From a bacterium (GTDB taxonomy: Bacteria > Myxococcota_A > Bradymonadia > Bradymonadales > Bradymonadaceae): a DNA stretch of 28,630 nt. Location: contig JAUIBR010000002.1 in NCBI GenBank assembly GCA_030427705.1, forward strand, positions 1-28,630, given 5' to 3'. The notes beneath the pieces were generated by a model that saw only the letters and a program-made list of their open reading frames with translations, was not told where the DNA came from and did not search any database. This document shows positions 1 to 28,630 of the stretch, one piece after another (positions within the stretch are counted from its first letter, which is position 1; every line of letters begins with the position of its first letter). Made by a program: the position numbers and the translations under genes.

Positions 1-254
1 GCCGCTGACAACGGCAGCACTGGCGGTATCGCGGGTGCAAACGAGTGTTATTACGCGTTCCAAGGCCACAACAACGGCTACGTTGTCGAGGTCCGCGACG
101 TCCAAGACGTCTTTTCTGATGAAGTTAATGTGAGGCCGGACTCCCGCGAGTGGAGCCCCGACCAAGGTTACACGTTCTGTGTTGAGAAGGTATCCAATGT
201 CTGTGAAGAACCTCCGTGTCAGATTTACCCCAATGGTTGCGGGCCTCCTATGTA
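1..254 (+). CDS. 3' end of an upstream gene (C-terminal fragment, Cys-rich, no product assignable)
   Basis: Frame 1 is open from the window edge to a TAG stop at 252-254. Third-codon positions are strongly G/C-biased, like the neighbouring genes. The predicted tail (..CYYAFQGHNNGYVVEVRDV..CEEPPCQIYPNGCGPPM*) has no start codon because the gene is truncated by the window. It overlaps the start of the next gene. Confidence 0.35.
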
Positions 255-1615
255 GTGGCTTGATCGTCGCCTGTGGCGGCGATGAATCGACCGACGACAA
301 CGAAGACATGGGGCGGGCCGATATCATTCGTCCCCCAAAGAACAACACGACCGACGGTTGGGAGATTGGTGTCATCGATACAGGTGGCGTTGGTCTTCAT
401 CCCGAAGCCGCAGTGTCTGCGGGCGGCACGATTGGTGTGGCATACTACAGCACCAGCCTTCGCGAAGACGGTGAGTGCGTCGAGCTCATGGGCACAGACG
501 GCAACCCAGTCCGCGCCCGTTGGCAGATGAAGTATGCGCAGTTTGACGGGACCTCGACCTGGACGCCTGAGATGATTGGCGAACCGCTCTACGTCGGAAC
601 GCCTCCGGGACTAGACATCGGCTTCAACGGGGAGACGCCGTTGGTCGCGGCCATGACCGGCGACCCGCTTCCGATGTTCCTCTACTGTGGTGTGAACAAC
701 GCAGGCCTCTACACCCGCGCAGGCGCTGGCAGCTGGACCTCTGAAGACGTCGCGGCAACCAGTGCAGATGCCGCTTTCAACGATCCCGTCAGCGATTTCG
801 GCGATGTGATTGGCTACTGGCCAACGCTCGCGATCTCTTCAACCGGCCAGATGGCGGTCGCGTGGAAAGATGTGCATGGCGGCGGTCTTCAGTCTGACGA
901 TTTCCGTAAAGCTGACTTCGAGATGGCGTTCGGCGCGCCCGGTGGTTGGACGGCCAATCCGGTCGACATGACGCGCGGCGCCGGGAACTTCGCGGACGCG
1001 GCATTCGATGCTTCGGGTCGCATCATTCTGGTTCAATTCAACCAAACTGAGGCGCCAGGTTTCCAACCGGGCATTTTCGCTCATCGGAGCGCCGACAACG
1101 GCGCGACTTGGGAGACGGTACAACTGTTCTCAAGCCCAACTGTCGACGGCCCGACGATCACTGTGGCTCCAGATGGGACCGTTCACGTCGCGTACTACCA
1201 GAGCCAACGCGGCTATCCTGAGGTCATGACTCTGACGGATGACACGCAATTCGAGTCGGTTTCAGCGGGTTGGACCAAGCAGGACATTGGCGACAGCCGA
1301 TACGACGAAGGCTACGGAACATCGATCGCGGTCGCCGACAGCGGGACGGTGGCAGTCGCCCATCGCCGTTGCAACGTTTCAACACAGCTGGGCGATTGCG
1401 ATGTGAACGACGATGGCCTCATCTTCACCTACCAAAGCGGTGGTGGATGGGAGCGCGAAGTGGTCACCGACGGAGACTTGGCCACGTGTGGCCTGCAACC
1501 TTCGCTTGTTTTCGACTCTCTGAACCGACCCGTGATCATCTATCGATGTGAGGTGTTAAACGGTTCGACCCTTGACGTGCAACTGCAATGGGCGCGACGC
1601 TCTACGCCACTATGA
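197..1615 (+). CDS. BNR/Asp-box repeat (beta-propeller-like) lipoprotein
   Basis: The track ORF runs 179..1615 from a GTG. The in-frame ATG at 197 is preferred because GAGAAGG lies 6 nt upstream. The signal peptide MSVKNLRVRFTPMVAGLLCSGLIVAC carries a lipobox (IVAC). There is a canonical Asp-box S-x-D-x-G-x-T-W (SADNGATWETV). Blade-like motifs recur (GGTIGVAYYS, DGTVHVAYYQ, DSGTVAVAH, SGRIILVQF). The stop overlaps the next start (ATGA). Confidence 0.7.
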   Translation: MSVKNLRVRFTPMVAGLLCSGLIVACGGDESTDDNEDMGRADIIRPPKNNTTDGWEIGVIDTGGVGLHPEAAVSAGGTIGVAYYSTSLREDGECVELMGTDGNPVRARWQMKYAQFDGTSTWTPEMIGEPLYVGTPPGLDIGFNGETPLVAAMTGDPLPMFLYCGVNNAGLYTRAGAGSWTSEDVAATSADAAFNDPVSDFGDVIGYWPTLAISSTGQMAVAWKDVHGGGLQSDDFRKADFEMAFGAPGGWTANPVDMTRGAGNFADAAFDASGRIILVQFNQTEAPGFQPGIFAHRSADNGATWETVQLFSSPTVDGPTITVAPDGTVHVAYYQSQRGYPEVMTLTDDTQFESVSAGWTKQDIGDSRYDEGYGTSIAVADSGTVAVAHRRCNVSTQLGDCDVNDDGLIFTYQSGGGWEREVVTDGDLATCGLQPSLVFDSLNRPVIIYRCEVLNGSTLDVQLQWARRSTPL

Positions 1616-2106
1616 AGTACCGATTTCTATTGCTCTTCCTTGCCATGTTCGCCTCGATCGGATGCTCCGATGACGAAGGCGCACTGCGCGGTAGTTTGGA
1701 AGAGTTCTATAATATCAATTACGTCGACGTCCGGGCTCGCCTCTATCCAAGCGAGCTGGCGGTCGAGTACATCCGCGAGAACGGCCAGGTCCCTGTGCGC
1801 GTAACCCTGCGGCGAACTGAAGGCCAACCGATTCGCACTGGTGACTACGATCTCGGGACAAAGGGCAATATTACCGGGCGATCTGGCGACAATGACATCC
1901 CTCCTTTTGTCGGGGGCTCGTTGACGCTGGAGGAATTCTCGGCGTCCAATGGTTCCTCGATCGTAGGTGAGTTTTCTGCGAGATTTCGCACAGGTGATGA
2001 CGAAGCCGCGCTTAGTGGCGACTTCGACACTGAGCTGGAAGTTATCGACAACATCGCTGGCTACGATGCCGATTTGAGCTACTTGTTTGATATGGACATG
2101 CCTTGA
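1612..2106 (+). CDS. small lipoprotein of unknown function
   Basis: An ATG lies at 1612, in frame within track ORF 1588..2106. The signal peptide with lipobox is MKYRFLLLFLAMFASIGCSDD. There is a 4-nt ATGA overlap with the upstream gene. The sequence is acidic, Gly/Asp-rich and likely periplasmic. Confidence 0.65.
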   Translation: MKYRFLLLFLAMFASIGCSDDEGALRGSLEEFYNINYVDVRARLYPSELAVEYIRENGQVPVRVTLRRTEGQPIRTGDYDLGTKGNITGRSGDNDIPPFVGGSLTLEEFSASNGSSIVGEFSARFRTGDDEAALSGDFDTELEVIDNIAGYDADLSYLFDMDMP

Positions 2107-2107
2107 C

Positions 2108-2578
2108 ATGGACAAGTTTCGATTTTTCATCCTGACCGGGTTCATCTTCGCGTTGACCGGCTGCGTCAACGATGACCGCGTGTTTACGCAGGGTCGAATC
2201 GAAGACCTTTGCAATGAATCGATCCCGGTTTGTAATCGCAAAGCCACCTGCCTGATGGGCAACGATGAGTTCTTCTCGGGTCAGTTTCCGAGTGGCCAGT
2301 ATCTTCTGGTCCGAACTGAATTTGAGGACATGAAGCTCATCGCTCGATTCCTCTTGGATGAAATGACGTTTCCCGGCACGGAAATGTTGGTGAAGATCTA
2401 CACGCCCGACTGTTCGGACTTCGAAGAAGACCATCCGCAAAATGTCGACCTCTTCGATCTGGCAGGCGACGATCGAATCATCGAGTTTGAGTTGGATGCG
2501 GCAGGCCGCGGCGACCATTTGGTCGAAATATTCTCCGACATGAGCGCATCGTACAAGATGACGCTTGAAGTCGAGTAA
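2108..2578 (+). CDS. small lipoprotein of unknown function
   Basis: An ATG lies at 2108, in frame within track ORF 2087..2578 (the TTG at 2087 is less likely). The signal peptide with lipobox is MDKFRFFILTGFIFALTGCVNDD. It begins 2 nt after the upstream stop. Confidence 0.65.
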   Translation: MDKFRFFILTGFIFALTGCVNDDRVFTQGRIEDLCNESIPVCNRKATCLMGNDEFFSGQFPSGQYLLVRTEFEDMKLIARFLLDEMTFPGTEMLVKIYTPDCSDFEEDHPQNVDLFDLAGDDRIIEFELDAAGRGDHLVEIFSDMSASYKMTLEVE

Positions 2579-2724
2579 ACTCCACAAAAATTGACCAAAA
2601 TTGCCCGGCTTTCTGCCTAGTCAGATTTGCCGAGGTCGATTATATTTCTTGGCACTCGAACCCAAGTTTATTCCTACGCCCCTTGGGCGAAATTGAATTA
2701 CGTATCCTCAAGAGCCAGGTTGCT

Positions 2725-3351
2725 ATGAGAAAGGCTACAAGCCTATTGGCCTTTGCCGCGGTTGCTCTCTGCCTTTTGTTCCCCAGCGCAGGATTTGCGC
2801 AGGCGGAAGACTATGCCGCAAAAGTGGTCCAAAATCGCAAATTCGACCCGACCCACGAGTTCGGGGTTAATCTGGGATGGCTACCGCTAGACGCCTTCAC
2901 GAAGGGCATCTCGGTGAGCGGCCAATACACCCTCCACTTCAGCGAGTCCTGGGCTTGGGAAGTGGTTCAGTTCTTCTACTCGTTCCAATACGACACGAGT
3001 CTTGCCGACGAGCTGGAGGACTTTGACCTGGCACCGACCCCGTTTGAGATTGTCGATTTCTTCGTCACTTCAAACGCTGTGTGGAAACCCCTGTACTGGA
3101 AAGGCTCTTGGCTAAACGACACGCTGACCTACGGGGAGATCTTCTTCGTCGCAGGTGGTGGCTATGGCTGGCTGACCCGGAGCGCCCGCCCTGCATTCGA
3201 CGCAGGTGGTGGTTTCCGTATCTACGCCGGTCCGTTGTTCAGCTTCCGTTTTGACATGCGTTACTTGATGTTCATCGGAGACAACATCTTCGAGGACTTC
3301 GACGTGAAAGACGAACTTTGGCTTGGAATTGGGACGTCCATTGCATTCTAG
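2725..3351 (+). CDS. small outer-membrane beta-barrel protein (OmpA-less barrel, ~190 aa mature)
   Basis: An ATG lies at 2725 inside track ORF 2683..3351. The signal-peptidase-I signal peptide is MRKATSLLAFAAVALCLLFPSAGFAQA/ED. The body shows alternating hydrophobic/aromatic beta-strand patterning. The C-terminal residue is Phe (..GIGTSIAF), as in outer-membrane beta-barrels. Confidence 0.6.
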   Translation: MRKATSLLAFAAVALCLLFPSAGFAQAEDYAAKVVQNRKFDPTHEFGVNLGWLPLDAFTKGISVSGQYTLHFSESWAWEVVQFFYSFQYDTSLADELEDFDLAPTPFEIVDFFVTSNAVWKPLYWKGSWLNDTLTYGEIFFVAGGGYGWLTRSARPAFDAGGGFRIYAGPLFSFRFDMRYLMFIGDNIFEDFDVKDELWLGIGTSIAF

Positions 3352-4789
3352 AAACACAATACTCGCGGCGGCGCTGCTGGGGGTTCTGTTGTTTTTGAAC
3401 AGTGGATGCTCTTCAGTTTCGCTCGCGACGGACCGCGACGCGGTCTACAAACAGGCGGTCGAAGCCTCTCTGGAGGGCGAGCATGCGCTCGCTGGGGCTG
3501 CGGCAAATCGCTATATCTCGGGCTCCTCCACGGATGATCCACGCTATGACCGTGGCCTTCGTATCCTCGCTGAAAGCGCCGAGAAACTTGGATTCACTTA
3601 CGCCGCGTCGCTCTGGTACCTCGAGATTGCCGAGTCGCGTCGTGACGTCGACGTCACTGACGAGGCCGTGCGCGGGCTTGAGCGTATTATGGCCACCGAC
3701 GGATATGACGAAGGCACCATCCTCCAAGGCTTCCTCGGCTCCGACGATATTTCAGGGCTTCCGCCCGAGCAGATGGCTTTCGTGAAGTTCCATCAAGGCG
3801 TCAACAGCCTTCGACGTGGTGTTCGCGACTGGGCAATCCTACAATTTGAACAGATTCCGGACGGCAGTTCGTACCAGGTTCGAGCCCAATACGTCCTCGC
3901 AGTAGACAAGCTTCAGAAATACCAACTCTCGGATGCCCGTGAGGACCTCGAGCTCATCCTGGAACGGGACGAAGACAAGCGTCTGCCGCTGGATCTTCGT
4001 AATGACATTCAACGAACACTCGCTCGAATCGCGTTTGAGCAGGCTCGCTACAAAGACGCCATCGAACTCTATACCGAGCTCCGAGAGACCGCGCCCGATG
4101 ACCCGGGGCTGCTTCTGGAGATGGCGTGGAGCCACTACTACAACCAAGAGTATGAACGTGCGCTCGGTCTGCTCATCGCGCTCGACGCACCCGCCTACCG
4201 TGGTCTCATCGCTCCTGAGCGCTTCTTGCTCGAAGCGTTGAGCCTTCGACATATTTGCCAATTCGAGCCCGCCCGAAACGCCGCGATTCGTCTGCGACGT
4301 ACCTATGGAGATGCAATCGAGCAGCTCTACGACGGTGTGCCGCTGAAGGAATCGATGCCGCTGCGAAAAGCCGCTCGCGTCCGCACCTCTGACTCACCGC
4401 TTGGAAAGTTCCGCGCCACTGTGGAGCGGGAACAAGCCATGATTGAGGAGCTCGAAGGCGACATCGGCGAGGAATTCTCGAAGCGCCTCAATGAAGTCTA
4501 CAAACAGGGCCTCGTGGAAGCGAAACGTCGAGAGGACGAGGAATTGGTTTTCGAAATGCGTCAGGTTGCTCAAGAGCTACTGGATGCGGAAGAAGGCGTC
4601 CGCTTGATCCTGCACGAACTTGGTGTCGCCTTGCTGCGCGGACGACGTCGTCCTGCTGGCGTAGAGGAACGCATCAAGATCGAGGATACGTTTGGCCGAG
4701 AGAACATCCTCTACCAATTCCAGGGTGAATTCTGGACGGACGAACTGGATGACCTCGTTGTGACGATGGAGGACCGATGTATCGAGTAG
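3323..4789 (+). CDS. TPR-repeat lipoprotein
   Basis: The track ORF is used. The start is uncertain (TTG at 3323 or TTG at 3341). The signal peptide with lipobox is ..HSRNTILAAALLGVLLFLNSGCSS. Helical-repeat (TPR-like) segments are present, e.g. AIELYTELRETAPDDPGLLLEMAWSHYYNQEYERALGLLIAL. Confidence 0.65.
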   Translation: MELGRPLHSRNTILAAALLGVLLFLNSGCSSVSLATDRDAVYKQAVEASLEGEHALAGAAANRYISGSSTDDPRYDRGLRILAESAEKLGFTYAASLWYLEIAESRRDVDVTDEAVRGLERIMATDGYDEGTILQGFLGSDDISGLPPEQMAFVKFHQGVNSLRRGVRDWAILQFEQIPDGSSYQVRAQYVLAVDKLQKYQLSDAREDLELILERDEDKRLPLDLRNDIQRTLARIAFEQARYKDAIELYTELRETAPDDPGLLLEMAWSHYYNQEYERALGLLIALDAPAYRGLIAPERFLLEALSLRHICQFEPARNAAIRLRRTYGDAIEQLYDGVPLKESMPLRKAARVRTSDSPLGKFRATVEREQAMIEELEGDIGEEFSKRLNEVYKQGLVEAKRREDEELVFEMRQVAQELLDAEEGVRLILHELGVALLRGRRRPAGVEERIKIEDTFGRENILYQFQGEFWTDELDDLVVTMEDRCIE

Positions 4790-7700
4790 CAAAGCACACT
4801 TTGCTTGGGCTCGCGATGGTTCTAGCGCTATCGAGCTGTGCCTCGGAGCCCCAGCAGTTGCAGGACACCCCGACAGTCGAGGTCCTGCGTCTCAATATCA
4901 CCAAGGTTCGAAACGCCATCGCCGAGACGCGCGCAACCATCGCGGTCTCCCGTGGTGCGCCCTACCTTCCTGAATTCTATGTGCGTCTTGCCGAGCTTCT
5001 CAGTGAAGAAGCGCGATACCACTACCAGCTGGCGTACGAACGTGAACAGCGCTCAACGAAAGTGCTTCACGTGCCGCAAGTCCGCTTGCTGAAAGAGGAT
5101 GCGATCAATACTTACGAGATCGTGTTGAGCCGTTTCCCGGACTCACCGCTCGTCCCACGCGTTCTTTTCAATATTGGCCACGAACATCGTGAACTCGGTA
5201 ATTTCGACGAAATGCGAAAGGTCTTGAACCGGCTCGTCGATAACTACCCAGATTCCCCGCTTCGTGCGGATGCTCTCATCGTGTTGGGTGACTACCACTT
5301 CGACCGAAATGAACTGCCAGATGCGCTGCGCTACTACGAAGAGATCGCGAAAGGAGAGCTGACGCCAGTCACTGGTCTTGGCCACTACAAACTCGCTTGG
5401 GTTTGGGTCAACGAGGGTGAGTGCAAGCCCGCGCTCGACAACTTCGAGAAAGCGATCGAACGCTCCAACGATTGGGCCGAGCGTATGCGTAAGCTCGCAT
5501 TGCAGAAGATTGAGACTCCGCTCTTGGTTCAGGCCGAAGCTGGAGACGAGATTACGACTCAGCAGGATATCGATGTTCGACGCGAATCCCTGGTCGACCT
5601 TGCGTACTGCTATTCACGCCTGCGAAAGCCCCAAGATTCGGTCAAATTCCTTAAGAAGTATGCCTACAACCGAGAGACCTACGTCGCTGCGCTCAATAAG
5701 TTGGCGAATCGCTATCGCACCATGGACCAATTCCAGGGTGCGGTGCTGATCACCCGAGAATTGTTGAGTTTGGGTGCTGCGAATATCGACCGACTCGACG
5801 ACGCGCGGACGTTGTACACGTCGATCAAGAAGTTGAAGGACTACCGAACCATCGGAGTAGATGCGGAGCTGATTGGTGACTCGCTGACCAATTACTACAG
5901 CCGTGTGAACATCAAGGCCGACGAACGAGAGCGATTGGTCAAGGAATTCGAAGTCTACCTTCGTGACCTCGCCACGACCTCACAAGAACGGATGATCAAG
6001 AAGCGTCGCAAGTCTGCTGGCCCCGAGGACGTGGCACGAGCGTACAAAGCCTACCTCGACACCATTCCCGTCAGCGACAAACGACCCGACATGCTTCTGA
6101 ACTACGCAGACCTTCTGGGTTCAAACGGTCAAGAACTTGAGGCAGGTGTGCGGTCGATGGAGGCTGCAGATTTGCTGGAAGACGACGGACAGCGCCGCGA
6201 CGCACTTTACGACGCGGTCGTCTACTTCCAAGCGTCGCTCGCCAAAGAAAGCGACCGCCTGCGCTACGAGCGCGTTGCGGCCCGCTCGGCGCTTCGTCGT
6301 GCCGGCGCCACCCTGCTCTCGTACAAGCTCAACGAAGAGAAAGAGCGACGTGTGAAGTTTGCCATCGCGCAGGCTATCTACGACGAGGGCCTCTATGTTG
6401 AGGCTATCGATAAGCTCTCTGCCGTCGCCTACGAGTTCCCGGGCACGGATGAGGCTGACGCCGCGGTGAAGTTGACGTTGGACAGCTTCAATACGCTCAA
6501 TGATTACGACGGCCTGATGTACGCCAGTCGCCGATTCTTGAGTGCAGGAAGCCCGGTTTCAGACAAGCTGAAAGGCGAAATCAAACGAATCCAGGGTGCC
6601 GCAGAACAGCGCAAACTTGACGAGCTCGCCCTGGCAGCAGCTGGTGAAGATGGGGCAGATATCTCGCCACTCATCGCCTTCGCCGAGAAGAACAAAGGTA
6701 CTGACCTTGGGGAGCGTGCTCTTATCAACGCGTTCGTCGCGGCCCGCGCCACCGGCGACACCGAGAAGATGTACAAGCTCGCCGATTCGATGGCGAAAAC
6801 CTATCCGAAGAGCGACCAGCTTCCCGGTATCTACACGACCTTGGCCCAGACGGCGGTCGCGCGCTTTGACTACGACACAGCAATCCGGTTCATGAAGCGG
6901 GCTGCGGACGTCAACCCATCGCAGCGCATCCGACTGCTCATCGCCGCAGGCGAGCTGAACGAACAGCTCGGCGAACCGAAGAAGGCTGAGAAGCTCTTCG
7001 ACGAAGCCCTCAGTGACAACAATCCGCAGTCGCAGGCCGACGCCTTGGAGCGCTTGTCTTCGATGATTGAAAAGTATGACGGCGTCGATTCGGTCAAACG
7101 CAAACTGAACTCCTACACCGACCAAGGAGAGCCAGAAACCAACTCACGAATTGGACTGGCGATGATTGGAGCTGGAAACGCAGAGGAAGGCGAGATGCTC
7201 TTGCAGAGCGTCCTGAACAACGATTCGGCGTCTGGTGAGGCGCTCGCTCGCGCCCACTTCGGAATGGGCGAGTTGATGCTCAATGTCATCAACCAGTACC
7301 CAGACCCTGAGGATGTCGACCTCATCGAGGAATTCATCATCCTCATCGACGTTATGCAGCAGAGCTACCTGAACGCGGCTCGGCAAGGCAGCTACACGTA
7401 TGCCGCGGCTTCGCTGTCACGCCTTTCTTCTGCGCTCATCTCGGTTTCTAAGAAACTGAGCCGAATGAAGATGCCGGACGGATTGACGGGGGCTCAGAAG
7501 CAACAGGTCAAAGCAGCGCTCGACGCGCGTGTCGAAGGTCTCGAGCAGAGCGCTTCCGAAGCGCTCACCGCTTGTGGGAATCAAGCCTGGACGGCTGCGA
7601 ACTTCACTCCACCCGTGCGTGACTGTCTCAAAGGCAACGCGTTGGATGGAATCGAGGTCAAGTTCGACCAGGTGAAATCCCGAAGTGCGAAGGCCCCGAA

Positions 7701-8058
7701 GGGTTTGGACGAGCTCCGTGCTGAGCTTTCCAAGAACCCTGAGAACGTCGATAAGCTGCGTGAGCTTGCAGAGAAGTTCCTGGATGCCAAAGACCCCCAC
7801 TCGGCGCGACTGGTGCTCGCACGAGCGATTCAGGTTGGCGGTGGTGCCCTTGAGCAGAATCTCATCGGCGTCGCGTCCTACGAGATTGGCGACGTTGCCT
7901 CAGCGTTTGATGGGTTCGCGCGAGCCGCCGAAGGTGGACTCGAAGCGGGTCGAACAAACATGAAGACGTTGCTCAAGAAGGAAGGCCTTTCCAAGCAGGT
8001 CAGTGAAGTGGATAAGCGATTCCAGAAAGGCCGTGACGGCGGGAGGTTGATCAAATGA
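4777..8058 (+). CDS. large (1093 aa) TPR-repeat lipoprotein
   Basis: The ATG at 4777 is preceded by GGAGG. The signal peptide with lipobox is MYRVAKHTLLGLAMVLALSSCAS. Many TPR-like repeats are present (..ALIVLGDYHFDRNELPDALRYYEEIA.., ..GHYKLAWVWVNEGECKPALDNFEKAIE..). Its size class and architecture are like GltD/NfsD-type periplasmic TPR scaffolds (inference). Confidence 0.8.
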   Translation: MYRVAKHTLLGLAMVLALSSCASEPQQLQDTPTVEVLRLNITKVRNAIAETRATIAVSRGAPYLPEFYVRLAELLSEEARYHYQLAYEREQRSTKVLHVPQVRLLKEDAINTYEIVLSRFPDSPLVPRVLFNIGHEHRELGNFDEMRKVLNRLVDNYPDSPLRADALIVLGDYHFDRNELPDALRYYEEIAKGELTPVTGLGHYKLAWVWVNEGECKPALDNFEKAIERSNDWAERMRKLALQKIETPLLVQAEAGDEITTQQDIDVRRESLVDLAYCYSRLRKPQDSVKFLKKYAYNRETYVAALNKLANRYRTMDQFQGAVLITRELLSLGAANIDRLDDARTLYTSIKKLKDYRTIGVDAELIGDSLTNYYSRVNIKADERERLVKEFEVYLRDLATTSQERMIKKRRKSAGPEDVARAYKAYLDTIPVSDKRPDMLLNYADLLGSNGQELEAGVRSMEAADLLEDDGQRRDALYDAVVYFQASLAKESDRLRYERVAARSALRRAGATLLSYKLNEEKERRVKFAIAQAIYDEGLYVEAIDKLSAVAYEFPGTDEADAAVKLTLDSFNTLNDYDGLMYASRRFLSAGSPVSDKLKGEIKRIQGAAEQRKLDELALAAAGEDGADISPLIAFAEKNKGTDLGERALINAFVAARATGDTEKMYKLADSMAKTYPKSDQLPGIYTTLAQTAVARFDYDTAIRFMKRAADVNPSQRIRLLIAAGELNEQLGEPKKAEKLFDEALSDNNPQSQADALERLSSMIEKYDGVDSVKRKLNSYTDQGEPETNSRIGLAMIGAGNAEEGEMLLQSVLNNDSASGEALARAHFGMGELMLNVINQYPDPEDVDLIEEFIILIDVMQQSYLNAARQGSYTYAAASLSRLSSALISVSKKLSRMKMPDGLTGAQKQQVKAALDARVEGLEQSASEALTACGNQAWTAANFTPPVRDCLKGNALDGIEVKFDQVKSRSAKAPKGLDELRAELSKNPENVDKLRELAEKFLDAKDPHSARLVLARAIQVGGGALEQNLIGVASYEIGDVASAFDGFARAAEGGLEAGRTNMKTLLKKEGLSKQVSEVDKRFQKGRDGGRLIK

Positions 8059-8822
8059 AACACCTCATCCTGATTCTCATTCTGACGTTATTGGTTCCGA
8101 TTGGTTGCGGAAGTTCGGTTAAACCAATCGACCTTCATGACCCCAACGTCCCACTCGATGCGCGTCGCTTCGTCGCTGACGCACAAGACGCTGTATCGAT
8201 TGCTAGAGCACGTCGTGACGAGGCTGCAGATCGCCTTGCGTTTGCAGAGAACTGGCAAGACGAAGTCACGACACCAGAGCTCTGGCCGAAGGGCTCAGAC
8301 GCCATCCTGCAAAAGCTAAAGACGTTTACGCAGGCTCGCGTCGACATGAGTGAGCTGGAGTTTGAACAGGCATCGGCCAAGCTGGACTTGGCGGAGGCCA
8401 AATACGACCTTTCGACCGCACAGACTGCGATGCGAAACGACCTCGCCGTCTATGATCTTGAACCGCTGAAGGCTCGCGCCGAGTCAATTCGTGGGGAAAT
8501 CGAGACGCTCTCAGGAAAGATCGAGGACCAACGCCTCAAGTTGGACAAGCTGACGCTGGACTGGTGGAAGTCCTACAGCAAATTCGCCGGCGATAAGGAA
8601 GTTCGCGCTTTCTACGTATCTCCGCAACTCTTCGCTGAACTGAAAGCCCGTGATGCCGACCTCAAGGCCAAGCGTGCTGAGAAGAAGAAGCAGGACGAAA
8701 AAGACGCCAAGGATAAGGACAAAAAGAACGCCGACAAAGACGCCAAGAAGGACGACACGCCGGCTAAGAAACCCTCGGAAGAGAAAATTACCGAGGATGA
8801 TGCGATTGACTTGGACCTCTAG
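8055..8822 (+). CDS. coiled-coil lipoprotein with Lys/Asp-rich low-complexity C-terminus
   Basis: The ATG at 8055 overlaps the upstream stop (ATGA), with GGGAGG 8 nt upstream. The signal peptide with lipobox is MKHLILILILTLLVPIGCGSS. Heptad-like coiled-coil segments are present. The tail is KKKQDEKDAKDKDKKNADKDAKKDD. Confidence 0.7.
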   Translation: MKHLILILILTLLVPIGCGSSVKPIDLHDPNVPLDARRFVADAQDAVSIARARRDEAADRLAFAENWQDEVTTPELWPKGSDAILQKLKTFTQARVDMSELEFEQASAKLDLAEAKYDLSTAQTAMRNDLAVYDLEPLKARAESIRGEIETLSGKIEDQRLKLDKLTLDWWKSYSKFAGDKEVRAFYVSPQLFAELKARDADLKAKRAEKKKQDEKDAKDKDKKNADKDAKKDDTPAKKPSEEKITEDDAIDLDL

Positions 8823-8854
8823 TCCAACTCTCGCGATTCACTTCCAACTAGAAA

Positions 8855-9367
8855 TCAGTCGCAAGGATTTGCGGGGACTTCTTCATTGAACTCACACGGA
8901 GTCACAATGGACTTGTCCTGTCCGTCTGCGACCGTCTCCGCGCACACTGGCACAACAAGCTGAGGGAAGTTCCCTGCATCGCTCTCGATGACCAGAGCAA
9001 TAGCATCGCGTCCAGGGTTCTCGCGCTCATAGGTAAGTCGGAAGGCGTATTGCTCACCCCCGTTGACCTTTGATGGCAGTGGGTCCTCGGACTCCAAAAT
9101 CCAATTGGAGTTGATGACACCCTGGTTGCCGATAAGGCACGCCTTTTCGATGTTGATCGCTGCGTTCTCGGCCTCGACCAACAAGGCAAACTCGTATGGA
9201 ACGCGTTCGTTGGAGCCTGGCTCGGCGTCATTAGCGCCCTGAGGCCAGAGCTTCCCGAGGTTTACAGGTGAGACGGCAGGCAGAATGTCTCCGCCCTCTT
9301 CGTCCGACGATCCACATCCGAAACACAAACAGGACGCGGCACACAGTGCGAAATACTTCGCTTTCAT
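8855..9367 (-). CDS. lipoprotein of unknown function (last gene of minus-strand operon)
   Basis: The signal peptide with lipobox is MKAKYFALCAASCLCFGCGSSDEE. AAGGA lies upstream of the ATG. It lies 24 nt downstream of the pseudokinase-TonB-like gene. Confidence 0.7.
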   Translation of the reverse strand: MKAKYFALCAASCLCFGCGSSDEEGGDILPAVSPVNLGKLWPQGANDAEPGSNERVPYEFALLVEAENAAINIEKACLIGNQGVINSNWILESEDPLPSKVNGGEQYAFRLTYERENPGRDAIALVIESDAGNFPQLVVPVCAETVADGQDKSIVTPCEFNEEVPANPCD

Positions 9368-9391
9368 TGGCGTTCCTTTCTAAATACCTAA

Positions 9392-12300
9392 TCAGCCAGA
9401 TTTGAAGATGAATGGGAACTTGATGATGACTTCGCCGCCTTTCGGACGTGGGAACTTCATCCCTTTGATGACGCCGCTCACGCACTTGGAGACTTGAGCG
9501 CTGCCCAGTGAGTTGCCTTTCTCTTTGACCGCACCCACACGCCCGTTGGTCTTCACAGTCCATTCGAATGTCAGCTTACCGCCCAACGACGGATTTTTGT
9601 TGAGCTCTTTCTCGTAGCACCGTTGGATCTTGCCCATCGAACCCTGGATAACCTCCCAGACTTGGGAGCGAGACAGCGTACCTTGGACTTTGGCGAGTGC
9701 TTTGACACCACGCGCCTTGCCGCGGACCTTGCCAGATTTCTCGCGCGCTTTGAGCTTCCCGGTGCCGCCATCGACAGAGCCACCGATGTCACCAATCTTG
9801 CTGCCACCTGGGTCGCGAGCAATGTTGACCTTGCCGCCTTCAAGCGCGCCCAACGTACCGGTGACGTTAAACGCTGCATTTGAAGCTCCTGGCTTCGCCA
9901 CTGCGTCGATATTCGTGACCACGTCTTTGATGGTTTTGCCCTCCCCTTTCTGCGGGGTGGTGAGGGCTGCCATCAGACGGTCGGCCTTGTCCTCGTTCTT
10001 TGTCGATTTGTTTCGAAGTCGCTTATCAAGCTGCTTTCGAACCGACTTAGGAATCTTCGCTTTAGCCTCGGTCGGGTCGACCGGTTTCTTTTCCGATAGC
10101 TTCTTTGGCTTCGGCTTTTTCTTCTTCGGCTTTGGCTTCGGCTTCGGCTTTTTCTTCTTAGGCTTATCGAGCTTGCCTTCGGCGAATACCTCGACCTCAT
10201 CAGGACGGTTGATGGTGAGATTCATACCAAGCTCGGCACTAAGCAGCGCGCCCAACATTCCGAGCCCATGGAGCACCAACGAGATAGCGAACGCGATGCC
10301 GTAAATCTTCAGTTCTTGGGGCGTGAGCAGTCGCTGATCACGCGATGGTGGCTGTGGAGGTCGGAAAAAGCGGACGTAATACTTCAGCCCATCTTCCTCG
10401 AATTCGACAGCATCTCCGGGCTTCATCGACAGCTTGTCACGGTCGCCCAGGTTTTCCTTCGGCGCATTTGCCAGGCGGACCCAGCCTTGTACGGGCTTTT
10501 TGAACTTCAAGGTCGCCGAACCACCACTCTTCGTTGCTGAGAACGACGAACCAGGTCGCTTGTAACGCCCGAGCCCCCGAATCACCGTGATGTCTAGCGG
10601 CGCATCGGCAGCGGTTCGAATGATCTCCAGCACCGGTTTGGTATTGGATTCTTTCGGCGCGAGTTCTGGAGGCTCCACGATAAGGTCGATCGGGAACGGT
10701 TCAAAGAACGGTTCCTCATCTTCGTCATCCTCGTCGAGCGGCAGAAACTCAGGCATGAATTTCTGGGGTTCCGGAGCGGGCGCTGCTTGCGCTGCTTGCG
10801 CAGGCGCAGGTTCCGGTTGTGGCGCAGGTGCGGGTTCTGCGGCGGCTGGAGGCTGCGTCTCCGCGAGCTCGTCCTCAAAGCCCGCAGGAACGTCCTCCGG
10901 TGTCTCCGGCATCGGTTGCGGTTTGTACGCTGCGTGCGTCACCGCGGGGTCTTCCCCAATCCCAAGCGCTTCTGGAACGTCTTCGAACATCGGATTGGGC
11001 GCGACATTGGTTTCAGCCCGATCCGCGTCTTCCATCCGAGTTTCCAAACTTGGAGTTCCGGTCGGTAGCGTCTGTGCGAGGTCTTCGTCTGCCCATTGAA
11101 GGTTGGGTACGTCATGAGGAAGTGTGGTCTCGGCTGGATTGCCAAGGGGCGCGGACGTCATGACCGTTTGGTCGTCGTCGCTACCCGCGGCTTCCATGAG
11201 CCGAGAAACCTCTGCTGCCGACGTTTGGACCGTCGGTTCCTCTGCAACCGGGTCGTCCCACATTCCGGCCAGCTTATCGGCGGCCGCACCAATCGGGGCG
11301 GCATCCCAGCCTTCTCCTACCGGATTAGGCTCGCCATCCAAGATGCCGAGCGCTGCATCAACGTCCTGCGCAAACTGGGCGACCATATTGCCGTCGATGC
11401 GATCTGTGTGGGACTCGGCAGTTTTAGGCGCGGTCTGTTGAGCCCGAAGCGCGGCAGCGTGATTTTGATTTGTTGCATCAACCGTCGCGTCGTTGATTTG
11501 GAACAACGACATCGCAACATCGCCAGCACCACTAAAGTCACCGGCGCGGGACTTCTGCTCTAGCGCTTTCCATCGCTCAAGCCGTTTCGGGAACAGCTGC
11601 GACATGATCCGCGGAACGCGTTCCAAAGCCTTGGATGGGTCGCTAGCGAGCTTTCGCAGCGCGACCGCCATGTGTTCAGCATTTTGGAAGCGATCGTCTG
11701 GACGGCGCTCCAGCGCGCGAAGAACGATGCTATCTAATCCTGGAGTTACCTTCGCGTTGTAGGCCGAAGGAGGCTGAATCGGTTGCTCACAAATCGCTTT
11801 TGCAACATCGCCACCTTCGAAAAGTCGACGCCCGGTCAACAGTTCCCAAAGGACCACAGCAAGCGAAAAGACGTCACTTCGCGGCTCAGCAGGACGACCC
11901 CGGACTTCCTCAGGAGACATGTAGGCGATGCGGTCGACCGCCATGGGCGCAACATTATTCAAGTGCGCCTGGCGTATACCCTTGGCGACTCCAAAATCCT
12001 GCAGGACAACGTTGCCCTCGTAACTAAGCGCGATCGTGTGAAAATCGATGCCACCGTGCACGACCTTGAGCGACCAACCGGCAGCGTTTTTCGCTGTATG
12101 GGCGTGGTGCAGGGCTTCGGCAGTGACCGTCGCGAGCGAGATTGCGAGAGGAATCGTCAGGGTTTCATAGCCCCGGCGACGCAGCTCGTCGAAGAAGTCG
12201 CGTAGGGTTTCGCGAGAGTTGATGTCCTTGATGAACCAGACAACGCCGCCCTCTTTGCCAGCGGCGAACGTCGTTTCAATGTTTGGATGCTTGAGCTGCA

Positions 12301-12493
12301 TTGCGAGCTGCAGCTCATAGTCGAGGACCGTATCGACGCCAGGAGCGCTGGCAACTTCGCGTGGAAACGACGTCGCGCGAACAATCGGCAACTGGTCGTA
12401 GTCTGGCTCTCGGTTTTTCCCAATCCATGTCTCGTGCAGACCGTCCTTGGTCAATTGCGCGAGCATGTCGAATTTGGTTAGGACCGTCGTCAT
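9392..12493 (-). CDS. inner-membrane protein with an N-terminal degenerate Ser/Thr protein kinase (pseudokinase) domain, one TM helix, a periplasmic Lys/Pro-rich linker and a C-terminal TonB-C-like domain
   Basis: The 1033-aa ORF has an ATG start that overlaps the upstream stop (ATGA). Residues ~8-285 have a PknB-like kinase fold (DFG, SPE, RSDVFSLAVVLWELLTG, RFQNAEHM), but the catalytic motifs are replaced (see findings). The region of residues 520-720 is an acidic/Pro-rich linker followed by a small beta-rich module. The TM helix is IYGIAFAISLVLHGLGMLGALLSAELG. The Lys/Pro linker is KPKKKKPKPKPKPKKKKPKPKK. The C-terminal ~95 aa is basic and beta-rich, ending in ..GEVIIKFPFIFKSG, typical of TonB/TolA C-terminal domains. 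Confidence 0.85.
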   Translation of the reverse strand: MTTVLTKFDMLAQLTKDGLHETWIGKNREPDYDQLPIVRATSFPREVASAPGVDTVLDYELQLAMQLKHPNIETTFAAGKEGGVVWFIKDINSRETLRDFFDELRRRGYETLTIPLAISLATVTAEALHHAHTAKNAAGWSLKVVHGGIDFHTIALSYEGNVVLQDFGVAKGIRQAHLNNVAPMAVDRIAYMSPEEVRGRPAEPRSDVFSLAVVLWELLTGRRLFEGGDVAKAICEQPIQPPSAYNAKVTPGLDSIVLRALERRPDDRFQNAEHMAVALRKLASDPSKALERVPRIMSQLFPKRLERWKALEQKSRAGDFSGAGDVAMSLFQINDATVDATNQNHAAALRAQQTAPKTAESHTDRIDGNMVAQFAQDVDAALGILDGEPNPVGEGWDAAPIGAAADKLAGMWDDPVAEEPTVQTSAAEVSRLMEAAGSDDDQTVMTSAPLGNPAETTLPHDVPNLQWADEDLAQTLPTGTPSLETRMEDADRAETNVAPNPMFEDVPEALGIGEDPAVTHAAYKPQPMPETPEDVPAGFEDELAETQPPAAAEPAPAPQPEPAPAQAAQAAPAPEPQKFMPEFLPLDEDDEDEEPFFEPFPIDLIVEPPELAPKESNTKPVLEIIRTAADAPLDITVIRGLGRYKRPGSSFSATKSGGSATLKFKKPVQGWVRLANAPKENLGDRDKLSMKPGDAVEFEEDGLKYYVRFFRPPQPPSRDQRLLTPQELKIYGIAFAISLVLHGLGMLGALLSAELGMNLTINRPDEVEVFAEGKLDKPKKKKPKPKPKPKKKKPKPKKLSEKKPVDPTEAKAKIPKSVRKQLDKRLRNKSTKNEDKADRLMAALTTPQKGEGKTIKDVVTNIDAVAKPGASNAAFNVTGTLGALEGGKVNIARDPGGSKIGDIGGSVDGGTGKLKAREKSGKVRGKARGVKALAKVQGTLSRSQVWEVIQGSMGKIQRCYEKELNKNPSLGGKLTFEWTVKTNGRVGAVKEKGNSLGSAQVSKCVSGVIKGMKFPRPKGGEVIIKFPFIFKSG
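9395..9676 (-). other. TonB-C-like C-terminal domain
   Basis: The C-terminal ~94 aa follow the proline/lysine-rich spacer and are periplasmic by topology. Composition and length resemble TonB_C/TolA_C. An HMM search is needed to confirm. Confidence 0.5.
10226..10306 (-). other. single transmembrane helix of the 1033-aa protein
   Basis: Reverse-complement translation gives LKIYGIAFAISLVLHGLGMLGALL. It is followed by the KP-repeat linker encoded at ~10094..10168. Confidence 0.7.
11639..12472 (-). other. kinase-like (predicted pseudokinase) domain of the 1033-aa protein
   Basis: The catalytic-loop segment VVHGGIDFHTIAL is encoded at 12026..12064 (checked by reverse-complement translation). It takes the place of the canonical I-V-H-R-D-x-K-x-x-N. 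Confidence 0.7.
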
Positions 12494-13005
12494 TCCTTCT
12501 TACCCTTCAACTTCTTCGATTCGCCTTCCTTCTGGATCTCCTTCTCTGCTTCGACTTTCGTTTTCTCGAATTGTTCCACTTGTTCTCGGCCGAGCACGTT
12601 TCGAACCGTCAGTGAAAGGTAGCTGTCGCGCTTCTTTACCATGGATGGCAGTGGTCGAGGCGCACGTTGAAAAAGGAAGACTGCGCCGGATCCTGCGGTC
12701 TCACCGCGAATCAAGCGACCATCGAACTCCATCCGGTTTCCGCGTTGGAGTGTGGCTGCTTCGACTTGTTCGCCCGCTTCTTCTTCGCCCTCTTCGCCTT
12801 CCTCGCCTTCTTCACCCTCTTCCTCATCTTCCTCGTCTTCCTTGTCCTTCTTCTTTTTCTTCTTTTTGGACTGAGCGAGGATGATTTGATCGCCTGATCC
12901 ATCAAGGATCTTTAGACCGCTATCTTGCGCCGATGCATTGGTCGAAAATGTGACCAATGAGAGCGCGATGAGTACGAGTAAGATGTGCTTTGCCATGGGG
13001 CTCAC
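12490..13005 (-). CDS. secreted protein with a poly-Lys / (Glu-Glu-Gly)n low-complexity segment
   Basis: The signal peptide is MSPMAKHILLVLIALSLVTFSTNASA/QD. The start may be the GTG at 13005 or the ATG at 12996. The low-complexity run is KKKKKKKDKEDEEDEEEGEEGEEGEEGEEE. There are 4-nt overlaps with both neighbours. Confidence 0.6.
   Translation of the reverse strand: MSPMAKHILLVLIALSLVTFSTNASAQDSGLKILDGSGDQIILAQSKKKKKKKDKEDEEDEEEGEEGEEGEEGEEEAGEQVEAATLQRGNRMEFDGRLIRGETAGSGAVFLFQRAPRPLPSMVKKRDSYLSLTVRNVLGREQVEQFEKTKVEAEKEIQKEGESKKLKGKKE
12766..12870 (-). repeat. coding low-complexity repeat (poly-K then (EEG)n) within the secreted protein gene
   Basis: It is visible in the DNA as ..cttcttcgccctcttcgccttcctcgccttcttcaccctcttcc..cttctttttcttctttttgg. 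This is coding sequence, not a CRISPR or SSR locus. Confidence 0.6.
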
Positions 13006-13484
13006 TTCTTCATGATCGCAAGGCGATACTTGTCAAAACCTGCCATACTGGCAGACCGCATAACGAGATACAGCGTCTGGTAATCCAAGCCTTTGTCAGC
13101 CTGAATCAAGACGATTGCCGGATCTTCTTCGTTTTCGGGGTCTTCGATGGCGAGAATCCGCTCACGCTCTTCCTTGAGCAGCTCAACGACCTCGGGAATC
13201 TCGCCGTCGGAATAATACTGTTCGTCGAATTTGCCGCGATTGAGCGTCATGACCTTCTTGCCATCGAGCTTTAAATCAACTGGCGTAATCGCCAGGTTGA
13301 CCGCCGGCTTCAGGACCGATTGCGCTGATGACTCAGGAAGTTTGAGGTCTGAATCGAGTTTGAACTCGTAATCTTCAGCCTCGAAGCTGACGATGAGGAA
13401 AATCAGGATGATGGTGAACATGTCCAGAAGGGACGTCAGCATCAGGCCTGCAGGCTTCTTCTCTCTGGCGAAGCGACTGTTCAC
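13002..13484 (-). CDS. exbD: ExbD/TolR family biopolymer-transport (proton-motive-force stator) protein
   Basis: At 160 aa it has a short cytoplasmic N-terminus. The TM segment LMLTSLLDMFTIILIFLIV contains the conserved protonatable Asp (aa 21, codon 13422..13424). A periplasmic domain follows. It has a GTG start and 4-nt overlaps on both sides. Confidence 0.85.
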   Translation of the reverse strand: MNSRFAREKKPAGLMLTSLLDMFTIILIFLIVSFEAEDYEFKLDSDLKLPESSAQSVLKPAVNLAITPVDLKLDGKKVMTLNRGKFDEQYYSDGEIPEVVELLKEERERILAIEDPENEEDPAIVLIQADKGLDYQTLYLVMRSASMAGFDKYRLAIMKK

Positions 13485-14101
13485 TCTTCGCCTCCTTCAT
13501 CCATCTCCATCTCTTCTTCGCCGCCAGCTTCACCTTCGCCCTCAGGGTCTTCGCCCTCATTGATGGGGTTCTCGGTGATCTTGCGACTAAAGATGGTCAC
13601 AGGGAAAAGGTCTTCGCGGACGTCTTCACCATCTTTGTCTTTGCCCGTCACATGGTTACGCGTGTGGTCGAGAATCTCGACCAGGTCTTGGTATCCAAGC
13701 TTTTCATGGGGCAATACGGTGATGGTGTTTGACTCGGGATACTGTCCTTTGATGTCCAAGAGCGCCGCTTGCACGTCTTTTACGGGGTACTTCCCGGCCT
13801 TCTTACCCCACTCGCCAGAGAGTGCCGTAAGTTGCTCTTCGCTCAAACTCACACTCGCTGCCGAAATCGCAATCGTATCCACATCGATTTCCATGTTCAC
13901 AGCCACCGTGGTCGGCGTCTTGGGAACATCGGAGTCCGATGGACTCAACGTAGGCGTCGAGGTCGGAATCACGCCGATATGGAAGAAGGTCGCGCCCAAC
14001 AGAAGGAACGGAATCAAGACCATGAACAGGTTCATGACCGGGACCACGTTCAAGTCTGCAGCGGCCTCATCGGCGGCAGATTTGAATCGACTAAAAGCCA
14101 C
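13481..14101 (-). CDS. ExbD/TolR-like paralog with Asn in place of the conserved TM Asp and an acidic C-terminal tail
   Basis: It is 206 aa. The TM segment DLNVVPVMNLFMVLIPFLL aligns to ExbD ..NVTPFIDVMLVLLIIF.. with Asn24 (codon 14030..14032, checked) at the Asp position. The C-terminus is EGEDPEGEGEAGGEEEMEMDEGGEE. Confidence 0.8.
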   Translation of the reverse strand: MAFSRFKSAADEAAADLNVVPVMNLFMVLIPFLLLGATFFHIGVIPTSTPTLSPSDSDVPKTPTTVAVNMEIDVDTIAISAASVSLSEEQLTALSGEWGKKAGKYPVKDVQAALLDIKGQYPESNTITVLPHEKLGYQDLVEILDHTRNHVTGKDKDGEDVREDLFPVTIFSRKITENPINEGEDPEGEGEAGGEEEMEMDEGGEE

Positions 14102-14111
14102 GAGTTACGTC

Positions 14112-14837
14112 CTAGCGTTGGGCTCGACCATCTGTGCCCGAGTCGCCTCGAACACCAGCGATTGCTACTAGAACCGAACTTGCGCCGCCTTCCATTTCCA
14201 ACAAGATCGTTTCGACCCGTTTGGAAAGAAGGTGGTGGAAAAGCAAGAGCGGAACAGCAACGGAAATCCCGAAAGCCGTCGTGTACATAGCTTGGGAGAT
14301 ACCGTCGGCAAGTGCTGCCTGTCGTTCCGCGGCGGACGCGGCGGCCACACTCGAGAACGCGGCAATCAGACCGAAAATCGTACCCAACAGCCCGAGCAGC
14401 GTCGCGATATTGGCCATCACGGCCATGATCGCCACTCGCTTCTGGAGCTGAGGGATGGCGGCCAGCATCTCGTTCTCCATCGCACGCTCGATCTCTTTCT
14501 CGCGGCGGTTGGAACGAAGAAGGCCGGCCTTAATCACGGCAACCAACGGATGCTTTGAGCTGGCCTCAGTTGCATCGATGGCTTCCCGGAATCGCCGGTT
14601 TTCGACCTGGCTGACGACCCGTGCAACGAAGTTTCGCGCATTGAGCCGCCGTAGCAGGTAAAGGTTAAAGGCGCGTTCTAGGAACATCGCCACCCCGATC
14701 ATCGAGACGATCAGGATGACGTACATCATCCAACCGCCCTTATCGAGGTACTCCAGCAGAACGTTACCGCCCCCAGCCTCTTCCGCAGCAGCTTGTGCGA
14801 GAATTGGCGTCACAAAACTTTGAATCGTCGGAAGCAT
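14112..14837 (-). CDS. exbB: ExbB/TolQ/MotA family proton-channel protein
   Basis: It is 241 aa with three predicted TM helices (..WMMYVILIVSMIGVAMFLE.., ..AIMAVMANIATLLGLLGTIFGLIAAF.., ..AMYTTAFGISVAVPLLLF..). It lies immediately upstream of the two exbD-like genes. Confidence 0.85.
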   Translation of the reverse strand: MLPTIQSFVTPILAQAAAEEAGGGNVLLEYLDKGGWMMYVILIVSMIGVAMFLERAFNLYLLRRLNARNFVARVVSQVENRRFREAIDATEASSKHPLVAVIKAGLLRSNRREKEIERAMENEMLAAIPQLQKRVAIMAVMANIATLLGLLGTIFGLIAAFSSVAAASAAERQAALADGISQAMYTTAFGISVAVPLLLFHHLLSKRVETILLEMEGGASSVLVAIAGVRGDSGTDGRAQR

Positions 14838-14901
14838 CTTCTTCCCAAGTTTCGAAAAACGACTGATTTATGGTGTTTCTTTGCTCGGGAAAGGTACCAC
14901 G

Positions 14902-14964
14902 TGTTTGAAAACTCGCGCAAGTTCACACACGCCTTAAACCACCCGAGGATCTGCGTTTTCAAAC
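14902..14964. promoter_or_regulatory. 10-bp inverted repeat pair GTTTGAAAAC..(~42 nt)..GTTTTCAAAC in the 145-bp leader/promoter region upstream of exbB
   Basis: It was read directly (..cgtGTTTGAAAACtcgcg....tgcGTTTTCAAACgaag..). Coordinates are approximate. It lies in the only sizeable intergenic gap inside the minus-strand operon. Confidence 0.3.
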
Positions 14965-14981
14965 GAAGAGATTTCGCCGAG

Positions 14982-16952
14982 CTAGAGCCCGGAATCTGGC
15001 GAAATCACAGGCCGAACGTACTCTGAGTCTTCGATCAGGATGATCGCGTCGTCTGGAATTCGACGATTGGGTGGCAGATATTGAATCTGCAACTGCGCCA
15101 TTCGGAACGGTCCCGGAGCCAACGGTCGACCTTCTGGCCCCTGCGCAAAGAACAACAACACATTGTTGATTCCTGGATTATCGGGGTCGTCATCCAACGC
15201 AATCGTCGGCATCAACTGAATGTTCCGAATCGTGTATTGAAGGCACTGGCGGTCCCGGAAAACCACGCGGATCGACTCGGTGTCGTCGGCGATTGGGAGG
15301 TTATTGGGGTCAACGCGCACCCGAATGTACTTGCCTTCCTCACGCTGAATAGCCGCGAATGACGAAGACGTCAGGCGGAACTCTCCTCCCGATGAAACCG
15401 GAACCGGCCGTCCTGGATCTGGGTCGTTCGAGTCCTGCCAAGCAAGGGTGCGATTTGCTGCATTCCAACGCAGCGTCCCAATACCTGCCGTCGTCCCATC
15501 GCTGATTTCGGTCACGATCACGCCCGTGATGCGCTCAGGATCGCTAGCGAAGAGTTCACGCGAAAATCCTTCATCAACAACGTCGTAGCGATAGCCGAAC
15601 GATAGGTGAGCTCTCGTATCTGTGGATCGTGGGTCACTATGCTGAAGCAGCTCGTCGCCGTTGTTCACCCCGTCACCATCGGTGTCATTCTCAGCGTCGC
15701 GGTTCAGGTAATCCGTGCCCGAGAGCACCTCCAATGGGTCAGGCATGCCATCACCATCGGTATCCACCAGAGTGGGCTCCGTGCCTAGCAGCGCTTCATC
15801 ACAATTGGTGAGGGTATCGAGGTCCTCATCGGCACCGGGAATCATATTCTGACATGCGGTTGGGAATGGGTCTTCAGGCACAAGCGGATCCAGCCCGGCG
15901 AAGGACTCCACACGGTCCGAGATACCATCAAAATCGGTGTCTCGGTTCCCCGGCGAGGTGCCCAGCGATTCTTCTTCAGCATCCGACAGGCCGTCCGCAT
16001 CTGAATCGATGACAGGTCCGTCGGGGCCTGGCTTCGCGTTCAGGTTTGCCGCCAAGAGCAACTTCGCATTCAAGACCGTACGTAGGCCGAGCAAATCGAA
16101 CGCACTGGCCGATACCCCGTCGATATTATTGTAGCGCTGGTACACGCCACCGCCCGCGAACGCCATCTGTTCAAGCGCCGCTTGTTCGGAGTCGTTGATC
16201 GCCAGATTCGGCGCGACCTCAGCGGCGAAGTGGATGGGGTGGTAGCGCAATCCTGCAGCTCCCTGCTCCACGACCGTCTCACGTAGATCGGTGATCTCTT
16301 CAACACTCAAGGCCAGGTTACATGCGGCGCTCGGGCCCATGTTGGCGTCCTGACACTGTGTATCGTCAGGCAAGCAACACTCGGCGCCATCGGCGAGCGG
16401 TTCATGCTGGCCCGCGTTGACGTGAATGATGATGTATTGCGTTAGGACGCGCAGACCTGCCGGCGTGTTGGCGATATCGCCTTCGATCAATGCCCGCGCC
16501 GTGCGAAGCGCTTCCCGATAATCCCGACATTGTCCAACGCCAGCGCAGGTTTGCGGCAGTGACGTCGCCGTTACCGCGGCGAAGAGCTCGCCCGGGTTGC
16601 GGGTGAAGTTGCCTTCCTGGGGCGCCAATTTTCGAGGAATGCCGCCATAGCCAATGACGGCCATCTCGGTCTGGTCGCCATTGAGCGCCTTTTGAACGAA
16701 ATCGTTCATGTAGATGACGCGCTGGCTCGCAGCATCAAAGCTTGAGAACAGGGGTCCAGGTGCCTGGTCTACCAAGAGGACAATCTTGATCGGGAACTCC
16801 GCCTCAAACGGGTCCTCGGAACACGCGCGCCCACTCATCGCGAGGCGGCTTGCCTCTTTCTTCGGCTTTGCCGGGCTGTACAAACTGGTGTCGGTGCAGC
16901 TGATGCCCATCAGCGCAGCCAAAAAGACCGCGATTAGCGCTTTGACGTTCAC
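14982..16952 (-). CDS. lipoprotein with thrombospondin type-3-like Ca-binding repeats
   Basis: It has a GTG start. The signal peptide with lipobox is MNVKALIAVFLAALMGISCTD. Four D-x-D-x-D-G-x-x-D-x-x-E motifs are present (DSDADGLSDAEE, DTDFDGISDRVE, DTDGDGMPDPLE, DTDGDGVNNGDE). Its stop overlaps the upstream lipoprotein gene. Confidence 0.8.
   Translation of the reverse strand: MNVKALIAVFLAALMGISCTDTSLYSPAKPKKEASRLAMSGRACSEDPFEAEFPIKIVLLVDQAPGPLFSSFDAASQRVIYMNDFVQKALNGDQTEMAVIGYGGIPRKLAPQEGNFTRNPGELFAAVTATSLPQTCAGVGQCRDYREALRTARALIEGDIANTPAGLRVLTQYIIIHVNAGQHEPLADGAECCLPDDTQCQDANMGPSAACNLALSVEEITDLRETVVEQGAAGLRYHPIHFAAEVAPNLAINDSEQAALEQMAFAGGGVYQRYNNIDGVSASAFDLLGLRTVLNAKLLLAANLNAKPGPDGPVIDSDADGLSDAEEESLGTSPGNRDTDFDGISDRVESFAGLDPLVPEDPFPTACQNMIPGADEDLDTLTNCDEALLGTEPTLVDTDGDGMPDPLEVLSGTDYLNRDAENDTDGDGVNNGDELLQHSDPRSTDTRAHLSFGYRYDVVDEGFSRELFASDPERITGVIVTEISDGTTAGIGTLRWNAANRTLAWQDSNDPDPGRPVPVSSGGEFRLTSSSFAAIQREEGKYIRVRVDPNNLPIADDTESIRVVFRDRQCLQYTIRNIQLMPTIALDDDPDNPGINNVLLFFAQGPEGRPLAPGPFRMAQLQIQYLPPNRRIPDDAIILIEDSEYVRPVISPDSGL
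15633..16010 (-). repeat. coding region of the four TSP3-like calcium-binding repeats
   Basis: Coordinates come from residue numbering (aa ~315-440). Confidence 0.55.
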
Positions 16953-17509
16953 TGCTCTCCTCCGACCTCGGGAATCATCTCGCAGAATGGCTCAGTTGCG
17001 GGCATTGCCGGATCTGGCTCAGTACCAGGCTCCGAGTTACATGCGCCGCGGTCATCACCCAGCTCGATAGTAGTGCACTGCCCATCGCCATAACAGGTCT
17101 GGCCAATGGGACAGCTAATACGCAGGCACGACCGGGTAATGCCCATCGAAATCGAGATATCATCGCCTTCTTCGGCGTTCAATCGGCGCTCAAAGGTGGA
17201 AACAACCGCGCCACCTTTCAAACCTTGAAGGACGACCCACCCATCGGGCGGAACCTCAGTGAAATTGAATGACGTTGGAAGTGAAGTAACCTTTTCTTCG
17301 CCGTTAACACACGTGGCCAAATCTTCGGCGCCGTCCACCTCGATGTTCGCGCGTTCGGAGTCGTAGATCAGAACTTTGTAGCCATCGACCTCAAGCGGAA
17401 TCTCGACATCACCGCAAACCTCAAGGTTGAGATTCGCTCCCTCGGCAAAACACCCTGTCAGCGACCACGCAAACAGCATCAGCCCGAGGGTCAATACGCG
17501 CATTTTCAT
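16949..17509 (-). CDS. Cys-rich lipoprotein (first gene of minus-strand operon)
   Basis: The signal peptide with lipobox is MKMRVLTLGLMLFAWSLTGCF. The mature part has 9 Cys (..RSCLRISCPIGQTCYGDGQC..). AGGAAA lies upstream of the ATG. There is a 4-nt overlap with the next gene. Confidence 0.7.
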   Translation of the reverse strand: MKMRVLTLGLMLFAWSLTGCFAEGANLNLEVCGDVEIPLEVDGYKVLIYDSERANIEVDGAEDLATCVNGEEKVTSLPTSFNFTEVPPDGWVVLQGLKGGAVVSTFERRLNAEEGDDISISMGITRSCLRISCPIGQTCYGDGQCTTIELGDDRGACNSEPGTEPDPAMPATEPFCEMIPEVGGEQ

Positions 17510-17590
17510 TCTGGATTTCCTGATATTGACATCGGCTCCAGATTAGCAACAACGCTGACACGCCGCAATGCGCGCTTGCGGGCCAAATTA

Positions 17591-18721
17591 CTAGAGAAAT
17601 GACAAGGGTTGATGACCCAAGGACTCTCCGCCTAACCAACGTTTCGAAAGTGTCGCATACACCCGCCGATAGTCTGTTGTGAACTTCAGGTCGCCTGCGT
17701 CCAGGTCGGTCAACGATGGTGTCTCTCCAAACACACCGCCCTTCACGGTTCCGCCCAACACAAACAGAGGCGCGGCGGTACCGTGATCCGTACCCCTTCC
17801 AGCATTCTCTTTCACCCGCCGTCCGAACTCGCTGTATGTCGCCACGACGACTTCGTTCCACCTGCCATACGTCTGCAGGCTCTTCGCGAATGCAGCCAGA
17901 TTCTGACCAACATCCGTCAGCAGACGGCTGTGCTTTTTAGGTTGCTGTGCATGCGTGTCGAATCCTGACAGCTGCACTTTCACGACCGTCAAGGGCACGC
18001 CTGCGCCCAGCATCTGCGCGGTCATCTGTAACCCACGCCCGAGAGACGACTTCGTAAAGTCTCCATTCGGCGACTTCGAGGGCCCTACCCGCTCTTGAAT
18101 GCTCGCGATCGAACCAACCAGGTCATTCTGTGTCTGAATTACGTGGGCGAGCGCCGGGTTCTCTGTTTTCACGTCAACTCGTCGTAGGCGTTGTCCGTGC
18201 CGAAACAACTGCTGCGGCGACTCGACGGTCAATGCGGACACTCCCCGAAGCGGACCATCCTCACCGGCACCCGCGATCATGGCACCAGGCAGCGGCCCAA
18301 CGCCGTCTGGCAATGCCGAAGATAGCCAACCATCATGCAGATACTCGTTGGAGTCCGACGCCGTTTCCCAAATCTCAATCGACCGGAAATGGCTCCGATT
18401 GGGGTTGGGATATCCAACGCCCTCGACCACCGCGAGGTGCCCCTCATCCCAAAGCGGACGAAGTGGATTCAGTGTGGCGTTGAGGTACGGGCCCTTGTCC
18501 AACCGAATCACCTCTGACTTTGATAGGGCGAGATTTGGGCGCAGGCGCTTGTAGGTTGGGTCTTCGAACGGCACGACGGTATTCAGGCCGTCGTTTCCGC
18601 CCTTCAATTCCACCAGTACCAACGTGCGGCCGTGGGTCTTCTCCATCGCCCACATCGTCCCGGGGGCCAGAAGCGTCAATCCAGCCAGGGAAGACAGTTG
18701 CAGAAATTCTCGTCGTTTCAT
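17591..18721 (-). CDS. DUF1501 family protein (alkaline-phosphatase/sulfatase-like fold), Tat-secreted
   Basis: The twin-arginine signal is MKRREFLQLSSLAGLTLLAPGTMWA. Family-typical segments are present (..VVEGVGYPNPNRSHF.., ..GTDHGTAAPLFVLGG..). Confidence 0.85.
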   Translation of the reverse strand: MKRREFLQLSSLAGLTLLAPGTMWAMEKTHGRTLVLVELKGGNDGLNTVVPFEDPTYKRLRPNLALSKSEVIRLDKGPYLNATLNPLRPLWDEGHLAVVEGVGYPNPNRSHFRSIEIWETASDSNEYLHDGWLSSALPDGVGPLPGAMIAGAGEDGPLRGVSALTVESPQQLFRHGQRLRRVDVKTENPALAHVIQTQNDLVGSIASIQERVGPSKSPNGDFTKSSLGRGLQMTAQMLGAGVPLTVVKVQLSGFDTHAQQPKKHSRLLTDVGQNLAAFAKSLQTYGRWNEVVVATYSEFGRRVKENAGRGTDHGTAAPLFVLGGTVKGGVFGETPSLTDLDAGDLKFTTDYRRVYATLSKRWLGGESLGHQPLSFL

Positions 18722-18731
18722 TTTTGTCTCC

Positions 18732-20057
18732 TCAAGCTAATTGGAACACGGGATCGAGCAAAAGTTCGCCAAGCTCGTATTGTCCGAGGTTAGCTGAATC
18801 AGTTTGGACCGGCGGCGACGGCAGCAAAACGCGTGCACATTCAGACCGAACTTGGGCCGTCGGCACGCCAAGCCAGGCAGCGGGGTCGTCGGCCGCGGTG
18901 CTGTCCAACTGGCGGACTCGCGAGGCAATCAGCTGTCGCCGAAGCAGAGAGGATGCATCGATCCAGGCCGGGCCCTGCTTCCAGCCCTTAACGTTGGGTG
19001 GCGAAAAGACATCCTGTCCCAGGTCTCGGCACGCCTTCACCATTAACTTCGGGTTTTCGAGGCGCAGCCCCAAGACCCGCACCAGACCGACCACGAACTC
19101 AACCGGGCTCTTCACACGTGTCCCGCGGTTTGCATCTGCCCAGAATTCCTTCGAACTAAGAATTGCAGACACCAACGGACGAATTTCGAAGTCACGTCGG
19201 AAACCGTTCACCAGTTTTCGTCTTTGTTCTGTGGGGATCGGAGTCGTGATGAATTCAGCCCAGAGTTTTTCGACGATCATCGGCCCGAACTCCCGCCGCT
19301 TCAGGATGATCTCGATGACATCACCACCACTGAGGTCACCCGTCGTCCCCAGAACAGTCTTCGAGCCAGAGTCGTGTTGAAACCGACGAAACTTGAACTC
19401 GCCCGTGAGCTTCTGAGTCGACCAACCGGTGAAGGCTCGCGCTGCCTCTTTGATGTCGCGCTCGGTGTATCCGGCGCCCTCCCCTAACGTGAAGAGCTCC
19501 ATCAACTCACGCGCGAAGTTCTCGTTCGGACTCTTGCGGCGATTTTGTTGGGTATCCAGATAGAGGATCATCGCGGCATCTTTCGAAACCGCGTGGACAA
19601 AATCGCGGAAATTGCCAGCCGCATGTTCACGCAGCATCCGGTTTTGCTGGTACAAGAACACAGGACGTCTGACTTTTTGCATGCTGGTCACAAAGTGATT
19701 GTGCCAGAACAAAGTCAACCGCTCGGTCAGCGCCGACGGCGTCTGCACCATCTCATCGAGCCACCAAGTCTTCAGGTCAATCGCCCGCGTCCGAAGCAAC
19801 ATCTGAACCGCCTTCTTGTCTCCCATCAACATCTTGAGTTTTCGCCGTGGCGGTAGCGGTTTGTGGACCCATTCAGGTGGCTTCGTGTGAGGCTGAAGCT
19901 TCAAGCCATCGATGGCCTCAACAACCGCTTGCGCTCGCGATTTACTGGCCAACTGCCGAATCTCAGCCGGTGTTCCGCCAAAGCCAGTTCGGCTCAGAAA
20001 GTGCCTCGCATCCTCAAATCCCATCGCTCGCATAACCACCTCGTTCATGAGGGCCAT
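18732..20057 (-). CDS. DUF1800 family protein
   Basis: Family-typical segments are ..LFWHNHF.., ..NENFARELMELFTLGEGAGYTERDIKEAARAFTGW... It lies 10 nt upstream of the DUF1501 gene. That is the usual pairing of these families (established knowledge). Confidence 0.85.
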   Translation of the reverse strand: MALMNEVVMRAMGFEDARHFLSRTGFGGTPAEIRQLASKSRAQAVVEAIDGLKLQPHTKPPEWVHKPLPPRRKLKMLMGDKKAVQMLLRTRAIDLKTWWLDEMVQTPSALTERLTLFWHNHFVTSMQKVRRPVFLYQQNRMLREHAAGNFRDFVHAVSKDAAMILYLDTQQNRRKSPNENFARELMELFTLGEGAGYTERDIKEAARAFTGWSTQKLTGEFKFRRFQHDSGSKTVLGTTGDLSGGDVIEIILKRREFGPMIVEKLWAEFITTPIPTEQRRKLVNGFRRDFEIRPLVSAILSSKEFWADANRGTRVKSPVEFVVGLVRVLGLRLENPKLMVKACRDLGQDVFSPPNVKGWKQGPAWIDASSLLRRQLIASRVRQLDSTAADDPAAWLGVPTAQVRSECARVLLPSPPVQTDSANLGQYELGELLLDPVFQLA

Positions 20058-20134
20058 TCGGCCGGTTCATGCCTTAGTGGCAACCGCGAGCGCCTTTGTA
20101 TGACAAGAATCTTGGAATCGAGCGCAAATCGAGA

Positions 20135-21253
20135 CTAGATGCGGCCAAGCGCTGCAACCAATCCATCGATTTGCGCGTCTGAGTGTGCTGCCGAAAGCGC
20201 GATCCGAAGTCGCGACGTTCCTTCTGGGACCGTTGGCGGGCGGATAGCAATCACGTGAAACCCATCCTGCGCCAGACCTTGAGCTGCAGACAGTGCGCGC
20301 GCTTCTTCGTTCAAGACGACCGGCACAATCGGTGTCGCGACTTCCCTGTCCAATGCGTTAGACAAACGGTCCATGTTTCGAAACAGGCTCTCGCGATGCA
20401 TTGGTTCCTGACGCGAAACCCGCACAGCGGCGCGGGCCGCCTCAACCACCGGGACCGGTGTCGCGGTTGAGAACACGAAGGGTCGTGCGCGGTTTAACAA
20501 CAGGTCGATCCACACCTGAGGCCCAGCGACGAATCCACCGTGTGCACCCGCAGCCTTGCTTAATGTGCCGATATGCAGGTCAACGTGTTTTGAGAACTCG
20601 CCCGCGCTGCCATTTTCGAAGACCAAAAAACCATGCGCGTCATCAACAACTAATAATGCGTCGAACCGCGCCTTCAGCTCCACCAATTTCGCGTAGGGAG
20701 CGATGTCGCCATCCATTGAGAACACCCCGTCCGACACGATGACCTTTCGTTGGGCGGTGGATTGGTCCAACGCCGTTTCCAACTCGGTCATATCGGCATG
20801 GGGGTACACGGTGACTTTGGCGCCACGACGCTTCGCCAACGAAAGCCCATCGATGATTGAGGCGTGGTTCAAACTGTCGGAAAAGAACTCGACATCTTCG
20901 GCAGCGAGAGCCGTCAACACACCAAGATTGGCGGCGAAGCCAGTGGGAAACAAGAGCGATGCTTCGCAGCCTTTGGCCTCAGCAAGTTCAAGTTGCAGGG
21001 CCTCATGTGAGTCCGTGAAACCACAGATCAACGCCGAACCACGAGGTCCGGAGCCCTTTGCTTCATGGTAGGCCGTAACGACCTCTGGGTGATTGGACAA
21101 CCCGAGGTAGTCATTGGACGAGAAAAGCACCAACGGACGCCCTTCCCGCACGACATCAACTGTTCCCGTTTGCGTCACAGGATGCAACGCACGGCGTAGA
21201 TTGCGTCTGTCGATGTCGGCAAGGCTTGCGCGAACCCAGTCGTCCCAGCTCAT
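20135..21253 (-). CDS. bioF: 8-amino-7-oxononanoate synthase
   Basis: It is a PLP-dependent alpha-oxoamine synthase fold with the Lys motif ..HIGTLSKAAGAHGGFVAG... It is the last gene of a bioB-A-D-F run and has a 4-nt overlap with bioD. Confidence 0.8.
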   Translation of the reverse strand: MSWDDWVRASLADIDRRNLRRALHPVTQTGTVDVVREGRPLVLFSSNDYLGLSNHPEVVTAYHEAKGSGPRGSALICGFTDSHEALQLELAEAKGCEASLLFPTGFAANLGVLTALAAEDVEFFSDSLNHASIIDGLSLAKRRGAKVTVYPHADMTELETALDQSTAQRKVIVSDGVFSMDGDIAPYAKLVELKARFDALLVVDDAHGFLVFENGSAGEFSKHVDLHIGTLSKAAGAHGGFVAGPQVWIDLLLNRARPFVFSTATPVPVVEAARAAVRVSRQEPMHRESLFRNMDRLSNALDREVATPIVPVVLNEEARALSAAQGLAQDGFHVIAIRPPTVPEGTSRLRIALSAAHSDAQIDGLVAALGRI

Positions 21254-21918
21254 TCGACGATCCAGTCGATGACCTTTTCCATTAATGGGGCCGCCATCTC
21301 CCAGCTCTTCATGCCGGGAACAGCCGCGATCCGTTCGAAATTTGTGAAACGAGCCAGCGCCGTCGCATTTCGTCCGGTGGACCGATCGGACTCCGAAGGC
21401 GCGCTGAACACGACGGCCGCCAGCGGGACATCATTCGCCTCCAGAACCTGCATCGACAACATCGTGTGGTTCAACGTGCCGAGCTTGTCGCTTGCCACCA
21501 ACACCACCTTCGCATCGAGTTTCTGCGCCATCGAAAGCGCGGTCTCTTTCCAGGTCAGCGGTGAAAGCAATCCACCCGCACCCTCGACCAACACGATGTC
21601 GCAAGTTCGGGCATAACCTCGGATCACGCCAATCCATCGGCCAAACTCGAGCTTCACCTTTTCCAGATCTGCTGCATCAGGTGGGGCAAGGGGAGCCTTC
21701 AATCGTTGAAGCGCTTCAGTGGGTTGCTCTTGCAGCGTACCCATCGCCAGAATGCGGCCATCTTCTTCATCCGTGACCTCGCCGACCCGACCGCTCTCGA
21801 CAGGTTTAATCGCGACCGTTTTGTAGCCGCGTTCGGCGAACGCACGACCAAGTGCTGCGCCAACAAACGTCTTTCCAACTTCCGTGTCCGTCCCCGAGAT
21901 GACCACGATTTGAGCCAT
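21250..21918 (-). CDS. bioD: dethiobiotin synthetase
   Basis: The N-terminal P-loop is MAQIVVISGTDTEVGKTFV, the classic BioD motif GTDTxVGKT. There is a 1-nt overlap with the bioA stop. Confidence 0.9.
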   Translation of the reverse strand: MAQIVVISGTDTEVGKTFVGAALGRAFAERGYKTVAIKPVESGRVGEVTDEEDGRILAMGTLQEQPTEALQRLKAPLAPPDAADLEKVKLEFGRWIGVIRGYARTCDIVLVEGAGGLLSPLTWKETALSMAQKLDAKVVLVASDKLGTLNHTMLSMQVLEANDVPLAAVVFSAPSESDRSTGRNATALARFTNFERIAAVPGMKSWEMAAPLMEKVIDWIVE

Positions 21919-23309
21919 TACGCCCCAAACTCAGTCTCGATGCCGTATCGCACGGCTTCAATCAGCGTGTGAATCTCGTCGTCGGTAATCGACAACGGGG
22001 GCATCAGGATTATCACGTCACCAAGTGGACGTAGGAAGACGCCCTTCTCTCGTGCGTGTGCGCAGACTTTCATGCCTCGACGTTCGGAGCTTTCGAAGGC
22101 GCTGAATCCATCCTCGGCAACCAGCTCAATCCCGGCCGCCAACCCGTAGGTGCGAACATCGCCAACATGTTTTAGGCCAACCAATCCGGTCAGGCCTTCA
22201 TTGAGGATATCGATTTTTCGGCGCACCTCGGCCAAGACGTCCTCTTTCTGGAAGATGTCCAAAACTGCCAACGCAGCTGCGCAGCCCAATGGATTCCCGG
22301 TGAACGTGTGGCCATGATAGAACGTGCGCGCCTCTTCAGGCTTGCCCAAAAAGGCCTCGTAGATCTTGTCGGAAGACATCGTCGCGGCGACAGGCAGATA
22401 GCCACCAGTCAACATCTTCGCCAGACACAAAAGGTCGGGTGTTACGCCTTCTTTCTGCGCGGCGAACATATGTCCCGAGCGCCCCATCCCCACGGCGACT
22501 TCGTCGAAAATGAGCAGGATATCCAGCTCGTCGCAAAGTGCGCGAAGCTTCTTAAAATAGCCGTCCGGGTAGGTAATCATCCCTCCCGCACCCTGGAACC
22601 CGGGCTCGATAATGACAGCGACCAGCTCCTCGGCATGCTCGCGCATTAGGCGCTCAATGGCATCGGTGCAGCCACCGCCACATTGGCGTCCAATCTGCGT
22701 CGGCCCATCAATGCCACAGGCCGCACAACGAAATGCATACGGCGAAGGTGCGCGAATCACGTCAAACAGCATCGGCCGGAAGCGGTCGTGGAATACATCC
22801 ACACCACCAACGCTCACCGCGCCAATCGTGTCACCGTTGTAGGCGTTGGCCAGCGCGAGGAATTTCGTCTTCTTTGGAGACGGGTTCTCGCGTTGCTGCA
22901 TGTATTGATACGCCATCTTCAGCGCGATCTCGGAAGCCGTAGAGCCGTTGTCCGAGAAGAACACTTTGTCCAGCCCCTGTGGCGCGATCTCGACCATCCG
23001 TTTCGCCAACAGGATCGACGGAACCGTCGCGTTGCCGAGCATCGTAGCGTGCGCAATCTTGTCTAGCTGCGCCCGAACAGCCGCGTCGATCTCAGGTCGA
23101 CGATGCCCGAACGTGTTGCACCAAATCGATGCGACACCATCCAGATACCGATTCCCATCGATGTCGATGAGGTAGTTGCCTTCCCCGCCTACGACGGTCA
23201 GCGGACGCTCGCTCCGATAAACGGAATGCGGCGTGAATGGATGCCAGACGTACTTGTCGTCCCAAGCTTCCAAAGTTTGTCGGTCGGGCGTTTCCAGAAA
23301 CTCAGACAT
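21918..23309 (-). CDS. bioA: adenosylmethionine-8-amino-7-oxononanoate aminotransferase
   Basis: It is a class-III PLP aminotransferase of 463 aa. Its position lies between bioB and bioD. Confidence 0.85.
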   Translation of the reverse strand: MSEFLETPDRQTLEAWDDKYVWHPFTPHSVYRSERPLTVVGGEGNYLIDIDGNRYLDGVASIWCNTFGHRRPEIDAAVRAQLDKIAHATMLGNATVPSILLAKRMVEIAPQGLDKVFFSDNGSTASEIALKMAYQYMQQRENPSPKKTKFLALANAYNGDTIGAVSVGGVDVFHDRFRPMLFDVIRAPSPYAFRCAACGIDGPTQIGRQCGGGCTDAIERLMREHAEELVAVIIEPGFQGAGGMITYPDGYFKKLRALCDELDILLIFDEVAVGMGRSGHMFAAQKEGVTPDLLCLAKMLTGGYLPVAATMSSDKIYEAFLGKPEEARTFYHGHTFTGNPLGCAAALAVLDIFQKEDVLAEVRRKIDILNEGLTGLVGLKHVGDVRTYGLAAGIELVAEDGFSAFESSERRGMKVCAHAREKGVFLRPLGDVIILMPPLSITDDEIHTLIEAVRYGIETEFGA

Positions 23310-23312
23310 ATC

Positions 23313-24293
23313 TTACGTCGCGTTAACAACAGCAGGTTCAAATCCGGCGTCCGTGATCATCCGATAGTCATCGGATGCATCCGCGCCAGGCGTCGTCAGG
23401 TAGCCGTTTGTGAAGATTGAGTTAGCCGCATAGAGCGCCAACGGCTGCATATGCTTGAGGGTAACCTCTCGGCCACCAGCAACGCGCACATCGGACTCAG
23501 GGTTGACGATCCGGAACACAGACAACGCGCGCAACGCCTCATGTGGCGTCAATCGGGGTTTCTCGTCCAACGGTGTTCCAGGGCGAGGGTCCAAGAAGTT
23601 CACTGGCACCGATTCGACGCCGATGTCACGCAGCGCAAACGCCAGCTCGACCCAGTCTTCAATCGTTTCGCCCATGCCCAGAATCCCGCCGCAGCACGCG
23701 CTCATGCCGGCTTCCTTGGCCGACTTCACCGTGTTGACGCGGTCTTCCCATTTGTGGGTGGAAACGATGGTCTCGAAGTGGCGCTTGGACGACTCAATAT
23801 TGTGGTTGTATCGGTCGACACCCGCATCCGCGAGCTTCTCGGCCTGACCGGGCTTGAGCAGACCCAAAGACGAGCAAATGCCCATGGTCGGGAACTCAGA
23901 TTTTATCTGCTTCACTGCTTCGCAGACCGTCGCAATCTCACGCGAGGACGGACCGCGCGTGCTGGTTACCATACAGTAAGTAACTGCACCTGAAGCGGCA
24001 GCCATGCGGGCGCCTTTGACCAACTCATCGACCGTCTGCATGCCATACTGTTCGACGTTAGTGTTGTACTTCATCGATTGGCTGCAGAACGAGCAATCTT
24101 CGGGGCAGACGCCGCTCTTCGCGTTCTGCAACACGTGGATTTTGACCGTCTTCCCATGGAAATGGCGGCGCACGCGATAGGCGGCGTCGAGCACTTCAAG
24201 AAGCTCGTCATCGCTTGATTTGGCGAAGGCAAACGCGTCCTCTCGGGTCGGCGTTTCTCCGGCGATGATCTTGTCTGCGATTTCTGCGTACAT
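23313..24293 (-). CDS. bioB: biotin synthase (radical SAM)
   Basis: It carries the CPEDCSFCSQS (CxxxCxxC) radical-SAM cluster motif. The ATG at 24293 is preferred over the track start at 24317 because AGAGGAG lies 5 nt upstream of it. Confidence 0.9.
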   Translation of the reverse strand: MYAEIADKIIAGETPTREDAFAFAKSSDDELLEVLDAAYRVRRHFHGKTVKIHVLQNAKSGVCPEDCSFCSQSMKYNTNVEQYGMQTVDELVKGARMAAASGAVTYCMVTSTRGPSSREIATVCEAVKQIKSEFPTMGICSSLGLLKPGQAEKLADAGVDRYNHNIESSKRHFETIVSTHKWEDRVNTVKSAKEAGMSACCGGILGMGETIEDWVELAFALRDIGVESVPVNFLDPRPGTPLDEKPRLTPHEALRALSVFRIVNPESDVRVAGGREVTLKHMQPLALYAANSIFTNGYLTTPGADASDDYRMITDAGFEPAVVNAT

Positions 24294-24354
24294 CTGGACT
24301 CCTCTAGCAACCCGCATTGATTACCAACACATCGCCCAGACATGAAGAACAATA

Positions 24355-26511
24355 TCAATCCGAGCCGAGATCGAGATACGGCAACAAGTTGGCGTAGGTA
24401 TCTGTCCAGACTGGGTCGCTGAGATCGGCGACCAGCTTCTTCCAGCGTGGATCGCGCCGCATGCGCTCAACCGCATCGTTAGACTTGCCGACGACCACCA
24501 CATCACTCTCACTCATGTTGAGCTCGTAGAAGTGTTTCTGCCGCAACCAGTGTTGCTGGCGAAATGCATCCAACTGACGTTCGTGAGCAAGGCGGGCCAC
24601 CAGCCGATCGAGGTAGAGGTATTTGTTCGACACGTGGAAGATCACAATCCCCCCAGGCTTCAGCTTCGACAGGTAGAGGTCGAACGCCTCTAGCGTGATC
24701 AAATGCACTGGGATCGAGTCTGAGTTGTACGCATCGAGCACGATCGCGGCGAGGCTGTTGTCCGGCACGTCGTTCAACAACAATCGCCCATCGCCGACGC
24801 GTACGTCACACGCCGTCCCGCAGGTATCCAGATACGTAAAATACTTGGGATTTGAGGCCAACTCGACCACCAACGGGTCGATCTCTAGAAGCAACATCTT
24901 GCGCTGTTTGCCACCGTAGGCCGCCAGCACTCCAGCGCCCAAACCGATGACCGCGATTTGTGACCCATCGTGGATGGAATTCACCATCTCGCCCATGGGC
25001 GACGTTGGGTGGTAATACGAGAGTGGAACGTCCTTGAGATCCTCACGCAAAGCCTGCGAGCCATGATTCGTCCACCCGTGGATGAGCGTGTGAAAGTCCG
25101 ACATCGACGTGTCTGATTTTACGACTCGATAGCTGCCATAGGCGCTTCGAACTTCGACAAGACTTTCGCTCCGTACGATCGGCGACGTGACGATCAGACA
25201 CGCGACCGCCATGGCGATTGGCGTGACCACCGGACGAACGAAATGCAGCACGAACGGCGCAGTCGCCAACAAAACCAGCGTTGCCATCCGAAACAGGTCG
25301 CCCATTGTGTCCCACGCGATCGTGAACACCAATGCAGTAGAGAGCACTGCTGCCAAGGCCAACGCGATGGTCTCTGCGCGGCCTTCCACATCCACCGATT
25401 TCACTAGCCAGGTCGTGCCCGTAGCCAGTGCCAATACAAGTGGATACTCGAAGTACGAGTCGAAGATGTTAGGAGCAATCAACGCATTGAAGATTCCGCC
25501 CAAGACGCCGCCGACGGACACCCAGATATAGAAGTCGGTCAGGTTCTGTGCTGCAGGCCGAATGGCATAGACCGCACCGTGGAACACCAAACAAACCGCG
25601 CTAAACGCTGCCAGGTGCAACAACAAGAGCAGCCAAATCGGGTCGCGCAAATGGGTCGCGATGACCGCGATCAGGATGTAGAGCAATGCAGTCGTTAGCC
25701 CCACAAATCGCCGCGACACTGGCCATTCACTTCCGCCAAAAGCGACGATGAAGGACACCAAGTACAACATCAAAGGCACCACCCAAAGCAGTGGGACACT
25801 CGCAATGTCAGCGGTGATGTACTGCGTCACTCCCAGCAGAAGTGATGATGGGATAAACGCCAGGCCTACCCATTTCGCCCGCCGGCGCCACTCCACCGTT
25901 TCGGCGTCCACTGCTTTGTCGACGGCTGTTCGGGGCGCTTTGAAGGCTACAGCGGCCGTCAACACGATGAGCCCGATATACCCCAGACTCCACACCAATC
26001 CCTGTCGCTCCAGGTCGAACAGGGGCTCCAAAATCAGCGGATACGCAAACAACGCAAGTAAGCTTCCGGCGTTGCTGGCCGCGTATAGAAGATAGGGATT
26101 ATCGGCATCATCAGCATCCGTCGCCGCATACCAGCGCTGCAGCATGGGTGCGCTTGCAGAGACGATGAAGAACGGCAGCCCGACGTGGATCGCGAGGGTC
26201 GCCACCACCGAAAGACTCGGCGAATCGAAGTATTGAACACCATCCGGGGATATGAACAACGGAAACGCGACGAGCCCGCACAGCATCAGCCCCAAGTGTA
26301 CGAACGGCTGACGTTCTACCCCCAACCAACGAATCGAAAAGTGCGCGTAGACATAACCAAGCAGCAACAGAGCTTGGTAGAACACCATTGCCGAGTTCCA
26401 GACGAGGGCAGACCCACCAAACGATGGAAGAATCATGCGGCCGGCCATCGGCTGGACCACAAACAGCAGGAGTGCGGCGACGAAGACTGTGATGGCGAAC
26501 AGACGCTTCAC
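24355..26511 (-). CDS. fused polytopic membrane domain / spermidine-synthase-like (class-I SAM-dependent aminopropyltransferase fold) protein
   Basis: It is 718 aa. The N-terminal ~460 aa hold about 12 hydrophobic helices. The C-terminus has a spermidine-synthase-like core (..IAVIGLGAGVLAAYGG..LLLEIDPLVV..DVRVGDGRLLL..LAAIVLDAYNSDSIPVHLITLEAFDLYLSKLKPGGIVIFHV..). It lies 37 nt upstream of the bioB region. Confidence 0.65.
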   Translation of the reverse strand: MKRLFAITVFVAALLLFVVQPMAGRMILPSFGGSALVWNSAMVFYQALLLLGYVYAHFSIRWLGVERQPFVHLGLMLCGLVAFPLFISPDGVQYFDSPSLSVVATLAIHVGLPFFIVSASAPMLQRWYAATDADDADNPYLLYAASNAGSLLALFAYPLILEPLFDLERQGLVWSLGYIGLIVLTAAVAFKAPRTAVDKAVDAETVEWRRRAKWVGLAFIPSSLLLGVTQYITADIASVPLLWVVPLMLYLVSFIVAFGGSEWPVSRRFVGLTTALLYILIAVIATHLRDPIWLLLLLHLAAFSAVCLVFHGAVYAIRPAAQNLTDFYIWVSVGGVLGGIFNALIAPNIFDSYFEYPLVLALATGTTWLVKSVDVEGRAETIALALAAVLSTALVFTIAWDTMGDLFRMATLVLLATAPFVLHFVRPVVTPIAMAVACLIVTSPIVRSESLVEVRSAYGSYRVVKSDTSMSDFHTLIHGWTNHGSQALREDLKDVPLSYYHPTSPMGEMVNSIHDGSQIAVIGLGAGVLAAYGGKQRKMLLLEIDPLVVELASNPKYFTYLDTCGTACDVRVGDGRLLLNDVPDNSLAAIVLDAYNSDSIPVHLITLEAFDLYLSKLKPGGIVIFHVSNKYLYLDRLVARLAHERQLDAFRQQHWLRQKHFYELNMSESDVVVVGKSNDAVERMRRDPRWKKLVADLSDPVWTDTYANLLPYLDLGSD

Positions 26512-26888
26512 TTCTTCGTTTCTACCTTCTCGAATTCAATCGCGAATGTGTGGCGACAAGCGGTCTCTTCGCAAAGTAGACTGAAGATGCCCTGTCCGTC
26601 ATGAAGCCCTTTTTCATTGGCTTCAGCACTGATCTCCATCTCCATTTTGCACTTCGACTCAGGAATCTCGCCGCCCACGTTGGTGATGAACCGTTTGCAT
26701 TGCTGGCCCTTTCGAACCGGCACCGTGTCGGAATGCGACTCAAACTGCTTCGCAATGTTGTCTGGGCAGGTGCCCTCGATCGCGGTGAGTTTCATGGCGT
26801 ACTCGCCTTCCGGAATCTCGCAGACCTTCTCTTCCTTGCAGGCGCTGACCAACACGACGAGAGCTAGGATGGTTGATAATCTGTTCAT
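26508..26888 (-). CDS. small Cys-rich lipoprotein
   Basis: An ATG lies at 26888 inside track ORF 26508..26981. The signal peptide with lipobox is MNRLSTILALVVLVSACKEE. The mature part has 7 Cys. Its stop overlaps the start of the fused membrane/SpeE-like gene (4 nt). Confidence 0.6.
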   Translation of the reverse strand: MNRLSTILALVVLVSACKEEKVCEIPEGEYAMKLTAIEGTCPDNIAKQFESHSDTVPVRKGQQCKRFITNVGGEIPESKCKMEMEISAEANEKGLHDGQGIFSLLCEETACRHTFAIEFEKVETKK

Positions 26889-26905
26889 GGTCAGATGTTT
26901 GCACG

Positions 26906-26917
26906 GTTCGATCGAAC
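26906..26917. promoter_or_regulatory. perfect 12-bp palindrome GTTCGATCGAAC in the divergent intergenic region between the Cys-rich lipoprotein/bio block and the aminotransferase gene
   Basis: It was read directly (..gcacgGTTCGATCGAACatacc..). It is a candidate operator. No cognate regulator gene is in the window. Confidence 0.3.
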
Positions 26918-26946
26918 ATACCAGCCAGATGCGAAAGTGCGGCAAG

Positions 26947-26970
26947 CCTTTGCGTATTGCGGCGCAAAGG
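26947..26970. promoter_or_regulatory. 8-bp inverted repeat CCTTTGCG-N8-CGCAAAGG in the same divergent region
   Basis: It was read directly (..aagCCTTTGCGtattgcggCGCAAAGGtgtag..). Confidence 0.25.
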
Positions 26971-27004
26971 TGTAGACACACTGCGTCATTTTACAGGCGA
27001 GACT

Positions 27005-28285
27005 ATGCAGCGCATCGACGAAAACCCAGAAAGTCCAATCATCCCAGCAATCCGTGAGGTGCCCCGCACCGGCGTGATCTTCGTCATGAACGAAGCGAAA
27101 GAAGCAGGATACGAGGCGGATGACCCGGCATGGACCAATTTCGGTCAGGGGCAGCCAGAGGCCGGACAGATGCCGGGAGCACCCAAGCGCGTCGAGTCGG
27201 TCACCGTCAATCTCGCTGACCATGAGTACTCGCCGGTTCCAGGCCTGTGGGAGCTGCGTGAAGCCGTCGCGGATTACTATAACGACACGTTCCGACGCGG
27301 CATGCCGTCAAAGTACTCCGCCGAAAATGTCGCCATCTCGGGTGGTGGACGTGCGGGTTTGACGCGCGTCGCAGCTTCGTTGGGTCAAGTACACCTGGGG
27401 CACTTCCTGCCCGACTACACGGCGTACGAAGAGCTATTAGGCCTGTTCCGTAACTTCGTTCCGATTCCAATCTTGTTGGATCCCGACCGTGGATACGACT
27501 TCTCGCTCGACCAGCTTGAGCGCGAGATTTTAGGTCGCGGCCTTGGCGCGCTCCTGTTGTCGAATCCATGCAATCCCACCGGAAAGCTAATTCACGGAGA
27601 GGCGCTTCGTGGCTGGGTGTCAACCGCTCGCCGCGTCGATTGCACGCTCATCTTGGACGAGTTCTACAGCCACTATGTGTATACGGGTGACGAAAACGGC
27701 TTCAAAGAGGCCACAGCAGCCGCGTACGTCGAGGACGTCGACACGGACCCTGTTGTCATCATCAACGGCCTTACGAAGAACTGGCGCTATCCTGGTTGGC
27801 GTGTGTCGTGGACATTGGGTCCCAAACGCGTCATCAACAGCCTGGCGAGCGCTGGTAGCTTCCTGGATGGTGGCGCATCTCGTCCGCTGCAGCGGGCGGC
27901 AATTCCTTTGCTGAATCGTGAACATGTCCAGGCGGAGATCGCCGCGGTCCAAAAACGTTTCCGCGCGAAACGGTCCATGATGTTGAGCCGCCTGACGGCA
28001 ATGGGCATCCACATCGACCGTCCACCCGAGGGTACGTTCTACGTCTGGGGCGACGTGTCTCCCCTGCCCCCCGGGATCGATGATGGCATGTCGTTCTTCC
28101 GCGAGGCGCTGCAGAACCAGTGCATTTGTGTTCCCGGCGAGTTCTTCGATGTGAACCCCGGACAGCGACGGCTTGGTCGGCGAAGCCGCTTCAAATCACA
28201 TGTGCGATTCAGCTTCGGCCCACCCCAAGAAACGCTTGAAGCCGGCTTGGACCGGCTTGAAGCGATGATTAAGTCGTATTCCTAA
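27005..28285 (+). CDS. pyridoxal-phosphate-dependent aminotransferase, class I/II fold
   Basis: An ATG lies at 27005, in frame in track ORF 26873..28285. Motifs are ..LLLSNPCNPTGK.. and the PLP-Lys region ..INGLTKNWRYPGWRVSW... It is ~426 aa and is transcribed divergently from the minus-strand block. Confidence 0.8.
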   Translation: MQRIDENPESPIIPAIREVPRTGVIFVMNEAKEAGYEADDPAWTNFGQGQPEAGQMPGAPKRVESVTVNLADHEYSPVPGLWELREAVADYYNDTFRRGMPSKYSAENVAISGGGRAGLTRVAASLGQVHLGHFLPDYTAYEELLGLFRNFVPIPILLDPDRGYDFSLDQLEREILGRGLGALLLSNPCNPTGKLIHGEALRGWVSTARRVDCTLILDEFYSHYVYTGDENGFKEATAAAYVEDVDTDPVVIINGLTKNWRYPGWRVSWTLGPKRVINSLASAGSFLDGGASRPLQRAAIPLLNREHVQAEIAAVQKRFRAKRSMMLSRLTAMGIHIDRPPEGTFYVWGDVSPLPPGIDDGMSFFREALQNQCICVPGEFFDVNPGQRRLGRRSRFKSHVRFSFGPPQETLEAGLDRLEAMIKSYS

Positions 28286-28294
28286 CTCGTCCGA

Positions 28295-28630
28295 CTACTC
28301 GTTTTCGACCGCACCTGCGGCGATCCAAGTTTGGATATCGCCGAGTTCAGCCTCGGACAGTCGCCCTTCACCCGTGAGGGGATTGTAAGGCATCGGCAAT
28401 CCGACGATGTCAGGGTCGTTGTTGAGTTTGTGCCAGAGGTAGCTGTTCTCGTAATCGCCGGGTTCGACAAGGTTGAGTTCAGGTTTCTGAATTGAAGGCT
28501 GAAGCAGCGCCTCATACGCACCTTCGAGCAGGTTCAGGTCAGCATCAGGGCTCGCACCACCGTGGCAGCCGCCACAGTTGGCTTCCAGAATCTTCGAGAT
28601 TCGAGTTTCCCAAGTCACGCCTTCACCCAA
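28295..28630 (-). CDS. C-terminal part of a c-type-cytochrome-domain protein (5' end lies outside the window)
   Basis: It carries the heme-binding CxxCH motif (ANCGGCHGGASPD). The frame is open to the window edge. Confidence 0.55.
   Translation of the reverse strand: MGEGVTWETRISKILEANCGGCHGGASPDADLNLLEGAYEALLQPSIQKPELNLVEPGDYENSYLWHKLNNDPDIVGLPMPYNPLTGEGRLSEAELGDIQTWIAAGAVENE

Follow-up and report, generated by a model that had tools for sequence, protein, structure and literature searches.

The 28,630-nt window analyzed here, from a Bradymonadaceae genome (contig JAUIBR010000002.1), carries seven consecutive open reading frames on the plus strand (g1 to g7; 179/197..8822) that converge on a minus-strand operon encoding a TolQR-like motor (m1 to m7; 8855-16952). 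Does the plus-strand block encode the outer-envelope partner of that motor, as a sequence-only reading had proposed? Both the conserved linkage of the two blocks and the similarity of their products to Glt components support such a partnership. In our view, the region 2725-8822 probably codes for part of a trans-envelope, force-transducing machine of the Agl-Glt/Nfs family, namely its outer-membrane and periplasmic module. The machine would be of the subtype represented by the M. xanthus G5 paralog (MXAN_1327-1331), with the convergent operon supplying its motor, its transducer, and a probable adhesin.

The seven open reading frames are real genes. They are not chance ORFs, because full-length orthologues with 30-70% identity occur in dozens of genomes. 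The same seven genes were also called independently on an identical Logan contig. A hydrophobic N-terminal signal, claimed for every ORF, is present in all seven products, as are the six predicted lipoboxes (g1, IVAC; g2, SIGC; g3, LTGC; g5, NSGC; g6, LSSC; g7, PIGC), whose cysteines are retained in orthologues (66 related loci). The proposed gene set and its export are thus borne out, while some of the proposed junctions and a “BNR” label for g1 are not. Junctions had been described as ATGA overlaps or gaps of 2 nt or less. This is correct for g1/g2 (ATGA at 1612-1615), g6/g7 (ATGA at 8055-8058), and g2/g3 (separated by 1 nt). However, g5 has TTG starts only and overlaps the barrel gene g4 by 11-29 nt (the gene caller selects TTG 3341, giving 482 aa), and g5 and g6 overlap by 13 nt; the rule is therefore broken at two of six junctions. 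The 146-nt gap preceding the barrel gene (2579..2724) was found as claimed and could hold an internal promoter. A TAGTCA-17-TATATT site lies at 2618-2646, although such sites are no more frequent than chance. The tail-to-tail spacer between the two blocks (8823..8854) measures 32 nt, not 33. Its flanks fold modestly (z = -2.0), and no canonical terminator was found inside it.

Four genes form the conserved core: the barrel gene g4, g5, g6, and g7. “Seven-gene operon” is too strong a term for the block, because g1-g3 are patchily distributed, g3 differs in strand, and g4-g7 begin only after the 146-nt gap. Found only in a subset of relatives, g1-g3 are accessory and lie outside the conserved machine. 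The first, g1 (197..1615), encodes a 472-aa lipoprotein; its ORF opens at GTG 179, and ATG 197 is preceded by a Shine-Dalgarno sequence (GAGAAGG). It is possibly a beta-propeller, although the evidence for a BNR assignment is weak, with a Pfam BNR_2 match of 21 bits (cut-off 31.4) that only three of 12 orthologues share; one canonical Asp-box (SADNGATW) is present, and no sequence relative was found in the PDB. Orthologues of g1 occur in only eight of the 32 related loci that have long flanks on both sides (full-flank loci). The small lipoprotein g2 (1612..2106; 164 aa) yielded no matches in family-model searches; its lipobox cysteine is kept in 15 orthologues. The third, g3 (2108..2578), is a Cys-rich lipoprotein of 156 aa with a conserved GRxExLC..xPxC motif, and in most relatives its gene occupies the opposite strand or another place.

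The first two core genes resemble known Glt components. We find that g4 (2725..3351; 208 aa) is a predicted small outer-membrane beta-barrel in the GltA/GltB position. It scores 65.8 bits to TIGR04565 (OMP_myx_plus; cut-off 60), and its orthologues score 94-99 bits. A type-I signal peptide (AFA/QA), a conserved amphipathic beta-strand pattern, and a C-terminus of ...SIAF, which agrees with the predicted terminal Phe, complete the picture. The barrel prediction holds at the profile level; a single-sequence AlphaFold model failed. Barrels at the equivalent position in Vulgatibacter and in a Pseudobdellovibrionaceae genome share 43% and 33% identity with g4, respectively. The adjacent g5 (3341..4789) is a GltC-like TPR lipoprotein of 482-488 aa. 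The window protein matches NF033756 (GltC) at 1e-12, and all 42 family members match this model (best E 1.3e-18), the only model matched by every one of them. The score of 47.6 bits is far under the equivalog cut-off of 450; Myxococcia-type orthologues score as high as about 91 bits, with profile positions 97-428 covered. In every case, g5 is flanked by the barrel gene and g6.

The largest core protein, g6 (4777..8058; 1093 aa), is a giant TPR lipoprotein and the presumed periplasmic pillar. Its AF2 model (pLDDT 90.5) has 51 helices arranged as an all-alpha solenoid, and its family comprises lipoproteins of about 1100 aa across Bradymonadales and Myxococcota. The g6 profile matches a Pseudobdellovibrionaceae protein of 1064 aa, encoded at the GltD position, over its full length (E 5e-131), and the Vulgatibacter orthologue is 32% identical (3e-135). 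Searches with the g6 family did not list M. xanthus among their hits, and g6 matched no NCBIfam model apart from weak, sub-cut-off generic TPR matches. The comparisons thus support a GltD-like assignment through proteins of Bdellovibrio-type and G5-type clusters, and not through M. xanthus GltD, NfsD, or MXAN_1327 itself. Invariant residues of g6 are concentrated in the N-terminal third, which in GltD is the binding region for the TonB-like domains of GltG and GltJ in a published model. The last core gene, g7 (8055..8822), encodes a 255-aa lipoprotein, presumably helical, with a K/D/E-rich tail. It is found in 46 of the 56 loci long enough to include it, and its profile matches a 216-aa Vulgatibacter lipoprotein (6e-24). 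The protein is family-specific, with no family-model matches. It occupies the place of GltE in canonical clusters but is not GltE-like, since model and profile searches gave neither a GltE nor a TPR signal.

The convergent operon encodes a motor of one TolQ and two TolR proteins, as in AglRQS. The TolQ/ExbB-type proton channel m6 (14112..14837; AglR-like; MotA_ExbB, 98 bits; TolQ, 1e-18) shares 35% identity with its TolQ counterpart in the Pseudobdellovibrionaceae Glt-like cluster. It is accompanied by two ExbD/TolR-like proteins, m4 and m5 (13002..14101; AglQ/AglS-like; Pfam ExbD, 3e-13 and 4e-11). The GltG-like bitopic transducer m2 (9392..12493) has an N-terminal Ser/Thr kinase domain (Pkinase, 1.6e-16), a TM helix, a Lys/Pro-rich linker, and a C-terminal AgmX/PglI (TonB-C-like) domain that scores 98.4 bits to NF033768 (cut-off 40). 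It matches GltG at 8.9e-23 (80.7 bits, far under the equivalog cut-off of 650) and GltJ at 5e-17; in relatives, the N-terminal domain is replaced by FHA or a third type. In the GltF position lies m3 (12490..13005), a secreted acidic protein of 171 aa with a conserved RMEFDxRLIRGE...FLFQR motif, whose profile matches a 132-aa Vulgatibacter protein (8.5e-32) that itself weakly matches CglF (8.5e-4). The operon ends with m1 (8855..9367), a 170-aa lipoprotein (lipobox CFGC) with orthologues in 13 of the 32 full-flank loci. At the opposite end, m7 (14982..16952) is a 656-aa TSP3-repeat lipoprotein (TSP3_bac, 2.3e-15; MtsD, 2e-36; CglD, 7e-10) and a candidate surface adhesin.

The linkage between the outer and motor blocks is conserved despite rearrangement. 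The barrel-g5-g6 triad is syntenic in all 61 related loci that are long enough to contain it. Of the 32 full-flank loci, 23 have a TolQ gene within 10 kb, and 27 have a TolQ or GltG-like TonB gene within that range. The TolQ/ExbD/ExbD/TonB-like block stands beside the triad in three arrangements: convergent, split around the triad, or in one co-directional array, which reads TSP3-TolQ-ExbD-ExbD-m3-m2-barrel-g5-g6-g7. This persistence bears on whether the plus-strand block might instead be an independent lipoprotein/TPR operon that simply adjoins the motor, such as a BamD-, LapB-, BcsC-, PgaA-, or PrsT-type scaffold for exopolysaccharide export or outer-membrane biogenesis. Five full-flank loci have neither a motor nor a TonB-like gene within 10 kb, weak TPR matches extend to BamD, LapB, PorW, PrsT, and BcsC, and some metagenome annotations label homologues “cellulose synthase operon protein C”. 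However, these TPR matches are all under cut-off and common to any TPR protein, and similarity to PgaA is likewise generic, whereas the likeness to Glt components is specific, with GltC alone shared by the whole g5 family. There are no synthase or Bam/Lpt partner genes, and Foldseek against the PDB returned generic TPR scaffolds only, with no specific bacterial export scaffold. We regard an independent operon as already disfavored and extremely improbable.

Comparison with catalogued clusters supports placing the locus within the Glt/Nfs family. The Pseudobdellovibrionaceae locus (barrel212-GltC-like491-1064-FHA/GltG-like596-TolQ218-ExbD157-ExbD204) has the gene order and size pattern of Bd0829-Bd0838, catalogued as Glt homologues (Luciano et al. 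2011, Table S3, PMC3169522). Six of its proteins are matched by window proteins in blastp (the barrel, the GltC-like, 1064-aa, and FHA/GltG-like proteins, TolQ, and the second ExbD), and m7 also matches TSP3 proteins nearby. Six window proteins likewise match the Vulgatibacter incomptus locus (F-like132-FHA/GltG-like701-barrel216-C-like501-D-like1019), which mirrors the architecture of the uncharacterized M. xanthus G5 paralog (MXAN_1331-1327; 162/749/246/538/1089 aa). Clusters of both the Bdellovibrio and the G5 type count as Glt homologues (PMC3169522, Table S3), and Anaeromyxobacter, Bdellovibrio, and Geobacter have barrel-C-D as the ancestral Glt order (PMC3169522). The earlier assignment to Glt/Nfs size classes (barrel, TPR lipoprotein, giant TPR protein) is thus backed by the TIGR04565, GltC, and GltD-position matches. 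Unlike canonical Glt, the window has no GltE-type TPR protein and a single barrel in place of the GltA/GltB pair; no homologues of GltH, GltI, GltK, CglB, or AglZ were found in it.

A Tol-Pal-like envelope-integrity or division system, with g6 of the CpoB/YbgF type, g1 as a TolB-like propeller, and m2 as a TolA analogue, would also employ a TolQ/TolR-like motor. Segment 107-162 of g6 scores 66 bits to tol_pal_ybgF, and g1 is possibly a beta-propeller. However, that score is under the cut-off of 90.1 bits and spans about 60 of 1093 residues, g1 has no TolB match and is missing from most related loci, and there is no Pal/OmpA-like lipoprotein. Two TolR paralogs together with an AgmX/PglI-type C-terminal domain are an Agl-Glt signature, and M. 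xanthus has a bona fide Tol-Pal locus separately. A Tol-Pal-like role is therefore very unlikely.

For the favored Glt/Nfs-family machine, gene content, homologies, and conserved linkage are observed, whereas we infer protein contacts and output from the Agl-Glt example (PMC3169522; AlphaFold models in PMC11761067). Proton flow through the m6 channel and its m4 and m5 subunits would produce conformational work, which would then be exerted on m2. The C-terminal domain of m2 may dock on g6, at its strongly conserved N-terminal domain; g6 in turn would cross the periplasm and connect to g5 beneath the g4 barrel in the outer membrane. Beside g6, g7 could bind at the would-be place of GltE. The barrel platform might hold or shift a surface lipoprotein, for which m7 is the best candidate, perhaps with g1-g3 in this lineage. 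Motor work would thereby drive adhesion-coupled movement on the cell surface, in the form of gliding or of cell-cell/prey cohesion. The predicted function is adhesin-coupled surface transport.

The same machine might instead move or build a surface polymer, in the way that Agl-Nfs handles the spore coat, or secrete or expose cargo. The g6 family occurs in Vulgatibacter incomptus, a species not known to glide. In M. xanthus, a polar mutation in the gltD homologue of G5 caused no motility defect (Luciano 2011, PMC3169522), which makes a gliding output doubtful and is consistent with polymer or cargo handling. Nfs also has the same A-B-C-D-E-F-G order and the same kind of motor (PMC3858216). However, neither the window nor the conserved neighborhood contains glycosyltransferase, Wzx/Wzy, or exo-type polysaccharide genes. 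The recurrent neighbor is the TSP3-repeat adhesin-like lipoprotein, with an m7 homologue within 10 kb in 22 of the 32 full-flank loci, and in one locus (L070) the genes after a g6-family cluster are MtsC- and MtsD-like. We consider a polymer or cargo output unlikely, with a modest chance of being correct.

In this predatory bacterium of the Bradymonadales type, probable genes for the outer half of a Glt/Nfs-family machine adjoin those for its proton-driven motor. Thus, the locus probably represents a further member of a Glt/Nfs branch that is catalogued yet functionally unexplained.

The gene cluster belongs to the Agl-Glt/Nfs family, the trans-envelope machines of Myxococcus gliding and spore-coat formation, and within that family it most resembles the G5-type branch. 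The family core complex comprises AglR, AglQ, AglS, GltC, GltD, GltE, and GltG (Luciano 2011, PMC3169522). With Agl-Glt and Agl-Nfs the cluster shares a TolQ/TolR-type motor, a TonB-like GltG-type transducer ending in an AgmX/PglI domain, a TPR protein resembling GltC, a giant TPR lipoprotein where GltD would be, and an OMP_myx_plus barrel. The sequence-only reading had paired a + strand lipoprotein operon with the outer-membrane/periplasmic half of these machines. This pairing is supported, with a motor, a GltG-type protein, a GltC homologue, and a barrel all encoded in the window. GltE is missing: no window protein matched the GltE model (NF033758), and g7, a 255-aa lipoprotein, sits in the GltE position.

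The + strand block consists of seven consecutive called ORFs between 179 and 8822 (g1 to g7). Genes called independently on a Logan contig of identical sequence (8.8 kb) were the same (g2 to g7: 164, 156, 208, 482, 1093, and 255 aa). As had been read from the sequence alone, all seven products start with a signal sequence and six carry a lipobox (g1 IVAC, g2 SIGC, g3 LTGC, g5 NSGC, g6 LSSC, and g7 PIGC), the cysteine of which is kept in orthologues extracted from related loci; the g5 proteins of the most distant group have, in place of the lipobox, a type-I-like signal and then an Ala/Pro-rich linker. The barrel protein g4 has an AxA-type signal throughout its family, and the window copy ends in SIAF. 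The junctions, described as ATGA overlaps or gaps of at most 2 nt, are indeed such at g1/g2 and g6/g7 (ATGA) and at g2/g3 (1-nt gap), but not at g4/g5 (an 11-29-nt overlap, with only TTG starts for g5) or g5/g6 (a 13-nt overlap). The 146-nt gap ahead of g4 is present, while the spacer to the convergent operon measures 32 nt rather than 33 nt. The BNR beta-propeller proposed for g1 finds little backing, with BNR_2 sub-threshold and matched by only 3 of 12 orthologues; g7, which had been labelled a coiled coil, returned no family matches in domain-family scans. A sigma-70-like site within the 146-nt gap, TAGTCA-17-TATATT (2618-2646, +), may be an internal promoter of g4-g7, although such sites are no commoner than in shuffled sequence; scanning for promoters and terminators gave nothing above chance.

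The two blocks remain linked across relatives. More than 200 full-length homologues of g6 were found in Bradymonadales (Bradymonadaceae, Lujinxingiaceae, and Microvenator) and Myxococcota MAGs, including one of 49% identity in the cultivable Bradymonas sediminis. We placed every window protein on 66 species-representative loci. All 61 loci with room for the barrel-g5-g6 triad have it in collinear order, with g7 behind it in 46 of 56. Of the 32 loci with long flanks on both sides, 23 have a TolQ homologue no more than 10 kb away, and 27 have a TolQ or a GltG-like gene in that range. Co-localization of the two blocks, on which the original pairing depended, is conserved through three layouts: convergent, as in the window (8 loci); one co-directional array, TSP3-TolQ-ExbD-ExbD-m3-m2-barrel-g5-g6-g7 (7 loci); and TSP3-m3-m2-barrel-g5-g6 with the motor downstream (8 loci). 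That linkage outlasts such rearrangement argues that the + strand block and the motor are a functional unit, and contradicts an unlinked lipoprotein operon. Identities of g6 and the motor proteins also correlate (rho 0.86-0.89), which is not specific evidence because any vertically inherited protein pair would do the same. The proposed seven-gene unit survives in part: since g1-g3 occur in only a minority of loci, the conserved module is g4-g7. The Cys-rich small lipoprotein gene g3 (2108-2578, +), separated by 1 nt from g2 and translationally coupled to it in the window, is inverted or displaced in most relatives (e.g., 7269-7700, -, in locus L001).

The convergent operon (minus strand, 8855-16952) encodes a motor of AglRQS composition. 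It adjoins the + strand block and contains one TolQ/ExbB channel (m6; MotA_ExbB, 98 bits) and two ExbD/TolR proteins (m4 and m5, both with ExbD matches), as well as a lipoprotein, m1. A Tol-Pal system was rejected, as there were no TolB or Pal matches and the YbgF/CpoB match of g6 is partial (66 bits vs. a 90-bit cut-off). TonB-dependent uptake was likewise rejected, with no 22-strand receptor carrying a plug domain among the window proteins scanned.

The transducer m2 (1033 aa; 9392-12493, -) is a bitopic protein. A Ser/Thr kinase forms its N-terminus, a TM segment and a Lys/Pro-rich linker follow, and the C-terminal domain is TonB-like, of the AgmX/PglI type. It matches NF033768 at 98.4 bits (cut-off 40), the GltG model at 8.9e-23 over profile positions 394-647, without reaching the 650-bit equivalog cut-off, and the GltJ model at 5e-17 through the shared C-terminal domain. 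GltG itself is a TonB-like protein that binds AglR in two-hybrid assays (Luciano et al. 2011, PMC3169522). GltG, the G5 protein MXAN_1330, and the transducers of Vulgatibacter and Bdellovibrio-type clusters carry an FHA domain, whereas that of the window carries a kinase. Across relatives, the cytoplasmic N-terminal domain is a kinase in 11 (window included) and a third, helical domain in 5, whereas about 17, Vulgatibacter and Pseudobdellovibrionaceae among them, have FHA. A kinase standing where others have a phospho-threonine reader suggests that the regulatory logic has changed. The neighboring gene encodes m3, a small secreted acidic protein (171 aa; 12490-13005, -). A weak match of its Vulgatibacter orthologue to CglF (8.5e-4, the only one) suggests that m3 may be the GltF counterpart. 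In m3, poly-Lys and then poly-Glu/Gly low-complexity stretches precede a conserved RMEFDxRLIRGE...FLFQR motif.

The small outer-membrane barrel predicted for g4 is supported at profile level. The protein scores 65.8 bits against TIGR04565, an outer-membrane beta-barrel domain family (curated cut-off 60), and its orthologues score 94-99 bits. The barrels in the GltB position of the Vulgatibacter and Pseudobdellovibrionaceae clusters are homologues of g4. Alternating-hydrophobic segments are conserved in the family alignment, and the terminal residue is aromatic or aliphatic. A single-sequence AlphaFold model (pLDDT 33.8) was uninformative on the barrel fold. PDB sequence-profile searches with the g4, g5, and g1 families found no relatives.

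By sequence, g5 is a homologue of GltC rather than an orthologue, because no score comes near the equivalog cut-off of 450 bits. The window protein matches the NCBIfam GltC model (NF033756) at 1e-12, as do all 42 g5-family members (best E 1.3e-18); the next family, PrsT, is matched by 27 of the 42, and BamD by 12. Myxococcia-type orthologues reach about 90 bits (up to 91) over profile positions 97-445. Clear homology of the TPR proteins to an unrelated export or assembly pathway, which would have told against the pairing, is not seen: matches to BamD, LapB, BcsC, PgaA, PrsT, and PorW scaffolds are generic and far below cut-off, there are no partner synthase or assembly genes, and GltC is common to all g5 members.

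The 1093-aa protein g6 appears to be GltD-like, an indirect assignment made via intermediate clusters. It has only generic TPR matches in Pfam, NCBIfam, and PDB; within NCBIfam, no GltD model was ever matched, while the GltE model was returned for other proteins. Its model is a 51-helix all-alpha TPR solenoid (pLDDT 90.5), for which Foldseek against the PDB found only generic eukaryotic TPR scaffolds (IFT-A, Ski3, and Ctr9; TM <= 0.24). In size, as a lipoprotein, in its all-alpha TPR fold, and in lying after the GltC-like gene it fits GltD, and the g6-family profile reaches the GltD-position proteins of both Bdellovibrio-type and G5-type clusters. No M. xanthus protein is among the g6-family matches listed from homology and exhaustive profile searches. 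Invariant residues of the family are concentrated in the N-terminal domain. Two cysteines, C933 and C950, are also invariant across 105 family members and lie in or beside adjacent helices of the modeled C-terminal domain; a periplasmic disulfide between them is therefore possible.

We considered whether g7 could be a short GltE, and rejected this, as g7 and four orthologues lack GltE or TPR signal. Alignment of the g7 family to TPR families with hhalign gave 8-13% probability.

The G5 cluster of M. xanthus is the closest architectural counterpart among the catalogued paralogs, which comprise G3 (nfs), G4, and G5 (Luciano et al. 2011 Table S3, PMC3169522). G5 consists of MXAN_1331 (F-like, 162 aa), MXAN_1330 (FHA, GltG-like, 749 aa), MXAN_1329 (GltB-like, 246 aa), MXAN_1328 (GltC-like, 538 aa), and MXAN_1327 (GltD-like, 1089 aa), with no GltE homologue listed (PMC3169522 Table S3), and was left without a function in that catalogue (PMC3169522). 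The window shares the F-like, GltG-like, GltB-like barrel, GltC-like, and GltD-like series without GltE, at 171/1033/208/488/1093 aa vs. 162/749/246/538/1089 aa in G5. The m3-m2-g4-g5-g6 genes follow G5 order in co-directional relatives and in Vulgatibacter; in the window, the same genes are divided between two convergent operons. The link from window to G5 is by architecture, via Vulgatibacter.

The locus of the cultured relative Vulgatibacter incomptus has G5 architecture. Its g6-family protein was retrieved with a profile built from the most distant orthologues of g6, and the locus reads 132 aa, 701 aa (FHA/GltG-like), 216-aa barrel, 501 aa, 1019 aa, and, further on, a 216-aa lipoprotein. 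The 701-aa protein scores 140 bits against GltG, the barrel 94 bits against TIGR04565, and the 501-aa protein 4e-13 against GltC. Identity to the window is 47% for m3, 33% for the m2 C-terminus, 43% for g4, 28% for g5 (3e-43), and 32% for g6 (3e-135), and g7 is matched by profile (6e-24). The g6 orthologue looks split (L067, 10001-13284): a 93-aa ORF overlaps the end of the 1019-aa ORF in another frame and corresponds to g6 residues 979-1075. Possible causes are a frameshift, an error in the sequence, or genuine truncation. The window differs from G5 in having a motor (TolQ/ExbD/ExbD) and a TSP3 lipoprotein next door, where the M. xanthus list has Agl-like motors elsewhere (M1 and M2), and in its lineage-specific extras g1-g3 and m1.

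Bdellovibrio-type clusters provide a second set of relatives. Barrel(s)-GltC-GltD-GltE is the common gene order (Luciano et al. Table S3, PMC3169522), seen as K-B-A-C-D-E-F-G-H in Anaeromyxobacter, Bd0828/0829-0831-0832-0833-0834 and then AglRQS in Bdellovibrio, and C-D-E-x-AglRQS-G in Geobacter (PMC3169522 Table S3). Like the window, the Bdellovibrio "expanded core complex" (e.g., Bd0828-Bd0838) holds barrel(s)-GltC-GltD-(GltE)-GltG-AglR-AglQ-AglS in one locus. An exhaustive g6 profile search retrieved 1,565 cluster representatives at E <= 1e-30, and the profile matched 1059-1064-aa proteins of Pseudobdellovibrionaceae MAGs full-length (E 4e-144 and 5e-131). The locus of one of them, barrel (212 aa), GltC-like (491), 1064, FHA/GltG-like (596), TolQ (218), ExbD (157), and ExbD (204), with TSP3 proteins nearby, has the layout and size pattern of Bd0829-Bd0838. 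Six of its proteins (barrel, GltC-like, 1064-aa, FHA/GltG-like, TolQ, and second ExbD) and the nearby TSP3 proteins are matched by window proteins at 23-35% identity (E 1e-9 to 9e-41), giving homologues of g4, g5, g6, the m2 C-terminus, m6, m4, and m7. A 96-aa ORF of the locus was not supported as an m3/GltF relative (E 0.35). Differences from Bdellovibrio are the short GltE (Bd0833, 281 aa) that the window lacks, two barrels (Bd0828/0829) rather than one, and a motor that is co-directional rather than convergent.

The cluster departs from the Agl-Glt machine of M. xanthus in several parts. The window has one barrel gene, of about 190 aa, vs. three (GltA, GltB, and GltH), and its similarity to named Glt models is far below equivalog cut-offs. 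GltH, GltI, GltK, and CglB had no NCBIfam matches among the proteins of 179-17509 and 20135-26511, no N-terminal ZnR/GYF domains of GltJ were found in the scanned proteins, where only the shared C-terminal domain matched, and no AglZ was detected in the window.

A mechanism can be proposed from the parts list, its homologies, and conserved linkage, with the individual steps drawn by analogy from the AglR-GltG two-hybrid result (PMC3169522) and from AlphaFold models published by Cambillau and Mignot in 2025 (PMC11761067). The TolQ/TolR2 motor would energize m2, the TonB-C-like domain of which would dock on the N-terminal domain of g6, where the invariant residues lie. The g6 protein would then bridge the periplasm to g5, which would sit beneath the barrel g4, and a surface lipoprotein would be held by the barrel platform.

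The best candidate for this cargo is m7, a TSP3-repeat lipoprotein (656 aa; 14982-16952, -) with MtsD and CglD as its best named matches. Its MtsD match (2e-36, 125 bits; a 651-position profile vs. 656 aa) is the window's best to a named adhesin family ("cell-cell cohesion protein"), and it is a relative of the TSP3 integrin-like adhesin CglD. An m7 homologue lies within 10 kb in 22 of the 32 full-flank loci. In locus L070 (10349-12836), the GltD-like gene of a g6-family cluster has an MtsC-like (199 bits) and an MtsD-like (121 bits) gene immediately after it. MtsC (printed "MstC") is described in PMC11980579, citing Zhang et al. 2007, as having roles in development, S-motility, and cohesion between cells. 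The mts cohesion locus of Myxococcus may be the adhesin set of this machine, although scores stay well short of the equivalog cut-offs of 800 and 350 bits and the window has no MtsC-like gene.

We favor adhesin-coupled surface work, gliding and/or cohesion, as the output by analogy, because the TSP3 MtsD/CglD-like m7 recurs nearby and MtsC/MtsD-like genes occur in L070; the output is nevertheless uncertain. Cultured Bradymonadales glide (PMC7188933). A G5 gltD-homologue mutant of M. xanthus is motile (PMC3169522), which makes a gliding output uncertain, and the machine may handle polymers in an Nfs-like manner instead. Extending the adhesin-coupled reading, the G5-type branch as a whole might be a self-contained, widespread "adhesin mover" with TSP3-repeat MtsD/MtsC/CglD-like cargo; we regard this generalization as unlikely. 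The cytoplasmic input is interchangeable: Bradymonadales have a kinase there, Myxococcia and Bdellovibrio-like lineages have FHA, and Sandaracinaceae-like lineages have the third domain. In the lineage of the window, switching would then come from phosphorylation by the machine's own transducer, not from reading phospho-threonine, and in Bradymonadales the machine would power gliding or prey/cell cohesion without the Myxococcus-specific GltH/I/J/K.

The remaining window genes lie beyond the motor operon. Just past it is a DUF1501/DUF1800 gene pair (17591-20057, -; 361.7 and 113 bits) that relatives do not have beside the cluster. It is followed by the bioF-bioD-bioA-bioB biotin operon (20135-24317, -) and a fused MFS/spermidine-synthase gene (24355-26511, -), which appear to be housekeeping genes unrelated to the Glt-like cluster.

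Clusters of this kind are already known, with Glt-like paralogs and "expanded core complexes" having been catalogued in 2011. What is new is a member from Bradymonadales. Its lineage-specific features are the fusion of a kinase to the transducer, the g7 lipoprotein, and the accessory lipoproteins g1-g3 and m1; in the literature searched, we found no paper connecting Bradymonadales with Agl-Glt genes. What the ancestral Glt "core complex" and the G3-G5 paralogs do has been a question since 2011. In the window, a whole machine, comprising candidate adhesin, motor, transducer, periplasmic TPR scaffolds, and outer-membrane barrel, is gathered in a single 17-kb locus. The lineage glides and preys on other cells, and dozens of rearranged relatives are there for comparison. 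This offers a compact system in which to test a minimal Glt-type machine and its essential parts, and Bradymonadales gain a candidate gliding or cohesion apparatus.

Follow-up and report, generated by a model that had tools for sequence, protein, structure and literature searches.

Organisation of the locus

The window, by which we mean the whole stretch of 28,630 nucleotides that was analysed, carries on its minus strand a run of eight open reading frames (G1 to G8), all of which lie where the original prediction had placed them and whose claimed domain content was matched by Pfam and NCBIfam profile searches. By the ORF coordinates, GTGA overlaps join G1 to G2, G4 to G5 and G5 to G6, an ATGA overlap joins G6 to G7, and gaps of 10 nt, 24 nt and 144 nt separate G3 from G4, G7 from G8 and G2 from G3, respectively. 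The description of the junctions as 4-nt overlaps and gaps of at most 24 nt holds, save that the leader before the exbB-type gene measures 144 nt and not 145 nt. A convergent cluster occupies the plus strand, its final gene, CC255, ending 32 nt from the G8 stop codon.

G3 (14112..14837, minus strand) encodes a 241-aa channel subunit of the TolQ/ExbB/AglR type, which is 54-84% identical across loci, contains a MotA_ExbB domain (PF01618, 98 bits in Pfam) and has TolQ as its top NCBIfam match (68 bits against a cut-off of 221). It is followed by two TolR/ExbD paralogs, G4 (13481..14101, minus strand; 206 aa) and G5 (13002..13484, minus strand; 160 aa), which match the Pfam ExbD family (PF02472) at 43 and 50 bits. 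When G4 is aligned with E. coli ExbD, LNVVPVMN falls on INVTPFID, placing Asn24 where the transmembrane Asp is otherwise conserved, as had been claimed, and the PxMN motif is invariant in all syntenic copies, including those of a second paralogous system; among the best 150 50%-identity cluster representatives, 124 have Asn at this position. G5 keeps the transmembrane Asp (D21, within LTSLLDMF), which aligns with VTPFIDVM of the E. coli and Serratia ExbD proteins and is invariant among homologs. As judged from these alignments, the new point is that one TolR paralog always carries Asn, across loci, at the position of the proton-carrying Asp; the Asp/Asn pairing is also widespread. The size of G5 is AglQ-like.

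The G7 transducer and its pseudokinase domain

G7 (9392..12493, minus strand) encodes a bitopic, GltG-like transducer of 1033 aa. Profile searches identified a Pkinase domain at residues 59-270 (61 bits, Pfam) and an AgmX/PglI C-terminal domain at residues 940-1031 (NF033768, 98 bits against a cut-off of 40, NCBIfam), with sub-threshold NCBIfam matches to the GltG (81 bits against 650) and GltJ (62 bits against 450) models. In a domain map drawn from the AF2 model, a cytoplasmic pseudokinase (about residues 10-330) is followed by a disordered linker, an all-beta domain (620-712) that adjoins the membrane, a transmembrane helix (725-754), a K/P-rich periplasmic linker and the TonB-C-like AgmX/PglI domain (922-1033). 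Comparison of the all-beta domain gave no demonstrated likeness to FHA.

The pseudokinase assignment of the original prediction is borne out by alignment to PknB of M. tuberculosis, where HRDVKPAN corresponds to HGGIDFHT of G7, turning the HRD motif into HGG, while neither the Gly-rich loop nor the VAIK Lys aligns and the N-lobe as a whole remains unaligned. Because the catalytic Asp is missing and the N-lobe does not align to PknB, the domain is predicted to be incapable of phosphorylation. The N-terminal module varies among G7 orthologs, being kinase-like in four loci (L009, L010, L029, L031), FHA in three (L014, L016, L017) and composed of helical repeats in L032. A predicted N-terminal pseudokinase, at a place where the GltG-like proteins of relatives carry FHA or helical repeats, is a new feature.

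Lipoproteins, the secreted protein and the convergent cluster

The minus-strand block begins with G1 (16949..17509), a 186-aa lipoprotein with nine Cys and a lipobox found by regex scan (LTGC), for which Pfam, NCBIfam and PHROGs yielded no match, although syntenic homologs with 30-47% identity precede G2 in L001, L002, L004, L010, L015, L029, L031 and L032. Its neighbour G2 (14982..16952, minus strand; 656 aa) is a VWA-TSP3 lipoprotein whose lipobox candidate (GISC) was missed by the regex, Cys19 being invariant in 68 homologs. Pfam places TSP3_bac in four stretches (56 bits), with at least four TSP3 Ca-binding repeats. The AF2 model (pLDDT 94) has an N-terminal VWA fold, which Foldseek matches to VWA domains with probability 1.0, and a C-terminal beta-sandwich; the MIDAS serines are missing (D62-Q-A-P-G), with D62 and G66 invariant and A64 at least 90% conserved among 68 sequences. 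G2 is adhesin-like and is related, below cut-off, to MtsD (125 bits against 800) and CglD (37 bits against 400) in NCBIfam; a TSP3 lipoprotein with a modelled VWA domain that lacks the MIDAS serines is also new.

G6 (12490..13005, minus strand; 171 aa) is a predicted secreted protein without a Pfam or NCBIfam family match, in which a signal peptide is followed by a K-run and an E-run of variable length, and of which only the core, LQRGNRMEFDGRLIRGETAGSGAVFLFQR.PRPLPSMV, is kept across loci. It lies directly before the GltG-like gene G7, which is the GltF position. The last gene of the block, G8 (8855..9367, minus strand; 170 aa), encodes a putative lipoprotein with eight Cys and two signal-region candidates, AASC (regex) and CFGC (by eye), and gave no Pfam, NCBIfam or PHROGs match; in every kinase-type locus G7 is followed by a homolog of G8. 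G1 and G8 are confined to these kinase-type loci plus a Sandaracinaceae locus.

The plus-strand cluster opens with P478 (179..1615), a 478-aa lipoprotein with weak similarity to BNR/sialidase-type beta-propellers (BNR_2, 21 bits, below cut-off), which is syntenic in L001, L002, L004, L011-L015, L018 and L032. Two small lipoproteins follow: P172 (1588..2106, likely start 1612), putative, with an SIGC lipobox candidate seen by eye, and P163 (2087..2578, likely start 2108), which contains Cys and has an LTGC lipobox. OMP222 (2683..3351, likely start the ATG at 2725) is a small outer-membrane beta-barrel of the GltA/GltB type, matching OMP_myx_plus (TIGR04565) at 65.8 bits against a cut-off of 60. 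GltC488 (3323..4789), a putative TPR lipoprotein of 488 aa with an NSGC lipobox candidate (by eye), matches the NCBIfam GltC model at 47.6 bits (E = 1e-12; cut-off 450). TPR1093 (4777..8058) is a 1093-aa lipoprotein (LSSC lipobox), 41-70% identical in 15 loci, that matched multiple TPR families but no Glt-specific model; size, TPR content and position suggest that it is GltD-like. CC255 (8055..8822), a putative lipoprotein of 255 aa, has a PIGC lipobox candidate (by eye), coiled-coil-like sequence and a K/D-rich tail, and comes after the large TPR gene in each of the two layouts described below.

Conservation and transcription

The eight-gene block is kept as a unit in related loci, with G1 to G8 in the same order and at 33-84% protein identity in L001, L002, L004, L010, L015 and the cultured Bradymonas sediminis FA350, a recurrence of genes and order that is beyond chance. 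The prediction of an eight-gene unit was right in that the block is real and conserved, but it stopped short, as the convergent strand (179-8822) contributes seven or more additional genes that occur together with the block. The full module has an identical convergent layout in L001, L002, L004, L010 and L015, whereas in L011-L014, L018 and L032, from Polyangia/Myxococcota MAGs, it forms one co-directional array in the order P478, P172, G2, P163, G3, G4, G5, G6, G7, OMP, GltC, TPR, CC. P172 is syntenic in both layouts, directly upstream of G2 in L011-L014 and L018. The place and orientation of P163 vary; it is inverted in L001, L002, L004, L010 and L015, and it sits between G2 and G3, as in the array order given, in L012, L013 and L018. 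In Bradymonas sediminis the TPR/OMP cluster does not adjoin the eight-gene operon. Because the plus-strand genes co-occur with the block and elsewhere fuse with it into a single array, the system must be larger than eight genes, and we consider it probable that these eight are the inner-membrane/motor half, together with three lipoproteins, of a trans-envelope machine of about 15 genes belonging to the Agl/Glt family.

A single coupled operon had also been proposed. The G2-G3 leader contains a promoter-like motif (14891..14920, minus strand) consisting of TTGCGC, an 18-nt spacer ending in TGG, and TACCTT; AACTTGC...GTGGTA..TT is kept in six orthologous leaders, the rest of which is about 50% identical, and in L031 G1-G2 are divergent from G3-G8. 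The conserved motif and this divergence make the one-operon reading doubtful. The leader showed no significant RNA fold (z = -0.57) and no Rfam match, and the motif is likely an internal promoter for G3-G8, and transcription would probably start at two places, upstream of G1 and within the leader.

Relationship to the Agl/Glt family

The original prediction had found the locus reminiscent of the Agl/Glt and Nfs machines of Myxococcus. The comparison was correct, but the relation is, on sequence evidence, one of homology with the Agl/Glt family, since G7 matches the AgmX/PglI model (98 bits), the neighbouring genes match the GltC and barrel models (OMP_myx_plus above cut-off), and the gene order is that of the M. 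xanthus cluster designated G5. The view that the motor is other than a classical TonB system and is embedded among periplasmic and outer-membrane scaffold proteins was right as well. No protein of the locus reaches the equivalog cut-off of any NCBIfam Glt, Cgl or Mts model, and for this reason they are regarded as family members and not as orthologs of proteins with proven function.

In layout, the locus comes nearest to the G5 cluster of M. xanthus (MXAN_1327-1331) and the mts locus beside it. MXAN_1331-1327 are homologs of GltF, GltG, GltB, GltC and GltD (Luciano et al. 2011, PMC3169522), and their lengths of 162, 749, 246, 538 and 1089 aa compare with 171, 1033, 222, 488 and 1093 aa for G6, G7, OMP222, GltC488 and TPR1093, in the same order; comparison with the MXAN proteins is by published gene order, assignments and sizes. 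From the locus tags (MtsC is MXAN_1334), the cluster appears to abut the mts cohesion locus, which would give both organisms an MtsD-related TSP3 lipoprotein close by, the match here being far below the equivalog cut-off. Neither locus has GltE. Motor genes are absent from the M. xanthus cluster, the aglRQS-like genes being located elsewhere, whereas here the motor is embedded, and the GltG-like MXAN_1330 carries an FHA domain where G7 has a pseudokinase.

Shared with the M. xanthus Agl-Glt machine are a TolQ-like AglR, a pair of proteins of the TolR type, a bitopic GltG whose AgmX/PglI domain is TonB-C-like, TPR scaffolds in the periplasm (GltC, GltD), outer-membrane barrels of the GltA/B type and lipoprotein adhesins with VWA domains, of which CglD also has Ca-binding TSP3 repeats. 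The locus differs in having a single barrel and no identified counterpart of GltE, GltH, GltI, GltJ, GltK or CglB in the window; in domain order, as G2 begins with the VWA domain, without MIDAS serines, whereas CglD begins with TSP3/COMP and has a functional MIDAS; in the Asn of one TolR paralog, where a review gives transmembrane Asp for both AglQ and AglS; and in its cytoplasmic module, a pseudokinase in place of FHA. Bdellovibrio (Bd1474-1481, Bd2369-2377) has homologs of GltC, GltB, GltG, GltF and GltD together with AglS, AglQ and AglR in a single locus, as here, and no function is known for it. Such clustered members of the Agl/Glt family have been termed an 'expanded core complex' (Luciano et al. 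2011, PMC3169522), and the core complex is also found in Geobacter and Gammaproteobacteria. By their published gene lists, these loci include neither a pseudokinase nor a VWA-TSP3 lipoprotein, and they belong to lineages other than that of the host here.

In light of these relationships, the claim of an undescribed composition went too far: a pair of TolR paralogs is the hallmark of AglQ/AglS, G6 stands in the GltF position and G2 is sub-cut-off kin of MtsD and CglD. The locus represents a known kind of proton-driven envelope machine, of the gliding/spore-coat family, and what is new is the pseudokinase variant.

Proposed function and alternative explanations

In the published model, AglR5QS associates with GltG, which has one FHA domain at its N-terminus, a second, central one ahead of the transmembrane helix, and an end that resembles TonB-C, and the C-terminus of GltF lies between GltC and GltG, on GltD. 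By analogy with this AglR5-AglQ-AglS-GltG arrangement, from which all of the contacts that follow are inferred, G3, by homology a TolQ-like channel, would be plugged by G5 (Asp) and G4 (Asn) together as a heterodimer and driven by proton flow through the single Asp of G5. G7 would dock on the channel by its transmembrane helix and membrane-adjacent beta-domain and span the periplasm with its K/P-rich linker, its AgmX/PglI domain engaging TPR1093, GltC488 and the G6 core, while the TPR scaffolds would couple to OMP222 and to outer-membrane lipoproteins, among them G2. The pseudokinase, in place of the FHA domain of relatives, is probably a cytoplasmic docking or regulatory module. As the output, a Ca-binding surface adhesin might be moved or exposed in a force-dependent manner, for surface adhesion or gliding, or for cell-cell cohesion.

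Handling of an adhesin for gliding or cohesion is our best guess at the function. The host, a predator, belongs to the Myxococcota and is Bradymonadales-like; Bradymonadales glide, the gliding machine includes CglB and CglD, which are lipoprotein adhesins with VWA domains, and MtsC has been linked to cohesion and S-motility. A polar insertion in MXAN_1327, the gltD homolog of the M. xanthus G5 cluster, caused no defect in gliding or twitching, and the nearest characterised relative therefore lends a motility role no support.

It is unlikely that the same type of motor instead moves or organises surface polysaccharide or coat material, as does the M. xanthus Agl-Nfs machine, which acts on the spore coat. 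Nfs is the nearest Glt paralog and uses AglRQS, a second Agl/Glt-like locus in relatives adjoins a polysaccharide export gene of the Wza/EpsE type (L022 12465-13106), and the ancestral core complex has no known function. Nevertheless, Pfam and NCBIfam searches found no gene for polysaccharide synthesis or export in or beside the window cluster, the VWA-TSP3 lipoprotein is retained by the cluster in every layout, and to our knowledge sporulation has not been reported for Bradymonadales.

A Tol-Pal-like system for envelope integrity or cell division, with a TolQR-type motor, a TolA-like protein and YbgF/CpoB-like TPR proteins, is very unlikely. The locus has in common with both Tol-Pal and TonB-ExbB-ExbD a proton channel of the 5:2-type family and a bitopic partner whose periplasmic spacer is rich in Pro and Lys and whose C-terminal alpha/beta domain is small, but differs from both in its two non-identical ExbD/TolR subunits, one without Asp, in a partner of the AgmX/PglI family and in its dedicated TPR, barrel and lipoprotein partners. 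The TolQ match of G3, the YbgF-type repeats of TPR1093 (66 bits against a cut-off of 90) and the possibility that P478 is a beta-propeller, like TolB, would suit Tol-Pal; set against them, no Pal/OmpA-type lipoprotein or TolB (PD40) domain occurs among the window ORFs scanned, the transducer is of the GltG type, the gene order follows the M. xanthus G5 cluster and not ybgC-tolQRAB-pal, and in M. xanthus a bona fide Tol-Pal system exists separately from the Agl/Glt clusters.

That the motor is a classical TonB-ExbB-ExbD energiser of receptors encoded elsewhere, flanked by unrelated lipoprotein genes, is hardly credible in spite of the ExbB and ExbD domains of G3-G5, the TonB-like spacer formed by the K/P-rich linker of G7 and the sub-threshold TonB_C matches of some G7 orthologs (19-20 bits against 24.6), for G7 itself has no Pfam TonB_C match and passes the AgmX/PglI model instead, no TonB-dependent receptor was found among the window ORFs scanned with Pfam and NCBIfam, as had been claimed, the two ExbD paralogs, one of the Asn type, are fixed features, and the flanking genes and the motor are inherited together in gene layouts that differ greatly.

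The eight-gene block and its partners

Eight minus-strand ORFs (G1-G8) are present at 8855-17509 exactly as the original prediction had placed them, and the close packing it described was borne out on reading the sequence: GTGA overlaps join G1 (16949-17509) to G2 (14982-16952), G4 (13481-14101) to G5 (13002-13484) and G5 to G6 (12490-13005), an ATGA overlap joins G6 to G7 (9392-12493), and the intergenic gaps measure 10 nt between G3 (14112-14837) and G4, 24 nt between G7 and G8 (8855-9367), and 144 nt between G2 and G3. The domain labels assigned earlier agree with family searches, which return TSP3_bac for G2, MotA_ExbB for G3, ExbD for both G4 and G5, and Pkinase for G7. G1 carries a lipobox cysteine, G2 a cysteine (Cys19) that is invariant among homologs, G6 a signal peptide, and G8 a signal region with Cys-containing candidates. 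The small proteins without a family had no PHROGs matches, and thus no phage link, and no paralogy was found among the small lipoproteins.

The prediction had named a lack of conservation as a unit as the first finding that would weaken it. A synteny map, built by tblastn of 20 window proteins against loci of relatives, places G1-G8 in identical order in five loci (L001, L002, L004, L010, L015) and again in the complete genome of the cultured Bradymonas sediminis FA350 (L029; CP030032.1, about 2.350-2.358 Mb), so that G1-G8 pass this test of unity. The nearest relatives of G7 belong to Bradymonadales, Bradymonadaceae and Microvenator MAGs, and full-length proteins that combine the kinase-like domain with the GltG tail form only seven clusters among 5.8 billion sequences. 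The eight-gene finding is genuine and conserved, yet the system belongs to a kind already known.

The eight-gene frame also proved too narrow. A plus-strand cluster at 179-8822 converges on G1-G8, with stop codons 32 nt apart, and encodes a beta-propeller-like lipoprotein (P478), two small lipoproteins (P172, P163), a 222-aa outer-membrane barrel (OMP222; TIGR04565 OMP_myx_plus, 65.8 bits, cut-off 60), a 488-aa TPR lipoprotein whose top specific match is GltC (GltC488; 47.6 bits, E = 1e-12, cut-off 450), a 1093-aa TPR lipoprotein that matches generic TPR and YbgF models only (TPR1093), and a coiled-coil lipoprotein (CC255). Loci of the Bradymonadales type have these genes alongside G1-G8. More distant loci, from Myxococcota/Polyangia MAGs (L011-L014, L018 and the Sandaracinaceae locus L032), carry all the genes in a single co-directional array, in the order P478, P172, G2, (P163), G3, G4, G5, G6, G7, OMP, GltC, TPR, CC. 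That the motor and the plus-strand genes have been co-inherited through such unlike layouts argues for one functional system made up of G1-G8 and the plus-strand cluster. The sub-units are separable: B. sediminis has the eight genes on their own, and in locus L031 G1-G2 are divergent from G3-G8, which continue directly into P163-OMP-GltC.

The P163 gene behaves like a movable piece of the cluster. In the window (2087-2578, plus strand) it is oriented like the genes beside it, in L001 (19628-20089), L002, L004, L010 and L015 it is inverted relative to them, and in L012 (5070-5525), L013 and L018 it lies between G2 and G3.

Relationship to the Agl/Glt family

The motor and several of its partners find counterparts in the Agl/Glt machinery of Myxococcus. 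G3 scores 98 bits against PF01618 (cut-off 22.9), as a TolQ/ExbB-like channel of the AglR kind; G4 and G5 each exceed the PF02472 cut-off and form a paralog pair kept in every related locus, corresponding to AglQ and AglS; OMP222, above the TIGR04565 cut-off, is a barrel of the GltA/GltB type; and the final 92 residues of G7 match the AgmX/PglI C-terminal domain model NF033768 at 98.4 bits (cut-off 40). AgmX is another name for GltJ, and PglI for GltG. Scores against the equivalog models fall below their cut-offs for GltG (81 vs 650), GltJ (62 vs 450), GltC (48 vs 450) and CglD (37 vs 400), and GltE has no match in the window.

A conserved ‘core complex’ has been defined as aglR, aglQ, aglS, gltC, gltD, gltE and gltG, with expanded versions in Myxococcales and Bdellovibrio (Luciano et al. 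2011, PMC3169522). The M. xanthus ‘G5’ cluster (MXAN_1327-1331, not to be confused with gene G5 of the window) equals its counterparts among the window genes in order and approximate sizes, the two being compared by position and size. With the homologies assigned by Luciano et al. (2011), MXAN_1327 (1089 aa; GltD homolog with TPR, supplementary table) has its counterpart in TPR1093 (1093 aa), MXAN_1328 (538 aa; GltC) in GltC488 (488 aa), MXAN_1329 (246 aa; GltB) in OMP222 (222 aa), MXAN_1330 (749 aa; GltG, with FHA) in G7 (1033 aa), and MXAN_1331 (162 aa; GltF) in G6 (171 aa). Like the window, the M. xanthus cluster is without GltE, whereas a second paralogous system of the relatives does have a GltE match (112 bits).

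MtsC is MXAN_1334, and so the mts locus seems, from the proximity of the locus tags, to adjoin the M. xanthus G5 cluster. The top family match of G2 is the MtsD model (125 bits, cut-off 800), which spans 651 positions against the 656 aa of G2. A name search did not find Myxococcus MtsD among the best 120 listed G2 homologs, all of which are of Bradymonadales or MAG type; a named Myxococcus GltG was not retrieved with a 312-aa C-terminal query of G7, in which the poly-K linker dominated word selection; and a literature search on MtsD and mts returned nearly nothing. On the strength of the AgmX/PglI match, the order and sizes shared with the G5 cluster and the similarity to MtsD, the locus is filed as a probable G5/Mts-type machine of the Agl/Glt family, the mts link being drawn from locus-tag proximity and a sub-threshold HMM match. 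As an Agl/Glt variant it is marked by a pseudokinase that replaces the FHA domain, a fixed Asp/Asn stator pair and a MIDAS-less VWA-TSP3 lipoprotein.

Other TolQR-type assignments fare less well. An Nfs-like role, in which the locus would handle a polymer as the spore-coat machine does, is possible but improbable; polysaccharide genes are absent from this cluster. A Tol-Pal system, in which TolA, TolB and Pal would accompany the motor, is a good deal less likely still: no neighbouring protein has a PD40 or OmpA-family match, and M. xanthus has a separate Tol-Pal system. Least credible is a classical TonB system, against which stand the lack of a TonB_C (PF03544) match in G7, two ExbD paralogs in place of one, partner genes co-inherited with the motor, and the failure to find a TonB-dependent receptor among the scanned window ORFs, the last as had been claimed from the start.

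The stator pair

Within an Agl/Glt-type machine, the presence of two ExbD paralogs, which the original prediction had counted as a novelty, is already a hallmark in the form of AglQ and AglS, and a published structural model proposes that the plug of the AglR5-AglQ-AglS complex is a heterodimer. The Asn variant, on the other hand, had been correctly recognised: G4 reads VVPVMN where ExbD has VTPFIDVM, while G5 aligns LTSLLDMF to the same stretch and keeps the transmembrane Asp. According to a review statement both AglQ and AglS of M. xanthus have the Asp, whereas the window pair has one Asp and one Asn. Asp-type and Asn-type TolR are paired at every syntenic locus, including the second paralogous system (L021-L024). 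The search with G4 gave 795 matches at E <= 1e-3, and of the 150 top-ranked representatives of clusters at 50% identity (P0272-P0421), 124 have PxMN; a PDB sequence search with the same query yielded nothing useful. The constant pairing of an Asp-type with an Asn-type TolR is relevant to the working of a 5:2-type stator with one proton-carrying subunit only.

TolR/ExbD-like proteins with PxMN, in which Asn replaces the transmembrane Asp, form a large subfamily.

A pseudokinase on a GltG-like transducer

The pseudokinase is the truly unusual part of the locus, and its identification has stood: HRDVKPAN of M. tuberculosis PknB becomes HGGIDFHT in G7, and the whole N-lobe, where the Gly-rich loop and the VAIK Lys would lie, fails to align to PknB. 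By this alignment G7 does not show the set of Gly-rich loop, VAIK Lys, HRD Asp and catalytic-loop Asn that marks an active Hanks-type Ser/Thr kinase. In orthologs the catalytic loop reads HGA, HAH or HKG, and DFG is often missing. The kinase-like N-terminus, with a catalytic loop of HGG, HGA, HAH or HKG, occurs in Bradymonadales-type proteins, L010 and L031. The G7 of the window has no N-terminal FHA domain and carries the kinase-like domain there instead, while the orthologs in L014, L016 and L017 have FHA at the N-terminus, as in GltG, and the Sandaracinaceae ortholog (L032, 14499-17324) has helical, TPR-like repeats.

The AF2 model of G7 shows a kinase-like fold at residues 10-330 and, after an extended disordered stretch, an all-beta domain at 620-712 immediately before a transmembrane helix (725-754); a disordered K/P-rich linker then leads to a folded C-terminal alpha/beta domain (922-1033). 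A ‘central FHA’ has been described in GltG at the place equivalent to the beta-domain. The latter has no Pfam match even at E = 10, and an hhalign comparison with the second system's N-terminal domain was not significant (1.8% probability); an FHA-like nature is therefore not claimed for it.

Among G7-like proteins the cytoplasmic N-terminal module varies by lineage between FHA, pseudokinase and helical repeats (L011-L019, L032 and the window), and the constant parts are an acidic DDDE-F-EPF patch, the membrane-adjacent beta-domain, the transmembrane helix and the C-terminal domain. Such exchange of domains suggests that the cytoplasmic end of the protein is a modular site for input or docking.

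The adhesin-like lipoprotein G2 and the charged protein G6

The predicted structure of G2 (pLDDT 94) has a VWA fold in its first ~250 residues, for which Foldseek matched CMG2/ANTXR2 and two pilus-tip adhesins, Mfa5 and RrgA, each at a probability of 1.0; the TM-score to CMG2, normalised by the target, is ~0.68. The MIDAS motif DxSxS is replaced by D62-x-A64-x-G66, and the replacement is conserved in 68 homologs. The gliding-machine adhesins CglB and CglD are likewise VWA lipoproteins; CglD has TSP3/COMP repeats too, but in the opposite order to G2, and its MIDAS is functional. G6 has variable runs of K and E and a conserved core of ~55 residues, and occupies the GltF position, its likeness to GltF being positional.

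In the Sandaracinaceae locus, a stretch immediately upstream (3330-9079, opposite strand) encodes two more VWA_2 proteins of 695 and 731 aa, which are distant paralogs of G2, together with a TSP_3 protein of 453 aa. The group suggests that genes for adhesin-like cargo form a family at this locus.

Transcription

Across six orthologous leaders, the 144-nt region before G3 conserves the motif AACTTGC...GTGGTA..TT, and in the window it contains a promoter-like element at 14891-14920 on the minus strand (TTGCGC, 18 nt, TACCTT). A second such element lies upstream of G1 at 17540-17568, also on the minus strand (TTGC-N17-TAnnnT), with related motifs in three of the four aligned relatives (L001, L004, L015) but no clear one in B. 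sediminis. The conserved leader motif and the layout of L031 suggest two transcription units, G1-G2 and G3-G8, with which read-through would be compatible.

Both elements have the same form: TTGC(G/T)N and TAnnnT, separated by 17-18 nt that include TGn. A general scan for promoters and terminators gave nothing beyond chance, and a modest fold (z = -2.0) is found at the G8/CC255 stop junction. A riboswitch or attenuator in the leader was considered and rejected, the fold z-score being -0.57 and the window having no Rfam match.

Possible mechanism and function

To our knowledge, the Agl/Glt family is the only TolQR-type motor to have been recruited for gliding and spore-coat assembly, and we know of no function for most of its paralogs, among them the G4 and G5 clusters of M. 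xanthus and the ancestral core complex. What the data show are family memberships, residues, folds and synteny; the contacts and output of the machine are inferred, as follows. By analogy with the AglR5QS-GltG model, proton flow through the G3 channel, with its plug of G5 (Asp) and G4 (Asn), would move G7, whose TonB-C-like domain may contact the TPR scaffolds and the G6 core below the outer membrane, as in the periplasmic complex of GltC, GltD, GltF and GltG. The scaffolds would in turn be coupled to the small barrel OMP222 and the lipoproteins, with the VWA-TSP3 lipoprotein G2 as the likely surface cargo and the pseudokinase of G7 as a putative cytoplasmic docking or regulatory end.

As to output, Bradymonadales have been reported to glide, the gliding being attributed to pili, and insertion in the gltD homolog of the M. 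xanthus G5 cluster gave no motility phenotype. MtsC is cited for roles in cell-cell cohesion, S-motility and development, and the mts link points to a cohesion function. A tentative proposal, which we hold to be possible but rather doubtful, is that a whole Agl/Glt-family machine is encoded here, largely at one locus, and that it departs from the Myxococcus paradigm in three ways: an Asp/Asn TolR heterodimer as a single-Asp stator, a dead kinase as the cytoplasmic coupling or regulatory module and a MIDAS-less VWA-TSP3 lipoprotein as cargo. It could then be the engine of Bradymonadales gliding or of prey or cell adhesion. If so, what the ancestral core complex and G5-type clusters do would be directly testable in the culturable B. 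sediminis, where the eight-gene block is present.

The locus unites motor, transducer, scaffolds, barrel and candidate adhesin cargo, and its eight-gene block is also found in B. sediminis, a cultured predator. Its main value lies in offering a compact system for genetics, and perhaps a tractable model, for the paralogs of the family that have no assigned function.

The second system and the flanking genes

Bradymonadales and related genomes have a second paralogous system (L020-L024), for instance at 1311-13106 of L022. Its order is a GltD-like TPR gene (1191 aa), a GltE-like gene (112 bits), TolQ-like, Asn-type TolR, Asp-type TolR and a short GltG-like gene (118 bits), followed by two uncharacterised ORFs and a polysaccharide export gene of the Wza/EpsE type. 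One MAG holds both L022 and L008, and the genome of L024 also encodes a G2 homolog (P0182).

In the window, 17591-24317 separates G1 from an MFS/spermidine-synthase gene and holds a DUF1501/DUF1800 pair, the DUF1501 protein having a twin-arginine-like RREFL leader, and four further ORFs (20135-24317) that by eye resemble the biotin-synthesis genes bioF, bioD, bioA and bioB. In L001 and L015, homologs of the MFS/spermidine-synthase gene and of the small P157 lie within ~1 kb of G1, and 17591-24317 is therefore an insertion relative to these two loci. The MFS/spermidine-synthase gene itself (24355-26511, minus strand) encodes a fused membrane protein of 718 aa (NF037959, 47.7 bits, cut-off 40). 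It is adjoined at 26508-28285 by two ORFs, one Cys-rich and 157 aa long, the other aminotransferase-like. With their listed starts these two overlap head-to-head (26873-26981), so that at least one of the start codons probably lies later.

Follow-up and report, generated by a model that had tools for sequence, protein, structure and literature searches.

A TonB-like transducer with a predicted pseudokinase at a putative GltG position in a Glt/Nfs-like gene cluster of the Myxococcota

What does a protein kinase fold do at the N-terminus of a TonB-like transducer, and can it still phosphorylate? The question is raised by a minus-strand gene (9392..12493) in a 28,630-nucleotide stretch of DNA (GCA_030427705.1 JAUIBR010000002.1:1-28630, hereafter the window) from a Bradymonadales-like member of the Myxococcota. 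An ORF search recovered the gene where the earlier note had placed it; it encodes 1033 amino acids, every motif string quoted in that note is present in the translation, and the N-terminus common to seven full-length orthologues (MTTVLT/MTxxL) supports the gene start. From N- to C-terminus, the product comprises a Hanks-kinase fold, an acidic Pro/Ala linker, an FHA-like β-sandwich, a transmembrane (TM) helix, a (KP)n stretch and an AgmX/PglI C-terminal domain. The whole architecture is kept in 7/7 orthologues, at 48-92% identity to the window protein, and this retention, together with a dN/dS of ~0.02 in the kinase-like domain, argues that the domain combination is not due to chance. In Myxococcus xanthus, the gliding (Agl-Glt) and spore-coat (Agl-Nfs) machines each have a TonB-like transducer, GltG (PglI) and its paralogue NfsG, respectively. 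With a probability of roughly 0.7, we read the gene product as the output subunit, similar to TonB/TolA, of an envelope-spanning machine that is powered by the proton-motive force and is of the Glt/Nfs "core complex" type; it would stand at the GltG position and carry the pseudokinase as a non-catalytic cytoplasmic module.

Residues 1-330 (11504..12493; all coordinates within the gene refer to the minus strand) consist of a kinase domain with a C-terminal helical extension and adopt a bilobal protein-kinase fold. Pfam Pkinase (PF00069) matches residues 59-270 above cut-off (E 1.6e-16), AlphaFold2 models residues 1-330 as a kinase fold that is fully packed (pLDDT 93.3, pTM 0.92), and the top Foldseek matches to this model are PknB structures (best E 8e-17, TM ~0.8 on the target), in agreement with the PknB-like Hanks fold originally proposed. 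The dN/dS of the domain as compared to the closest orthologue is 0.023, indicating that the catalytically degenerate kinase domain is under selection. About 70 of these 330 positions do not vary among Bradymonadales sequences that share 48-52% identity overall, and a NAAGWSL insert is invariant in 8/8 sequences, where counts out of eight here and below refer to the window protein plus its seven orthologues.

Pseudokinase here means a kinase fold from which one or more of the VAIK Lys, the HRD Asp and the DFG Asp are missing, and motif columns were read from a 44-sequence MAFFT alignment with the nearest active kinases, from hmmalign, and from profile and structure-based alignments. When PknB IIHRDVKPANIMIS is aligned with window VVHGGIDFHTIALS, the catalytic Asp, loop Lys and Asn are all substituted. 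The resulting loop, HGGIDFHT (residues 146-153), replaces HRDxKxxN and is encoded at 12035..12058, inside the 12026..12064 span reported earlier; Gly148 occupies the HRD-Asp column and Thr153 the catalytic-loop Asn column. HGG is invariant in 8/8 sequences, and the Asn column holds T, V or A. The β3 (VAIK) lysine is missing, as the earlier note had stated, with Arg39 (12377..12379; MAFFT and hmmalign columns) at its position and R in 6/8, H in 1/8 and T in 1/8 sequences. Over residues 1-130, the eight sequences share no invariant Lys or Arg, so a relocated lysine of the WNK kind is not conserved. The profile and structure-based alignments gave no alternative register, with Arg/His/Thr filling the VAIK-Lys column and Gly the HRD-Asp column. 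The Gly-rich loop, GGMAE in the nearest active relatives, is likewise lost, its place being taken by DGLHE (in the window protein), EENGW or GDRGW. The DFG motif (residues 166-168, 11990..11998) had been described as kept; this is true of the window protein and its two closest orthologues, but the Asp is Glu in the other 5/8. Residues 1-330 thus pair a kinase fold with loss from the catalytic triad, kept under selection, and are a pseudokinase by the above definition, predicted to be unable to phosphorylate because the Gly-rich loop, β3 Lys, HRD Asp, loop Asn and, in most sequences, DFG Asp have been lost.

Could the domain instead be an atypical but active kinase that relies on relocated residues, such as Arg39 in place of the β3 Lys and Asp150 as the base? 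αC Glu60 and Asp150, the latter two residues past the HRD-Asp column, are invariant across the eight sequences, and one relative at the same operon position (P0192) retains an active-looking kinase with GGMGE, VALK, HRDVSPSN and DFG, whereas the Gly-rich loop, VAIK Lys and HRD motifs intact there are lost in the window protein. The DFG retained in the window protein and its two closest orthologues also speaks for an active kinase. Against it stand a lost and variable Gly-rich loop, an unconserved β3 column, an invariant Gly at the catalytic-Asp column, an Asn column of T, V or A, and a DFG Asp replaced in 5/8 sequences. Across 30 family members, the catalytic loop takes the forms HGG, HGA, HDx, HKG, HAN and HSC, and losses as heterogeneous as these suggest that the constraint on catalysis was relaxed rather than that a new active site became conserved. 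An active enzyme is very unlikely. Conservation of Glu60 and Asp150 could reflect ligand binding or an atypical function. As judged from sequence, the kinase-like domain appears to descend from Myxococcota HRDVSPxN kinases, its nearest active relatives.

The pseudokinase is not peculiar to this locus. Kinase-like N-termini, nearly all degenerate and one apparently catalytically intact, are found in 29 of the 150 closest transducer clusters, and the fusion of a kinase-like domain to the transducer, far from being a singleton, makes up a broad family known mostly from metagenomes. The N-terminal module is interchangeable: several of the 150 closest relatives carry helical repeats at this end, and FHA was detected in 33/61 other, non-kinase relatives scanned. 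Decay of a once-active kinase fusion, with the kinase-like domain left as a relic without function, might be suggested by the many ways in which its catalytic motifs are degraded and by members that retain only fragments of it (P0126, P0159, P0175, P0181 and P0190), but a relic is extremely improbable for a domain with ~70 invariant positions at 48-52% identity, a dN/dS of ~0.02 that equals that of the C-terminal domain, and a fully packed model (pLDDT 93).

The pseudokinase is followed by an acidic Pro/Ala-rich cytoplasmic linker (residues 331-615, 10649..11503; Asp+Glu 21%, Pro 14%, Ala 17%) in which the short motifs TLPTG, THxAYKPxPMP and EPFxEPF are invariant. Next to the membrane, what had been noted as a small β module is present at residues 621-710 (10364..10633) and can be refined to an FHA-like β-sandwich resembling the second FHA of GltG; the likeness is one of predicted fold (pLDDT ~90), with no Pfam FHA sequence match over these residues. 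The single membrane crossing claimed earlier corresponds to an AlphaFold2 helix at residues 725-754, with a hydrophobic core at 731-753 (10235..10303) supported by a hydropathy scan and invariant columns, among them S738-x3-H742. The (KP)n linker was located by direct reading at residues 777-798 (10100..10165), and it is followed by a highly conserved periplasmic segment (residues 805-907, 9773..10081) with many invariant columns that is predicted to be disordered (pLDDT < 50). Residues 925-1033 (9395..9721) have a TonB/TolA C-terminal-domain fold, match the NCBIfam AgmX/PglI profile above cut-off (E 2e-28) and contain invariant Cys959 and Cys1004. The TonB-C-like domain of the earlier note holds in terms of fold and this profile, but neither Pfam TonB_C nor TonB_2 matches the window protein at E <= 0.1; one or other of these models recognises 7/61 of the non-kinase relatives scanned. 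With no alternative kinase register and a C-terminal domain of TonB/TolA fold, both halves of that note's central claim, a pseudokinase on a TonB-like transducer, are borne out. Over ~255 periplasmic residues, the protein is matched by the NCBIfam GltG (E 9e-23) and GltJ (E 5e-17) models, with scores far from equivalog level: 80.7 bits vs a cut-off of 650 for GltG (NF033760), limited to residues 775-1032, and 62 bits vs a cut-off of 450 for GltJ.

These profiles bear on whether the protein is instead a genuine TonB paralogue, with an unusual cytoplasmic extension, that energises a TonB-dependent transporter for nutrient uptake. This is improbable: the C-terminal domain is of the disulfide-containing AgmX/PglI type without a Pfam TonB_C/TonB_2 match, the periplasmic similarity points to GltG/GltJ, FHA is found, as in GltG and NfsG, in the closest non-kinase relatives, no TonB-dependent receptor gene is present in the 28.6-kb window or syntenic loci, and the conserved partners resemble those of Glt/Nfs-type clusters, namely TPR lipoproteins, an OMP_myx_plus barrel and a TSP3 lipoprotein. 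A further difference is that TonB and TolA from Gram-negatives such as E. coli have few cytoplasmic residues, as compared to ~725 in the window protein. The initial TonB picture survives as a TonB-like transducer, but one that fits better into a Glt/Nfs-type core cluster, at the GltG position, than into nutrient uptake.

The gene is one of ~14 in a cluster that resembles the Glt/Nfs "core complex" and whose synteny extends to Bradymonadales MAGs and more distant Myxococcota. The conserved order is TSP3 protein, ExbB, ExbD, ExbD, small secreted protein, transducer and lipoprotein, convergent with barrel, GltC-like TPR and large TPR genes, a set that matches aglRQS plus the gltC/D/E/G core complex (PMC3169522). 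On the minus strand of the window, these are a TSP3-repeat lipoprotein identified by profile searches (MtsD/CglD-like, 14982..16952), an ExbB/TolQ/AglR-like proton channel (14112..14837; Pfam MotA_ExbB E 4e-28, TolQ E 1e-18), two ExbD/TolR-like stator subunits, of which alignment shows the first with Asn at the TM Asp position (13481..14101; Pfam ExbD E 4e-11) and the second with the TM Asp kept (13002..13484; Pfam ExbD E 3e-13), a 171-aa secreted protein at a GltF-like position (12490..13005), the transducer itself and a 170-aa lipoprotein (8855..9367), the last encoded by a conserved gene further downstream in the operon. A similar-sized gene occupies the position of the 171-aa gene in five other loci (L001, L003, L005, L009 and L011). 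Overlaps of 4 nt (ATGA/GTGA) join exbD1, exbD2, the 171-aa protein gene and the transducer gene; the proposed translational coupling to exbB-exbD-exbD is thus upheld as far as exbD1 and exbD2, but the 171-aa protein gene intervenes between exbD2 and the transducer. The convergent operon (2683..8822, plus strand; profile searches and synteny) encodes an OMP_myx_plus β-barrel (2683-3351), a GltC-like TPR lipoprotein (3323-4789), a 1093-aa TPR lipoprotein of GltD-like size (4777-8058) and a 255-aa coiled-coil lipoprotein (8055-8822). The GltC-like similarity is supported by profile at E 1e-12, below cut-off, and for GltD and GltE, equivalents are proposed from size, TPR content and position only. 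Since the large TPR protein has no match to the curated Glt models, the relation of the cluster to Glt/Nfs is one of likeness rather than established orthology.

A divergent Tol-Pal-like system, in which the transducer would be the TolA equivalent acting in outer-membrane constriction or integrity as opposed to motility or surface transport, is also rather unlikely. Neither a TolB nor a Pal gene is found among the window ORFs, and adjacency to fts genes is not conserved, with bioBADF at that place in the window. Two distinct TolR/ExbD paralogues, a GltC-like TPR protein, an OMP_myx_plus barrel and a CglD/MtsD-like TSP3 lipoprotein are instead Glt/Nfs-type features.

The Glt/Nfs-type reading is supported by the anatomy of GltG (PMC11761067), in which one FHA stands at the N-terminus and another ahead of the TM helix, the periplasmic part includes a disordered segment that is predicted to wrap around GltD, and the C-terminal domain is TonB-like; the same paper agrees with the earlier note in assigning FHA to GltG and ZnR/GYF to GltJ. 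Like GltG and NfsG, the window protein has an FHA-fold module directly before its single TM helix and an AgmX/PglI TonB-fold C-terminal domain after a long Pro-rich, disordered periplasmic segment, of which residues 805-907 parallel the part of GltG predicted to wrap GltD. It is also linked to TolQ-like, two TolR-like and GltC/D/E-like TPR lipoprotein genes, and, the motor apart, it is the only core protein with a TM segment. It differs in carrying a 330-aa pseudokinase and a 285-aa acidic linker where GltG and NfsG have a ~110-aa FHA domain (PF00498). At the level of the locus, aglRQS is separate in M. xanthus, whereas here the motor genes are in the transducer operon, and the window cluster has no GltI-like giant cytoplasmic TPR protein. 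GltJ (AgmX) shares the single TM pass, the AgmX/PglI TonB-like C-terminal domain, a cytoplasmic protein-interaction N-terminus and disordered linkers; however, it has no FHA-like module before its TM helix, the partners of its ZnR and GYF domains are MglA-GTP and AglZ, no binding to the motor is predicted for it, and its profile scores lower than that of GltG (62 vs 81 bits).

Taken as a GltG-position subunit, the transducer would work with a motor composed of the ExbB/TolQ-like channel and two different ExbD/TolR-like subunits, docking onto it through the single TM helix (S-x3-H) and the juxtamembrane FHA-like module; for GltG and NfsG, two-hybrid assays have indicated that the TM region interacts with the AglR-like channel (PMC3169522, PMC3858216). 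The Lys/Pro-rich stretch and the conserved, intrinsically unstructured segment would span the periplasm, and the latter, together with the disulfide-containing TonB-fold domain, may grip TPR lipoproteins that in turn would connect to the outer-membrane barrel and the TSP3-repeat surface lipoprotein. Every other non-motor product of the cluster carries a signal peptide or lipobox, so the transducer N-terminus is its only cytoplasmic domain, and no separate cytoplasmic protein is encoded in the cluster. The pseudokinase, on its long acidic linker with conserved short motifs, is most likely a non-catalytic docking or allosteric module that would replace the N-terminal FHA of GltG as the cytoplasmic connection of the machine.

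Some membrane-anchored bacterial pseudokinases, MviN and EssB/YukC among them, serve as scaffolds or recruitment sites instead of enzymes. The link of mycobacterial MviN to the FHA-domain protein FhaA, described in the literature, is a further case in which kinase fold and FHA fold work together. The C-terminal pseudokinase of MviN (MurJ) in Mycobacterium tuberculosis and EssB/YukC of Firmicutes type VII secretion (reviewed in PMC12599244) likewise place a degenerate Hanks-kinase fold on a membrane protein of an envelope machine, although phylum, partner machine and architecture differ from those described here. The seven pseudokinase families of two 2025 surveys (ActPs1-3, GLW, CP1, DYD and DLHK) are set apart by description, with none reported to be Myxococcota-specific or TonB-linked, and our literature search, which included these surveys, found no description of a pseudokinase on a GltG-position transducer, in line with the view of the earlier note. 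A transducer at this position that carries a pseudokinase, where its studied relatives carry FHA, a phosphothreonine reader, thus appears to be undescribed. Single polypeptides that combine a Hanks kinase fold with a TonB-type C-terminal domain do recur, in P0192 and in P0118 (JGI label "TonB family protein"); P0118 differs in its REC / kinase / TonB_C order, in that it includes a receiver domain, its catalytic motifs are intact and its TonB_C is a canonical Pfam one.

The ORF at 9392..12493 on the minus strand encodes a 1033-aa protein, hereafter the transducer, and all of the motif strings quoted in the earlier note were found in it. Residues 59-270 match Pfam Pkinase (E 1.6e-16, above the gathering score), and AlphaFold2 predicts a confident kinase fold for residues 1-330 (pLDDT 93.3, pTM 0.92), with PknB structures as the top Foldseek matches (E about 1e-16). 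When PDB sequences were compared by phmmer, the PknB catalytic loop IIHRDVKPANIMIS aligned with VVHGGIDFHTIALS, so that the catalytic Asp, the loop Lys and the Asn are all substituted, just as had been read from the sequence; DFG (166-168) and SPE (193-195) are retained, also as claimed. The kinase domains of the transducer and seven orthologues were then aligned with those of the 36 nearest active kinases, which have GGMAE, VVxK, HRDVSPxN, DFGVAKA and YMSPEQ in common. At these motifs the window protein has DGLHE, Arg39, HGGIDFHT and DFG. Since the active relatives share this motif set and already carry the AHxxxDxxGxxL insert ahead of the catalytic loop, the family descends from a Myxococcota clade of HRDVSPxN kinases. 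Many of the closest free-standing Myxococcota kinases (P0008-P0032) have tandem kinase domains, at ~10-300 and ~400-680. The beta3 Lys column holds Arg in six of the eight orthologous sequences and His and Thr in one each. The idea of a WNK-like relocated lysine was rejected as unsupported, since Lys16 in the Gly-loop region lacks conservation and no Lys or Arg within residues 1-130 is invariant among the eight orthologues.

The full architecture is kept in the seven full-length orthologues (48-92% identity), whose hosts are Bradymonadaceae, Microvenator and other Bradymonadales MAGs. HGG, Asp150, Glu60 and an NAAGWSL insert are invariant among them, and the DFG Asp is replaced by Glu in five. 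Calculated by the Nei-Gojobori method against the closest relative, at locus L013, dN/dS came to 0.023 in the kinase-like domain and 0.025 in the C-terminal one. Saturation of dS (>1, with one region not computable) makes these values approximate, yet they lie clearly far below 1. The relic explanation is contradicted by the value for the kinase-like domain, and because dN/dS is so low, this catalytically degenerate domain is maintained by selection. In MAG JAWKQR01 (L006, 10001-12829) the orthologue is split into several ORFs, as are the neighbouring TSP3 and large TPR genes, which could reflect assembly frameshifts or pseudogenisation.

Residues 600-1033 were searched exhaustively with HMMER against 1.84 billion cluster representatives, which gave 150 relatives at E < 1e-30 and 3136 at the looser threshold of E < 1e-10. 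A word-indexed search with residues 595-1033 gave 20 matches and missed known orthologues, presumably because Lys/Pro low-complexity sequence dominated word selection. Among the best 150, a kinase HMM detected an N-terminal kinase-like domain in 27 and a family-specific HMM in 29; all ten family representatives checked are metagenomic singletons. Catalytic columns were read in 30 family members. Nearly all keep the His of HRD; only 2/30 have the catalytic Asp, 9/30 the beta3 Lys and 7/30 the loop Asn, and the loops themselves are heterogeneous (HGG, HGA, HGD, HGH, HDx, HKG, HRG, HAN, HSC). Losses this numerous and this variable make it unlikely that the domain is an atypical active kinase; catalytic decay is the rule for the kinase version of the transducer. 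P0192 alone among the 30 has the full set of motifs (GGMGE, VALK, Glu, HRDVSPSN, DFG); its gene lies in the same type of operon (locus L009). Another 61 long relatives lack the kinase-like domain: 33 carry FHA, at least five carry TPR, and seven match Pfam TonB_C or TonB_2. A further group has a helical-repeat N-terminus of ~300 aa. As relatives carry kinase-like, FHA, TPR or helical-repeat N-termini, the N-terminal cytoplasmic module can be exchanged while the chassis behind it, made up of the FHA-like module, the TM helix and the TonB-like C-terminal domain, stays constant. The helical-repeat modules (P0147, P0155, P0158, P0173, P0177, P0178, P0122) start MDPRTxELVRxLQ...LAKLLEWW and mostly have no Pfam match, with TPR matches in a few members. 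P0118 (1026 aa, labelled 'TonB family protein' by JGI) is a distinct fusion of a receiver, a motif-intact kinase and a canonical Pfam TonB_C domain.

Pfam TonB_C and Pfam FHA have no match in the transducer, and a PDB sequence search with the C-terminal 312 aa gave chance-level matches only, so fold comparison was required for this part. For residues 600-1033, AlphaFold2 predicts a beta-sandwich at 621-710 (pLDDT about 90) and an alpha/beta domain at 925-1032 (pLDDT above 90), separated by a helix (725-754) and then a long stretch of low confidence; Foldseek returned the same two classes, FHA-like and TonB-like, with weak E-values. Hydropathy gives 731-753 as the sole TM segment. A strict SHLS motif in this helix was rejected, as the Leu and Ser are one residue off register and only S738-x3-H742 fits. 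NCBIfam assigns the AgmX/PglI C-terminal domain above cut-off (E 2e-28). Its GltG model (residues 775-1032, E 9e-23) and GltJ model (E 5e-17) match in part, each scoring far under its equivalog cut-off. Cys959 and Cys1004 are invariant in every relative aligned. Between the kinase-like domain and the membrane lies an acidic linker (residues 331-615, 10649-11503 on the minus strand; 21% Asp+Glu, 14% Pro, 17% Ala). Within it TLPTG (475-479), THxAYKPxPMP (519-529), EPFxEPF (594-600) and APEL (608-611) are invariant in 8/8 orthologues, and the surrounding linker is otherwise divergent. THxAYKPxPMP is tandemly duplicated in P0006, and none of these short motifs was found in the L005 protein, a distant relative.

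In Myxococcus xanthus, GltG has an N-terminal FHA domain, a second FHA domain directly ahead of the TM helix and a TonB-like C-terminal domain, and its disordered periplasmic segment is predicted to order around GltD (PMC11761067). The transducer shares this anatomy except for the N-terminal module. Its periplasmic segment 805-907 is likewise GltG-like, being near-invariant among orthologues yet predicted by AlphaFold2 to be disordered. The earlier note had given FHA or ZnR/GYF as the cytoplasmic module of Glt/Nfs transducers, and the literature confirms FHA for GltG and ZnR/GYF for GltJ (PMC11761067). Its description of a kinase-fold scaffold at this position as undescribed is likewise consistent with open-access PMC papers and bioRxiv preprints, where no report of a kinase fold at the GltG position was found. 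Seven pseudokinase families are catalogued in two 2025 surveys covering the Ser/Thr kinases and pseudokinases of bacteria, and none is specific to Myxococcota or linked to TonB; the closest functional analogues are the membrane-anchored EssB/YukC and MviN. As far as this literature goes, the window holds a GltG-type system with a pseudokinase module of an undescribed family, which adds a conserved, membrane-tethered Myxococcota family to the seven.

The transducer lies in a minus-strand cluster that runs from a lipoprotein (16949..17509) through a TSP3-repeat lipoprotein (14982-16952), an ExbB/TolQ-like protein, two ExbD-like proteins (13481-14101 and 13002-13484) and a 171-aa secreted protein (12490-13005) to the transducer and a 170-aa lipoprotein. 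The TSP3-repeat lipoprotein, encoded by the operon's first large gene, shows partial similarity to MtsD, a cell-cohesion protein of Myxococcus (E 2e-36), and to CglD, a gliding lipoprotein (E 7e-10), and is a candidate for the surface-exposed end of the machine. Translational coupling to exbB-exbD-exbD, as proposed in the earlier note, holds from exbD1 onward, where 4-nt overlaps (GTGA/ATGA) join exbD1, exbD2, the 171-aa gene and the transducer; the intervening 171-aa gene had been missed. Its product has a poly-Lys run followed by a Glu/Gly-rich run and no family match. Its C-terminal ~85 aa are 80% identical in L001 and L003, a similar-sized gene occupies its position in every syntenic locus, and that place is analogous to GltF's. 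ExbD and TolR carry a proton-binding Asp in their TM helix. The first ExbD/TolR paralogue has Asn at this position (VMNLFM) and the second keeps Asp (LLDMFT), an asymmetry found in 5/5 lineages (window, L003, L005, L009, L011) relative to E. coli reference strings.

A convergent plus-strand operon encodes two lipoproteins, one BNR-like and one small, as well as an OMP_myx_plus beta-barrel and three further lipoproteins: a GltC-like TPR protein, a 1093-aa TPR protein (4777..8058) and a coiled-coil protein. The arrangement is syntenic in the Bradymonadales loci L001, L002, L003, L006 and L013 and also in the distant Myxococcota loci L005, L009 and L011. Its composition is that of the core complex (aglR, aglQ, aglS with gltC, gltD, gltE, gltG) from which Luciano et al. 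derive the Glt and Nfs machines (PMC3169522). Models for GltD, E, F, A, B, H and K had no match among the unannotated neighbours in a permissive NCBIfam search (E <= 10). Because no other curated Glt model matches, the cluster is better labelled Glt/Nfs-like than Glt, with similarity to individual Glt proteins confined to the GltC-like and GltG/J-like ones. Glt-type partners and the lack of a TBDT gene in the window and the syntenic loci make a nutrient-uptake TonB unlikely. A Tol-Pal-like role has some support, as the best profile matches are to TolQ and YbgF/CpoB, and in L011 (1308-5624, GCA_964454015.1, distant Myxococcota) the cluster adjoins ftsZ, ftsQ (POTRA_1) and ftsA; against it, the cluster lacks TolB and Pal, and its position beside fts genes is not conserved. 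Apart from the transducer, all non-motor genes of the cluster start with a signal peptide or a lipobox, so the kinase-like domain is the only sizeable cytoplasmic domain of the ~14-gene cluster.

By homology with Agl-Glt/Nfs and Tol/Ton machines, the folds, dead motifs, purifying selection, synteny and module swapping observed here could be accommodated as follows. An ExbB-like pentamer with one copy of each ExbD-like protein would form a proton-driven motor, bound by the TM helix (invariant S738-x3-H742) and the juxtamembrane FHA-like module, and the (KP)n stretch, conserved unstructured segment and C-terminal domain would extend to TPR lipoproteins below the outer membrane and grip them. The pseudokinase, on a long acidic tether bearing TLPTG, THxAYKPxPMP and EPFxEPF, would be a non-catalytic docking or switching module standing in for the N-terminal FHA domain of GltG. 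Gliding has been reported for cultured Bradymonadales (PMC7188933). Because FHA, kinase, pseudokinase and helical-repeat modules are all found on the same C-terminal chassis in the same operon, their swapping points to a phospho-signalling logic at the transducer N-terminus. More speculatively, with a probability we put at roughly one in five, the cytoplasmic end may serve as a socket for phospho-signalling modules, through which a proton-driven envelope motor is gated: an FHA reader of phosphothreonine (GltG, NfsG), an intact kinase writer (P0192-like) or a dead kinase (Bradymonadales and many other lineages). An ancestral fusion might have phosphorylated a partner or its own linker and so controlled motor-transducer coupling. 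The pseudokinase would now be a conformational switch or clamp that could bind THxAYKPxPMP, TLPTG or a polarity or cytoskeletal factor, its bound state being relayed to the ExbB-like channel by the neighbouring FHA-like module. If so, regulation of a Tol/Ton/Mot-class motor by a bacterial pseudokinase would be known here for the first time. The findings bear on how Tol/Ton/Agl-type motors connect to the cytoplasm and are controlled from there; the cytoplasmic platform is the least understood part of the Myxococcus gliding machine and could not be modelled (PMC11761067). A compact cluster with a pseudokinase as its sole sizeable cytoplasmic domain would be a simpler study system, and natural active-looking (P0192) and apparently dead versions can be compared.

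Elsewhere in the window, a tRNA scan found none. The cluster is neighboured by bioB-bioA-bioD-bioF, with a DUF1800/DUF1501 gene pair (17591-20057, minus strand) between the cluster and this biotin operon; the DUF1501 protein has an N-terminal twin-arginine-like MKRREFLQ motif. Adjoining bioB is a gene for a 718-aa protein (24355-26511, minus strand) with a fused MFS/spermidine-synthase family match (NF037959, E 9e-13).
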